Below are positions 1-64,000 of a stretch of 64,000 nucleotides of DNA, in pieces. A program made the translations under genes and the position numbers. Under the pieces are notes generated by a model, which had not been told where the DNA came from, did not search any database, and saw nothing but the letters and a program-made list of their open reading frames with translations. The stretch is from Macrostomum lignano (lineage: Eukaryota), in NCBI GenBank assembly GCA_002269645.1, contig NIVC01000036.1, positions 1 to 64,000 of the forward strand, written 5' to 3'. Positions within the stretch are counted from its first letter, which is position 1. Each line of letters begins with the position of its first letter.

Positions 1-499
1 GTAACAGGCATTGTCTAGTAATGACTATGTTCTTCCTAATCCTGCTAATCTCCTGGTACCTGTCCAGGTGAGTTGACTAAATATTTCTAATGTATTATTA
101 TCATAATATTACGTGAACTTGCAACGTCAACTTTGTTTTAAAATTCTTTTTTCACTCGGCAGACAAAGACGCGAGACTTCGATTTTTGGAGGCAAGCAAA
201 ACGGGAGAAACGAGCGTTGCAAGGTTTGTTCAAGTGGCCCTAGCTTAGCCGCATGTTTGCAAATTTGAATCGGAGCTGAGGTAGAATTTAGTTATGTAGT
301 TCTGTAATGAGAAGATTTGAAACAGAGACAACTGAATAGATATTGGACGCCGACCAGAAAAATGCAAGAAAAATGTGTAGTGATCGCAGGGTCCCCCCGC
401 CAGTAAAAGCTATGGGGGCATGCCAATGCTTTGCCCCCCCCCCTACCCTCACCCAACTTTGTGAACCGTTATGGAAATCAAGATTTTGCTTCAGGGGAC

Positions 500-890
500 A
501 AAATGAGTGCCTGCGGCGCTAAAATGAGTGCCTGCGGTGCTAAATGAGTGCCTGCTGTGCCAAAATGAGTGCCTGCTGTGCCAAAATGAGTGCCTGCGGC
601 GCTAAAATGAGTGCCTGCTGTGCCAAAATGAGTGTCTGCGGTGCTAAAATGAGTGCCTGCGGTGCTAAAATGAGTGCCTGCAGTGCTAAAATGAGTGCCT
701 GCGGTGCTAAAATGAGTGCCTGCTGTGCCAAAATGAGTGCCTGCTGTGCCAAAATGAGTGCCTGCGGCGCCAAAATGAGTGCCTGCGGCGCCAAAATGAG
801 TGCCTGCGGCTCCAAAATGAGTGCCTGCGGCGCCAAAATGAGCACCGAGAACACAAATTGTGAAAATAATGTACATGTAGGATTATTGGC
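500..890 (+). repeat. 21-bp minisatellite (AAAATGAGTGCCTGCGGCGCC), copy 1, with flank shared with copy 2
   Basis: About 16 tandem units. It ends in AAAATGAGC..GA.AACAC...TG.AAA...ACATGTAGGA, as does the array at 1605-1980. Confidence 0.9.
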
Positions 891-1604
891 TTCCTCCTCC
901 CCCCACAATAAAATCCATGGCGACGCTCCTGAGTGGATGAAACGCCGACTTCAAGCAGTGGGCGTATCTCCAAGGTCTTTCAGTCCCTCGACAGCAATCC
1001 TGATTTGGTTTTAACTCAGCAGAAGCAACACGCTTAGTTTCGCTTAATAATTATGAAGCTGACTGCAGACTCCGACTTACCTCGCTGAGTTCAGTTAAGC
1101 CAACGCTCTATAGACTGCAGACGTGCGCAGAGTGAGGAATCAGACTCAACTGCTGCACACGCAGGCGACACTTCTGATTAGACTGTGACGACACAGCAGC
1201 TGGCACGCGATGCTGCAGCTACCGCAGCGCAGAGAGACTAAGTGGACATTGAAGCTTTGACCCAGAGGCCAGTCAATCAAAAGTAGCCACAACAGTCGGG
1301 AAGAAACACGTAACTGGGGCTTTGGGGGATTAGCTGTCCATAATTAAAAAATTCGACAAGAACCTTTAATGAAAATCTGTGTTTTTTCTTTAGTTGTGAA
1401 GCTGCATGCGTACCAACGTTAATTGGTAAATTTATGCTACTATTAGTAGGACTGAAGCGTTTTAAACACGCGACGCGCATACTCAGTTAAAGATGGCAAA
1501 ACAAAAGGTTGATTGGAAATTTTTTCTAGCTAAAACAGCCAAGAAATGCTTTCTGGAGTGAGTTAGCAGTGAGACTGGCGAGTGATGCTTGGTGTGAAAG
1601 CTCA

Positions 1605-1980
1605 GTGTGGCGCTAAAATGAGTGCTTGCGGTGCTAAAATGAGTGCTTGCGGTGCTAAAATGAGTGCCTGCGGCGCTAAAATGAGTGTCTGCGGCGCTAA
1701 AATGAGTGTCTGCGGCGCCAAAATGAGTGTCTGCGGTACTAAAATGAGTGCCTGTGGCGCTAAAATGAGTGCATGCAATGCTAAAATGAGTGCCTGCGGC
1801 GCTAAAATGAGTGCCTGCGGCGCTAAAATGAGTGCCTGCGGCGCTAAAATGAGTGTCTGCAACGCCAAAATGAGTTCCTGCGGCGCCAAAATGAGTGTCT
1901 GCGGCGCCAAAATGAGTGTCTGCGGTGCCAAAATGAGCGCTGACAACACCGATTCTGAAAAATGGACATGTAGGAATTTA
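1605..1980 (+). repeat. 21-bp minisatellite, copy 2 of the same dispersed repeat
   Basis: Same unit, same orientation and same 3' flank as 500-890. Confidence 0.9.
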
Positions 1981-2149
1981 TGATGTCATAAATTCATAGC
2001 TGCACCCTGATCTCTCGTAGGCATCAAGTTAACATCCAACAAGACAGTCGAGACCTTTGACAGTTCCTTCTCAACACACTACAGTACACTCAATCCTCAC
2101 GATCTCCAATGCATACTTTATCACCCAGGATACGTACATGTAGGTATAT

Positions 2150-3031
2150 ATGAGCATGCATGTGTATACAGACACGAGCCAATGCCAACCGATTCCAGAG
2201 TGTGCAAGTTGGAAGGCCGCTATGGCAGACGCAGATGTTGCAGCAGCAGCAGCACTACACCAGCTGCGGGCTGTCTGCTGCGTTACGCACCGTCGGGGAC
2301 AGACGTTGAGTACGACCTCTGCCAGCCCGAGTGGCCAGACTTCGCTGTCAATCAATGTGGCAACGCCATCATTGCCGGACTCGTCAACTCTCTCGTTTGC
2401 CGCCTCCGTCCTGCCTGTCAGGCAGCGGAGCAGCTGCGGCTCGAAGTCCACCGCCGGAGCCGCCGCCAGACGCGCTGATTTACCGGCCGTTGCGCTGCCT
2501 GCCGAGCGGCGGCGGTGACGCGGGCAGGGGCTTGCAGACTCTGCCGCACCCGTCGTCAATGCGACAGCGACAGGCGGCCAACCATGGCAGCGAGAGGCCT
2601 GCAGCCGAACGCGAGTAACTCGACAGACATCGACTCGGAGATTTGGATCCGTCGAAGTGGCGGCGGGCAGCTGTCGATATGGACGACGGTTCAAGCGAAG
2701 GAGCTGCTGAGGGCAGCAGCAGCAGCATCTCTGCTTCTGTTCACCATCCCTGTCGAGCCATCGCAATCCACACAGACACGCCAGCAGTGACTTGGACGGC
2801 ACAGACGCTCTAAGCGGCATCGAACCCGCATCCACCGTAGCTGCGGTGGGAATGAACAGCTACTGCGACTTCCGGCAGGCAACACCTGCGGCAGCAGCAG
2901 CAGCCAAGACGCAGCGGACCAAGCAGAACCAGCCAATGCAACTGGTTGCTACCCAGCAACAGCACAGACTGCAGTACTACTGCCACTGCCCGGAAGGAAA
3001 TGCCGATGAAGAATCGACAAGCTTATTTTGA
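2150..3031. other. GC-rich coding-like island, frame and strand unresolved
   Basis: Its composition and CAG runs resemble local exons. Several overlapping ORFs are present, but I recognise no domain. Confidence 0.2.
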
Positions 3032-3504
3032 GTTGAGTGCTCGCGAAAACTTTAATAATTTCTTCATTGCACTCCCCTTCACATCACCTTCACCCAATTA
3101 AATTATATACCCGTAGCTCGTATGGAATAATGTTCAACTGCTCTGCTCTGCTTATAAATTCAATAGCAATCGATTGAAGCAATCAGTTCCTACCTCATGC
3201 TGTTCGTTCTACAGAAGTCATTAACTATACATTTGTAGCACCTATTACGAGTAGTATGTTTGCTGTTACTTATGCTTGCGCCGAAACACTATAGGCAGTA
3301 AAAATACGAGTACAGTAATTCTGCATGCCAACCACAATGTGATATAACTGGGTCTGGCGCTAAATGCAGCTACCTTGCGCCTAGTTAACGTTATGAATTC
3401 CTTCTAGAGATGGTCTATTAAGACGATGGCTGAAGAGAATTCCTTTAGTGTGCAGTAAAATCTGAAGGCTGCGACCGGCTGTCTAAGACTGAACTCGAGG
3501 ATCT

Positions 3505-4577
3505 GCGAGGCCCAGCAGCTGACGATCTGAGAGGCTGTTGGCCCAGCAACTGAGAATCTGGGAGGCTGGTGGCCCAGCAACTGAGGATCTGGGAGGCTGT
3601 TGGCACAGTAACTGAGATCTGGGAGGCTGACCCAGTAACTGAGGATCTGGGAGGCTGGTGGCCCAGTAACTGAGGATCTGGGAGGCTAGCCCAGCAACTG
3701 AGGATCTGGGAGGCTGTTGGCCAGCAACTGAGGATCTGGGAGGCTGTTGGCACAGTAACTGAGAATCTGGGAGGCTGACCCAGTAACTGAGGATCTGGGA
3801 GGCTGGTGGCCCAGTAACTGAGGATCTGGGAGGCTGCTGGCCCAGCAGCTGAGGATCTGGGAGGCTGTTGGCCCAGCAACTGAGGATCTGGGAGGCTGTT
3901 GGCACAGTAACTGAGAATCTGGGAGGCTGACCAGTAACTGAGGATCTGGGAGGCTGGTGGCCCAGTAACTGAGGATCTGGGAGGCTGGTGGCCCAGCAAC
4001 TGAGGATCTGGGAGGCTGTTGGCACAGTAACTGAGGATCTGGGAGGCTGGTGGCCCAGCAACTGAGGATCTGGGAGGCTGGTGGCCCAGTAACTGAGGAT
4101 CTGGGAGGCTGGCCCAGCAACTGAGGATCTGGGAGGCTGTTGGCCCAGCAACTGAGGATCTGGGAGGCTGTTGGCACAGTAACTGAGAATCTGGGAGGCT
4201 GACCCAGTAACTGAGGATCTGGGAGGCTGGTGGCCCAGTAACTGAGGATCTGGGAGGCTGCTGGCCCAGCAGCTGAGGATCTGGGAGGCTGTTGGCCCAG
4301 CAACTGAGGATCTGGGAGGCTGTTGGCACAGTAACTGAGAATCTGGGAGGCTGACCCAGTAACTGAGGATCTGGGAGGCTGGTGGCCCAGTAACTGAGGA
4401 TCTGGGAGGCTGGTGGCCCAGCAACTGAGGATCTGGGAGGCTGTTGGCACAGTAACTGAGGATCTGGGAGGCTGGTGGCCCAGCAACTGAGGATCTGGGA
4501 GGCTGGTGGCCCAGTAACTGAGGATCTGGGAGGCTGGCCCAGCAACTGAGGATCTGGGAGGCTGGCCCAGCAACTGA
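3505..4577. repeat. 30-33-bp minisatellite (GGCCCAGCAACTGAGGATCTGGGAGGCTGTT variants)
   Basis: Visible tandem array with several interleaved unit variants, followed by a poly-G run. Confidence 0.95.
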
Positions 4578-5174
4578 CACTCTGGGGGGGGGGGGGCTGG
4601 CGCAGCTAAAAATAAAGGTGCAAAAGTAAAGCGGAAAATTTTTTATACTCTATCACCCAAATAGATCAGCAATGGGTAAAAAATCAATATTTTAATAGAG
4701 CAATATTTCAGACTCGTATTATATTTATAGCATCAACATTGTCCAATTGACGCAAATGATACAAAGGATTTACAAAACATAATTAGACAATCAGTCGTTA
4801 TATAAGAGAATCGGAATTATCAGTGTGAATCGCTAGTGTGAATAGTCATCACAATATACTAAATCTCTAATAAAATACTATAGTAGTTGCAGTAGCTAGA
4901 ATATTTGCAGCAGACTTGGCACGCCTAACAATGTCAATTAGTTCAGTCTAGTGCGCCCTGCATGTCTAACAGGCCTTTAGCCTTCTCCATCTGGTGCAGA
5001 AAGTCGTAGAACTCGGTCAAGGACAGCTCTGCAACCGAGTCAGGGAAGTGAGATAAAAGTTATGAATAAAAAACACTATTTATAATATTTCTGGCAAAGT
5101 GTACTCTAAAGTCCACATTGATTACTATTTAAGAAAAGTTATCAAAGGTAAGTCAAGATTTTCATATAGGTAAA

Positions 5175-6325
5175 TTGAGATTGAGATGAGATGTGATGTG
5201 ATGAGATTTGATGAAATGAGATGTGATGTGATGCGATGTGATGAGATGAGATGAGATTTTATGCAATGAGATGTGAGAGATGAGATTTGATGTGATGAGA
5301 TGTGATGTGATGAGATTTGATGTGATGAGATGAGATGTGATGTGATGAGATGTGATGTGATGAGATGTGATGAAACTTGATATGATGAGATGAGATGTGA
5401 TGAGATGTGATGTGATGAGATGTGATGAGATGTGATGAGATGTGATGTGATGAGATGTGATGAGATGTGATGTGATGAGATCAGATTTGATGTGATGAGA
5501 TGTGATGTGATGAGATTTGATGAAATGAGATGTGATGTGATGTGATGAGATTTGATGTGATGAGATGAGATGTGATGTGATGAGATGTGATGTGATGAGA
5601 TGTGATGAAACTTGATATGATGAGATGAGATGTGATGAGATGTGATGAGATGTGATGTGATGTGATGAGATGTGATGAGATGTGATGTGATGAGATGAGA
5701 TTTGATGTGATGAGATGTGATGTGATGAGATTTGATGTGATGAGATGAGATGTGATGTGATGAGATGTGATGTGATGAGATTTGATGCGATGAGATGAGA
5801 TGTGATGTGATGAGATGAGATTTGATGTGATGAGATGTGATGTGATGAGATTTGATGTGATGAGATGAGATGTGATGTGATGAGATGTGATGTGATGAGA
5901 TGTGATGAAACTTGATATGATGAGATGAGATGTGATGAGATGTGATGAGATGTGATGAGATGTGATGTGATGAGATGAGATTTGATGTGATGAGATGTGA
6001 TGTGATAAGATTTGATGAAATGAGATGTGATGTGATGCGATATGATGAAACTTTATATGATGAGATGAGATGTGATGAGATGTGATGTGATGAGATGAGA
6101 TTTGATGTGATGAGATGTGATGTGACGAGATTTGATGAGATGAGATGTGATGTGATGCGATGTGATGAGATGTGATGTGATGAGATTTGATGAAATGAGA
6201 TGTGATGTGATGCGATATGATGAAACTTTATACGATGAGATGAGATGTGATGAGATGTGATGTGATGAGATGAGATGAGATTTTATGCGATGAGATGTGA
6301 TGAGATTGGAGAGATGAGATGAAGC
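5175..6325. repeat. (GATGT/GATGA)n pentanucleotide satellite
   Basis: Direct inspection. Confidence 0.95.
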
Positions 6326-6619
6326 GAGCACAGTCAGAGAGACCAAGAAGGAGTAAGTGAGAGACTGGAAGTAAGAAGGGAGATAGGAAAGAAGAGAATT
6401 AAGTAGGGAAATCCAGAAAAAAATTCAATTAGATGATAGCATATAGAAGGTGACAGAAGATATGATGAGAATGGAAGTGGCAAACCAAAGCAGAAAATTG
6501 CAGATGGTACATGTATAAAAAGAGGTTAAGGAAGATGAGAACCCTTAAATCAAAATAATTAGTTATAAAACACCAGAAATAAAAACTTGCAAAGTATCAC
6601 TTTTTGTTATTCGAGACAA

Positions 6620-7264
6620 GGGCTGTGTGCACCCTGGCGCACTTGAAGTGACATTGTCACACAACCGGAGAGAGGCAATTGCTGCCCATTTCGCCGACTC
6701 CCCTGAGCAGGCACACAAGCGCGCGGATACGTAAGCATTCATACAGTAATAATAAAAAATAATAATATTTGATTACACCTGCCCCAATTGGGCCAGATGC
6801 GCAACCGACAGCTCAGCCGCAGCTATTGCGCGGCGCATCTGAAGGCTGCGTACGGCTGTTCGGTCCAAGGACTGGGGGTCGCCACACACCCTCAATTACC
6901 CCTGCTAATGCTGGCACCCATTTTACAGCTGGGTGAACTGAAGCAATGCAGAGTCAAGTGTCTTGCTCAAGGACACAAATTGTTCCGAGTGGGTCAAGAA
7001 TCGAACCCCCAACCTTCAAATCGTGAGACCGACGCTCTAACCACTAGGCTACAGCCCCTCCATACGCGCAGGCACACAAGACTTTATTTATCGTTAGGCA
7101 TGTACACTTCACTGCGCCTTGGGGGTTGGCCTTCAAGGCCGTTAACTGCACGAGCAGAGCCAAGCCGAGATTCCAATTCAGCCCCAAATTAATGTGACTG
7201 CACTTGGAATCGAGCCTGGGCCGCTGGCACATCAGAGCGCCGCGCCAGACCACTTGGCTGCAGC
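6620..7264 (-). mobile_element. tRNA-derived SINE family A, interrupted by a second SINE
   Basis: The minus-strand head has A-box-like AGCCAAGTGG and B-box-like GGCTCGATTCC. Segments 6620-6746 and 7057-7264 align with the uninterrupted copy at 15918-16257. Confidence 0.8.
6747..7056 (-). mobile_element. tRNA-derived SINE family B nested in family A
   Basis: Head GGCTGTAGCCTAGTGGTTAGAGCG...GGTTCGATTCT. The core TGTGTCCTTGAGCAAGACACTT...CACCCAGCTGTAAAATGGGTGCC resembles conserved V/Meta-type SINE cores. It has a 3' stem-loop and a TTA/T-rich tail. Confidence 0.8.
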
Positions 7265-8269
7265 AACCGCGGTGATTGACGCAAGTTGTGACCCTGCGCT
7301 AAAACAAAAGAGCGATCAACACAATACAACAGGCGAGAGACAGGAAAAAATGGAAACAAAAGCCTTGCTCACCCAGAAAGACTCGCTCCCGTTCACCTGA
7401 GGAACAAGTTGAAGATGAGGCATTGCCACCTTTCTGCAGTAAGATGCTGAGTACGACTGAGGTGCGACCAACCTCGCTAGGGTCACTGCCTGCAGCTGTC
7501 ACTGCAATACGCATTGAGGAATAAGACATTATAAGCACCACCTGTCAATCAAACCATAGAAATTGAGAGAACTAACCAGACAGACGCCAGTCGACATCAA
7601 TAATTTGTGAGTAGTCCATGAGACAGGGAGTTGGACAACTGGAAATATAGTGTAGTGCGATTGTCAACTATTATTAAAGTTGCGCATCCCGCAGCCAACA
7701 AGCTCATCAAGGTTTAACCTCTGTTGTAATAAAAAATCAATATACGAGCTACTTAATTTAAAGTGCAAAATTCTAACTAAAACGCTTATTACTTACTATT
7801 AGTAGTCGTTTGTTAGCTAGTTAACAGGTAGGTCTTAAGGCATGCCTAAGAACCCACATGCTTGTACAGCGGCTCTTGTGTCTTGTGTGATGGCCTTCAT
7901 GGGTTGTGAGTCACTGGCCTACTCTGTACCTTACTAATAGTAGCAATGCATGAAATGATTCGATAAAAAAACAAAATTCAAGTTAAAATGAATTGAATTT
8001 GTATGTACTTTGGCCAACAGGAATTTTAGCTGCTTTCGGCAATGTCAACGAGTACTTTAACGAGACATTTTCTAAACAAAAAATACAATAACCAAGGATA
8101 ATCAGGAACAAACAACTGCATAACAAAACAAATTTTTGACAAATAACAGGACATAATAGACACTAATTTCGACACAGTCTATAAGTAATCTGTCAGATTC
8201 TGACACAGTGTGTTACGATAATTTTCACAGCTAATTATGAATCTGATTGTTATTAATCTGTTTTAAATC

Positions 8270-8540
8270 AAACCTGACAGTTTGACATCAAATCTGACAG
8301 ATTCTGACAGTCTGACATCAAATCTGACAGATTCTGACAGTTTGACATCAAACCTGACAGTCTGACATCAAATCTGACAGATTCTGACAGTCTGACATCA
8401 AATCTGATAGCTTCTGACAGTCTGACATCAAATCTGACAGATTCTGACAGTCTGACATCAAATCTGACAGATTCTGACAGTCTGACATCAAATCTGACAG
8501 ATTCTGACAGTCTGACATCAAATCTGACAGATTCAATTTG
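8270..8540. repeat. 30-bp minisatellite (AAATCTGACAGATTCTGACAGTCTGACATC) downstream of TMEM18
   Basis: About 9 units, built from TCTGACA subrepeats. Confidence 0.9.
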
Positions 8541-8613
8541 ACAGACGCTAACAGCTGTGACAAACCTGAGAAATGTGAATTAGTGAGTCTGTGAGTTCAG
8601 TTCTCAAAGATGC

Positions 8614-9033
8614 TCAGTCCTTTTTAGTCCGCCTGTCCTTAGCCTCGGTCAGCAGCCGGGCTCTCTCCTTATCAACAGTCAAGTTCATCATCTGATAGAT
8701 GAGGAAGCACGGAATCACCACGCAGTTGACCAGCACCGGCACAGACCAGATAAAGGTAATGAAAAATCCAGGTGAATCGAAGTACTGCTCCCCAAATCTG
8801 AGGACTCGCCAGTGCGTCGCCAACTGACGATTGACGGCATCGGCCGCCAAGACGCTGGCTAGAAGCAGCAAAAGCAAGCCAAACAGTAGCCAACTTCTTC
8901 TGCGCAGCAACAATATCAGCAACAGGCAAACAGGATGAATGCTCAGCAATATTAACAGGCCGGGCTCCGTACGCCAAGATATTGTTGACAGGGCGGACAG
9001 CGGGCCCGAGATCTGGCTTGTGTCAATCCAGTC
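8614..9033 (-). CDS. TMEM18: Transmembrane protein 18 homolog (main exon; optional upstream exon 9183-9124)
   Basis: ISWRTEP...HPVCLLL...HWRVLRFGEQYFDSPGFFI...PVLVNC matches the TMEM18 family pattern DWxEPW...QYFDSxGxFI. Acceptor TTTGTATTACGCTCCAG lies before 9033 (phase 0). Confidence 0.85.
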   Translation of the reverse strand, partial: DWIDTSQISGPLSALSTISWRTEPGLLILLSIHPVCLLLILLLRRRSWLLFGLLLLLLASVLAADAVNRQLATHWRVLRFGEQYFDSPGFFITFIWSVPVLVNCVVIPCFLIYQMMNLTVDKERARLLTEAKDRRTKKD

Positions 9034-9569
9034 CTGGAGCGTAATACAAAGAAATGTAAAGTTCTAATTAGGTGACGAGGCTTTTTATATCTAAATTAAG
9101 CTATAGTTACTCCCACTGTTTACCCGACCCGATGAAAACGGTACATAAGGCCAAGAAGCGTCCCAGTCATTTGCGTCGAGCATCTTAGCATTTTATTGTC
9201 TGCGACTCTGGCGCACTCATTACAACTCTATTTAGTCTACTTGAGTTAGTAGAAAGTTAAGCTCTAACACAGCCATTCTTGGACGACTTTTTGCGACTCT
9301 AAAAATCCCGTGATGCGCTCGTTACTCAAGAGTCGCCTAATTCGTCGCATTGAAATCGTGAATCATTAAAAAGTCACAAGAGTGGCCCCAGAATCGCTAG
9401 AGTCACCAGTGAGTTGCTTGCAATGACTCTTAAGCAATTCTTGTCACGGTATCGTTTTCAACGGGCTAAAACCATGCCATGTAGTTTAAATCTTTAACTT
9501 TAAAGGACATCAAAAGCAATCCAGCCCGATCAAGGTTTACGTCCCGGATCTCAGCTCTCTTATTATTTT

Positions 9570-9759
9570 TCTTTTCTCCTCTCCTATCTCCCCTCTTCTC
9601 TCGCCTCGCCCCACTTCTCTCTCCTCTCATCTCCCCCTTTTCTCTTCTCTCCCCTCTTGTCTCTCCTCTCCTCTCTTCTCTCTACTCTCCTCTCTTCTCT
9701 CTCCTCTCCCCTCTCCTCTCTCCTCTCATCTCCCCATTTTCTCTTCTCTCCCCTCTTGT
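9570..9759. repeat. CT-rich simple repeat, left half of the retroelement target (right half 14179-14310)
   Basis: Polypyrimidine low-complexity DNA on both sides of the insertion. Confidence 0.85.
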
Positions 9760-9773
9760 TGTTGTTGTTGTTG

Positions 9774-12700
9774 TTACTCCCGGCCGGTTGGATCCGGGGG
9801 GCGTGTCTGCGCCCCTACCGTGCGGAGGAAATCGAGCGCGCGGAGGCCGTCCGTCGAGAGGACGGCCAGGGACGGGTTTGGCCCTAGGGTGCGGGCCCGA
9901 AGGTCGTCAAGGGCCCGGCAGTGCAGGAGGACGTGGGCCACGTCTTCGTCGGCGGCCCCGCAGCGGGGGCAGGTGGCGGCGGTGTCCAGGCCGATCCGGT
10001 GCCGATACCAGCGTAGGAGCGGTGAGTGGCCCGTGCGCAGCTGGGCGAGGGTCACCGCGTCGGCCCGGTTAAGGCGTGGCCGCGGGGCGGCGATGGCGGT
10101 TGCCAGACGGTGGGTGGCGCAGTGCGGGTCGGCCGCGTTGGCTTCGCGGGTGCGCTCGGCGAGGACCCGGCGGAGGGCGGCCCGCGCTGACCCGAAGTCG
10201 ATCGGCGTCTCGTTCTGGGGGAGGCCGGCCGCGGTCTTGGCGGTGACGTCCGCAGCATCGTTCCGCCGGAGGTCGCAGTGGCTGGGGACCCATTGCAGCC
10301 AGATTGGGAAGCGGGCGGCGACGTGGGTCAGCAGCGTCCAGATCTCCCGGCACGCTGGCGAGGAGGACTTGGACGGTCCCTTCTCGAGGGCTCGGAGCAG
10401 GGACTGCGAGTCCGTCAGGCAGCGGAGGCCGCTCAGGGAGGCAAGGTCCGGCCTGGAGGCGACGTGCTGAAGCCCCAGCCGGAGAGCCGACTCCTCGGCA
10501 CGGAAGGAGGAAGAGTAACGGCCCGCAGCCTGCGACAGGTGGACTGGCGGCGCGGTCTTGCTGAAGATGACCGCCCCCGCTCCGCCGTTGAGGGTGCCCC
10601 CGGAGGCTGAACCGTCTGTCCAGAGCTCCAGGTCGGCGGGCGGGAGGCTCGCCAGCGTCTCCAGCGCGGCCAGCTTTCTGACGTGGGGCGCCTCCTCTCG
10701 GGAGGTCGCGGTCAGGAGGTCGCAGCGGATGGTGATCCGGCTGGTGTCGGACCATGGCGGCGGAGGGAGGTTTTCCTGCTCCCGGGGGAGGGTGGCCAGG
10801 CCGGCGGCGGCGCTCAGGTGCTGCGCCGAGTCGCGCCAGTTCCTACGGAAGGCCCCAGGCTCCCCGTGAGCGCGCAAGCGGGGCGTAGAGGTCTTGCCCG
10901 CTGCAGCGCGGAGCGGAGTCGGTTGTCGGTGACGGAGGGCTCGCTCGAACAGGGCTGCGCCTGCCGCCTCCGCTCTGGTCGCCAGGGGCACGAGGTCGGC
11001 CTCAGCCATGAGGGCGCCAATGGCGGTCGAGCGGCAGCAGCCAGTGATGACGCGGGCGGCCGATCGGTGCGCAATCTCGACTTCGTCCCGGCAGGAGTCG
11101 GACGCGAAGGTGAGCCACGTGGAGGCGCCGTGGAGCGCGGCCGCCTCCGCGTAGGTGCGGTAGAGCTGGGCGAGGCGCTGGCCGTCCTGGCCCCAATCGC
11201 GGCCCGCGAGGCAGCGTAGGACGCCGGTGCGCTGCTGGAGGGCGCGGCGCCGGAGCTCGGCGTGGTGGCGGAAGGTCAGCTAGGAGTCGAGGTGCACTCC
11301 CAGGAGCCTCGGATGCAGCTCGAACGGAGCTGGCGAGTCGCCGAGGAGGATGCGCGGCTGGACCTTTCCGTTGACCTCCCGGGGGTCGAGCGAGAAGAAA
11401 GCGACGACCGACTGGTTCGGCTCAGGTCCACCTTCCAGGTTTGGGACCAGCGCACGAGCCAGTCGGCCGCCGGTTGCAGGGCCCGCTCACACTCCCGAGG
11501 GGTGGTCCCTTGCGCGCCGAAGGTGCTGTCGTCGGCGTACGCCAGCGTGAGGCAGTTCGTGGGGCGCCGTCCAGGAGGTCGTCCATGTAGATCACCCACA
11601 GGATCGGGGCGAGGACCGACCCCTGCGGCAGCCCCTCGGAGAACACGGTTGGCTTGCAGGCCGCACTAACCCACCGCACGAAGGCCCTCCTGTCGGAGAG
11701 AAATCCCTTGAGCCAGCGGATGAGGCACGTGGGGATCCCCTTCCGACCGAGCTTGACGATGAGGGCGGCTCTCCAGACGCGGTCGTAGGCTCTGGAGAAG
11801 TCTGCAAGGAGCAGAGCGGTGCGGGCTGCCGGCTTCTTGGCCTGGAAACCGTCAAAAATGTACTGGGCCGCCGCGGCGATGTGCTCCTCCGTGGAGCGGC
11901 CCTGACGGAAACCGGCTTGCGACGGGTGGAGAGCGTCATTTGCCTCGAGGATGTAGGACAGCCGCTCGTTCACCATCTTCTCCGCGAGCTTGCCCAGGCA
12001 GCTGAGGAGGCTGATAGGGCGGAAGCTGGATGTCAGGCCGGCTGGCTTGTCCGATTTGGGGATCGGGCGGATCTCCGCAAGGCGCCACGGGGCGGACACC
12101 TCCCCCGTCCTCCACGAGAGGTTCAGGAGGTCCAGGAGGCAGCGGAGCCCCAGGTCGGACAGATGCTTCAGCATGATGTTCGCGACACCGTCCGGTCCCG
12201 GGGCCGAGCGGTCCGGCAGGCGCACCAAGGCGCGGCGGAGGGCGTCGGGCTGGAAGTCGGAGCAGGGGCCGCTGCGGAGGCCTTGGCAGCTGCAGGGGGC
12301 GCGGAGCGTGTGACGGGCTTCTTGGATGACCGGCCGGTCTTCCGCCTTGTTCTTGGGGAGCCTGCTGACGGCCGCGTACTCCCGGCAGAAAAGCGCGGCC
12401 TTCTGTTTGTCGGAGACGGCCGGTGCCCCCGTGGAGCCCTGGATGGCAGCCGACGAGGGGGTGCCCTGGGACCGTCCGTCGAGGGCCCGGATGATCCGCC
12501 AGAGGTCGGCGGAACACAGGTCGTGACCCGGGTCAGTGATGAAATCACGCCACAGCGACTCCTTGGCGCGGCAGATGGCGTGAGCAGCCGCGGCGGCAGC
12601 AGCCTGGTACGCGGCCGAGAGCGCCGGGTCGTCCGGGCTCGCGCGAAGCGCTTCGAGCGCCGCGCGGCGGGCGGTGCAGGCCGCCTCGGCTTCCGGGCAC

Positions 12701-14136
12701 CACCAGGCGATCGGGGCGCGCCGGCAGCCTCTCGGGATGGCCGCCTTGGCGGCGCTGGTGACGGCGGACGCGAACCGGTTGGCGGCGACGGGCACCGTGC
12801 GTGGGGGCGCTCCGGCCAGCTGGCCAGGGCCTGGTCGAGGGTCCGCTGGAACAGGTCCCAGTCCGCCTTGTGGTAGGCGTACCGCGTCAGGCGCTTGGAG
12901 CTGGAGCGGGCCGGGCCAGAGGCTGCGATGTCGATGATGATCGGCAGGTGGTCTGAGCCGATGTGCTCCCCGGTTCGCCACTCGATCCGGTCTTGCCAGG
13001 AGGCGTGGGCGAAGGAGACGTCAGGGGAGCTCGGCAGGCCGCGGGGGCTGATCCTAGTTGGGGAGCCGTCGTTCAGAGCGACCAGGTCGTAGGTCGTCGC
13101 CCAGTCTTCGAGGGCCCTGCCCAGCTCGTCGTCGTCCGCCGAGGCGTCCCACATCCCGTGGTGGGCGTTGAAGTCGCCCAGCACCAACGAGTCCCGTGAA
13201 ACGGGGATCCAGTCGGGCTCGAAGGCGTCCGTGCGGCCGTCTGCGGCGCGGACCGGCGGGAGGTAGATGTTGATCACATCCAGGGGACGTGGTAGCCGGG
13301 GGTCGTGGATACGGAGGCCCGAGGCTTCGGCGGACGTGGCGTGGGTGACGAGCTCGCCTAGTGGAAGGTCGGCGAATTGAATGCCCTCCTTGACAAGGAA
13401 GCAGACGCCCCCGTGGTGGGTTCTGGCTGCCTCCCCGTCGCGGCCGATGTTGCGGTCCTTCCGGCCAGCGATCTGCCACCCTTTGAGGCGTGGGGCCGCT
13501 GTGTTGCCGGACAGGTTCGTCTCCTGGATGCAGGCGACGTCGGCGCCCTGCTTCTCCAGGAAGTGGAGCAGTTCCAGCTTGCGGGAGCGGAGCCCTGCCG
13601 CGTTGAGCTGGACGATGCGGAAAGCCGCCCCGCTGTTGTTCGGCGCCCCGCCCGCGCTGGTTGCGCCATCAGGGGGGCGGGGGTGCCGGTGCGGGGTTCG
13701 GGGAGGTGGAGTCGTAGCCGTTGGCGTCTGGTGGGTGCCAGTGGGGCCTGCAGCCGCGGAGGGGGCCGGAGTCGCAGCGGGCTGCGGCGCTGAAGCGGCA
13801 GGCTGGTGGGCGCAGGTGGGACAGTGCCGCGGTGCCTTGTCCCGGTGGAGCCGGTTGATAGCCGCAATAGTGAGGCGGGAACAGCGGCGGTGCCACCACA
13901 GGCCGCAGTCGGAGCAGCAGGTGGAGTAGCCCCTGGCTACCTCCGCACGGGAAGGCCGGCCCAGGGTTGGACTCGACGTCTCCAGCTCTGAGAAGCAGCT
14001 GAGCCAGGTGAGCTGGGAGGCCTGGCTCAGCGTGGAAAAACCCGGGGCGCTCGAAGACCCTCGCACGGGTCCGGGGTGGTGGCTGCACTTGGCCGGGCGA
14101 ACCCGGACGGTCCCGCCGCGTGAAGGCGGCAGCCAT
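9774..14136 (-). pseudogene. Retroelement polyprotein with 4 frameshifts and 1 internal stop
   Basis: APE motifs: LNAAG, QET, GDFNAHH, SDHLP. RT motifs: PIPK, FRPISL, PQGS, YADD. RNase H motifs: WTDGS, TDSQS, WVPSH. Zn finger CPRC...H...C. Frameshifts near 13945, 12800, 11570 and 11420; TAG at 11281-11283. Confidence 0.9.
13957..13998 (-). other. 2A-like StopGo ribosome-skipping peptide LLLRAGDVESNPGP
   Basis: Exact D(V/I)ExNPG-P consensus, in frame with the ATG at 14136. The skip site is after residue 59. Confidence 0.88.
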
Positions 14137-14171
14137 GGGAAGCGCGCGAGCGCGCTCCGGGAGGCGGAACC
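14081..14171 (-). ncRNA. HDV/CPEB3-like self-cleaving ribozyme at the element 5' end
   Basis: Hand fold: P1 GGUUCC/GGGACC; hairpin in J1/2; P2 UGGCUGC-C/G-U-GCAGCCA; P3 GCC/GGC; L3 UUCACGC; GU; P4 CCGGG-UUCG-CCCGG; J4/2 CCAA. Confidence 0.72.
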
Positions 14172-14500
14172 TCCCGACCTCTCCCCTCTTGTCTCTCCTC
14201 TCCTCTCTCTACTCTCTACTCTCTCCTCTCCCCTGTTCTCTCTCCTCTCCCCTCTTCTCTCCACTCTCCCCCCTCTCTACTCTCCCCTCTTCTCTTTCCT
14301 CTCCTCTCTGGCCGGCAGTTTTGCGCTAGTTTCAATATCTCGCCCTTAGGTTAAAAAGTTCGCCGACCTGTGCTCTAACAATTTAACCTTCGCTAAAATA
14401 TAAAAATAGTAATAAAGAAATTAACTTTTTAAGATGAAAGAAAAAGCTAAGCTAGAAAATTTAACCAAACGCGGCACTTTGGTCTGGATTTATAGGACAA

Positions 14501-14506
14501 TTTATT
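14501..14506 (-). terminator. AATAAA polyadenylation signal of XRCC4-like gene
   Basis: TTTATT on the plus strand, 90 nt beyond the stop codon. Confidence 0.5.
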
Positions 14507-14595
14507 AATCATAATGATTAAAAGTACATGTGATACATTGATTGATTGATAAGTTTCTGTCTGATAAGCAGCATAGCAGATTGAACCGATAGAGT

Positions 14596-17500
14596 TCAGA
14601 ATTCTTCACTTCCGCTATCCTCTTCAGCGGCAGCTGATTTCGCACCGCTTCTGGTGCGACGAACTGTTGGCTTAGTTTTCTTTGATGTTGCCGCCTTTTT
14701 TGTTGTTGGCACTTTCCGTTTGATGTTGCCGCCGCGTTTGATGTCGCCGCCGCCTTCGCTATTAGCAGCATCGCCGTCTCCAACTTCGTCTGACTCAGAC
14801 CTGTCAACTGGATCCTTGTCAACCAATTGGCGAATGCGCTCTTTTTTAGAGTTGAGCACTCGGAGAATGCAGTCAGGAGGTTGTCGCGTATGGCGGCCTT
14901 CTCAGCGGCAGTTCCAGTGTACTTGGCCAGCAACTGTTCGTTGCGCTGGTGCAGATCAGCCAGCTCAGCTGATTGGCTGGCCAAAGCGGCCTGAGCTGCC
15001 GCCAGGTGGGACTCCAATGACCTGTCAGAATGAGCATTGTTGAGTTGGTCAAGGTAATAACTGTATCTATATATTTCCAGTAATAGATAGAACAGGTGTA
15101 CATCATCCAGTTAATATATGAGGGGTGCTGCACAAATTTTCAGACTGTTCACAGCAGACATCAGAATAGTTTAAAGAAGTTAAATTTTTACCTAGGGTCT
15201 ATGGCTTTTGTCTATGGCCCAAATGCATGCATGCAAAATTCAATTGCATTATCAATCACATTACATTTTAGGGGCTAAATTGGCATGGCAAAATGAATTA
15301 TAGAGCATATCTATATGTCTGAGTGTATACAAGAGTTAGTAGAATAGGCAGAAATGCTTCTTACCAGTTATGACAATGTTACTTAAAATTCACCATGGTA
15401 CACATAGTCAATGCCTCTAATAAAAAACTATAACTCTGGCACAGGAGTCTACTCTGCTTTATCTTTTGGATAAAACCAAAAGTTTTATCCAAATTATTTA
15501 GTTTTGCTTCATATTAGCAAAATTAAAGTTTTTAGATTATTCTTTAAATTTAGATTTTTTAATATATATGGACTTGAAACTATATTTTAAAGAACAGCTT
15601 ATATATAGGCAAAAAGAAAAAAAATGATTTAAAGGCATACTATGTCTAATACTAATATTAGTTTTATATATCTAATTAAATTTTCATTATAGAATTTAAA
15701 GTAAGGCTAAGATTGATTAATGAAAATAAAGAAAAAACACAAAATAACTTAAACAAAAATAAACTTTTAAATGCCAAATATAAAAATCAACAAAAAATTT
15801 AAAAACATGTACAATAAAAACTCTGTATAGAAATGTGGTAGGCCTTCTGCCTCTCTCTTTATAAGCTAATCTAAAAGCTGTCACTAAAGTATGTGGTAAA
15901 CTCTTTTTTAGAGGCAGGGGGTTGTGTGCACCCTATGTGTGCAGCCACATAGGCATACAATCAGTGAAAGGCATTACTACCCATTCCGCCAACTCCCCTG
16001 AGCAGGCATATAAGCACACGGATATGTATGCAGGCACACACTCACACAGGAGTGTACAGTGGCCCTAACTTTATTTTATCGTTAGGCATGTACACTTCAC
16101 TGCGCCTTGGGAGGTTGGCTCTCAAGGCCATTATCAATTGCACAAGCAGAGCCAAGCTAAGATTCCAATTTAGCCCCAAATTAGTTTGACTGCACTTGGA
16201 ATTGAGCCTGGGTTGCTAGCACACTAGAGCCTGCGCTAGACCGCTGGGCTACAGCCCGCTTTGTGGTAAACTCTACTGTTATGCCAACAAAGTTATACTA
16301 GGGCTTTCAATATATCAACCTATCTCTTAGAACTAATTTGTAACATTTTGTTTCAATATATTTATGGTAATATTCTATATATTGTCTTGTAATGTCTAAT
16401 GTATAGTAGGCCTATGGTAATATTAATATACTATATAGCCTGAGCAGTCTTTATTTATGTACTAGTTTCTAATCCAGGTATTACTGGGATCAGAGTATCA
16501 CAGCACTATCTTTAAATATTGCTTTTATTGACACTATTACTAATAATAAAATAGTGTTCCACCGTAGCCGTAGCTTGGCTACGGGATCCTACGGCAAATA
16601 TGGTAAAATAGGTACCTACGGCAGCTACAGATATGCCTACGGTAGCTAGCTGCCCTTATGGCTATGACTACAGAAATATGGTAGTTGCTGTCACATTCCG
16701 TAGATTCCCATAGCTATAGTTATTCATGTTAAAAATTGAAAAAAATATTAGAAACAGGTAGAGTAAAACAAATATACTTTTAATAAACTTTATTATCAAC
16801 CTAGAAACTTATAAAATATACCTAAAAAAGTACAATAAAACACTAGCAAACTCTAATTTTTATTTATGTGAAAAAGTTTAGCATTAGTACTTTCAATAAT
16901 AATTAAGTATTGTTGCTCTGAAAAAAGACAAAATATAATCTTACAAAGACAATTAAGTGCTTCTTTTATTTTCTAATTTAATTTGCAGTTGTTTAAGCAT
17001 AAGGTTATCTTCTTGATTCAAAATATTTTGTTTTTAGACTTTCTGTTAAAACTACAGCTACAGCTATGGGAACTACAGGAATATGGTAATTTTGGGGTCC
17101 AATACGGAGAATTGGAATGAGCCATAGTTTTGCTTATGGCTACGGCTACGGTACATGGACCCTCCTTATGGCCAAACACTATAATAAAACCAATAGGGCA
17201 ACTAGGCCACACTCCAGATCATGTAGTATATGCCCAAAAATTTGGGCGTACATTGGCCTTGTATGCCAAAATTAGGTGTGCACAGTTGGCGTGCATCACT
17301 CCTGAGAAAATAGAAAAACTACCTGGCATGCACTTTATATAGAATCACGCGTAAGAGTTATTGTGATGTGAAGTAGAAAAAAGATGAAAAAAGTTCATTT
17401 TAAGTGCAAATTTTAAGCTTTCCATTTTTTTAATCTTGTAAAAGAGCATTTAAACAAATATTTTCATGTATAAATTTTTCGCTATAAAAATATTGCCGAA

Positions 17501-18207
17501 AAGTATAAAAAGCAACCAAGCAACCAAATAATCTGGTAATAAGGGTCTATTATGCAGTTTAAAAAAGGTATTTTATTGTCACAACATAAAAAAGGTCATT
17601 TATTGTCGAAATACCAGTGCATATTTTTTTTACATTTTTTGCATAAATGCAGGTATACATTTTTTTGCCATGTATTTGTAATTATTCACTTTTTGTTCAG
17701 GCGTGCACCCAACATGGTCTGGACTATGTCACTATGGCAACTAGACGTAGGGCCTAATTTAAAAAAGAAAAATATTTTAATAAAATGTTCTAGAATTAAA
17801 AACATAGCAACAAAAAACAAGCAAATGTTGAATCAATATTTATACCTTAAAAATACTTACAAAGCAACATTAAAGATGGGCATAAAATCTTCTGATGTTA
17901 ATTTCTCATTATTGATTTCAATAATATCAAATTGAATGACTTTAATCACAATATCATCAACATTCTTGCAGATTGACACAGACTTGTTGGCACTATCAAT
18001 TCGTGCAAAGAAAAGTTGCTTATCTTGTTGAACATGTTTGAGAGTAGCAAAAAAGTCTATACCATCACTAAAAGCACTGGAAACCTTAAGAAGAGAAACA
18101 CAAGAACCTTCAATTTTCCAGCCATTGATAGAATTTTTGGAGGCGGACAGCAAAATAAAGCCTGGTTCGGAGTCCTCTAACTTTATTGCAACGATTGTAT
18201 TGTTCAT
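14596..18207 (-). CDS. XRCC4: XRCC4-like NHEJ factor; exons 18207-17861 and 15021-14596; one-base frameshift at 14861-14863
   Basis: About 115-aa N-terminal head, then a coiled coil EKAAIRDNLLTAFS(R)VLNSKKERIRQL (cf. XRCC4 [26 protein letters not shown]), then a disordered tail. Donor TT|GTAAGT and acceptor CAG|G are both phase 2. Confidence 0.75.
15918..16257 (-). mobile_element. tRNA-derived SINE family A, uninterrupted copy in XRCC4 intron
   Basis: Head GGGCTGTAGCCCAGCGGTCTAGCG...GGCTCAATTCC; colinear with 6620-7264. Confidence 0.8.
16552..17181. mobile_element. hAT-type MITE (630 bp)
   Basis: Termini TAGTGTT...AACACTA, subterminal inverted ACCGTAGCCGTAGC, and a perfect 8-bp TSD TAATAAAA (16544-16551, 17182-17189). 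Confidence 0.8.
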
Positions 18208-19241
18208 GATGAGTGAGACAAAAATAGATTTAATTTCTAATTCAATAAAAACATAGATGGGTAACCGCTAATTCCTAGGTAAATAAATTTCCAAAAAAAT
18301 ATAATTTAAACTCACAAGCAGACCTCTAGCCTAAAAAATATGATAGAAACTGTATACCAAACAGAAAAGAAGATTTTTTATAGCTGCTATTTATATGCTT
18401 TTGTTCATTACCAATTAATATTAGGGCATACCAGACAAATGTGATATGGTCGGTGTTTTTTGGAAAAAAAGTAATCTGTTTTAGATCGATAAGAACGATT
18501 AAGCGAAAAGTTTTTTTCTTTTTTTAAATACATATTGTGAATAAAATTAGTTGATTTCAAAAACTACACATCTTTTTGTAGCGAAATTTACTTAATTTTT
18601 TATTATTTGTTTAGTGCAACTAAAAAAATTAAACATTTTAATTCCACGAATTTTAAAACGAAATTATCAAGCCCAAGGTTTATAGCATTTTCTAACGGAA
18701 ACGGTTAATACCAGTAGAGCTTAGAACAAAAATATTGACCAATAATTCGACACTGTCAGATTTTTCTTTTTCAAAAAACGATTGTTAACTACCGTAGCAG
18801 TATATTGACGGAAGCATTAAAACTGAAACTTTTTTCTGCACTAGCGCACGCGGACGCCTTGCCCTTGCATTGCATAGGCCTACATAGGCGTATGTTATGG
18901 TCTCAACGGTTTATAGTATTCTAGGCCTAATATTTGTATTTTATAAGAGTTTTCCATTGATAAAGCCGAAAGTTTGGCTATCCTCACTCTATACATACAC
19001 ATTGCAGAATCGTTTGTTAAACTCACTGCACGCACATTTTTTAGCTAGGCCTATGGAATGGACATGAAACTTTCCAAAAAGTGAATATTTTCATTATGTC
19101 AACATTTTAGAAGCATTTATGTTGGAGGGGTCTTTGAACTATTCTTTGAATTATTCTACTGATGCCAACAAGTTGTTGCAGGTGATATTTCTGTCTGTTA
19201 AAATCCCACTGCTGTTACCAAGTTGTGGTAAATTTAGAATA

Positions 19242-19666
19242 GACAGTGCTTATCCCCACGGTACCATAGGAATAATTTTCTGCTTATCTGCACGGCACAC
19301 TAACAAGATAGCTGCCATTTCTTCTACATATATATGCTGTATGTGAATAGTTTATAGCTTTTTGAAAGGGAATTTGAATTGAGGATACTAAGAAGCTGTT
19401 GATCTGGATCAACACCACGACCAGCGTTTTTTTGCATTAAAAGGCCATTAAATCTTTACTTCTATTAAACAAATTGTCAAGCAAAGTTATGTTGTTATAT
19501 TGCACTTAAACCGTAAGTACTAAACTAAATTATTCCCACAGTATATATAGAAGATGGGCCAGCTATCTAGTCAGTATGCTATGCGGAAAAGCAGAAAATT
19601 ATTCCCACAGTACCATTGGAATAAGACAAAAATTATTCCTACGGTACCGTGGGGATAAGCACTGTG
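19242..19666. mobile_element. MITE with ~45-bp TIRs and 9-bp TSD (Mutator-type)
   Basis: ACAGTGCTTATCCCCACGGTACC is perfectly inverted at both ends. TSD TTTAGAATA at 19233-19241 and 19667-19675. Confidence 0.82.
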
Positions 19667-20241
19667 TTTAGAATATCTATCACTCTAGTATACTACTTCA
19701 ATCATTTATTATTTCTAGGAAAAACACTAAATCTAGAATCTTAGTCTAAAGACTCCTTGAAATTATGCAAATAGCCCTGGGAGCAGTGTCGAGTGGCAAA
19801 CACTGATCTAATTCATTAAATACTGTCTAATTTCTACTTCTAATTTCTAGTCATAGAGTGGCTACCCTGGGATGGAGTTGCCCAACTAAGCAACCATTTG
19901 TTTGCTTCTTTCTTACTGGCTTCTCATAGTTTATTCTTCTGGCTTCTTATAGCCTTTCTCCCTCCCAAGTAACCAGCTATGTTGGATTAATATTGGATAG
20001 ACATCGGCTATAGACGTTGGTCAACCATCAGATTTGTTGCGCCAGACAACGTTGTGTAAAGGTTGGTAGCCAATGTTGAATGCCGACATAAATCTAATGT
20101 CATTTAGACAATGAAATACTTATGATGTATAGTTTACGAGCATATTTCCATGGATTTTTGCTACGCTTTCCATCATGTTGCAATTACGCCCATTAATGGG
20201 CAAAAAAAGTGCAAGTAATAGCTTTTGCAGTTTTGTTTGGG

Positions 20242-20740
20242 AAATTATTTTTCCTTTAAATTTGAAAGTTCAAAACCAGAAAACAATAACAATGATAAAA
20301 ATTGATGTTTTAAACCATTCTAACGATTGTGGCAAAGACCATGGCAGCCATCAGGTTGCGCACATTTAGCTCTAGTTGCGGTAGAGCATTCACTGGCAAC
20401 ACTTCATTCGGTGGAATTATCCACGAGGGTACCAACCATGATACAATATGTTGCCAAAAAAGCAGATATTAGCAGCTTCTTAGCTAAAGGGAAACAGTTC
20501 AAGCCCCCCCCCATTTGAGCCCCTTTCAATTTTTTAAACTATTTTTTCCATAGACAAATTGCATTTCAAGTAGCATTCAAGTGTGGCACAGATTTAATGA
20601 AAAAAGTATATTAATAGAGTGCCCATTTGCTTTAAAGTTCCGTGACCAATGAGCTCTGGCACAGTCGCTAGAATGGTTTAAAACATTGTTATTATTGTTT
20701 TCTGGTTTCGAACTTTCAAATTTAAATGAAAAATAATTTT
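20242..20740. mobile_element. Degenerate fold-back/MITE remnant
   Basis: About 90-bp inverted arms (20242-20340 vs 20655-20740), e.g. TTTAAATTTGAAAGTTC.AAACCAGAAAACAATAA. No TSD seen. Confidence 0.6.
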
Positions 20741-21296
20741 GCGAATGAAACTGCATTATTGCCAAAGTGCATTATATTAAAATGACTAATGAATACATTT
20801 ACTTTGCACCTCAAATTTTTCATCCAAAATCGATAACATGCAATGGAAATATTTTCTAAGCTGTCCTTTGTTCAATATTTATTATTTATTATTAGAGCAA
20901 AAAACAGAAATTACATGGCAACTAATTAAGTAGAAAAAATGGAGCAAAGCCACAGGATACATAATAATTACATTGGAACATTTATAAGTAACAATAAAAT
21001 ATAAATTTGCATTATGCAGCATTACTTTTTTCTGAAGTCCCCTTTATTTGCTTGCTCTGTGAGCAAGACTTTGTATTTGGGTCTGGAAAGCATTAGAAAA
21101 AATAACTAAGCAAGAACTTAACTAATTTAATGATTATTAATTAATTTAAAAACTAATTTAAGCTAATTTAAGCTATGAACCTTTTTACCTAGATATGAAA
21201 ATAACAAAGCAGTTATAACTGATGCCTACCAATAGCATTTTTGCTACTAATTTTCACCTACTAATATCAGAATTTTAGGCTGAAATCTTGACTGTC

Positions 21297-21548
21297 TTAC
21301 TGCTTAGAATCTTTCCAGTGCCTGAGAATTTCCTTCACGTTAGCTTCAACTTCATTTTCGGTACAATTGCAGCTTAGTAAAACTGCACCCTTGACAAGTG
21401 ACCAAAGGGCGGTGTCCTTGAACGAACGTTTGCTGCAACCTTGTCTAACTTGTCTGGCGAATGAGAATAGACCCATCATGGCAGGAGATAAAATTTTATG
21501 TAGAAAGTTTAGTCTAGAAAAACCTAGCCACAGGCACATCACGCCAAC
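21297..21548 (-). CDS. Terminal exon resembling a DUF4806-type C-terminal domain
   Basis: The pattern ILSPAMMGLFSF...KRSFKDTALWSLVKGAV...TENEVEANVKEILRHWKD resembles that family from memory. It is preceded by the acceptor TTTTTTTAATTTTAG. Confidence 0.4.
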   Translation of the reverse strand, partial: VGVMCLWLGFSRLNFLHKILSPAMMGLFSFARQVRQGCSKRSFKDTALWSLVKGAVLLSCNCTENEVEANVKEILRHWKDSKQ

Positions 21549-22746
21549 CTAAAATTAAAAAAAATGCGCCAGACGCATGTCTTGGAAAATGTCACTTTTT
21601 CCATTAGGGGAAGCTACAAGATTATTAGATTAGCTATATTGCATAATTAAATTTAAATATAATAAATTAACTTGCTATCTCTCTGTTTTCCAAGGCCTAT
21701 GTCAATTAGAAAGCCCTAAACAACAAAAATAAACTTTTTTGACTATTCCTTTGAACTAATAGTATTAGTAATAATATTTTTTACTACTAAAATCTATATA
21801 AGTCACTTTAGATTTTAAATAAATGCACACTTTAGATAAATGCACAAAACAAAAAAGTACAAAATTAGTAGGCCTAACAAGGCTGATTGAGTTAAGTAAT
21901 ACCCATAGCTAAAAACACACTAGACTAAAGGGTTTTGGTTAAATAGTTTATCTAGTAGAACTTTTATACCAATTAAAGTTCATAGGCCTAGATATATGTG
22001 GGCAAGCTAGCTAGTATAGTAGGCTTATACTTTATAGGCCATATATGGAAAACAAGTAAATGATAATTATTTCTAATAAGGCTATTTTTTAGACAAATGA
22101 AAACATGAAAAAAATAGATTCAGCTATATTTAGCACCAATAAGTAATATTGGTGCTATTGGAAAATTGGACAGAATAGTAGTCACGTGACAGCCAATAGC
22201 GACTTACATGTGTGTGTTGCCATTAGAAATGGCTGGGTGATTCCCAAGGTTGCACATGCATGATTTTAACAAAATAATTCTTTCCGTTAAAACAAGCATC
22301 TTATTTAAACAAAACTAAAATAATTCGTAGCTAAGCATTTTGGTGTAAATTTGAAATAGTATAAGCACAAACATTAAAATAGTGGGCCTGCCTCAACTGG
22401 CTTCCCTGTACTCATATTTAGGAATAAGTGCATTATGAGTGAGTAAATATGAGACAAAGATAGAATAAAAATGCAGAGTGCAAAAGTGCAAGAAAATTAC
22501 TATATGGCGGAGCACAAGCACAGATGAATTGTGGTAATATTATAAGTAGTGTGAATAGTAGCAAATAGTGATGTGAATAGTGTGAATAGTGAATGAGTAA
22601 GTGATAGTAGCAAATATAAACCACATTATGAAATTGTAATTTACTGCAAATTGAAATTTAGCTAGTCAAGTTTAAAACTAGTACAATAATAGCTACCTGC
22701 AAAACACTAATACAAGGAAAAATGTAATTCATGTCCGCTTATTTGC

Positions 22747-23511
22747 TTAATTGTCATTCAAATTGAATTCATCCAGTAACAGGTCACGGAGTGGCCAGCC
22801 GACTTGTTCAGCTAGCCATTTTACCTCAATAATCAACAACGTCCGGTAATACGGCTGACGAGCCGCATTTAAGTTGTGCAGAATGTAACTCACTGCTCGG
22901 CGCCACGCGGCTATGGCCTGCTCGGCCATGAACTCCTGCCTGAGTACAATGCAGACTGGCCGTACTTGCGCTCGCTGTGGCAGCGGGCGGTCTAACTGCA
23001 GATGACCGATTCGCATAAGGTACTCTTTGAGAGCCGCAATTAGCTGCTTGATATGCGCCTGCCATTCAGGCGTCAGTTGGTCCATGAAAGCGCCGAAGTC
23101 AGCGCCCATTGCAGCATACCGCTGTACATCCTGATTTCCAGGGGCGTATAGATAACTGGCAGCCGCACAGCAAGTTGGCGGTGGGTGCGGAACTGCGGTT
23201 TGCTGAGGCGGCGGTTGCTGCTGAGACTGGGGCGGCGGTTGCTGCTGAGACTGGGGCGGCGGTTGCTGCTGAGACTGGGGCGGCGGCTGCTGCTGCTGCT
23301 GGGGCATCGACTGCTGCTGCTGCTGGGGCATCGGCTGCTGTCGAGGCTGGGGCGGCGGCTGCTGCTGCTGGGGCGGCGGCTGCTGCTGCTGCTGCTGCTG
23401 GGGCGGCGGCTGCTGCTTCTTCTTCTTCGGGGCGCCTCCGTTCCGGCTAGGCCAATCTGGAGGGGGGCGTGGACCCCGAGGGGAGCCGCCCCATGCTGCG
23501 TAGTCTGACAA
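22747..23511 (-). CDS. Orphan ORF: Q/P-rich tract plus ~130-aa helical domain; first 32 codons derive from the retroelement 3' end
   Basis: 254-aa ORF. The non-repetitive C-terminal half stays open in otherwise AT-rich surroundings. No family recognised. Confidence 0.45.
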   Translation of the reverse strand: MSDYAAWGGSPRGPRPPPDWPSRNGGAPKKKKQQPPPQQQQQQQPPPQQQQPPPQPRQQPMPQQQQQSMPQQQQQPPPQSQQQPPPQSQQQPPPQSQQQPPPQQTAVPHPPPTCCAAASYLYAPGNQDVQRYAAMGADFGAFMDQLTPEWQAHIKQLIAALKEYLMRIGHLQLDRPLPQRAQVRPVCIVLRQEFMAEQAIAAWRRAVSYILHNLNAARQPYYRTLLIIEVKWLAEQVGWPLRDLLLDEFNLNDN

Positions 23512-25470
23512 TGGCCTCCGGGGACCCCATCAGGTCGCCCGGGGCCAGGCCGCTTCTTCTCCGGAAGTGGTCACCGCAGGGGCAGTGAAGGAGCAGATGC
23601 TCAGCCGAGTCCACCACGCCGCAATCGGGGCAGGCGGGGGACTGTTCCAAGCCCAGGCGGTGTCTGGTGCTAAAGTTGATGGTGCTGGCGCCGGACCGGA
23701 GCTGGTTGACCAGGACCTGGAGACGTCTAGGGAGGCTGGTCGGCGGCTGCAGTCTCGCCGGCATGTCGCGGCTGATAACCTTGCTGAGTGAGACATCGAA
23801 CTGGACGCGGCCGGCCTCGGCCACTTCCCACGGTGGGGGACCGAGGGGTCGGTGGGCCTGGGGCATCCTGTCCAATACCTCGCAACATTCCAGCTCCCGC
23901 GCTGCGCGCCTCCAGCAGCCGCGAAATTGACGACGGGCGTCGAGGTCCCTGTCTGGGAGGCGCTGATTGACCCCCTCGGCCTGATTCGGCCAGTTGGCGG
24001 CTTCGAAGGCGCGGTTTTTGAGGCCCGGGGTGGTGACCGCTGTCGCGATGCTCTGCGATGGCAATCCGTCCGGGAGGCGAGCCATCCGCTCTCTCAGCGT
24101 GCACGCGCGTTCGATGGCAACGTGGCTGAGGGGCGGCAGCTCGGCGATGCTAAGGAGATTTTCAGTGCGGGCCGTGGATATGCAGCCAGTAATCAGGCGC
24201 GCGCATGCGTTCTGCTGGCGCTCAACTAGGAGCCTGGTGCTCAGTGCCGCTCCCGCAAGCCATACGCCGCTGCCGTAGTCTGCCACAGCTCGGATAGTGG
24301 CAACGTAAACGGTGCGGAGGATGCTCTGCGTCGCACCCGTTTGCCGGTGTGCGATGGCCTGCAGTGGGCGTCTTCTGGCAGCCATGCGGCGACGGATATC
24401 TTTGGCGTGCTCCGCGAACCCAAGGTGGTCGTCGAACTTAACGCCGAGGAAGACCGGGTTGGGCTCGAAACGAAGCTCGCTGCCGCCGATGCTGAGTTCG
24501 ACTCTGGTCTTGCCGCGGTTCTCGTTGGGGCACAGGGTGAAAGTGCTGTAACTGCACTTCCCAGTGCTGAGCACGACCTTGTTCTGGTTGCACCAGCGGG
24601 CCACGGAGTCCAGAGCCGGTTGCACGATGTGCCCGTAGCTTTCGAGGTCCGTATGGCGCGCCAGGATGGCCGAGTCGTCGGCATACAGACTGATCTCGGC
24701 TTCCGGCGATGCTTCCGCGATGGCAGTTAGCAGGTCGTTAACGTAGACCAGCCAAAGCAGAGGGGCGATCACTGAGCCTTGGGGCAGGCCTTCCCGGAAG
24801 ATGCGCTCTCTGCTGAGGCTATTGCCGAATCAGACGCGCGCTCTCCTGTCGCTGAGGAAGCTGTTGGTCCAGCGCAGGACGCAAGCGGGGACTCCTAGCT
24901 TCTCAAGCTTGCAGATCAGAGACTTCCGCCACACCTTGTCGTAGGCTCTGCTGAAGTCGAGTAAACAGAGGATCGCTCTAAGCGTAGGAGTCTCTTCCAG
25001 CCCGTTGAAGATTCCAGCAGGAAGTACAGCCTTTGGTGCGCCAGCCGTTCTGCGACCTTGGCAATGCAACTGGTGAGGGCGACGGGGCGATACGAACCCG
25101 GGTCGTCAGCCGGTTTGCCGCGTTTTGGGATCGGGATGATAATCGCCCTGCGCCACTGGTAGAGGCATTGTCCGCTGAGCCAGGCCTTGTTGATCAGGTC
25201 AAGTAGTCGCTGCTCGGTCCATTTGGGGAGACGCTTGAGCATCTCGTTGGACACTCCGTCCGGGCCGGGGCTCTTCCTGGATTTCAGCAACCTCAGGGCC
25301 TGCTTAAGTTCCACAGCGGAGAAGGGGAACTCTTCGAAGAGATGCCTCTTCTCCCGCAGACATTCCATTGTTCATCTCTGGGTGGTATTCGCGGTGGCGG
25401 CGGGCTCGGGATCGTGTTTGGCCTCGCCATCTTTCTGGGCCGCCACATGGTAGAAACCCAGAGATCTAAC
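23417..25470 (-). mobile_element. Second Ingi-like element, 3' segment: RT with deletions, RNase H absent, CCHC finger, (GAA)4 tail
   Basis: SPGPDG, PIPK, YRPVAL, DFSRAYD, PQGS, YADD, CPDC..H..HC. In-frame TGA at 24830; deletion near 25010; RNase H deleted near 23750. Confidence 0.9.
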
Positions 25471-26540
25471 AGTGGAATGCCTGCGGGAGAAGAGGCTCCG
25501 ACCACCTGCCACCTCAGTCGCCCTAGGTGCCGCCTCCAATGGCCCCAGGACAAGACCGGCTGGTGCAACGGCTGCAGAAGTGGCTGCTCCGCCTGCTCCA
25601 ACTGCGACCTCTAGTGGCCTGCCCCATCTGACAACCCTCCGGTCCGCACTCCCCTGGACCTGCCGGAAGCGCGGAGAGCGTCAGAGAGCGGGCCGGCCAA
25701 CAAGAAAGCAGGCCTGCAGCACTGTTCGGACTGCAGCAAGGTCATCCGCAGGAACAGCTACAGCGTCCAGTGCACCAGCTGCAGCGGGTGGCTCCACCTC
25801 AAATGCAGCAGCCTCACTACTGTCAAGCAATACTCAGTGTCATTTGAAGGCCCGTGCTGTAGGCACGCGAACCAGCCCCCAGCTCAGCGCCGGAACGCTC
25901 AAGCCCCCCGACCCGCCAGGGGAGCTAGCCGGCCCGACCCGCCGCCCCTTCCTCAACCTGAGGGCGACGCCGAACCTGCCCCGAACGGCCAAAAGCCAAA
26001 AAACTGCAAAAACAAACAGCGCCCAACGGGGAGGGGAGGAGTGCTGATCCTGGTTTGCGATGACGTCCCCTTCAAGAATCCTGAAGTCAGCAGGGGCGGC
26101 CTGCTCGACTACGCAGCGGTGACCATCTGCCCGGCTGCTGTTGGCCAGATCCAATTGGTGGCGGTCTACGCTTTGCCCAATAGCAACCAGCGCGCGGAGG
26201 ACAACTGGCTCCCAGCCTGGTCAGACACACTGGTTGCGCCCCGCACGGTGATTGCCGGCGATTTCAATGGCCATGGACACTGGGACAGCCATCAACCTGA
26301 GGACGAGAGAGAAGACAGCATCGAGGGGTGGGCTAGCAACCGGGGCCTCCACCTTGGCAACCGCGAGGATGCCCACACGTGGACCAACCCGGCGACAGGC
26401 AGCCTGAGCTGCCCGGATATCACTTGGTGTTCCGGCAATCTTGCCGGCTACGTCAGGACGTCGTGGAGCACCTCCGAGGACCTTGGAAGTGACCACCTGC
26501 CTATTACCTTCACCCTCTCCAGAGACAAGCAGGCCAAATG
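25471..26540 (+). mobile_element. Inverted 5' segment of the second element: PHD finger plus C-terminal half of APE
   Basis: CSDCSK...CTSCSGWLHLKC; GRGGVLIL, GDFNGH, PDIT, SDHLP. The N-terminal APE motifs are missing. Confidence 0.85.
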
Positions 26541-27605
26541 TCTCCACTACAGAACGTGTCATAGGCTACCTTTAAATTTCCTAAATTTTAGTCTTCCTAC
26601 CTAAAAGTGCAAAAAACTGCTGAAAATTCACATTTTTTACTAAATCCTCCATAGCGCCGCTCCACTTTTACCAACCATCTTCAAATTTGACACAAACAAT
26701 CTTCAACTATTTTGACACAATTGTGTAAAGTTTCGAGTATCAAAGTTGATCCTGAATGGCGCTGTGCACTTTTAAAGTTAGGCTGCTTTTGTCGGCAAGA
26801 GAGCCACCCCAACCCCCACTCACCTGCCTCTCCCAATCTGGAATAGGGTGTAAATAGGTTTTAAAATGACTAACTTTTAGCTGCCATAAATTTGCTCCAT
26901 GTGAAGCACTTTTACTTCAAATTTGACACTATTCTTTATTGACTCATTCTCTGATTAGATTTGAGGCTTTAAAAAGTGGAGCATTAAGAATCTAGTTTAT
27001 AGAACATTGGATTTAGGGCACTGGATTCCCAAACTCAGAGGGGTAAGATTGCCCTTTGGTCTGTTGTTCATAAAGATATATGCCTTTTTGGCAAGGGCTG
27101 CTAAAGCATTAGGCCAAATATAAAATACCATGTGCTTCTAGCAATGAGCAGTAAGTAATTGCAATTTATCAAAAATGAATTCATTCAACTATTAATCCGT
27201 ACTATTGGCAAGTAGCAGATAAGTAGTGAGGAAGGCATATTATTGACTAAAATATTTGCATTCAATAATATTTGATATTTGAATTGGTTCTGTGGAATAT
27301 TTGAGTTAAATCAAATAGGTTCAGAAATTCAAATATATTAGAATATCTAAGTAAATATCTAGTTTCTTGCGTTGATTTGAATGGTAATTATCATAATATT
27401 TTCTAAAAAATAAAACAATTAATTATTTTTTGAGCTTAGGATAGGGACTTTAATCTTTGAACCAATCCTAAAAATTAACCTATGTGGCCTAAATATACAA
27501 CAAGACTAAATCAGATCCCAATTATTTTCATAATACATTTATTAGCTTTTATTTATGAATCTAGACTAGTCATTTGTGCTTTTGAAAAAAAATTAATTGT
27601 TTCAG

Positions 27606-29388
27606 CTTCTTTCAAAGCATTGGCTGCTGGTGCTGATCTCAGTAGCAGCTTATAATTTATTATTAACAACTGATGCATCTCGAAATCTAATTCGTATTGT
27701 GAGTCACAACAATGTTGGCGAGTTTATCACTTATCGGTTTACTAAGCTGGCTGATAAAGGTGCGAAAATTTTGGTTGTCACCACTGAGCCAAGGCCTGGA
27801 CAAACTGATGTGTCAGCGGCCTTTGATCCTGTCACCTCTTTGGCTAGTTTTCGTTTGATTGTGCCGCCTCAATTAGGCACAGGGACTGATAAGAGACAGG
27901 CTCACGTGCCACTTGGATTTTGCTTTTTAACATCGGTGCCGCCTCAGGTAATTCTGCTGTTTTATGGCTGTGAAACTTTTGATTTTGTTATTTCAGGTTT
28001 TTTTTAATTTTTTATGTAAAATTGGGGTAGATATAAATGTTTGAAAAATGAGAATGTATGTGTGAATAACTGATTTGAACTGATTTGTGTGAATCAGTAG
28101 AATGGATTTGTGTGAATCGGTAGATAGGATTTGTGTTGTCAGGTACAATGCATTTGTGTGAATCGGTAGATAGGATTTGTGATGTCAGGTACAATGCATT
28201 TGTGTGAATCGGTAGATAGGATTTGTGATGTCAGGTACAATGCATTTGTGTGAATCGGTAGATAGGATTTGTGATGTCAGGTACAATGCATTTGTGTGAA
28301 TCGGTAGATAGGATTTGTGATGTCAGGTACAATGCATTTGTGTGAATCGGTAGATAGGATTTGTGATGTCAGGTACAATGCATTTGTGTGAATCGGTAGA
28401 TAGGATTTGTGTTGTCAGGTACAATGCATTTGTGTGAATCGGTAGATAGGATTTGTGATGTCAGGTACAATGCATTTGTGTGAATCGGTAGATAGGATTT
28501 GTGATGTCAGGTACAATGCATTTGTGTGAATCGGTAGATAGGATTTGTGATGTCAGGTACAATGCATTTGTGTGAATCGGTAGATAGGATTTGTGATGTC
28601 AGGTACAATGCATTTGTGTGAATCGGTAGATAGGATTTGTGATGTCAGGTACAATGCATTTGTGTGAATCGGTAGATAGGATTTGTGATGTCAGGTACAA
28701 TGCATTTGTGTGAATCGGTAGATAGGATTTGTGATGTCAGGTACAATGCATTTGTGTGAATCGGTAGAATTTATCTATAGGAATATAAAAATGGATTGAC
28801 TCTGCACCCTTCACAGGACCATGTCCCCATGCGCGAGCTCCGCCATCGTCTTGCCTCAATGATGCTGTCTCAGAAGCAATCTCTACTAAGCTTTGTGGCA
28901 AACGAAGATCGAGGCAAACTCGCTCACTGGGCTAGTCAATCGGTTGCCATGGCAACGCTAGTTAAAGTTTCCCAACGCTGGCCAAGCACTGCATCAGGGC
29001 TATAGGCCGGATGGGCACTGCTCACTTTGCTCCAGAGGATTTGACCTTGTCAGCCCAGCTCAGGCCCCATAATCCTGCTATGCGAACTATGCTTAACCAG
29101 CTAAAGCGTGCGGGTATTAATCAACAGTTTCCATCGATAACTTGTCGCCAAGCTTGGAGTCTGGACTCAAATTTAGCTTCTTCATCTTCATCGTCTGGTT
29201 GTGTCTGTCAGCTAGCTGCCTGTCTGCTATGGTACCCCTGCGGCTTGTTGTCGTGTGCGGCTGCTCAGCCTGCTGTTGATGGCTCCGCGCCAACCTGCAG
29301 AAATGAGTTCGGCTTGCGCTCTTGTCGCATCTGTCACCAGTTTCATTTCCGAGCTGACAATGTCTCAGCTTGTCCGTTGTACGCTTGA
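27606..29388 (+). CDS. OAF: Out-at-first (OAF) homolog; exons 27606-27947 and 28817-29388; one-base frameshift at 28968-28970; no ATG found
   Basis: Signal-peptide-like start, then GFCFLT, EDRG, and WYPCGLLSC...GLRSCRICHQFHF (cf. OAF WYPCGLKYC...GIKTCRKC). Phase-0 GT-AG intron. Confidence 0.82.
28095..28768. repeat. 46-bp minisatellite in OAF intron
   Basis: About 14 near-identical units of GTGAATCGGTAGATAGGATTTGTGATGTCAGGTACAATGCATTTGT. Confidence 0.95.
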
Positions 29389-29439
29389 TTTGAGAACTAT
29401 TTTATTGAGCCTTTGACAGTCTAATCTCTGCTCAGAATG

Positions 29440-29900
29440 GTCCTTGAATCTAAACTGTAGTTAGGAATGGCCATCTGAGTCTCAAATGTAGTTAAGAATG
29501 GCCTTCTGAGTCTCAACTGTAGTTAAGAATGGCCTTCTGAGTCTCAACTGTAGTTAAGAATGGCCTTCTGAGTCTCAACTGTAGTTAAGAATGACCTTCT
29601 GAGTCTCAACTGTAGTTAAGAATGGCCTTCTGAGTCTCAACTGTAGTTAAGAATGGCCTTCTGAGTCTCAACTGTAGTTAAGAATGGCCTTCTGAGTCTC
29701 AACTGTAGTTAAGAATGGCCTTCTGAGTCTCAACTGTAGTTAAGAATGGCCTTCTGAGTCTCAACTGTAGTTAAGAATGGCCTTCTGAGTCTCAACTGTA
29801 GTTAAGAATGGCCTTCTGAGTCTCAACTGTAGTTAAGAATGGCCTTCTGAGTCTCAACTGTAGTTAAGAATGGCCTTCGGAGTCTCAACTGTAGTTAAAA
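29440..29900. repeat. 31-bp minisatellite
   Basis: Units of ACTGTAGTTAAGAATGGCCTTCTGAGTCTCA. Confidence 0.95.
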
Positions 29901-30279
29901 AACTTTCAGATTTTCCAAATGTATGAGCGTAATAAGTGAAAATCAGTTTCTTATTATCAAGTAAATTATGTTCAGTTTAGGTCATTCTGTAGTTTTATTA
30001 GTGGCTTAATCCTATTTTTGTTTATGCATAAAGCATTTTTACTTGTGTTGACAACTCCTATACAAAACAAATACTAGTACCGCCTTGCGTTAATAAATTC
30101 AGGTAATGTTGCAATTTGCATGTATAAATTTAACTGAAGCTTGTATCCATTTTAAAAATAATATTAAATGTATATAATTTTTAAGATTTTTGAATGCCTT
30201 ACATCTTGAATGACAATTCATGTTTTTTTAATTGACAGAATAACTATCTATTATATATATTGAGTCTTTTTAGACCGTA

Positions 30280-30720
30280 GCAACCATGCCAAAGCTCAAC
30301 GTCTCCATAGTAATAAGTATTAAGCTTTCATTGAAAACTCGTTGAAAGCATCATAAATGTCCCTGGCACCATAGCAACCAGGCATAAGCTCCTTAACTCC
30401 ATAGCAACCAAGCATAAGCTCCTTAACTCCATAGCAACCAAGCATAAGCTCCTTAACTCCATAGCAACCAGGCATAAGCTCCTTAACTCCATACCTACCA
30501 AGCATAGCTCCTTAACTCCATAGCAACCAACCAAGCATTAGCTCATTAACTCAATAGCAACCAGGCATAAGCACATTAACTCTATAGCAACCAAGCTTAA
30601 GCTCCGTAACTCCTTAGCAACCAAGAGAATTAAGCTTCCGGAGTTAATATCCCCAAAATTAAGCTCCCGACGCCATAGTAACCAACCTTAAGCTCTCTAA
30701 AACCATAGCAACCCTTTATC
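30280..30720. repeat. 30-bp minisatellite, degenerate at edges
   Basis: Units of AGCATAAGCTCCTTAACTCCATAGCAACCA. Confidence 0.9.
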
Positions 30721-30756
30721 CGCAGCAATAGCAACTGCACCGCACTGCACAGTCAG

Positions 30757-33700
30757 ATGACGTCATCGGCAGGCCTGGACCGAGTTCAAGCTTGGCGCGG
30801 CCAAACCGAGTCGGCCAGACGCCAGGAGACTCTGCGCGATCTGCACCGTTTGGATGGCAGCGCCCGTGGCATCGAGCGCGAATTTCGGCAGCTTTTGTCC
30901 GGTAGGCGCGTTGGCGCCGTTGCTGGTTGCGCCGAATTGGCGCCGCTGATCGAACTAGAGACGGAGCTGAATACCACTAGGCTGCAGGACCGGCGCCAAC
31001 TCCAAGCGGGAGCCAACAAAATCCGAGCAGCTGTGGAATCGTTTAAAAAGGAATTTTCCCAACCGGCCACAGATCCAGACGCCGTGGAGCCGCCAAGCGC
31101 GGATTTCGTCTCGCGCGCCAAACAGGCCGTTGAAACCATTGAACGACTGGTGCTGGAATTGAAAGAATCTCAGCGATCGAAATACGATGAGCTCACTAAT
31201 GAAGAGCGTCTGTTGGCACAGGAAGTGACCGCCTTAGATAAACGAATTGACGCCTGGAAGGTGGAGGATGCGGCCGCTTCCGTTAAGTAAGAATCTTAGT
31301 GGATTGTGTACTAATATGTTTTAGCTTTTTTATCTATAGTAAGCTTTAACCAGTTGAGGTGTAGTGCTTTCGAATGAATCCTTTGTACTGGCATCAATTA
31401 ATCGGCTTTTATAATTCTTTGTTAATTTCTGGGCCTTATTAGCTGAGACCGAGGTCGTATCTGCAGCTGGATAGAAACTTTAAGGCCAATAAAAATCGTC
31501 TTCTTCTCCAGCCAGCCAATAAACTCGTCCCGCCAGATAGCTAATAAAATCGTCCCCCCCTCAGACAGCTAAAAAACTCCCCCCAGCCAGCCAATTAAAT
31601 CGTTCCCCAGCCAGCCAATAAAATCGCCACCAGCCAATAATATCGCCCCCACAGCCAGCCAATTAAATCGTCCCCCAGCCAGTCAATTAAATCGTCCGCC
31701 AGCTAGCCAATAAAAATCGTACCCCAGCCAGCCAATAAAACCGCCCCCCAGCCAGCCAATTAAATCGTCCCCCAGCAAGTCAAGAAAATTGTACCTCAGC
31801 CATGCAGTTGAAATCGTTGCAATAGCAAGCCAAGCCAGTAGCAATCTCTCCTTAGACAGCCTATAAAAATAGTTAGATTAGCCATCAGCCAGCCAATAAA
31901 GATCGTGCCTCAATCAGCCAATAAGAATTGCCTTCAACCAATCAATAGTAATCGTCTTTTTTAAACCATCTCGCTCCAGGCCCAAAGCTGTTCCATCTGG
32001 CGCCGCAGCCCCAGCCACAACCCGAACAGACATTGCGGACGCTCTGCCGCCCGAGGTGGCCGAATTCGAACGCTATCTGACCCAGACCGGCGGCCACACA
32101 GGCGGCTGGGAGGACGTGGATCATCGGGCTTTTCTACGCGCTAGGCAGCGGTTCGAAGGAGCCAGCGCCAGGAGCGGCAGCCTTGTTGATGAAGCTCTTT
32201 CCAGCCTGCCTACTAAGACGGCGCAGCAGGTCTGTGGCTAGGGAAGACATTGGGAGATCTGATATGTCAGTGAGGGATCTAAGATGTCAGTGAGGGATCT
32301 GAAATGTCAGTTAGGGATCTGAGATGTCAGTGAGGGATCTGAGATGTCAGTTAGGGATCTGAGATGTCAGTGAGGGATCTGAGATGTCAGTGAGGGATCT
32401 GAGATATCAGTTAGGGATCTGAAATGTCAGTGAGTGATCTGAGATGTCAGGGAATGATCTGAGATGTCAGTGAGTGATCTGAGATGTCAGGGAATGATCT
32501 GAGATGTCAGTGAGAGATCGGAGATGTCAGTGAGGGATCTGAGATAACAGGGAAGGATCTGAGATGTCAGGGAAGGATCTGAGATGTCAGGGAAGGATCT
32601 GAGATGTCAGTGAGAGATCGGAGATTTCAGTGAGAGATCGGAGATGTCAGTGAGGGATCTGAGATAACAGGGAAGGATCTGAGATGTCAGGGAGGAATCT
32701 GAGATGTCAGTGAGGGATCTGAGATGTCAGGGAAGGATCTGAGATGTCATGGAAGGATTTGAGATGTCAGGGAAGGATCTGAGATGTCAGTGAGAGATCG
32801 GAGATTTCAGTGAGAGATCGGAGATGTCAGTGAGGGATCTGAGATAACAGGGAAGGATCTGAGATGTCAGGGAAGGATCTGAGATGTCATGGAAGGATTT
32901 GAGATGTCAGGGAAGGATCTGAGATGTCAGTGAGGGATCTGAGATAACAGGGAAGGATCTGAGATGTCAGGGAGGAATCTGAGATGTCAGTGAGTGATCT
33001 GAGATGTCAGGGAAGGATCTGAGATGTCAGGGAAGGATCTGAGATGTCAGGGAAGGAAGAATCAATTCAAGCATACTACTAAACAAAAAAATCAAGTAGT
33101 GAGTACGTCAAATAATTGGTTTTGGCCTGCTCTCAGGTACGCGAGCATGAGCAGTGGTACACCGAGTACAATCGGTTGCTACGGCAGAAGAAGTCGGCCA
33201 TCGCTAGATGGCGCCAACAGAAAGCCGACGCTGCCGCTGCCGCTGCTGTCGACGCGGCTGAGGCTGACGCCGCAATCGACAGCGACGAGGAAGCCGAGCG
33301 GCGTCGTGCCGAACGACTGCGCCAACGCGCCGAAGCTGAGAGACGCGAGCGCGCCTCCGAGTTGGGCGCCTGGAGAGCGGAGAAATCCGCCAAAGAGAAG
33401 CGCGAGGCCGAAGAGCGCCGAAAGAAGCAGGCTGAGGCGGCGGCGCGGAAAGCAGAGGCTGAACGGCAGAAGCAGGTGAGGACTGCTTTTTGTGATTCAC
33501 TGAATATCATAATTGAGTCAGTGAATGAGCAATTGAGTAAGTGAATGAGCAATTGAGTCAGTGAATGAGCAATTGAGTTAGTGAATGAGCAATTGAGTAA
33601 GTGAATGAGCAGTTGAGTCAGTGAATGAGCAATTGAGTTAGTGAATGAGCAATTGAGTAAGTGAATGAGCAGTTGAGTCAGTGAGTGAGCAATTGAGTCA

Positions 33701-35114
33701 GTGAATGAGCAATTGAGTCAGTGAATGAGCAATTAAGTCAGTGAGTGAGCAATTGAGTCAGTGAATGAGCAGTTGAGTCAGTGAATGAGCAATTGAGTCA
33801 GTGAGTGAGCAATTGAGTCAGTGAATGAGCAATTGAGTCACTGAATGAGCAATTGAGTCAGTGAGTGAGCAATTGAGTTAGTGAATGAGCAATTGAGTCA
33901 GTGAATGAGCAGTTGAGTCAGTGAATGAGCAATTAAGTCAGTGAGTGAGCAATTGAGTCAGTGAATGAGCAGTTGAGTCAGTGAATGAGCAGTTGAGTCA
34001 GTGAGTGAGCAATTGAGTCAGTGAATGAGCAATTGAGTCAGTGAATGAGCAATTAAGTCAGTGAGTGAGCAATTGAGTCAGTGAATGAGCAATTGAGTCA
34101 CTGAATGAGCAATTGAGTCAGTGAGTGAGCAATTGAGTTAGTGAATGAGCAATTGAGTCAGTGAATGAGCAGTTGAGTCAGTGAGTGAGCAATTGAGTCA
34201 GTGAATGAGCAATTGAGTCAGTGAATGAGCAATTAAGTCAGTGAGTGAGCAATTGAGTCAGTGAATGAGCAGTTGAGTCAGTGAATGAGCAATTGAGTCA
34301 GTGAGTGAGCAATTGAGTCAGTGAATGAGCAATTGAGTCACTGAATGAGCAATTGAGTCAGTGAGTGAGCAATTGAGTTAGTGAATGAGCAATTGAGTCA
34401 GTGAGTGAGCAATTGAGTCAGTGAATGAGCAATTAAGTCAGTGAATGAGCAATTAAGCAAGTGAATGAGCAATTGAGTCAGTGAATGAGCAATTGAGTCA
34501 GTGAATGAGCAATTGAGTCAGTGAATGAGCAATTGAGTCAGTGAATGAGCAATTGAGTCAGTGAATACGCTCAGTCAGGATGTATAGCAGTTCCAACTTT
34601 CTCAATGTCAGTAGGTTTGTACACTCTATGTGCTGGAATGGCATCGTTGAGAAAGTGCTGATCGAACCGCCACTCCGACCGCCAGGCTGAGCTTCGCCGT
34701 CAAGCCGACGAGTTCCGCGCCAGACGCGAGGCGGAGCGCGCCGAAGCCGCCGAACAGGAGGCCAGACGGGAGGCTGAAGAGCGCGCCCGTCGTCGAATTC
34801 AAACCGAAGCGGACGCCGGCCGGCTGGCCGACCGAAATCGTCAGATTGTTGACGAACGTCTGGCCCGACGGCAGCAGCAGGCTGAGCAGGAGGAGGAACG
34901 CCAGCGTCGGCTGGCTTCGTTGAAAGCCGCCGTTGAGGTTCGGGCAGTTCGCGACCCGAACCGGCTGATGCAGCCCACGGCAGTCTGTCGGGAGCGAATG
35001 GCGGCCGCGGCTGATGATCAGCGATCGGCGGCGGCGGCTGGTGGACGGCCGGTGGCCGGGGCGGCGTCCATGCCGCATCGAGCTGTGCCGTCCTGGCGTA
35101 GGGGCCTGTCTTGA
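30757..35114 (+). CDS. CCDC112: Coiled-coil domain-containing 112; exons 30757-31286, 31980-32229, 33137-33475, 34686-35114
   Basis: LPPEVAEFERYLTQTGGHTGGWEDVDH, HEQWY, RDPNRLMQPT and PHRAVPSWR match CCDC112 motifs. All three introns are GT-AG with consistent phases (2,0,0). Confidence 0.9.
31500..31930. repeat. Degenerate ~25-bp minisatellite in CCDC112 intron 1
   Basis: Units like CAGCCAGCCAAT(T/A)AAATCGTCCCC. Confidence 0.8.
32255..33058. repeat. 20-bp minisatellite in CCDC112 intron 2
   Basis: Units of GAGATGTCAG(TGAG/GGAA)GGATCT. Confidence 0.95.
33510..34565. repeat. 20-bp minisatellite in CCDC112 intron 3
   Basis: Units of GTGAATGAGCAATTGAGTCA. Confidence 0.95.
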
Positions 35115-35209
35115 CGATTGGCGCCGATGCTTGTGTGAATTGGTGTCTTTATTCTCGTCCTTGGAAGTTAAAGGTCTACTTTTGATTTTCATCTCGTTGC
35201 TTATTATCT

Positions 35210-35365
35210 ACCCTGAGATTCGTCACTTATCTCATCCTGAGATTCGTCACTTATCTCATCCTGAGATTCGTCACTTATCTCACCTTGAGATTCGTCACTT
35301 ATCTCACATTGAGATTCGTTACTTATCCACCTTGAGATTCGTCACTTTTCTCACCTTGAGATTCG
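35210..35365. repeat. 24-bp minisatellite in CCDC112 3' region
   Basis: Units of CTGAGATTCGTCACTTATCTCATC. Confidence 0.85.
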
Positions 35366-35869
35366 GCGTGACGTGTTCTAGGATTAAAAATAGCTTTTGA
35401 ATGAATCTTTGGTTCAAACTAGCGAGTTCATTCAGCTAACGTGTCAATGCATTGCTTAGCCAATAGGTCTTATATATGATCTTTGGTTTAGCCTTAATTT
35501 TTTTACCTTTCGTTGCCTTGGTTTATCATCACTCTTTACGATTTAAATTTCTACGAATAAAGTTAACGTTTATAAGTTTTCTGCCATTCCGTCCAATGAT
35601 AGTTATACTGTTGTCTTTGCTTACTTTGTAGTTCTTTTACAATTTAAATTTTTTAATTGTTGTTATTTACATGTGTGTAGCATAAAACTTAATACGCACA
35701 TATTTTTGCTGATGTACATGATGTATTTTCCAGATGCTGTGCATTCATTGAATGTTTATATTAACCATTTAAATTCCTGTAATTTATTTTACTTGTAACT
35801 TGCAACTAGAAATAAAAGTACAAGCTGCAATTTACGATGGTACAGAATTACTTTCACTAGTTCAAAAGT

Positions 35870-36120
35870 AACCCTTCCAATTCATTCATTCAACATTAAG
35901 ACCTCTCCAATTCATTCATTCACCATTAAGACCTCTCCAATTCATTCATTCACCATTACAACTATTCCAATTCAGTCCCTCGCCATTATGACCTCTCCAA
36001 TCGAGTCATTCGCCATTATGACCTTTCCAATCGAGTCATTCGCCATTATGACCACTCCAATTCAGTCATTCGCTATTATGACCACTCCAATTGAGTCATT
36101 AGCCATTATGACTATTCCTG
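35870..36120. repeat. ~30-bp minisatellite upstream of FAXDC2
   Basis: Units like CCAATTCAGTCATTCGCCATTATGACCTCT. Confidence 0.85.
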
Positions 36121-36191
36121 AAAATGATATATTTAATTAATCGTTAACTCTTATGCTTATGTAATTGCTGCATGCTCACATCTATCTTGCC

Positions 36192-37950
36192 ATGGAAACC
36201 GCTCGTCAAAAAGCCGTTGCTATGGTACCGCCGCGACGCCAATGGATAGACTCGGCCAAGAAGACGGCCTTCGTACTTGGCACCTCTCTAATCGTATTCG
36301 TGGCCGCTAGGAACACCGCCACGGATTTGTTGCAGCGCTTCTGGGCGCGTCCGGTAACTATTGGCAACAGGCATTCGATTGGACCTACGCAGCGTTCGGA
36401 TCCGACGATCGTTGCGCCTGGCTGTTCGGGACTTTAGCCATCACTGGCGTGGTCTACTGGGCCTTCAATCTGTTCCTCATGCTTCTGGACGTTTTTAATT
36501 GGCCGAAATTTCTATTGAAGTACAAAGTCCAACCGGATAAGAACGCCCCGATTGATAAGCGAATGCTGGCTAAAGCTGTAGCCACTGTTCTCTTCAACGA
36601 GTTTGTTGTAGCCCCTCCGTTTATGCTGCTAATGTTTGCTCTGTACAGTTGGCGGGGTGTCGCATTTAGCGGCGAATTGCCAACGTTTCAATGGGTTATC
36701 TTGGAGATTGCCGTGTTCTCTCTGACCGAGGAGGTGTTCTTTTATTATTCGCATCGGATGCTGCATCATCCTAGAATTTATCGGTGAGATTTTTCTCTTA
36801 TATATTGTCGCCAATTGTATTTAAATGTATTCAAGTAAGTAGCTTCTTTGAGTTCTTTGAGCTAGACAAGCTTAAATGTACATTGGCTAGTCAAGCTTGA
36901 ATGTACATTGGCTAGTCAATCTTAAATGTACATTGACTAGTCAAGCTTGAATGTACATTGGCTAGTCAAGCTTGAATGTACATTGGCTAGTCAAGCTTCA
37001 ATGTGCATTGACTAGTCAAGCTTGAATGTACATTGGCTAGTCAAGCTTGAATGTACATTGGCTAGTCAAGCTTGAATGTACATTGGCTAGTCAAGCTTCA
37101 ATGTGCATTGACTAGTCAAGCTTGAATGTACATTGGCTAGTCAAGCTTGAATGTACATTGGCTAGTCAAGCTTCAATGTGCATTGACTAGTCAAGCTTAA
37201 ATTTACATTGGCTAGTCAAGCTTAAATTTACATTGGCTAGTCAAGCTTGAATGTACATTGGCTAGTCAAGCTTAAATATACATTGACTAGTCAAGCTTTA
37301 ATGTACATTGACTAGTCAAGCTTGAATGTACATTGTCTAGTCAAGCTTTGGCTACATCGCTTAGCCTAACCTAAACGTACATTATCTGTCAACTTTATTA
37401 TCAAGTTGCCAGAACAAATTACCGGCTTACGAACTATATACCTCTCCTACCTGTCAACCAAACACCCAATAAAAACACCAGCTACGTGCACAAGATTCAC
37501 CACGAATGGACGGCTCCGATCGGCATAATCTCGTTGTACGCTCACCCAATTGAGCACGTGCTATCCAACCTACTGCCACCGTGCATGGGACCTCTGATCA
37601 TGGGCTCGCATCTGGGCACCATCTGGCTCTGGTTCTGCCTAGCCTTAGTATCGACCTCTATCTCTCACTGCGGCTATCACTTCCCTCTGCTGCCGTCGCC
37701 TGAGGCGCACGACTTTCATCATCTAAAATTTGTTAACAATTTCGGTGTGCTGGGCATTTTGGACAGTCTGCACGGCACGGATCGGCTGTTCCGGGCTAGC
37801 CGAGCCTATCAGCGGCACTTCCTGCTGCTTAGTCTGGTGCCTGTGAGGGAACTGTATCCCGACGGGGACAAGGCGATGAAGAAGGAGAAGCTGAACGAAA
37901 CGGATGCTGGGAAAGCCGGACTCGAAGATTCTTCCGGTGGAGAAGATTGA
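36192..37950 (+). CDS. FAXDC2: Fatty acid hydroxylase domain-containing 2; exons 36192-36783 and 37482-37950; one-base frameshift at 36343-36345
   Basis: TAFVLG, QRFW(G)ASG, FYYSHRMLH, HKIHHEW, HPIEH and HDFHH histidine boxes. Phase-2 GT-AG intron. Confidence 0.92.
36860..37350. repeat. 25-bp minisatellite in FAXDC2 intron
   Basis: Units of AGTCAAGCTTGAATGTACATTGGCT. Confidence 0.95.
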
Positions 37951-37989
37951 AATAAATATTCATTATTGTGTTATTCAGATTCGGTTCAA

Positions 37990-38960
37990 GTAACGGCTGA
38001 TCAACTGATTGACAGGTAGATTAGGTGATTGATTGACAGGTAAATTAGGTTATTGATTGACAGGTAGATTAGGTGATTGATTGACAGGTAGATTAGGTGA
38101 TTGATTGACAGGTAGATTAGGTTATTGATTGACAGGAGGATTAGGTTATTGATTGACAGGTAGATTAGGTTATTGATTGACAGGTAGATTAGGTGATTGA
38201 TTGACAGGTAGATTAGGTTATTGATTGACAGGTAGATTAGGTTATTGATTGACAGGTAGATTAGGTGATTGATTGACAGGTAGATTAGGTGATTGATTGA
38301 CAGGTAGATTAGGTTATTGATTGACAGGTAGATTAGGTTATTGATTGACAGGAGGATTAGGTTATTGATTGACAGGTAGATTAGGTTATTGATTGACAGG
38401 TAGATTAGGTGATTGATTGACAGGTAGATTAGGTGATTGATTGACAGGTAGATTAGGTTATTGATTGACAGGAGGATTAGGTTATTGATTGACAGGTAGA
38501 TTAGGTTATTGATTGACAGGAGGATTAGGTTATTGATTGACAGGTAGATTAGGTTATTGATTGACAGGAGGATTAGGTTATTGATTGACAGGTAGATTAG
38601 GTTATTGATTGACAGATGGATTAGGTTATTGATTGACAGATAGATTCGGTTATTAATTGACAGGTAGATTCGGTTATTGATTGACAGATGGATTAGGTTA
38701 TTGATTGACAGATGGATTAGGTTATTGATTGACAGATGGATTAGGTTATTGATTGACAGATGGATTAGGTTATTGATTGACAGATAGATTCGGTTACGAG
38801 TATTAATTGACAGGTAGATTGGGTTATTGATTGACAGTTGGATTAGGTGATTGATTGACAGGTGGATTACGTGATTGATTTACGTCGATTAGGTAATTGA
38901 TTTACAGGTAGATTAGGTAATTGATTGACAGGTAGATTACGTGAATGATTGATAGATAGA
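37990..38960. repeat. 24-bp minisatellite between FAXDC2 and SYF2
   Basis: Units of GATTGACAGGTAGATTAGGTTATT. Confidence 0.95.
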
Positions 38961-39684
38961 ACATTAACTATTTCTTTAATAGCTCGTATTGTCGTTATAC
39001 TTTTTCCTGTTATCTTTCGCAAGCAACAAACAAACAAACAAATTTTGCACCTTTGTAATTCTCAACTAAAGGAAGTCTCTTGTTTTGAATTTTTTGTTAA
39101 GTTTTTGATAATCTTTGTTATTGCAACAAAGCTTTAGCAAGGGCACCTGCAGACAGCTTGATTAGTATTATTTCTTCGAGTACAGCTTTAAAGTTTTCAA
39201 AAACTTGATTTTGTTTTCTCATTATTCACTGTTAAAATGAGTTCATTACTCAATTATTGTTAATAATATGTTGTTGGTGGTCTAGATTTTTTTTAGATTT
39301 TTTATTAATGTAAACGGTATGAGTAACATATGATTCTATAGATGACTCGTCATCTAAGTAGCACTTTTAGCAATACAGCCTTGTAGGTTCGGCTTTCAGT
39401 TTTGAAAAATAATCTATTAAATTTTTTGTTTTAATAATATAGTAACGAAATAGTTAATGTTTGCTTTAACTACTGTTGGTAAACAATGTTTCAGTAAATA
39501 TATCAGTTTTTCGCTACACAATTTTACAATAGTCTTGAGTATTTTTTCTTTTTAAGAAAGCCTAGATGTTGACAGCTTTTGTTAAAATCTAATTAGTTAC
39601 AATATTTAAATTTAAACTTCTCTATTTTTCAAAAATAATGCATGCAAGTAAACTTTAAAGTTGAAATATTTTGCCGACTCAATC

Positions 39685-42569
39685 ATGTTTCAACCGGCGT
39701 CCACCTCGACGTCCGCAATGTCTAAAGAGGACAAAATAAAGAAGCTGCGGGAGCTGACGGCTAAGAGGGTAAGCTGGTCGAATTATTGTTGTTTATTATA
39801 TGTTTTATTAGTAATTCACTGCTACTGTTCATATAGTCTGTTCCCGAACCTTCAGACTGTGTGTTCCCGAACCTTCAGACTGTGTGTTCCCAAACCTTCA
39901 GGCTGTGTGTTCCCGAACCTTCAGACTGTGTGTTCCCGAACCTTCAGGCTGTGTGTTCCCGAACCTTCAGGCTGTGTGTTCCCGAACCTTCAGGCTGTGT
40001 GTTCCCGAACCTTCAGGCTGTGTGTTCCCGAACCTTCAGGCTGTGTGTTCCCGAACCTTCAGACTGTGTGTTCCCAAACCTTCAGGCTGTGTGTTCCCGA
40101 ACCTTCAGGCTGTGTGTTCCCGAACCTTCAGGCTGTGTGTTCCCGAACCTTCAGGCTGTGTGTTCCCGAACCTTCAGGCTGTGTGTTCCCGAACCTTCAG
40201 GCTGTGTGTTCCCGAACCTTCAGGCTGTGTGTTCCCGAACCTTCAGGAGTGTGTTCCCAAAACTTCAGGCTGTGTTTCCAAACCTTCAGTCTGTGTGTTC
40301 CCAAAACTTCAGCCTGTGTTCCCAAACCTTCAAGCTGTGTGTAAGTGTGTTCCCAAACCTTCAGGCTGTGTGTTCCCGAACCTTCAGGAGTGTGTTCCCA
40401 AAACTTCAGGCTGTGTTTCCAAACCTTCAGTCTGTGTGTTCCCAAACCTTCAGGCTGTGTGTTCCCGAACCTTCAGCCTGTGTGTTCCCAAAACTTCAGC
40501 CTGTGTGTTCCCAAGCCTTCAAGCTGTGTGTAAGTGTGTTCCCAAACCTTCAGGCTGTGTGTTCCCGAACCTTCAGGAGTGTGTTCCCAAAACTTCAGGC
40601 TGTGTTTCCAAACCTTCAGCCTGTGTGTTCCCAAACCTTCAGGCTGTGTGTAAGTGTGTTCCCAAACCTTCAGGCTGTGTGTTCCCGAACCTTCAGGCTG
40701 TGTGTTCCCGAACCTTCAGGCTGTGTGTTCCCGAACCTTCAGGCTGTGTGTTCCCGAACCTTCAGGCTGTGTGTTCCCGAACCTTCAGGCTGTATCTGAG
40801 TATCTCCAATCTTCAAGTGGTATTTTTTTAGCTTGGACTTGTAAAAATTTCATAAACTAATATTTTCATTTCAAAAACTCCCTCACCATGCTTATTCAGC
40901 AAGACGCCTGCAAGCAAAACCACCAGGAGGTGGTGGCGGAGGACAAGCGCAGAGCCCTGCCGACCAACTGGGAGCACAAAAGGCGTCGACTTGAATGGGA
41001 AGAGAAAGACGACCAGTTTAAACAGGTTTGTCCTATTGATCTGCTTTGCTGAGTTGGGATTAGCTACTTTCAGTAGAGTAGATAACATTTTGGATTAGCT
41101 ACTTTAAGTAGAGTAAATAGGATTAGCTACTTTAGGTAGAGTAAATAGGATTAGCTACTTTAAGTAGAGTAAATAGGATTAGCTACTTTAAGTAGAGTGA
41201 ATAGGATTAGCTACTTTAAGTAGAGTAAATAGGATTAGCTACTTTCAGTAGAGTAAATAGGATTAGCTACTTTAAGTAGAGTAAATAGGATTAGCTACTT
41301 TCAGTAGAGTAAATAGGATTAGCTACTTTAAGTAGAGTAAATAGGATTAGCTACTTTCAGTAGAGTAAATAGGATTAGCTACTTTAAGTAGAGTAAATAG
41401 GATTAGCTACTTTAGGTAGAGTAAATAATATTTGGGATAGGCTACTTTAAGTAGAGTAAATAATATTTGGGATAGGCTACTTTAAGTAGAGTAAATAATA
41501 TTTGGGATAGGCTACTTTAAGTAGAGTAAATAATATTTGGAATTGGCTACTTTAAGTAGAGTAAATAATATTTGGAATTGGCTACTTTAAGTAGAGTAAA
41601 TAATATTTGGAATTGGCTACTTTAAGTAGAGTAAATAATATTTGGAATTGGCTACTTTAAGTAGAGTAAATAGGATTAGCTACTTTAAGTAGAGTTAATA
41701 ACATTTGGGATTGGCTACTTTAAGTAGAGTAAATAAGATTAGCTACTTTAAGTAGAGTTAATAACATTTGGGAACAGCTACTTTATGTAGAGTAAATACT
41801 TACTTATACTTAAGTACAAATGTACATAAATACCGAACTGTCGAGTGTTCAACAATAGCCATGAAATTTACTAAGAAGGGGCCACCTATTGAAGGATGTC
41901 GATAGCTTCTGGATGTCTTGAACAGAGAGAGCTGAGGGCTTGATTTTTAGTATAGTGATGAATTTATTCAGAAACCTTAACGCTTATTTCAACATTATTT
42001 TCATTATTATATTCATACTTATGAATAATGTCGAAGCATATATTATAGTTGCTAAGCCATTAAGGGGTTTTCGATTTTTCAAATTAGAGTATGCTTGGGC
42101 TGGCCTCGTTAGACTAGAGCTCTGCACTCCGTCTCTCTTTTCGTCATGTTGTCGTCAGCAGTCGCGGAAATGCATTTATGTATTTCATATTGAGCTTGTG
42201 GCGAGCTGCCAGCATTACTTGATAAACTGATTGTCGCTTCTTCGCTTACACTCCTCCTCCACGGAGCACTTTTTTATCAGTTTGCATCAGTTCTGTTTAA
42301 GCGCTTGGTACACATTAATGTATGTAGATTTTTTATTTTCGAATGTATCGTATCTGTGCGGTCATGGAGCAGTTCAGCGGTGAATGCGTCTGATTCTCGA
42401 CTTCTTGGTTCGATTCTTGGCCCAGGGGGTTATCGTGCGATTCAACCCTGAGGGCCAACCCCCAAGGCACTGAGAGTGTACATGCCAGACGATTGGAAAG
42501 GCAAGGGTCGCTGTACACCCTTACAAATGGATAGATTAATCTATATATTGATAAATAGATAGACAGATG

Positions 42570-42616
<47 letters not shown>

Positions 42617-42644
42617 GGATAGATCGATAGACAGATGGATAGAT

Positions 42645-42716
<72 letters not shown>

Positions 42717-42717
42717 C

Positions 42718-42752
<35 letters not shown>

Positions 42753-42784
42753 CGATAGACAGATGGATAGATAGAAAGATAGAT

Positions 42785-42851
<67 letters not shown>

Positions 42852-42911
42852 CAGATAGATAGATAGATAGATAGATAGACAGATAGATAGATCGATAGAT
42901 AGAAAGATGGA

Positions 42912-42991
<80 letters not shown>

Positions 42992-43032
42992 CAGATAGAT
43001 AGATAGATGAATAGATAGATAGACAGACAGAC

Positions 43033-43108
<76 letters not shown>

Positions 43109-43152
43109 CGATAGACAGATGGATAGATAGAAAGATAGATAGATAGATAGAT

Positions 43153-43203
<51 letters not shown>

Positions 43204-43272
43204 CAGACAGATGGATAGATAGATAGATAGATCGATAGACAGATGGATAGATAGAAAGATAGATAGATAGAT

Positions 43273-43327
<55 letters not shown>

Positions 43328-43335
43328 CAGATGGA

Positions 43336-43367
<32 letters not shown>

Positions 43368-43947
43368 TGGATAGATAGACAGTTTAAGGCTTATTTGACC
43401 CTACAAGACAGTCTCTCACAGTACAGAAGGAACTCAAAAAGCCAACTATTCCCATCGCCAATTCCAGGACTGCGAGTCCAAAGGCCATGACCATCGCCGG
43501 ATGCGCCTCTTGGAGGTCGGCGCCGAGACGGCGGACAAGCTGGACACGCGCCGACGCCGCAAGGCCAACCCGGACACCGGCTTCGCCACCTTCGAGGCGG
43601 CCAGCAGCCGCAAGTACCAGACCCTGTGCCGGCAGCTCAAGCCGGACATGCGGGCCTACGCCGAGGAGAAAGCTCGCATGGGCGAGGATCGCTTTTATCC
43701 CACTTCGTCTACTCTGGGCGTAGCCGATCGCAAAGACGATCCTCAGGCTGTGGAGCGCATGTCTCAGGATGTGAAGCAGCAGGTTGAAAAGCGCAAGAAA
43801 TACTCGCGCAGGCGCGCCTTCGACGAGGACGCCGATGTGGATTACATTAACGACCAGAATATGCGCTACAATCGCAAGCTGGAGCGGGCGTTCGGACATT
43901 ACACGGCCGAGATCAAGCAGAATCTGGAGAGGGGTACCGCCATCTGA
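39685..43947 (+). CDS. SYF2: Pre-mRNA splicing factor SYF2; exons 39685-39768, 40900-41025, 43468-43947
   Basis: [54 protein letters not shown]. Both introns are phase-0 GT-AG. Confidence 0.95.
39838..40795. repeat. 23-bp minisatellite in SYF2 intron 1
   Basis: Units of GTGTTCCCGAACCTTCAGGCTGT, with a higher-order variant block repeated. Confidence 0.95.
41050..41790. repeat. 28/35-bp minisatellite in SYF2 intron 2
   Basis: TAGGATTAGCTACTTTAAGTAGAGTAAA plus a longer variant. Confidence 0.92.
42357..42520 (+). mobile_element. Diverged SINE related to family A
   Basis: B-box GGTTCGATTCT and the core GGCCAACCCCCAAGGC...AGTGTACATGCC..ACGAT shared with family A. Confidence 0.65.
42530..43385. 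repeat. (GATA)n/(GACA)n microsatellite
   Basis: Direct inspection. Confidence 0.97.
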
Positions 43948-43994
43948 AGTTGCTGCTGGCCGACTGACTGTTACTGACTGATCTTTGCTTTTAT

Positions 43995-45765
43995 GTGTCT
44001 GTATTAGAGGCCGTATAGGTCATTGGCGTCATATTGGTGTCAAGTGCTGGTTCTAGGGTCATGACCTCAATTAGATTAGAGGTCATATTGGTCATTGGCG
44101 TCATATTGGTGTCAAGTGCTAGATCTAGGGTCATGACCTCAATTAGATTAGAGGTCATATGGTTCATTGGCGTCATATTGGTGTCAAGTGCTAGATCTAG
44201 GGTCATGACCTCAATTCGATCAGAGGCCATATTGGTCATTGTCGTCATATTGGTGTCAAGTGCTAGATCTAGGGTCATGACCTCAATTAGATTAGAGGCC
44301 GTATTGGTCATTGGCGTCATATTGGAGTCAAGTGCTGGATCTAGGGTCATGACCTCAATTCGATCAGAGGCCATATTGGTCATTGTCGTCATATTGGTGT
44401 CAAGTGCTAGATCTAGGGTCATGACCTCAATTAGATTTAGAGGTCATATTGGTCATTGTCGTCATATTGGTGTCAAGTGCTAGATCTAGGGTCATGACCT
44501 CAATTAGATTAGAGGTCATATTGGTCATTGGCGTCATATTGGTGTCAAGTGCTAGATCTAGGGTCATGACCTCAATTAGATTTAGATTTAGAGGTCATAT
44601 TGGTCATTGGCGTCATATTGGTGTCAGGTGCTAGATCTAGGGTCATGACCTCAATTAGATTTAGAGGTCATATTGGTCATAGGCGTCATATTGGTCATAG
44701 GCGTCATATTGGTGTCAAGTGCTAGATCTAGGGTCATGACCTCAATTAGATTTAGAGGTCATATTGGTCATAGGCGTCATATTGGTGTCAAGTGCTAGAT
44801 CTAGGGTCATGACCTCAATTAGATTAGAGGTCATATTGGTCATAGGCGTCATATTGGTGTCAAGTGCTAGATCTAGGGTCATGACCTCAATTAGATTAGA
44901 GGCCGTATTGGTCATTGGCGTCATATTGGAGTCAAGTGCTGGATCTAGGGTCATGACCTCAATTCGATCAGAGGCCATATTGGTCATTGTCGTCATATTG
45001 GTGTCAAGTGCTAGATCTAGGGTCATGACCTCAATTAGATTTAGAGGTCATATTGGTCATTGTCGTCATATTGGTGTCAAGTGCTAGATCTAGGGTCATG
45101 ACCTCAATTAGATTTAGAGGTCATATTGGTCATTGGCGTCATATTGGTGTCAAGTGCTAGATCTAGGGTCATGACCTCAATTAGATTTAGATTTAGAGGT
45201 CATATTGGTCATTGGCGTCATATTGGTGTCAGGTGCTAGATCTAGGGTCATGACCTCAATTAGATTTAGAGGTCATATTGGTCATAGGCGTCATATTGGT
45301 GTCAAGTGCTAGATCTAGGGTCATGACCTCAATTAGATTTAGAGGTCATATTGGTCATAGGCGTCATATTGGTGTCAAGTGCTAGATCTAGGGTCATGAC
45401 CTCAATTAGATTAGAGGTCATATTGGTCATAGGCGTCATATTGGTGTCAAGTGCTAGATCTAGGGTCATGACCTCAATTAGATTAGAGGTCATATGGTTC
45501 ATTGGCGTCATATTGGTGTCAAGTGCTAGATCTAGGGTCATGACCTCAATTAGATTAGAGGTCATATTGGTCATTGGCGTCATATTGGTGTCAAGTGCTA
45601 GATCTAGGGTCATGACCTCAATTAGATTAGAGGTCATATGGTTCATTGGCGTCATATTGGTGTCAAGTGCTAGATCTAGGGTCATGACCTCAATTAGATT
45701 AGAGGTCATATTGGTCATTGGCGTCATATTGGTGTCAAGTTCTAGATCTAGGGTCATGACGTCAT
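43995..45765. repeat. 72/73-bp minisatellite downstream of SYF2
   Basis: 24-aa periodicity in the ORF track; about 24 units. Confidence 0.95.
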
Positions 45766-46229
45766 ATAAAGTGAGTCATGCGATATAGCTGTCGGATGAC
45801 CTATACAGTTTCAAGTACTCTATTATGTACATATATGTATTCTCCGCAAATTAAATACATTAATAATAAATTCACTAATCAATATACTATGCAGTCTTGT
45901 ATATGTACCGTTAAGGTTATTCGCCCTAAATTTCAGCCAGAGAAGTTTTTGTTTATACGCAAGTATTTTTTTGAGTTTATTCATTTTCTGGTTTGGTACT
46001 CTGCACTGAGCGAGAAATCTGTCAGACCGTTGTGTTTTGAAAGCGGGGCATCAATGATTCACAGGATTTGCCAGCTGCCACCGTGTCTAAAGTCTTATTC
46101 TATTCTAGCAATTAGATCTGAATCATTTTATGCTGGTAGATTAACAAGACAAAATAGGTTTTAAGATGGCTTGGATTTTAGGCTGCCGTGTCATCCAGCA
46201 GCTTCTTGAATACCGAAGGGCCCCTTAGC

Positions 46230-46650
46230 AACGTCTTATTAGAATCTTCCTTTAAGAGCGGTTTCTTAGAATGACACCGTAGAAACGGTTTCTTAGAATT
46301 GCCCCTTAGCACCCGTTTCTTAGAATCGCTCCTTAGGAAGGTTTCTTAGAATGGCTCCTTAGCAACGGTTTCTTAGAATGGCTCCTTAGCAACGGTTTCT
46401 TAGAATGGCCCCTTAGCACCGGTTTCTTAGAATCGCTCCTTCTTAGAATGGCTCCTTAGCAACGGTTTCTTAGAATGGCTCCTTAGCACTGGTGTCTTAG
46501 AAGGGCTCCTTAGCACCGGTTTCTTAGAAGGGCTCCGTAGCACCGGTTTCTTAGAAGGGCTCCTTGGCACCGGTTTCTTAGAAGGGCTCCGTAGCACCGG
46601 TTTTTTAGAATCGCTACTTAGGAAGGTTTCTTAGAATGGCTCCTTAGAAA
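46230..46650. repeat. ~27-bp minisatellite
   Basis: Units like TTAGCAACGGTTTCTTAGAATGGCTCC. Confidence 0.88.
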
Positions 46651-47499
46651 TGGTTTCTTTCAATGACAATTTCTTAGAAGCGATTGGTTTTTCAGAGTCT
46701 AGTAATCCTGAATAGTTTTAGCTTTGCATTTGAAATCACATCGAATACAAGTAGTTACTATAGCATTATATGCGCTGTCATCTAGTTGCAGTATATAATT
46801 ATTAATCTGTACACGCAGTCTGTGGACTCTTTGGAATTCATCGTAATTATAGCTCAATTATCTGATAGGCCATGACTCTGCAAAACTTATAATTACCCCT
46901 GACAAATGCCTTGCAGCCGATTCAGTTTAGTCCTGTAGCCATTTCTCTCTGACTAAAGTCTAGAAAAAAAATTTTTGCTACAGCTGCGTCTATAGGGAAC
47001 ATAAAAATCAATAATATCTTAGCTGGAGGGTAGAGCTGATGCTGTTAGAGGTGAGTTAGCACAGGAGTACGGGGTGCAGCTCTGGCTGTACATTATTTGA
47101 CAGCTCCACCAGCCTCCATGTAGCAAGGCTCCGTCCGTAATGTGTTGCATTTGGCTACTGGGTTAATTATTTAACACAGCTAGCTGTAGCACCCGCCGTA
47201 CAGGCGTTGTGTCCTGTAAAACAGATGTTGAGAAATTTATGCCTGCATGTGTGTGGGGCGGCTGTGTTCCTATGCTAGTGAGTAAATGAACCTCTGCAGT
47301 TTGATTGAGTGTGTGGGATTATACGTCGTAGTTGAATGTATTAGAGTACTTTTGTTATAGTCAACTCTTAGTCTGCAGAGCTGCTTGTACAATAATTCAA
47401 TGGAAACAGCAAAAATCAAAAGCTTAACTAATGACGAGGGATTAAAGGGTGATTAAAGAGAGGTGGAAGGCGACGTTAAAAGGAAAGATAAGTAAAAGG

Positions 47500-47905
47500 G
47501 AGAGGGGAGATAAGGAACTGAAGCGAGAGGGAGATAAGGAATTGAAGCGAGAGGGAGATAAGGAACTGAAGCGAGAGGGAGATAAGGAACTGAAGTGAGA
47601 GGGACATAAGGAATTGAAGCGAGAGGGAGATAAGGAATTGAAGCGAGAGGGAGATAAGGAATTGAAGCGAGAGGGAGATAAGGAACTGAAGTGAGAGGGA
47701 CATAAGGAATTGAAGCGAGAGGGAGATAAGGAACTGAAGCGAGAGGGAGATAAGGAATTGAAAGGAGAGGGAGATAAGGAATTGAAAGGAGAGGGAGATA
47801 AGGAATTGAAAGGAGAGGGAGATAAGGAATTGAAAGGAGAGGGAGATAAGGAATTGAAAGGAGAGGGAGATAAGGAATTGAAAGGAGAGGGAGATAAGGA
47901 ATTGA
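47500..47905. repeat. 24-bp purine-rich minisatellite
   Basis: Units of GAGAGGGAGATAAGGAATTGAAGC. Confidence 0.95.
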
Positions 47906-48549
47906 AGAGCAGCGATGAGAAATGGGATTGGCATCAGTGTGAGATAAGAACACGGGAAGGCTAGCCAAGACACTAGGTAGGCAGATAGGCAGGTCCATTG
48001 GAGACTCAAATTGCTTGGAGAGGGAGAGCACGGAATCTTTGAAGTGTAGTCTTTAAACTACTTACTATTATTATTATTAACTACAGACGCAGTGCAGGCC
48101 TCGGGTGGGGGGGGACGTAGAGACGGGGTCAAGTGACTTTAAAGACTGGAGTTTTTTCATCAATCCACTGTCGCACTTTGAGCCCGCTGAAGCGTATACT
48201 GCCAGCTTTACTCCCTATACGAGTTCCCCATCCAGTGAAGGAGATCGTTAATTTGATTGATCTTCTCCCAGTTCCACTCGGCCAGGCCTCCGCCCCGTTC
48301 TTTTTCCCCGAGATGTGGGCTGGATTGGTTTAGGCTGCTTAGGGGATATAAGAGGATATGAAATAGGAATTCTGGGAATTGAAAAAAGATATCCATGGGA
48401 TTGAAGTAAGTCGCTTCGCCTATTCTTTGGCTGGGGGATTAGTCTGCTGCAACGGTGCCACCCGCTTCGAACTGTTGCTAGGGCCAGTTGGAGATTTGGG
48501 CGCTGCGCCTGAACCGCTGCCTGTGGGTTTGGGTCCAACTGCGTCTGTC

Positions 48550-48601
48550 CGTCGGTCTGTCTGTCTGTCTGTCTCAATCTGTCTGCCCGTCCGTCTGTCT
48601 G

Positions 48602-48652
<51 letters not shown>

Positions 48653-48759
48653 GTCTGTCTGTCTGTCTGTCTGTGTGTCTTTCTGTCTGTCTGTCTGTCT
48701 CTGTCTGTCTCTGTCTGTCTGTCTGTCTGTCTGTGTGTCTGTCTGTCTGTCTGTCTGTC

Positions 48760-48792
<33 letters not shown>

Positions 48793-48845
48793 GTGTCTGT
48801 CTGTCTGTCTGTCTCTGTCAATCTGTTTGCATGTGTCTGTCCGTC
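48550..48845. repeat. (GTCT)n microsatellite
   Basis: Direct inspection. Confidence 0.95.
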
Positions 48846-49499
48846 CCTCCACCCTCTGAGTATCTAGCATCCGCATTAGCCCTAGATGCGATTCGGCTCA
48901 CATCTTTGCAGAGCTCCATTAGCATTTCTGCTTCTAGCAAAAGCTGACTGAATACTTTCTAGAACAGACAGAAAATTCAATGCAAGCTTTGCAGATTTTC
49001 CCCGCCTAATGCATCAGGTTTTTTTTCCTTTTCGTCTGTTTAAAGGATGCAATGCTTGAACTGAGTTATTTTTTTATTCCGGGACTGAGTGCTGCTCTAG
49101 ATAAGTTAGCGCAGCTAGAAAATCCGCGATTTTGATTGACAGTTGAATCTGGTAATGCTGAAGATAATGAAAACAGTTTTCTTTCGAGCAATTCCATCAT
49201 CGCACGACTTAAGTGAGAACTTCGGTTCAAAAATTAGCTAATAAAATTTTGTTTTAAAAAGCAACACATTATAACAGCATGATTTCATTACTGTATAATC
49301 TAGAGTGAGACTGCCATGCAGAGCGCTTGCACAATATAATTTACAACCTATGAAAAAATGCTGTCAAATAAGGGCGATTCTATCAAAAGTATTTTATTAC
49401 GGTGCAATGAATCACTGCTTTTAATATACTAGTTCGGATTAGCACTAATTATCGCATTTCACTGCAGGAATGCATATGGGATCTGATAAAGTTAAACTA

Positions 49500-50150
49500 C
49501 TCAGTTGGGATATTTGGTGTTTGAGGATATTTGGGAGCCTTTAATTAGTTGGACAATACTCAACTGGGATATTTGGGGATCTCTAATTAGTTCGACTATA
49601 CTCAATTGGGATATTTTAAGATCTAATTGGTTGGACTATACTCAACTGGGATATTTGGGGATCTCTTTAATTAGTTGGACAATACTCAACTGGGATATTT
49701 GGGGATCTCTAATTGGTTTGACTATACTCAACTGGGATATCTGAGGATCTCTAATTGGTTTGACTATACTCAACTGGGATATTTGGGGATCTCTAATTGG
49801 TTTGACTATACTCAACTGGGATATTTGGGGATCTCTAATTAGTTGGCCTATACTCAACTGGGATATTTGAGGATCTCTAATTAGTTGGCCTATACTCAAC
49901 TGGGATATTTGGGGATCTCTAATTAGTTAGCCTATACTCAACTGGGATATTTGGGGATCTCTAATTGGTTAGCCTATACTCAACTGGGATATTTGGGGAT
50001 CTCTAATTGGTTAGCCTATACTCAACTGGGATATTTGGGGATCTCTAATTGGTTAGCCTATACTCAACTGGGATATTTAGGGATCTCTTTAATTGGTTGG
50101 ACTATGCTCAACTGGGATATTTGGGGATCTCTAATTAGTTGGACTACTCA
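49500..50150. repeat. 42-bp minisatellite
   Basis: Units of ATACTCAACTGGGATATTTGGGGATCTCTAATTGGTTAGCCT. Confidence 0.93.
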
Positions 50151-50340
50151 GTAAAAAAAGGACCTCAATTAATCAACAAGAGCCGCTAAGGGTCTCAAGC
50201 TAGATTGATATGCACCTGGGATATTTACCGATCTTCATCGCCTGACCCTCCAAAGAGATGCTTAAAGGATCTGAATTAAGACGGGCTCAGGTGGAATTTT
50301 CCCTAGATTTCGGCTCAATTAAAATCAAGTTAGATCAGTT

Positions 50341-51567
50341 CTAGTTCAGCCGGTACTCTGCCTGCCCTCGCACGGTCGGAGGCGCGGCTGCTGTCACGGC
50401 AGCGCCAGTTGCTGTCGAGGAGACGCCGCTGCAGTGCGAGCAGCCGCCGTCCTGAAGCTGCAGCCAGCGTTGCCGGGCGGCCATGGTGCCATCGTCTGCC
50501 AGCAGCAGCTGGTCATTCGTTGTTGGCGATAGAAACGCCTGCTGCTGTTGTTGTTGTTGGCTCTGCTGCTGTCGCGGCTGCTGACTCTGCTGGCCGCCAG
50601 CATTCCGCAGCGCTCTGCAGTACAGGGCACCCAGGCAGAGGCACATGCAGGCCGCTGTGGTCAGCAGCAGCAGGCAGAAGCACTCGGCAAAGAAGGCGGC
50701 CCGTCGCAGTCCGGGGCAGGCAGCCGGCAGCAGGTTGGCGAACTGCCGCCTGACCGTCGGGGACATCTCGCACAGGGCCAGCAGGTGCACCTTCACGATG
50801 CTGCCCGAGATCGCCAGCAGGCCGACCGAGGCTGCCAACGCCGAGATCGTCAGGGAGGCGACCAGGCCGCACACCGAGGCTCTGTCGCCGCCGATCTCGT
50901 CGGCATCAGCCCGAAACTCGCCGTCCATCTGGCAAGTGAGCAGCTGCAACTGCTGGCCGGCTCGCTGCCGTATCAACCGTTGACTCCTTCGTTGAAGTCG
51001 CAGACGAACCGGCAGGGCGGCCGTCAGCAGCATCAGCAGGCAGGCCGCTGAGCTGGCGTGCGCTAACAGGCGAATTAGCAGCCTGGGCGGCTCCCGCTGC
51101 CCGCCCGTGTACTCCAGGAAATTGCCTAGCAACCAGACGAAAGCTCCGACTGTCTGCTTCCAGTTGCCGGCTGATTCGGACGCAACCTGCGGCAGCGCCA
51201 GCGGTGAGGATGGCGCGGCTGTTGTAGCTGCTGAACCCGCCGGTGCTGACTGTGACTCATGCTCGGTGCAGTCCAGCCAAGTCACCCTGTCCGTCTTCGC
51301 GGATGAGCCGGTGGAGCCGATGCTGTACCTCAGGTAGCTGCCCGCTGACCACCAGGCGAAGGTGACCAGCTTGATGACGTCGATAGCCAGCACCAGAGCC
51401 GCCAGCAGCAGCAGTGCGCTGGCGAATCGGCCGGATCGGCCGTCCAGACGTCGAGATCGACAGGTCGGCGTCGGCGTTGTCTGTGTTGAGTGGAAATTCG
51501 ATCGCTTCTGGTTGTTCATGGGTTGGCAGCGGCTGTCTGGACTGTCTGATAACTGTGAGTTGGGCAA
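50341..51567 (-). CDS. Intronless 408-aa protein with four predicted transmembrane helices, family unassigned
   Basis: Long GC-rich ORF with four hydrophobic segments and a poly-Q tail. Composition matches local exons. Confidence 0.7.
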   Translation of the reverse strand: MPNSQLSDSPDSRCQPMNNQKRSNFHSTQTTPTPTCRSRRLDGRSGRFASALLLLAALVLAIDVIKLVTFAWWSAGSYLRYSIGSTGSSAKTDRVTWLDCTEHESQSAPAGSAATTAAPSSPLALPQVASESAGNWKQTVGAFVWLLGNFLEYTGGQREPPRLLIRLLAHASSAACLLMLLTAALPVRLRLQRRSQRLIRQRAGQQLQLLTCQMDGEFRADADEIGGDRASVCGLVASLTISALAASVGLLAISGSIVKVHLLALCEMSPTVRRQFANLLPAACPGLRRAAFFAECFCLLLLTTAACMCLCLGALYCRALRNAGGQQSQQPRQQQSQQQQQQQAFLSPTTNDQLLLADDGTMAARQRWLQLQDGGCSHCSGVSSTATGAAVTAAAPPTVRGQAEYRLN

Positions 51568-51607
51568 CCCTGCGGGGCAATTTTTAGGGGAAGGAGCTGA
51601 GAGCTGC

Positions 51608-51638
<31 letters not shown>

Positions 51639-52169
51639 TGTCTCGCTATCGCATTTTAGAGGGAGAAAGAGCTTCACCTCTGATTTGGCCAATCGCGCTG
51701 GGCTGCGGAGAGCTGAGGGCTTGGCTAGGCTGTGATGCCGCTGTGTCTGCCTGTCTGCGCCTGGCTCTGGGCTGTCATCTCTCTTCCCTGCAGCTCAGCT
51801 CCCCTTCCCCACTGGCCCTCTCACTGATTCTGTCTCCTTCTGCTCATTGGTGCGGTAAAAGCTCATTAAAACCTCTATAATCCTGAGTCTGTATCGGCGT
51901 TTGAGCGATATGCATGTGCGGCTGCAAGTTGCTGTGTATTCTTGCAATTCCACGGACTGGTTAAAGTTGTATCCCCTGTAGCAAAATAAATACTTTAAAA
52001 GTAGCACTATCTCTTTTAACTCATCTGTACGGTTAGTTATAATTATTATTTGCTACAGAAAAGCTGAAAGAATATACATGTGAATGGGTACTTGAAACAG
52101 AGAAATTAAGGCCAGTGCTGTTAACTAAGCGCAGACGTTCAGTGACTGAGGCGCCACAGTCGGTAAAAA

Positions 52170-53830
52170 ATGACACAGTCAGTGAAAGAGACGCCACAAC
52201 CTGAGGAAAGAGACACCACAATCGGGGAAAGAGACGCCACAATCGGGGAAAGAGACGCCACAATCGGGGAAAGAGACGCCACAATCGGGGAAAGAGACGC
52301 CACAATCGGGGAAAGAGACGCCACAATCGGGGAAAGAGACACCACAATCGGGGAAAGAGACGCCACAATCGGGGAAAGAGACGTCACAATCGGGGAAAGA
52401 GACGCCACAATCGGGGAAAGACACACCACAATCGGGGAAAGAGACGTCACAATCGGGGAAAGAGACGTCACAATCGGGGAAAGACACGTCACAATCGGGG
52501 AAAGAGACGTCACAATCGGGGAAAGAGACGTCACAATCGGGGAAAGAGACGTCACAATCGGGGAAAGAGACGCCACAATCGGGTAAAGACACGTCACAAT
52601 CGGGGAAAGAGACGCCACAATCGGGGAAAGAGACGCCACAATCGGGGAAAGAGACGTCACAATCGGGGAAAGAGACGTCACAATCGGGGAAAGAGACGTC
52701 ACAATCGGGGAAGAGACGCCACAATCGGGTAAAGACACACCACAATCGGGGAAAGAGACGTCACAATCGGGGAAAGAGACGTCACAATCGGGGAAAGAGA
52801 CGTCACAATCGGGGAAAGAGACGCCACAATCGGGGAAAGAGACGCCACAATCGGGGAAAGAGACGCCACAATCGGGGAATGAGTTTTTAAAATCGGGGAA
52901 AGAGACGCCACAATCGAGAAAGAGATGCCACAATCGAGAAAGAGATGCCACAATCGAGAAAGAGATGCCACAATCGAGAAAGAGACGCCACAATCGGGGA
53001 AAGAGACGCCACAATCGGGGAAAGAGACGCCACAATCGGGGAAAGAGACGCCACAATCGGGGAAAGAGACGCCACAATCGGGGAAAGAGACACCACAATC
53101 GGGGAAAGAGACGCCACAATCGGGGAAAGAGACGTCACAATCGGGGAAAGAGACGCCACAATCGGGGAAAGACACACCACAATCGGGGAAAGAGACGTCA
53201 CAATCGGGGAAAGAGACGCCACAATCGGGGAAAGAGACGTCACAATCGGGGAAAGAGACGCCACAATCGGGTAAAGACACACCACAATCGGGGAAAGAGA
53301 CGTCACAATCGGGGAAAGAGACGTCACAATCGGGGAAAGAGACGTCACAATCGGGGAAAGAGACGTCACAATCGGGGAAAGAGACGCCACAATCGGGGAA
53401 AGAGACGCCACAATCGGGGAAAGAGACGCCACAATCGGGGAATGAGTTTTTAAAATCGGGGAAAGAGACGCCACAATCGAGAAAGAGATGCCACAATCGA
53501 GAAAGAGATGCCACAATCGAGAAAGAGATGCCACAATCGAGAAAGAGATGCCACAATCGGGGAAAGAGACGTTATAATCGGGGAAAGAGACGCCACAATC
53601 GGGGAAAGAGACGCCACAATCGGGGAAAGAGACGTCACAATCGGGGAAAGAGACGCCACAATCGGGGAAAGACACCACAATCGGGGAAAGAGACGTCACA
53701 ATCGGGGAAAGAGACGCCACAATCGGGGAAAGACACACCACAATCGGGGAAAGAGACGTCACAATCGGGGAAAGAGACGCCACAATCGGGGAAAGACACC
53801 AAAATTGGTGAAAGAGACGTCACAATCGGA
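52170..53830. repeat. 21-bp minisatellite with higher-order duplication
   Basis: Units of CCACAATCGGGGAAAGAGACG. The variant block GAATGAGTTTTTAAAATC recurs at 52877 and 53440. Confidence 0.95.
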
Positions 53831-54234
53831 AAAGAAGTGCCAAACGAGGCGCATATTCGCCATCCAGCCCCTCAGCTGCATGTCACATATCACACACTCA
53901 CACACACAGTTGAAACGCTAGAAAATACAGTCTTGCCCTGTTTGCCCTCCACCAAAGCCACTCCATGCTGAACTGTGTCCTGCACTGCCGGCAATCTGAG
54001 TCCTCAGTGCCACCAGCCTTCAGCATTGAGCTCATTTGTTTGGCCACTCTGCCCAACTCTCCCTCTTTCCCTCTGTCTCTCCGTTTCTATTTCCTGCCAA
54101 TAGCGCTGTCAATAATGTCTGGCATAGCGGCCGTTCGCAAGCGTTTCTCTCTGTCCCCTTGCTGCATATTTTCATGCAATTCACCTTTGGGTATAAAAGG
54201 AGGAAAAACACAGTTTGGCCAAGCCTCCGATGTA

Positions 54235-55542
54235 CGAGGGATACTCTAAAAGTTTTGCAATTCGACTATTTAAAGTTAATTTTGGCAAACTTTTCTATTA
54301 CAATCCTTCAAAGTAGGCTCCCCGGAACTGCAAACACTTGTGCGCTCGTCCGAGCCACTTGTTCATCAAGCCCTGGAAGTCTTCAATTGGGATGCCGTCA
54401 ATCGTCTCCTTCGCCGCCTGCTCCAGCTCCTCGTCGGACTGAAACCTGCGCCCCCTAAGCGATTTTTTGATTTCTGGAAAGAGCCAGAAGTCGCAGGGGG
54501 CGAGGTCGGGTGAGTAGGGCGGGTGTGGTAGCGTTGAAATGCCCTCTTGGTCCAGGAACGCTCGAGTTGCAGCAGCCGTATGGGCGGGGGCGTTGTCATG
54601 GTGAAGTTTCCGCCCTCGCATTCCCGTCCTTGGTGCCCTCTGGGTCACGCTGTCGATCACGACTGGCAAGCACTCTTCAGTGTACCATCGAGCAGTGACT
54701 GTAGCTTGACCCTCCAGCTTCTCCATCGCCACCACGCCTTGTGAGTCGAAGAAGATGGCAAACATCCGCTTGCCCTGGGACCGGGACCGCCTTGCTTTCA
54801 GGGGTCGTTGCCCACCTTCCGGCACCCACTCTGCACTGCTGCGCTTTGTCTCGACGTCAAAATGATAGAGAAACGTCTCATCACCAGTGATGACCTCAGA
54901 GCGGCGCTGATGGCTCCCATGCTCATATTGATCGATGAGAAACTGACAGAACTCCATGCGGGCCTGTTTCTGAGCATCTGTCAGGATGTGGGGTATCCAT
55001 CGGGCACAAAGCTTCCTGACTCTCAGGTGATCGTGTAGAATCGTATCGACCGTTGCCGATTCAATGCTGACATTCATAGCTAGCATGTCCGTGGTGATTC
55101 GCGGATCCTGATGAATCAGCTCCTGCACTGCAGCGATGTTTTCCTCCGTCACTGCTGTCGGAGGTCTCCCGGGCCGGGGGTCGTCAGAAAAGCTGGTCCT
55201 GCTGGCCTGGAACTCGCGGTACCAGCGTGTAACCGTAGCATATGACGGCGCTTGAGCCTCCAATGTTGCTAGTAGCTCGGCATGAGTCTCAAGCGCCGTG
55301 AGCTTTCGCTTGTGGCAGTACCAAATTAGTAGCCGATTCTGCTCACGATTCAATTCCATGGCTGCAGCTGTACAGTTAAGGGGTCTCTGACTTTGACTGG
55401 GGGCTGAGCAGGCGTATATGTATGAATTCACTTGAAAATTGAGGTGGGGACTATGTACATGTTTATTGTACAGAGAGTTGGTTTTGAAGATTGTGCGACT
55501 TGCGCAAGTGGTTGAATTGCAAAACTTTTGGAGTATCCCTCG
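54235..55542 (-). mobile_element. Full-length mariner DNA transposon (1308 bp)
   Basis: TIR CGAGGGATACTC(T/C)AAAAGTTTTGCAATTC has 1 mismatch in 29 bp. TA duplication at 54233-54234 and 55543-55544. Confidence 0.97.
54298..55359 (-). CDS. Mariner DD34D transposase, 353 aa, intact
   Basis: MELNREQ start; HTH; WIPHILT; TGDET; HDNAPAH; YSPDLAPCDFWLF. Confidence 0.96.
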   Translation of the reverse strand: MELNREQNRLLIWYCHKRKLTALETHAELLATLEAQAPSYATVTRWYREFQASRTSFSDDPRPGRPPTAVTEENIAAVQELIHQDPRITTDMLAMNVSIESATVDTILHDHLRVRKLCARWIPHILTDAQKQARMEFCQFLIDQYEHGSHQRRSEVITGDETFLYHFDVETKRSSAEWVPEGGQRPLKARRSRSQGKRMFAIFFDSQGVVAMEKLEGQATVTARWYTEECLPVVIDSVTQRAPRTGMRGRKLHHDNAPAHTAAATRAFLDQEGISTLPHPPYSPDLAPCDFWLFPEIKKSLRGRRFQSDEELEQAAKETIDGIPIEDFQGLMNKWLGRAHKCLQFRGAYFEGL

Positions 55543-56894
55543 TAGCAATGCAACCAATAAGGACTTCCGCATTGCCTCCTCGACTCTTCTGTATAGATAT
55601 TGAAATATCGTTTGTGTAAACTCAAATCGATAAGCCAGTTTTTTTTGCAATCGTGCGCTCAACTCTCTATAAGTTGGATAGATGAACATGGAAAATGGTT
55701 TTGTATCATAAAAGTAGTTGCCTGCAGCACCCTAAATTGGTCTTCTACATCGCTGACTTTGTTACCAATTTATAATATTTCGATATTAGTAAGCTATATA
55801 CAATAGAACTGATAGAATTCCAAGCTGATAATCGATGCTCTCCGTAACGAAGAATTGTTTTTTGTTCGTAATTCTCTACTCACAGTAGAGAGTTAGGTAT
55901 TGTCTTGATATTGTATTAATTCGGATTGGGTTTCCCAGTCCCAGTGCTTAAAGTAAAGAAACTACAATATGTATGAACCAGGCGTTAGGGCGTCCTGGCC
56001 ATCAATATAAACGATTCGTCGGACATTGGGACGATCTGGTGATTCATGTAGACAGACGTGAACGCACTCCCTCAGCTGACAACGACGACATCGCCCTCCT
56101 TGAAGGCGCCCAGCATCAGATCGGCAGGCTGGTCAAAGTGGCTTCCAGCGATAACCTTGTGGTCAGCTGGAACTGTGGTCTTGTGGTCGCTCAAGACCGA
56201 TGACAATTGAATTCATTATGCCGGCCAGAAAAGGGGCCAGAAATGTCGCGGAGCAGACAGGCAGAAGACCACTCTCGCACACTGTCGGCGGTTCTTACTT
56301 GCAGGGGGTTCCGGGCATCTGGATGCAGCGGGGAGGCGTCGCCGCCCATTCCGACCAGGGGCAGCTGGTGCTGCGGTGTCGTGCAGGGAGATCCGGTGGT
56401 GCCAGTGTCCGCAACGCGGCTCCACTCTGGAGAGTCCAGGAAGTGCACGGATTGTCGCTCGCCCGGTAGCCCTTAGGTAGCAGACGAGCTGGCAGAGATT
56501 CTTGGGCGTGAAAGTGTCGGAGAGGTCCGGGTTTGAGCCGAGTTAGTTGTGCCCGTCCTGAAAGCTAGGGCAGTCAATTTTCATGGACCCAATGACCATT
56601 GCTAGCATTGGAGAAGCTCAGTCACCTACTCGCCAGACTGGAGCAGACATTCAACACTGCACATTTGGTCTGCAAGCAACTGCAACTCCTGCAGCTCATC
56701 CGTTTGGCCAGTCCAAAGATTAAAACAGATCCCTTGGATTGGTCAGAGCAGAGCTGCTCAATGAGGATTCAAACATCAGGGTAGCCATAAAGTGCGTCTC
56801 TTCTGCAAAAATTTTTTTGCCCTTTTTTTAAAATAAGCTCCCAAAACAGCAGCTAAGAAACTCCAGGTCCCTTAGAAACTTGAGAGCGTCGAGC

Positions 56895-57629
56895 ATGACA
56901 TCAATGAAAGTTCTGTCGCTGCTGCTGCTGATGCTGATGAGCTCACCCGGTGTGTCCCCTGGCCAGGTGTTCCACGTCATCAACGGCTCGCTCTGCATCC
57001 GGCCCGAGTTTACCAGAAACGAGCCTCGAGCCAGGTCGGACATTGAGTGCTCAAACCTCTGCAGCATGGAGCCGCGCTGTCAGGCGTTCAGCCTGGCTGA
57101 CGGTCCGTGCCAGCTGTTCGTGTTCGACAAGTGCAGCAAGTCGGTGAGGGACTGCGGCTGCTCCAGGAGAGGCCGGGTGTTCGTGAAGCAGCAGCCGGGA
57201 CTCGAGCCGGGCGCGCTGTGTCCGTCCGACTTCGGAGACGACCACTGCGGAGTGAAGTACAAGCTGTTCAATGCGATTAACACCTGGGCAGTGCAGAGAC
57301 AGAGGTGCGAGTCGGAGAGCGGTCTGGTGATCATGGCGGACGTGATCGACAGCGCCGAGCGGGCTGCCATCGGACAAGTTTACAACACGAAGGCTGGCGG
57401 CGTCTCCATGTGGGTCGGCGGCTTCCAGACTCCGGGCAGTGCGGAGCCCGACGGAGGCTGGCGCTGGGTGGCCTGCAACATCAGCTTCGACGCCAGCCTG
57501 TGGGCCAGCGCAGAGCCCGACAACAGAGGAGGCAGCGAGGGCGCAGTCTTTGCTCGCTTTGTTCTTGGTGACGCCAACCAAGGAACCTCAAGGAACGGGC
57601 TGTGCGAGTGCGTGTCGCCCTTCGAATGA
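56895..57629 (+). CDS. Secreted PAN/Apple + C-type lectin domain protein, intronless
   Basis: Signal peptide MKVLSLLLLMLM; PAN-like C..C...C....C; CTLD motifs TW..QRQRC, WVGG, WRW, W..AEPDN. Confidence 0.85.
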   Translation: MTSMKVLSLLLLMLMSSPGVSPGQVFHVINGSLCIRPEFTRNEPRARSDIECSNLCSMEPRCQAFSLADGPCQLFVFDKCSKSVRDCGCSRRGRVFVKQQPGLEPGALCPSDFGDDHCGVKYKLFNAINTWAVQRQRCESESGLVIMADVIDSAERAAIGQVYNTKAGGVSMWVGGFQTPGSAEPDGGWRWVACNISFDASLWASAEPDNRGGSEGAVFARFVLGDANQGTSRNGLCECVSPFE

Positions 57630-59769
57630 CGAAAAAATGAACTCAAGGTGTTTGCTTTGAATTCAGGCTAAACTTTCGTAGGCATCCGGCGTGTACTCAC
57701 ATGAGTCTGTACGATTGTTCCGCCGGAGCTCTTCTCATCAATATTCCCGTGCTTATTTTTCCAACATTTTTGGGTTTTGTTCAATTTTGCAGTTTGGAAG
57801 TTTTAGAGATCTGTAACTATCTTACGAAAAACGCTCGTATGCAGTACTTGAAGTATCATTGAAACGAAACGCTAGTCGAAAGAGAAAAGCTGTAATGGCT
57901 CCTTTTAAACAAAGTAAAAGACCTATTTATTATCATTCCTATGAAATGGCACTTTTCGAGAAAAAAAACGTTAGGATTATAGTGCTTACTATTGATAATT
58001 TATTCATTGCTATATTCGGTTGCTTTGGTCTTAGCTTAGTCGGCAGGCGGGGTGGCATCATAAACCCGAAATATCATAACTCCGAAAGTGTTAGCAATAT
58101 CCAACACTATTTTGGTTTTCGGAGTTATGATGAGGCGACCCAACAGGCGCACCAGTGGGACGTCAAAGGACGGCAGAGGAAGCAGTGTGTGTCCCAGTTT
58201 AGGGAGGCAGCGCACCGTTAATTTTTTGACTGACTGCGGGCTCAAGGTCCCACATTTGCTGTGTGTTGATCATTACCTAAAACCTACCTGCCCGTAGAAG
58301 CGGCAAGTTCCTGCTTGTCGTAGATCTGACATTTTTACGAACATTTTTAATTGCAGCCTGCTAATTAGCTCCAACTATGATTGATGTTAAATTGCTGTAC
58401 CGCTTCCAGTTATTTAAGCCTGTCTTCAATTTCGGAGGGCATGGGAATCGGCATCAATAGCTCCACAGTTGGCTATGAAGACAATAAATAATTGAACAGT
58501 GCTTCATTATATTATCCCATACCTGAAAGACATAAGTATGTCGTTCGTTAGCAGTTTGTTAGCAGCACATTGTACTACTTTTAGTATTAGCAGAAAAATA
58601 TTATGCACACGTTAGGAAAATGCTACTACTCGTACTAAAATCGATGTACTTGCGACACCGCAAAAGCTTTAGTAAAACTACTACAGGTTGCAATTGAAGG
58701 CTCCACGATTAGCTTGAGCAGAGAGCTACTAAAGACTATAGTCACAAAATAAAACTTTCTGGAAAGATGTTTGCCTCAGGCGGAGCTAAAATTGAGCCCA
58801 GAAGACGGGAGAGGCAGCGGTGTCCGCGCGTAGGTCGAAAAATCGTTGACTTTGATGCCCGCGTGCCCGGGGATCCAGAGCAGAGGGACCTGGCAAGACG
58901 GAAGAGGGATCGAGTGGGCCAGAGGCGGCAGGCACATGCGAATGCGTGGGGCAGAAGGACACCATTAAGCGAGAATGGGACTGACTCAGAGTGCTTGCGA
59001 GGGGCAGATAAGATGCAACCATGCAGTCTAAGAATAAATCGATAATAGACTGCCGTTAAAAGTACCCGTACAAGCGTACATGCCATGAATATCAGTGTAC
59101 GAGCTAATAGCCCGCAAAAGAATATGTGTTGCGCAAAATATAATACACCCATTCTTTTCAGATAGTTGGAATATATTTCTTGTCCAAGTCCTACGTTTTG
59201 GAAAAAAAAATCACGCTTCATTCGGCGGATCGCCAGTTTTTGATTTATCGAATCAGATTGGGGAATGGAGCAACTTTTCGGTTGACAGTAGTAGCTTTAA
59301 CTTTAGTTATTTTGGAGCGTGTGAAATGCGAAATTGTTATTGTAATATACACATGCAGTTAAATAAGCATGACGCAGATGTTTCCCATTGAAAAAGTAGC
59401 AAAAAGTGATTTTCTACTAACTAGCGTACTTTGCGAAAAGTGATCTCGAAATTTAGCTATTTCTAGCCCCGGATATCAGTAGCCGGATGTCCTAAAGCAA
59501 ACCTCTGTTTCCGCAGACTGACCACTCTCTTTCAACCTACAGTCGGATGTCCCAAGACAACTTCCCCTTCTTGTGATCTCCGGGCCGGATAGCAGAGTCA
59601 GTGCCGTACGATGTCCGGGAGAGACATCTCAAAGTACCCGGACAATGCAAAGCAGCTCAAGATATCCGGGAAGGAAAAAAAGCAGGTTTTTTGCTTGGCA
59701 GTATCCGGGCGGATATTGTAAGTGCGTTCGGATATCCGGGCCAGACAAAAAAACCCGGATAGTCTAAAG

Positions 59770-61600
59770 TGTAACACCGGTGGCAGTGATGCGCTGCCCC
59801 AATACGGGTGCGGAGGGCTCACCGTTGGTGGAGCGACCAGTAGCGGAGCCGTCGCAGTAGATGGGCCAGCAGCAGACGGATGAGGTTGAGCACGCAACTC
59901 ATCGTGAACTCATCGAAAAACTGGTTTTGAGCTCAAGGCCGACAAATTGTGTACAAGTACAAGCAAAAATCCATATACTAAAAATCCGAGCTAAAATCTC
60001 AGACTCGGAGAAGCCTCAAGAGATCTTGGGCTTTGCAAGGGGCTTAATTTACTGGGTTATTGAATTTGAGGCCTCCCTATTCTTAAGGGATTGGATAGGA
60101 TCTGCGTACCGATTCCGATACTCTTAGAGGATTATTGATTTGATTGATTTTGGTATCCTAGAGTAACCGATAGGGGCACACGACTCCGATTCCATTATTT
60201 CTAGAAGAAGACGGCCTTTCTGGAGGACCTCGTCATTTTTACAAGTTGACCCTGTTATTTGGGCGCATCTTTGATTTGAAGTACTTGGTTTTCTCGAGGT
60301 GGCCTGGTAGGTCTTTGAATCCCACCGCTGCCACCAGTGAAGTACAGGCTGATTGCTTCCCGGATTAGGGCCTTGCGGATTACCTTAAGCCTCGAGCCTC
60401 TTCAGTGGGAAGTTCTCTCAACTCTCAGTAGCGTAGGTAGTGCTGCCACCAGTTCCTTCAGGTCTCGGCCTTCGGTGAGGTGAGCTTCCCGTCGGAACGA
60501 AATAATGAAGTCAACGAACACAGCACAGCGTGCAGATTTAGAGCGCAATGAATAGGGCGTCTCGTCAGCAGTACCTGCCGGGCTAGGATGGTAGAGGGAG
60601 GGCTGAGTTAGCCTCTCGTAGACTTGGGTTGACTTGGTCGGGTTTCAGTCGGAGCAATAGGAATAGGGTCAATATGCGCAAAGGCTCGGACACTCGGGAT
60701 TTAGTCACACGCAGACGTAGAACTCGAGGTTGAACAGAAAGAAGACTAGCACAGAACAAGACTCGATCCTTGACGGAAACAAGGGAGAGAGGGCTCCTAT
60801 TTATAGCGCGGGATCCACCTCTGACCCATTGCACAAGATCTCGTGACTTGTTCTATTTTTAGAACTGACGTCACTCATGGCCTCTGGGCAGAGTCCCTTT
60901 GCGCACGGACCCCGTGACTCGTTCTATTTTTAGAACTGACGTCACTTGGGGTCCCCCGGCAGAGTGCACACGGCTGTGACTCAGTTGCTATTTTTAGCAA
61001 CATGAGTCACTCCTCTCCTTAGAGAAGGGAGGGTACCGAAGCATGTGACTCCCCGGTAAACAGGGCCAGCAAGTGCAGTAAACATGTTTACTGCACTTTA
61101 AGACTTCAAGAAAGCAAGGCCTGTCATGTGACTGGCTCACATGACAAGGGAAACAGAGACTGACGAAACAAGAACAGCCCACGACAGAGAGGCTGAGGGC
61201 TGAGAAACGAAGGGCAGCACGGACGGAAGGAGGGAAGGGAGCAGCAACAGGCCACCAAGAGGAGGGAGGCGGGAAGCTGACCAGCGGCAGACAGCAACCC
61301 AGGGCGAGGGCGAGAAAGGGCAGCTGCTGACAAAGTGGGACGCCTAACATCAACTAGCGGATCACTACAGATTTCTGCACTCGAGGAATACTTCGACGTC
61401 GACGGATTAAATTGATAAGCTCTCATATTCGGCCGATTTTAGAACTCAAGAAGACTGTTCCGGATAAAGAAGAATTGAAGAAACGAGCTCGGAGAACCTG
61501 CCCGACAAAGAAGAGAAGCCCGCACCAGTAAGTGATCACTGAATTTTGTTCCCAGGCTTGAGGTCTGGAAGTGGGAGTTCGTGCGTTTAGACACTAGACT
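59770..61600. mobile_element. LTR-like non-coding block, boundaries uncertain
   Basis: Starts with TGTAACA and contains a TATA-like motif and tandem enhancer-like palindromes. No TSD, partner LTR or pol found. Confidence 0.3.
60797..61146. promoter_or_regulatory. TATA-like box plus three MEF2-CRE/AP-1 modules and two perfect inverted repeats
   Basis: CTATTTATAG at 60797; CTATTTTTAG at 60853, 60924, 60988; TGACGTCA at 60866, 60937; TGACTCA at 60977; TGAGTCA at 61003; palindromes at 61071-61098 and 61122-61146. Confidence 0.55.
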
Positions 61601-61669
61601 TAATTCTCTCTCTTCAAGAGAGTAAGAGAGATTTTCTCTCCGTCCGGCAAAATCTCATTTGGACTAAAG

Positions 61670-62020
61670 TAGTAGCCCTGTAAAATAATCCATGCACATG
61701 TGAGCTACCAGTGAGATACTGGAGCTGAGTAGCCCTGTAAAATAATCCATGCACATGTGAGCTACCAGGGAGATACTGGAGCTGAGTAGCCCTGTAAAAT
61801 AATCCATGCACATGTAAGCTACCAGTGAGATACTGGAGCTGAGTAGTCCTGTAAAATAATCCATGTGCATGTGAGCTACCAGTGAGATACTGGAGCTGAG
61901 TAGCCCTGTAAAATAATCCATGCACATGTAAACTACCAGTGAGATACTGGAGCTGAGTAGTCCTGTAAAATAATCCATGTGCATGTGAGCTACCAGTGAG
62001 ATACTGGAGCTGAGTCGTCA
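61670..62020. repeat. 57-bp minisatellite, about 6 units
   Basis: 19-aa periodicity in the ORF track. Confidence 0.92.
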
Positions 62021-62695
62021 GAGACCAAATGAGACTCATGACACTTCAAATTATATCAAACTCTATCTGCAGTGTGCCAGTGCGTCCGCTGATTAGCACA
62101 AACGTTCTCAGCACCATCAATTCAATTTCTCAAGAGATGCTGAAGCTCTTATCTAACTCTCTCTTCGCGTCCGCGATTTTGTAGCAGACATTTCTCCTTG
62201 AGCTCTCGAGATGACATGTACTTATACTTTATACTCAACCCGCAACCCAGCAGAGTCAATGAAAGTTTCTCACCCACTTAAAAGTCAAACAAGCGAGCAC
62301 TTGAAGAGACTTGAAGTTGCATGGCTTGGGACGCAAGGCAGGTGCTGCAGACTCAGACAGCCCTGTCAGTAGTTATTCAATCTGACACCAACAGACAAAC
62401 AGGTGCAAGATCGTTCATTCAAAACTCAATATTTATTCTGGCAATACAGCTCTGTCGTCTTGTTGATTCTGAAGGAGCACGAGGTTCTCAAATTGACTTT
62501 ATTTAGTCGCGTCTGGCAAACAGCAAGCCAGCCGGGACTCTTGCGCTTGCAGAGCCCTCTGCAATTTTTCAGCATTCTGTGCTTGAAGAACCTGTGAAAT
62601 TGAGAGCTTGGAAACTGAATCGAAGAAACTGCAGTGAATGGCATCCGCAAACATCGCGCCGCGGCTGCTTCTGCTGCTGCTGCTGCTGCTGCTGC

Positions 62696-64000
62696 GTGTG
62701 TGTGTGTGTGTGTGTGTGCCGCTCAACTCATGCGCTTCCATCTTTCTTTGATCCAGTTCCAGAACCTGTAGGCAGCGTCTGGTTGGTTCCACAGATCGCA
62801 CAGGCCGGTGATGTTGTACTCCTGCCTCCTTTTCCACGTAGCCGGGCAATCCATTAAGTGCGAGTTGGATTCTTCGCCATCTCCACATAGCCTGCAGCTG
62901 TCACTGTCCTGGTTGCCAAGTCTCTTGCGGAACTGGTTCAGTTCGAGGGAGTGTCCGGTACGGAAGCGTCTGAAGCTCACTGCTTCGCTGCGGTCTGCAT
63001 AGTCCTTCTTCCAGTTGCTTTTGGGGCCTTTGCTGTAGGTCTCTTTGCTGCGTTGGTGGCTCCATTCCTTCGCTCTGGTCAGGTCTCGGTAGATGGATCT
63101 CTTAACCGGGTTGGCAAGCACACCGGCTCCTCCAGCTGGTCTGCCGGCTGCGGCCTTTGCCGTGGTGTCGGCCTCTTCGTTCCCGCTGAGGCCACAGTGG
63201 GCCGGGACCCAGCAAATGATGAGCCGGCCGTTGGTCTCACTGGCTGCCTGCAAGTTGTTGGTGATTCTATTGGCTATCGGATTACTTCTCCTGCTGTGGA
63301 GGAGCTGGAGGCTGCTGAGGCTGTCCGTGGCAATGCAGGTGCTTTTTCCCCGGCCATGGTGACGGATCCAATCAGTGGCTGCTTGCAGTGCGTGCAGCTC
63401 AGCCTGGAGTGAGCTGCAGGGCTTGCCGGCGTCGACCTCAATACGGGTTTGTGTGTCCCAGCCGTCGATCCCTTTGGCTGTCACAACGACTCCGCCACCA
63501 CCTTTACCGTCACTGCTAACTGATCCGTCCGTGTAGAGGATGAGGTCTGCGTCGGCTGCGCAGCTTTGGATGATGTTCTCGGCCAGGTTCCTGTTGTCAG
63601 CTTCGCAAAGCTTGCGCCGGCCTTCCATGTGAATCGTGAATTTCCTTTCCTCCCATGGGGCCAGCGTGGCAGGTTGTTCATCCTTCTCCACTGTGATGTT
63701 GAGCAGACCATGGTCATCAAGCAACTCTTTAGCTCGGGCTCTCCAGCCTTTTCTTTTAAGCCTCTGCTTTGGCCCTTCGCCAACCAGCTCTCTTCTGATG
63801 CTACCGGGGGGCTGTCGTCTGAGGCGGTCGAATTTCTCGGCCCATCTGGCCTTGCTGCACACTTTGAGGGGCTCAAGGCCGCTTTCCATACTGAGCGCTT
63901 CAACCGGGGTAGTAGCCATGAGACCAGTCATGATCCTTTCAGCTGAGCGCTGTATCACTTCGAGCTTGTGCCAGCTGCTTTCGCTGATCCAAGGCATCCA
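62696..64000 (-). mobile_element. Third I-group non-LTR element, 3' end (continues beyond window), (CA)n tail abutting (GCA)n
   Basis: The ORF stop at 62723 is followed after 4 nt by (CA)11 and then a CAG-type tract. Confidence 0.9.
62723..63997 (-). CDS. Retroelement C-terminal region: post-RT linker, RNase H, CCHC finger (partial)
   Basis: LYTDGS, AELHAL, TDSLS, WVPAHCGLSGNEEAD, CRLCGDGEESNSHLMDC. Confidence 0.9.
   Translation of the reverse strand: MPWISESSWHKLEVIQRSAERIMTGLMATTPVEALSMESGLEPLKVCSKARWAEKFDRLRRQPPGSIRRELVGEGPKQRLKRKGWRARAKELLDDHGLLNITVEKDEQPATLAPWEERKFTIHMEGRRKLCEADNRNLAENIIQSCAADADLILYTDGSVSSDGKGGGGVVVTAKGIDGWDTQTRIEVDAGKPCSSLQAELHALQAATDWIRHHGRGKSTCIATDSLSSLQLLHSRRSNPIANRITNNLQAASETNGRLIICWVPAHCGLSGNEEADTTAKAAAGRPAGGAGVLANPVKRSIYRDLTRAKEWSHQRSKETYSKGPKSNWKKDYADRSEAVSFRRFRTGHSLELNQFRKRLGNQDSDSCRLCGDGEESNSHLMDCPATWKRRQEYNITGLCDLWNQPDAAYRFWNWIKERWKRMS

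What the first reader, a model, noticed from the sequence alone, without database searches (positions are those of the whole stretch)
14081..14178. HDV/CPEB3-like ribozyme at the exact 5' end of a metazoan Ingi-like retrotransposon, containing the start codon
Seen: the first ~95 nt of the element fold by hand into the nested double pseudoknot order P1-P2-P3-L3-P3-P1-GU-P4-CCAA-P2. L3 (UUCACGC) is one base from the CPEB3 loop UUCACGU, and P4 is a perfect UUCG hairpin. The ORF AUG (14136) sits at the J1/2-P2 boundary. Known: trypanosome L1Tc/ingi and insect R2 elements use HDV-like ribozymes to release their 5' ends from host co-transcripts. Inference: this animal lineage uses the same strategy, and the fold may gate translation. 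Caveats: P1 is 6 bp rather than 7, and P2 has a bulge.
Basis: partly seen in the sequence, partly recalled or inferred. Interest (0 to 1): 0.85.

Follow-up and report, generated by a model that had tools for sequence, protein, structure and literature searches.

The report
HDV-like ribozyme heading a retrotransposon
The first ~90 bases of a decayed LINE-type retrotransposon fold like a hepatitis-delta-type self-cutting RNA, and seven related elements keep the same fold at the same spot, so it is very probably a real 5'-end-trimming ribozyme, a new example of a known trick.

Summary
The described fold is present on the minus strand at 14171-14081. It heads a 4.4-kb non-LTR retrotransposon (14178-9756) with this layout: ribozyme/AUG, a 2A peptide (GDVESNPGP), PHD-like finger, APE, RT, RNase H, a (CAA)6 tail and a 10-14 nt target-site duplication.

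In one GC-rich sequence the fold is not beyond chance. My loose descriptor hits shuffles 1.4 times on average. Rfam finds nothing.

The comparison with relatives carries the case. Seven related elements from metagenome contigs (about 30-50% APE identity) have the same double pseudoknot just upstream of, or overlapping, the start of their 2A-bearing ORF. P1, P2, P3 and P4 covary. P1.1 also covaries, although it was never a search criterion. L3 keeps U...CG and J4/2 keeps C..AA. In three insertions, homology begins exactly at the predicted cleavage G.

The validated drz-Spur-3 ribozyme also has a 6-bp P1.

Not supported as written:
- "Exact 5' end": 6-7 extra nt lie here.
- "Ingi-like": clade not established.
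- The start codon inside the ribozyme: its position is not conserved.

Cleavage was not tested. This is a new member of a known kind (R2, RTE, Baggins, L1Tc/ingi). The ribozyme-2A pairing deserves follow-up.

The parts
14179..14310 (.). [quoted passage not shown] Its last 10 nt (14188-14179, GAGGGGAGAG on the minus strand; 14 nt to 14192 if ACAA is counted) are the upstream copy of the target-site duplication.
   Evidence: (family D20)
14172..14178 (-). (G)UCGGGA: 6-7 nt between the target-site duplication and the predicted cleavage site. With G14171 and G14170 they form a 7-bp inverted repeat with CCUCCCG 14164-14158. They can also extend P1 at the expense of P4. Origin unexplained.
14081..14171 (-). 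HDV-like ribozyme core, 91 nt. Predicted cleavage is 5' of G14171. See the observation check for the full helix coordinates (P1, J1/2 hairpin, P2, P3, L3, J1/4, P4, J4/2). C14092 is the putative catalytic C. P1.1 is C14122-G14108 plus U14123.U14107.
13957..14136 (-). Leader ORF of 60 codons. It starts at AUG 14136 inside the ribozyme and ends in a canonical 2A ribosome-skipping motif, LLLRAGDVESNPGP (DVESNPGP = 13980-13957).
13800..13945 (-). PHD-like Cys/His finger (..STCCSDCGLWWHRRCS..CPTC), reached only after a frameshift near 13945. Its first CxxC appears disrupted.
   Evidence: compared with L001
12936..13610 (-). Apurinic/apyrimidinic-type endonuclease domain
   Evidence: PF03372 1e-10, PF14529 3e-16
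11566..12063 (-). Reverse transcriptase domain, N-terminal two thirds; the rest continues in another frame after a frameshift
   Evidence: (PF00078 4e-25)
10227..10634 (-). RNase H domain, followed by a C-terminal zinc knuckle. The ORF ends at TAA 9776-9774.
   Evidence: (PF00075 2e-9; zf-RVT weak)
9756..9773 (-). (CAA)6 3' tail of the element
9575..9755 (.). The same GA/CT-rich minisatellite resumes here. 9755-9746 (GAGGGGAGAG) is the downstream copy of the target-site duplication.

Best explanation
Window 14171-14081 (minus strand) encodes an HDV-like self-cleaving ribozyme that forms the 5' terminus of the RNA of a single-ORF APE-RT-RNase H non-LTR retrotransposon.

Inferred mechanism:
1. 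The element has no demonstrated promoter and is probably transcribed by read-through from upstream DNA, here a GA-rich minisatellite.
2. As the RNA is made, the nested double pseudoknot (P1/P1.1/P4 stacked beside P2/P3) folds. C14092 in J4/2 and the L3 U.G metal site catalyse scission 5' of G14171.
3. This removes host sequence but keeps the whole ribozyme on the element RNA, so every new copy inherits it.
4. The 8-bp hairpin in J1/2 would act like the P1.2 'pinch' domain that speeds up large HDV-like ribozymes.
5. Translation then starts on this uncapped, 5'-OH RNA within or just after the ribozyme. Here that is AUG 14136, 35 nt from the end.
6. The ribosome reads through the ribozyme core, and a 2A sequence (GDVESNPG|P) detaches the 60-residue ribozyme-encoded leader from the PHD-APE-RT-RNase H protein.

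Shown here:
- the fold;
- its conservation and covariation in relatives;
- element boundaries at G+1 in three relatives;
- the 2A motif and the domain order.

Inferred only: catalysis, co-transcription, the mode of translation, and the purpose of 2A.

This particular copy is a relic with at least three frameshifts, although all of its ribozyme helices are intact.
For: 1. Fold. All helices and joining strands are as described. The nested MFE reproduces P1, the J1/2 hairpin, P3 and P4.

2. Same fold at the same place in relatives:
- L001 251-378
- L045 501-628
- L010 960-1058
- L002 106-183
- L021 100-180
- L015 18-93
- L013 270-339
Each lies on the sense strand just upstream of, or overlapping, the start of an ORF with a 2A-like motif followed directly by APE or by a PHD-like finger and APE.

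3. Features I did not search for single these sites out. Among 30 descriptor hits in 539 kb, six have L3 position 1 = U, L3 positions 5-6 = CG and a Watson-Crick P1.1 pair. They are exactly the six in the right place. None of the other 24 has all three features.

4. Covariation on the structure-guided alignment A2:
- 95.5% of cells are paired.
- 16 of 22 pairs have changes on both sides.
- The covariation score is 0.776, against 0.234 for shuffles (0 of 500 reach it) and at most 0.13 for slid partners.
- The inner P1.1 pair is C-G in six, G-C in one and U-A in one.
- The outer P1.1 pair is G-C in three and U.U in five, as in CPEB3.

5. The catalytic-position C after P4, followed by AA, is present in all eight.

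6. Boundaries. In L001, L045 and L010 the upstream DNA is unrelated, and identity starts at the predicted G+1, give or take one T.

7. Bona fide insertion. A 10-14 nt target-site duplication and a (CAA)6 tail bracket the window element.

8. Precedent in papers read here:
- HDV-like ribozymes define the 5' ends of R2, R4, Dong, Baggins, RTE and L1Tc (PMC3774820 and PMC6765202).
- A conserved L3 G forms a reverse wobble with an L3 U (PMC3774820).
- A structured J1/2 accelerates cleavage (PMC4908430).
- drz-Spur-3, by my parse of its published primers, has a 6-bp P1 closed by G-C and a J4/2 of CCAAU.
Against: - No cleavage was tested, and no transcript data exist.
- Rfam's HDV-family models do not score the window or any relative, even at E<=10.
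- The fold alone is within chance for GC-rich sequence, and the MFE z-score is -1.0.
- P1-P4 pairing in the relatives was partly imposed by my own descriptor, so the covariation counts for those helices are inflated by ascertainment. P1.1, L3 and position are the independent evidence.
- In the window copy the base pair at the cleavage site is G-C, not the usual G.U. Five of the eight have G.U.
- 6-7 nt lie between the target-site duplication and G+1.
- With upstream sequence included, the predicted MFE extends P1 and destroys P4.
- No second copy of this family was found in the window or in the databases. The best relative is 66% identical in RT and 55% in APE. The family's own 5' consensus is therefore unknown.
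Confidence: 0.8

Rival explanations
1. The conserved 5' pseudoknot is a functional RNA or DNA element that does not self-cleave, at least not in this lineage. It could be an IRES-like platform for cap-independent translation, a binding site for the element's own protein, or an internal promoter at the DNA level like Pr77 of L1Tc. The 5' ends would then be set by transcription initiation.
For: R2 and L1Tc ribozyme regions are also proposed to act as an IRES or a protein-binding site, and Pr77 is an internal promoter (PMC6765202; PMC3383444). The ORF runs through the fold, in the same frame relative to L3, in six of eight elements. Three of those have no AUG conserved among them between nt +1 and the 2A motif, which hints at unconventional initiation. 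Element boundaries at G+1 would also fit transcription starting there.
Against: The conserved residues are the ones needed for HDV-type catalysis: L3 U and G, the P1.1 C-G pair, C then AA after P4, and G at +1. A mere scaffold would not need all of these. In known cases these roles accompany cleavage rather than replace it.
Confidence: 0.1
2. Chance: a double pseudoknot can be drawn in almost any GC-rich 100-nt stretch, and the resemblance to CPEB3 is coincidence.
For: The loose descriptor hits 68% of shuffles of the element. Other hits in the window (2459-2565 +, 23552-23680 +, 26246-26145 -) look like noise. Rfam is silent.
Against: Seven diverged relatives have the same architecture at the same position, with covarying helices and conserved catalytic-core residues that were not search criteria. 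No off-target hit has them (0 of 24). Homology boundaries fall at G+1.
Confidence: 0.04
3. The sequence conservation reflects coding constraint on an N-terminal leader peptide, not RNA structure.
For: The reading frame across L3 is shared: UUC ACG = Phe-Thr in the window and L001, and the frame is equivalent in L045, L010, L021 and L013.
Against: The leader peptides are otherwise unrelated (MAAAFTRRDRPG.. / MSACTRWSCH.. / ASCATTFTSVEV..). In L002 and L015 the region is not in the ORF at all, yet it keeps the fold. Paired positions change together, which coding constraint does not predict.
Confidence: 0.03

Closest known systems
L1TcRz / Pr77 of the trypanosomatid L1Tc/ingi elements
   Same: An HDV-like ribozyme occupies the first ~77 nt of a single-ORF APE-RT-RNase H non-LTR element. 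It cleaves at the element's first nucleotide, so it is inherited. The ORF begins with a 2A sequence (PMC3185411, PMC3383444, PMC3708506, PMC6765202).
   Different: The host is a kinetoplastid protist. Pr77 is also an internal promoter, which was not tested here. I did not compare sequences with Pr77. No trypanosomatid protein appeared among the best 120 RT homologues. Here a PHD-like finger follows 2A, the AUG lies inside the fold, and the L3/P1.1 are of CPEB3 type.
Mammalian CPEB3 ribozyme
   Same: L3 is UUCACGU versus UUCACGC here. J1/4 is GU, giving one C-G pair plus a U.U in P1.1. J4/2 starts with C and is followed by (G)AA. The overall double pseudoknot is the same (sequence from PMC5984629).
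   Different: CPEB3 is a single-copy intronic ribozyme with a 7-nt P1 (one C.A mismatch) and no retrotransposon context. Here P1 is 6 bp, P2 is bulged and J1/2 carries a hairpin.
HDV-like ribozymes of R2, R4/Dong, Baggins and RTE retrotransposons
   Same: They process the 5' end of a co-transcribed non-LTR element. The ORF follows without a cap, and translation-promoting activity has been proposed (PMC3774820, PMC6765202; for Ruminski 2011 I rely on citations and memory only).
   Different: They belong to other clades, some with restriction-like endonucleases and rDNA specificity. Many R2 ribozymes cleave inside the upstream 28S sequence and have J1/2 loops of 200-700 nt. No 2A peptide has been described for them in what I read.
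drz-Spur-3 (sea urchin) and drz-Agam-2 (mosquito)
   Same: By my parse of the published primers, drz-Spur-3 has a 6-bp P1 (GACACU/AGUGUC) closed by G1-C and a J4/2 of CCAAU. This matches the window's 6-bp P1, G-C closure and CCAA. L013's P1 (GACACC/GGUGUC) is nearly the same. Agam-2 ribozymes carry a P1.2 helix in J1/2 that accelerates cleavage (PMC4908430), like the window's J1/2 hairpin.
   Different: The drz-Spur-3 L3 is UCCCCGU, with two C-G pairs in P1.1. I could not read the original papers to check what its genomic context is.

Membership tests
HDV-like self-cleaving ribozymes | Nested double pseudoknot in the order P1-P2-P3-L3-P3'-P1'-J1/4-P4-J4/2-P2' | tested here: met
   Present in the window and in seven relatives. 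95.5% of cells are paired and 16 of 22 pairs show double changes. P1-P4 pairing was partly imposed by my descriptor.
HDV-like self-cleaving ribozymes | P1.1: one or two pairs between L3 and J1/4 | tested here: met
   C14122-G14108. Across the eight sequences the inner pair is C-G in six, G-C in one and U-A in one. The outer pair is G-C in three or U.U in five, as in CPEB3. This was not a search criterion.
HDV-like self-cleaving ribozymes | Conserved L3 U and G (the reverse-wobble metal site) and a catalytic C at the start of J4/2, followed by A residues | tested here: met
   L3 is U..CG. in all eight sequences and in none of the 24 off-target descriptor hits. C follows P4 directly in all eight; here it is C14092 followed by CAA. 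The C and AA were required by my descriptor. The role of the L3 G.U comes from PMC3774820.
HDV-like self-cleaving ribozymes | Cleavage 5' of the first P1 nucleotide (G+1), usually in a G.U wobble; P1 of about 7 bp | tested here: inconclusive
   G+1 is present. P1 is 6 bp in all eight. The closing pair is G-C in the window, L010 and L013, and G.U in the other five. drz-Spur-3 shows the same 6-bp P1 with G-C closure (my parse).
HDV-like self-cleaving ribozymes | Site-specific, Mg2+-dependent self-scission giving 2',3'-cyclic phosphate and 5'-OH ends | not testable with these tools
   Needs an in vitro transcription and cleavage assay.
HDV-like self-cleaving ribozymes | Match to a curated Rfam HDV-family model | tested here: not met
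   No HDV, CPEB3 or drz hit at E<=10 in the window region or in seven relatives. These models cannot encode pseudoknots and the family has little sequence conservation, so this counts for little.
5'-terminal ribozymes of non-LTR retrotransposons | Sense-strand ribozyme whose cleavage site coincides with the element's 5' boundary | tested here: met
   Exact in L001, L045 and L010. In the window copy the boundary set by the target-site duplication is 6-7 nt upstream of G+1.
Ingi clade (L1Tc/ingi) of non-LTR retrotransposons | RT-based phylogenetic placement with ingi/L1Tc | tested here: inconclusive
   No reference RT sequences were available. The best 120 RT homologues include no trypanosomatid protein. 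Named hits are Artemia, Branchiostoma, Araneus (R1-like), rotifers and Fusarium.
Ingi clade (L1Tc/ingi) of non-LTR retrotransposons | Single ORF with N-terminal 2A, APE, RT, RNase H and a C-terminal zinc finger; no ORF1 | tested here: met
   The architecture is compatible but not exclusive. Odon et al. (PMC3708506) report the 2A plus PHD arrangement in Crack and CR1 clade elements.
Ingi clade (L1Tc/ingi) of non-LTR retrotransposons | Pr77 sequence hallmark at the 5' end | not tested
   I had no Pr77 sequence in hand and did not write one from memory.
2A ribosome-skipping peptides | D(V/I)ExNPGP motif preceded by a hydrophobic, Leu-rich tract | tested here: met
   LAQLLLRAGDVESNPGP, ending at 13957. 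Skipping activity was not tested.

The most novel reading that the evidence does not exclude
The ribozyme and the 2A peptide form one cassette. An HDV-like ribozyme must sit at the extreme 5' end, and translation starts inside it or at its first nucleotide. Three relatives are open from nt +1 and share no conserved AUG upstream of the 2A motif. The first tens of codons are therefore dictated by RNA structure. On this reading, the N-terminal 2A of single-ORF non-LTR elements (Ingi, Crack, CR1, Rex1, L2 and others) exists to shed that ribozyme-encoded leader. The cassette would be shared from trypanosome L1Tc/ingi to animals and would explain why 2A always sits at the N-terminus in these elements.
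Probability: 0.3. Interest if true: 0.6.

Novelty: new member of a known kind. Interest (0 to 1): 0.4.

Why it matters
HDV-like ribozymes at the 5' ends of non-LTR retrotransposons are established for R2, R4, Baggins, RTE and L1Tc/ingi. Another lineage using one is therefore not a surprise.

Three things here are useful beyond that:

1. A diverged, CPEB3-like sub-family with a 6-bp P1, a bulged P2, and a U.U or G-C switch in P1.1. Rfam misses it completely. It could seed a better search model and bears on where the mammalian CPEB3 ribozyme came from.

2. The consistent pairing of the ribozyme with an N-terminal 2A peptide. The 2A literature I read describes the peptide in animal LINEs without mentioning ribozymes: the term occurs 0 times in PMC3708506 and PMC3894237. 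The pairing offers a testable reason for 2A's fixed position.

3. Reading frames that run through the ribozyme, in some families from nt +1 with no AUG. These make the elements a compact system for studying how uncapped, 5'-OH, highly structured RNAs are translated.

Tried and rejected
- Rfam at gathering and at E<=10, on the window and on seven relatives: nothing relevant.
- A second copy of the ribozyme in the window: none within 3 mismatches.
- Same-family copies elsewhere. Three protein searches gave at best 55% identity in APE and 66% in RT, so no family consensus or sister-copy test was possible for the window's own family.
- Long contigs carrying RT relatives (L061-L064): no ribozyme or 2A. 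They are probably truncated or decayed copies.
- Descriptor statistics as proof: rejected, because the loose descriptor is at chance level in GC-rich sequence.
- Other descriptor hits in the window (2459-2565 +, 23552-23680 +, 26246-26145 -): they lack the L3 and P1.1 signature, and the last lies antisense inside an APE ORF. Treated as noise.
- L003 and L028 have P1, P2, P4, J1/4 and J4/2 in the right order, but a long hairpin-bearing insert where P3/L3 should be. By-eye reading only; the relaxed search did not score them. I left them out as unresolved variants.
- A snap-back origin for the extra 5' nucleotides: 5 nt fit, the rest do not. Not adopted.
- Clade assignment from the supplementary RT alignment of Odon et al.: the file is not held.
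- Webb 2009, Webb & Luptak 2011 and Ruminski 2011 could not be read. What I say about them comes from citing papers or from memory.
Full report
**What is there**

The finding lies on the minus strand.

- P1: GGUUCC (14171-14166) pairs with GGGACC (14114-14109).
- J1/2: 31 nt, containing an 8-bp hairpin.
- AUG: 14136-14134.
- P2: GGCUGCC pairs with G[U]GCAGCC (14134-14128 with 14088-14081).
- P3: GCC pairs with GGC.
- L3: UUCACGC.
- J1/4: GU.
- P4: a perfect CCGGG-UUCG-CCCGG hairpin.
- J4/2: CCAA.

The CPEB3 comparison holds. The published CPEB3 construct reads GCG-UUCACGU-CGC, followed by its P1 3' strand, GU, P4, C-GAA-U and the P2 3' strand (primers in PMC5984629).

**The element**

The fold heads a GC-rich (~70%) insertion in AT-rich DNA. 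Going downstream on the minus strand, the parts are:

1. The AUG inside the ribozyme opens a 60-codon leader ending in a canonical 2A ribosome-skipping motif, LLLRAGDVESNPGP.
2. After a frameshift comes a PHD-like finger.
3. An APE endonuclease follows, then RT after another frameshift, then RNase H and a zinc knuckle after a third.
4. The ORF ends at a TAA stop and is followed by a (CAA)6 tail.

The same GA-rich minisatellite lies on both sides (family D20). GAGGGGAGAG is duplicated at 14188-14179 and 9755-9746. The duplication reaches 14 nt if ACAA is counted.

This is therefore a genuine target-primed insertion of about 4.42 kb, essentially full-length but decayed.

The target-site duplication places the boundary at 14178/14177. 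That leaves (G)UCGGGA between it and the predicted cleavage G14171. I cannot explain these nucleotides. They pair with CCUCCCG in J1/2, and in the precursor they can extend P1 at the cost of P4.

**Is it more than chance?**

On this sequence alone, barely.

- Rfam has no hit at gathering score or at E<=10.
- The nested MFE does recover P1, the J1/2 hairpin, P3 and P4, but its z-score is -1.0.
- A permissive HDV-type descriptor that I wrote finds the site. It also finds 1.36 sites per dinucleotide shuffle of the element, and about 4.5 per shuffle of the whole window.
- Adding a CPEB3-like L3 leaves 1 shuffle in 300.

**Relatives**

No close copy of this family exists in the window or in the protein databases. 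The best matches are 55% identical in APE and 66% in RT.

More distant relatives were recovered from two sources:
- contigs encoding APE homologues;
- a metagenome scan with an APE alignment, which gave 54 loci.

Seven of these loci carry the same architecture on the sense strand, just upstream of or overlapping the start of an ORF with a 2A-like motif. APE follows, either directly or after a PHD-like finger. The loci are L001, L045, L010, L002, L021, L015 and L013.

Their helices differ in sequence but stay complementary.

| Helix | Examples |
|---|---|
| P1 | GGUUCC/GGGACC, GCUUCC/GGAAGU, GCUUCC/GGGAGC, GGAUGU/GCAUCU, GGCUCC/GGAGCU, GACACC/GGUGUC |
| P2 5' strand | GGCUGCC, UGCGACC, UGCGGCC, GGAAGA, GAUGUCC, GAAGAU, ACCUUCC |

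Each P2 5' strand has its matching partner. Five of the eight show the same one-nucleotide bulge.

On a structure-guided alignment (A2), one search gives these counts:
- 95.5% of cells are paired;
- 16 of 22 pairs change on both sides;
- the covariation score is 0.776, against 0.234 in shuffles (0 of 500 reach it) and at most 0.13 when partners are slid.

**The ascertainment problem and how I dealt with it**

Five relatives were found with a descriptor that demands P1-P4 pairing. That part of the covariation is therefore partly built in. The independent evidence is in three features the descriptor did not ask for.

1. *Catalytic-core residues.* There are 30 descriptor hits in 539 kb. Six have U at L3 position 1, CG at L3 positions 5-6 and a Watson-Crick P1.1 pair. 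They are exactly the six that sit in the right place. None of the other 24 has all three features. PMC3774820 describes the L3 G as highly conserved and paired in a reverse wobble with an L3 U.

2. *P1.1 covaries.* The inner pair is C-G in six, G-C in one and U-A in one. The outer pair is either G-C or the U.U seen in CPEB3.

3. *Boundaries.* In three independent insertions (L001, L045, L010) the upstream DNA is unrelated, and identity begins at the predicted G+1. This is the pattern expected if the RNA's 5' end is made by cleavage at the base of P1.

- The 6-bp P1 and the bulged P2 are shared by the clade.
- By my parse of its published primers, the experimentally used sea-urchin ribozyme drz-Spur-3 has a 6-bp P1 closed by G1-C and a J4/2 of CCAAU. 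The window's G-C closure and CCAA therefore have a precedent.
- The J1/2 hairpin resembles the P1.2 domain shown to accelerate large HDV-like ribozymes (PMC4908430).

**The start codon**

The first in-frame AUG varies in position relative to G+1.

| Position of first in-frame AUG | Elements |
|---|---|
| Inside the ribozyme | window (+35), L021 (+10), L013 (+64) |
| Downstream of the ribozyme | L001, L002, L015 |
| None downstream of G+1 | L045, L010 |

- L001, L045 and L010 are open in frame from nt +1.
- In six of eight elements the ORF crosses L3 in the same frame.
- 'AUG inside the fold' is therefore not a conserved design. Translation through, or from the very start of, the ribozyme is common, and it is always followed by a 2A-type motif.

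That suggests, as inference only, that 2A serves to discard a leader whose sequence is dictated by RNA structure.

**Comparison with what is known**

HDV-like ribozymes at the 5' ends of non-LTR elements are established for R2, R4/Dong, Baggins, RTE and L1Tc/ingi. Roles in translation have been proposed (PMC3774820, PMC6765202, PMC3185411, PMC3383444).

L1Tc/ingi also carries an N-terminal 2A, and 2A-bearing single-ORF LINEs are known in many animals (PMC3708506). The 2A papers I read do not mention ribozymes.

The mechanism here is the known one. The lineage, the CPEB3-like core and the systematic pairing with 2A are the new parts.

'Ingi-like' is not established. The domain order fits, but RT homologues with names are arthropod, amphioxus, rotifer and fungal, and none is trypanosomatid.

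The host is unidentified. The nearest named APE homologues are animal. One related contig carries a multi-exon KH-domain gene, so these metagenomes contain eukaryotic host DNA.

**Verdict**

- The core interpretation is supported by comparative evidence but not by experiment.
- Several details are off: the exact 5' end, 'Ingi-like', and the start codon as part of the design.
- This is a new member of a known kind, of moderate interest.

Noticed in passing
window 13957-14136 (-); L001, L002, L003, L013, L015, L016, L017, L019, L021, L023, L028, L033, L038, L039, L045: N-terminal 2A-type motifs ([DG][VI]xxxPGP after a Leu-rich tract) occur in the window element and in 15 related loci. Variants such as DIHPHPGP and GIEPNPGP are among them.
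   Followed up: partly
window 9575-9773 and 14179-14310: The element has a (CAA)6 tail and sits inside a GA/CT-rich minisatellite whose unit contains ACAAGAGGGGAGAG. The target's own CAA next to the tail suggests microhomology priming. L010's upstream flank is also purine-rich (GGGAGGGGAAGGGGAGGGAGGG). A possible target preference was not tested.
   Followed up: partly
window 14172-14178 (-): 6-7 nt, (G)UCGGGA, lie between the target-site duplication and the predicted cleavage G. They are complementary to 14164-14158. Their origin is unexplained: 5' junction addition, partial snap-back, or a real leader.
   Followed up: partly
L015 1-17 versus 57-73; L001 219-250: Sequence just upstream of G+1 repeats part of the element itself. 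In L015 the 17 nt before G+1 equal the interior of P4. In L001 the first ~15 nt plus 6 upstream nt are tandemly duplicated. This suggests template switching or local duplication at 5' junctions.
   Followed up: no
L003 about 203-285; L028 about 630-750: Two 2A-bearing relatives have P1, P2, P4, J1/4 and a J4/2 of C(C)AAA in the HDV order. A 17-33 nt hairpin-containing insert replaces the short L3. They may be a variant or decayed form.
   Followed up: no
window 62723-63997 (-): There is another RNase H plus zinc-knuckle ORF (PF00075 5e-13), 29% identical to the element's C-terminal ORF. It is a second, different element of the same broad type, and its 5' part lies beyond the window end.
   Followed up: partly
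window 54298-55689 (-): An intact-looking 463-aa ATG-started ORF carries HTH and DDE domains of Tc1/mariner-type transposases.
   Followed up: no
window 23447-24772 (-) and 25837-26604 (+): A GC-rich block holds an RT fragment on one strand and an APE ORF (30% identical to the element's APE) on the other. These are remains of other non-LTR elements. I found no 2A or ribozyme signature there.
   Followed up: partly
window-wide, e.g. 5172-6000, 27944-28887, 32123-34250, 36737-37448, 37862-38857, 39744-40881, 41029-41800, 42399-43400, 47409-47984, 52059-53100: The window is unusually dense in long minisatellite arrays with periods of 8-72 nt. Many are more than 90% uniform, and several have strong GC skew.
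   Followed up: no
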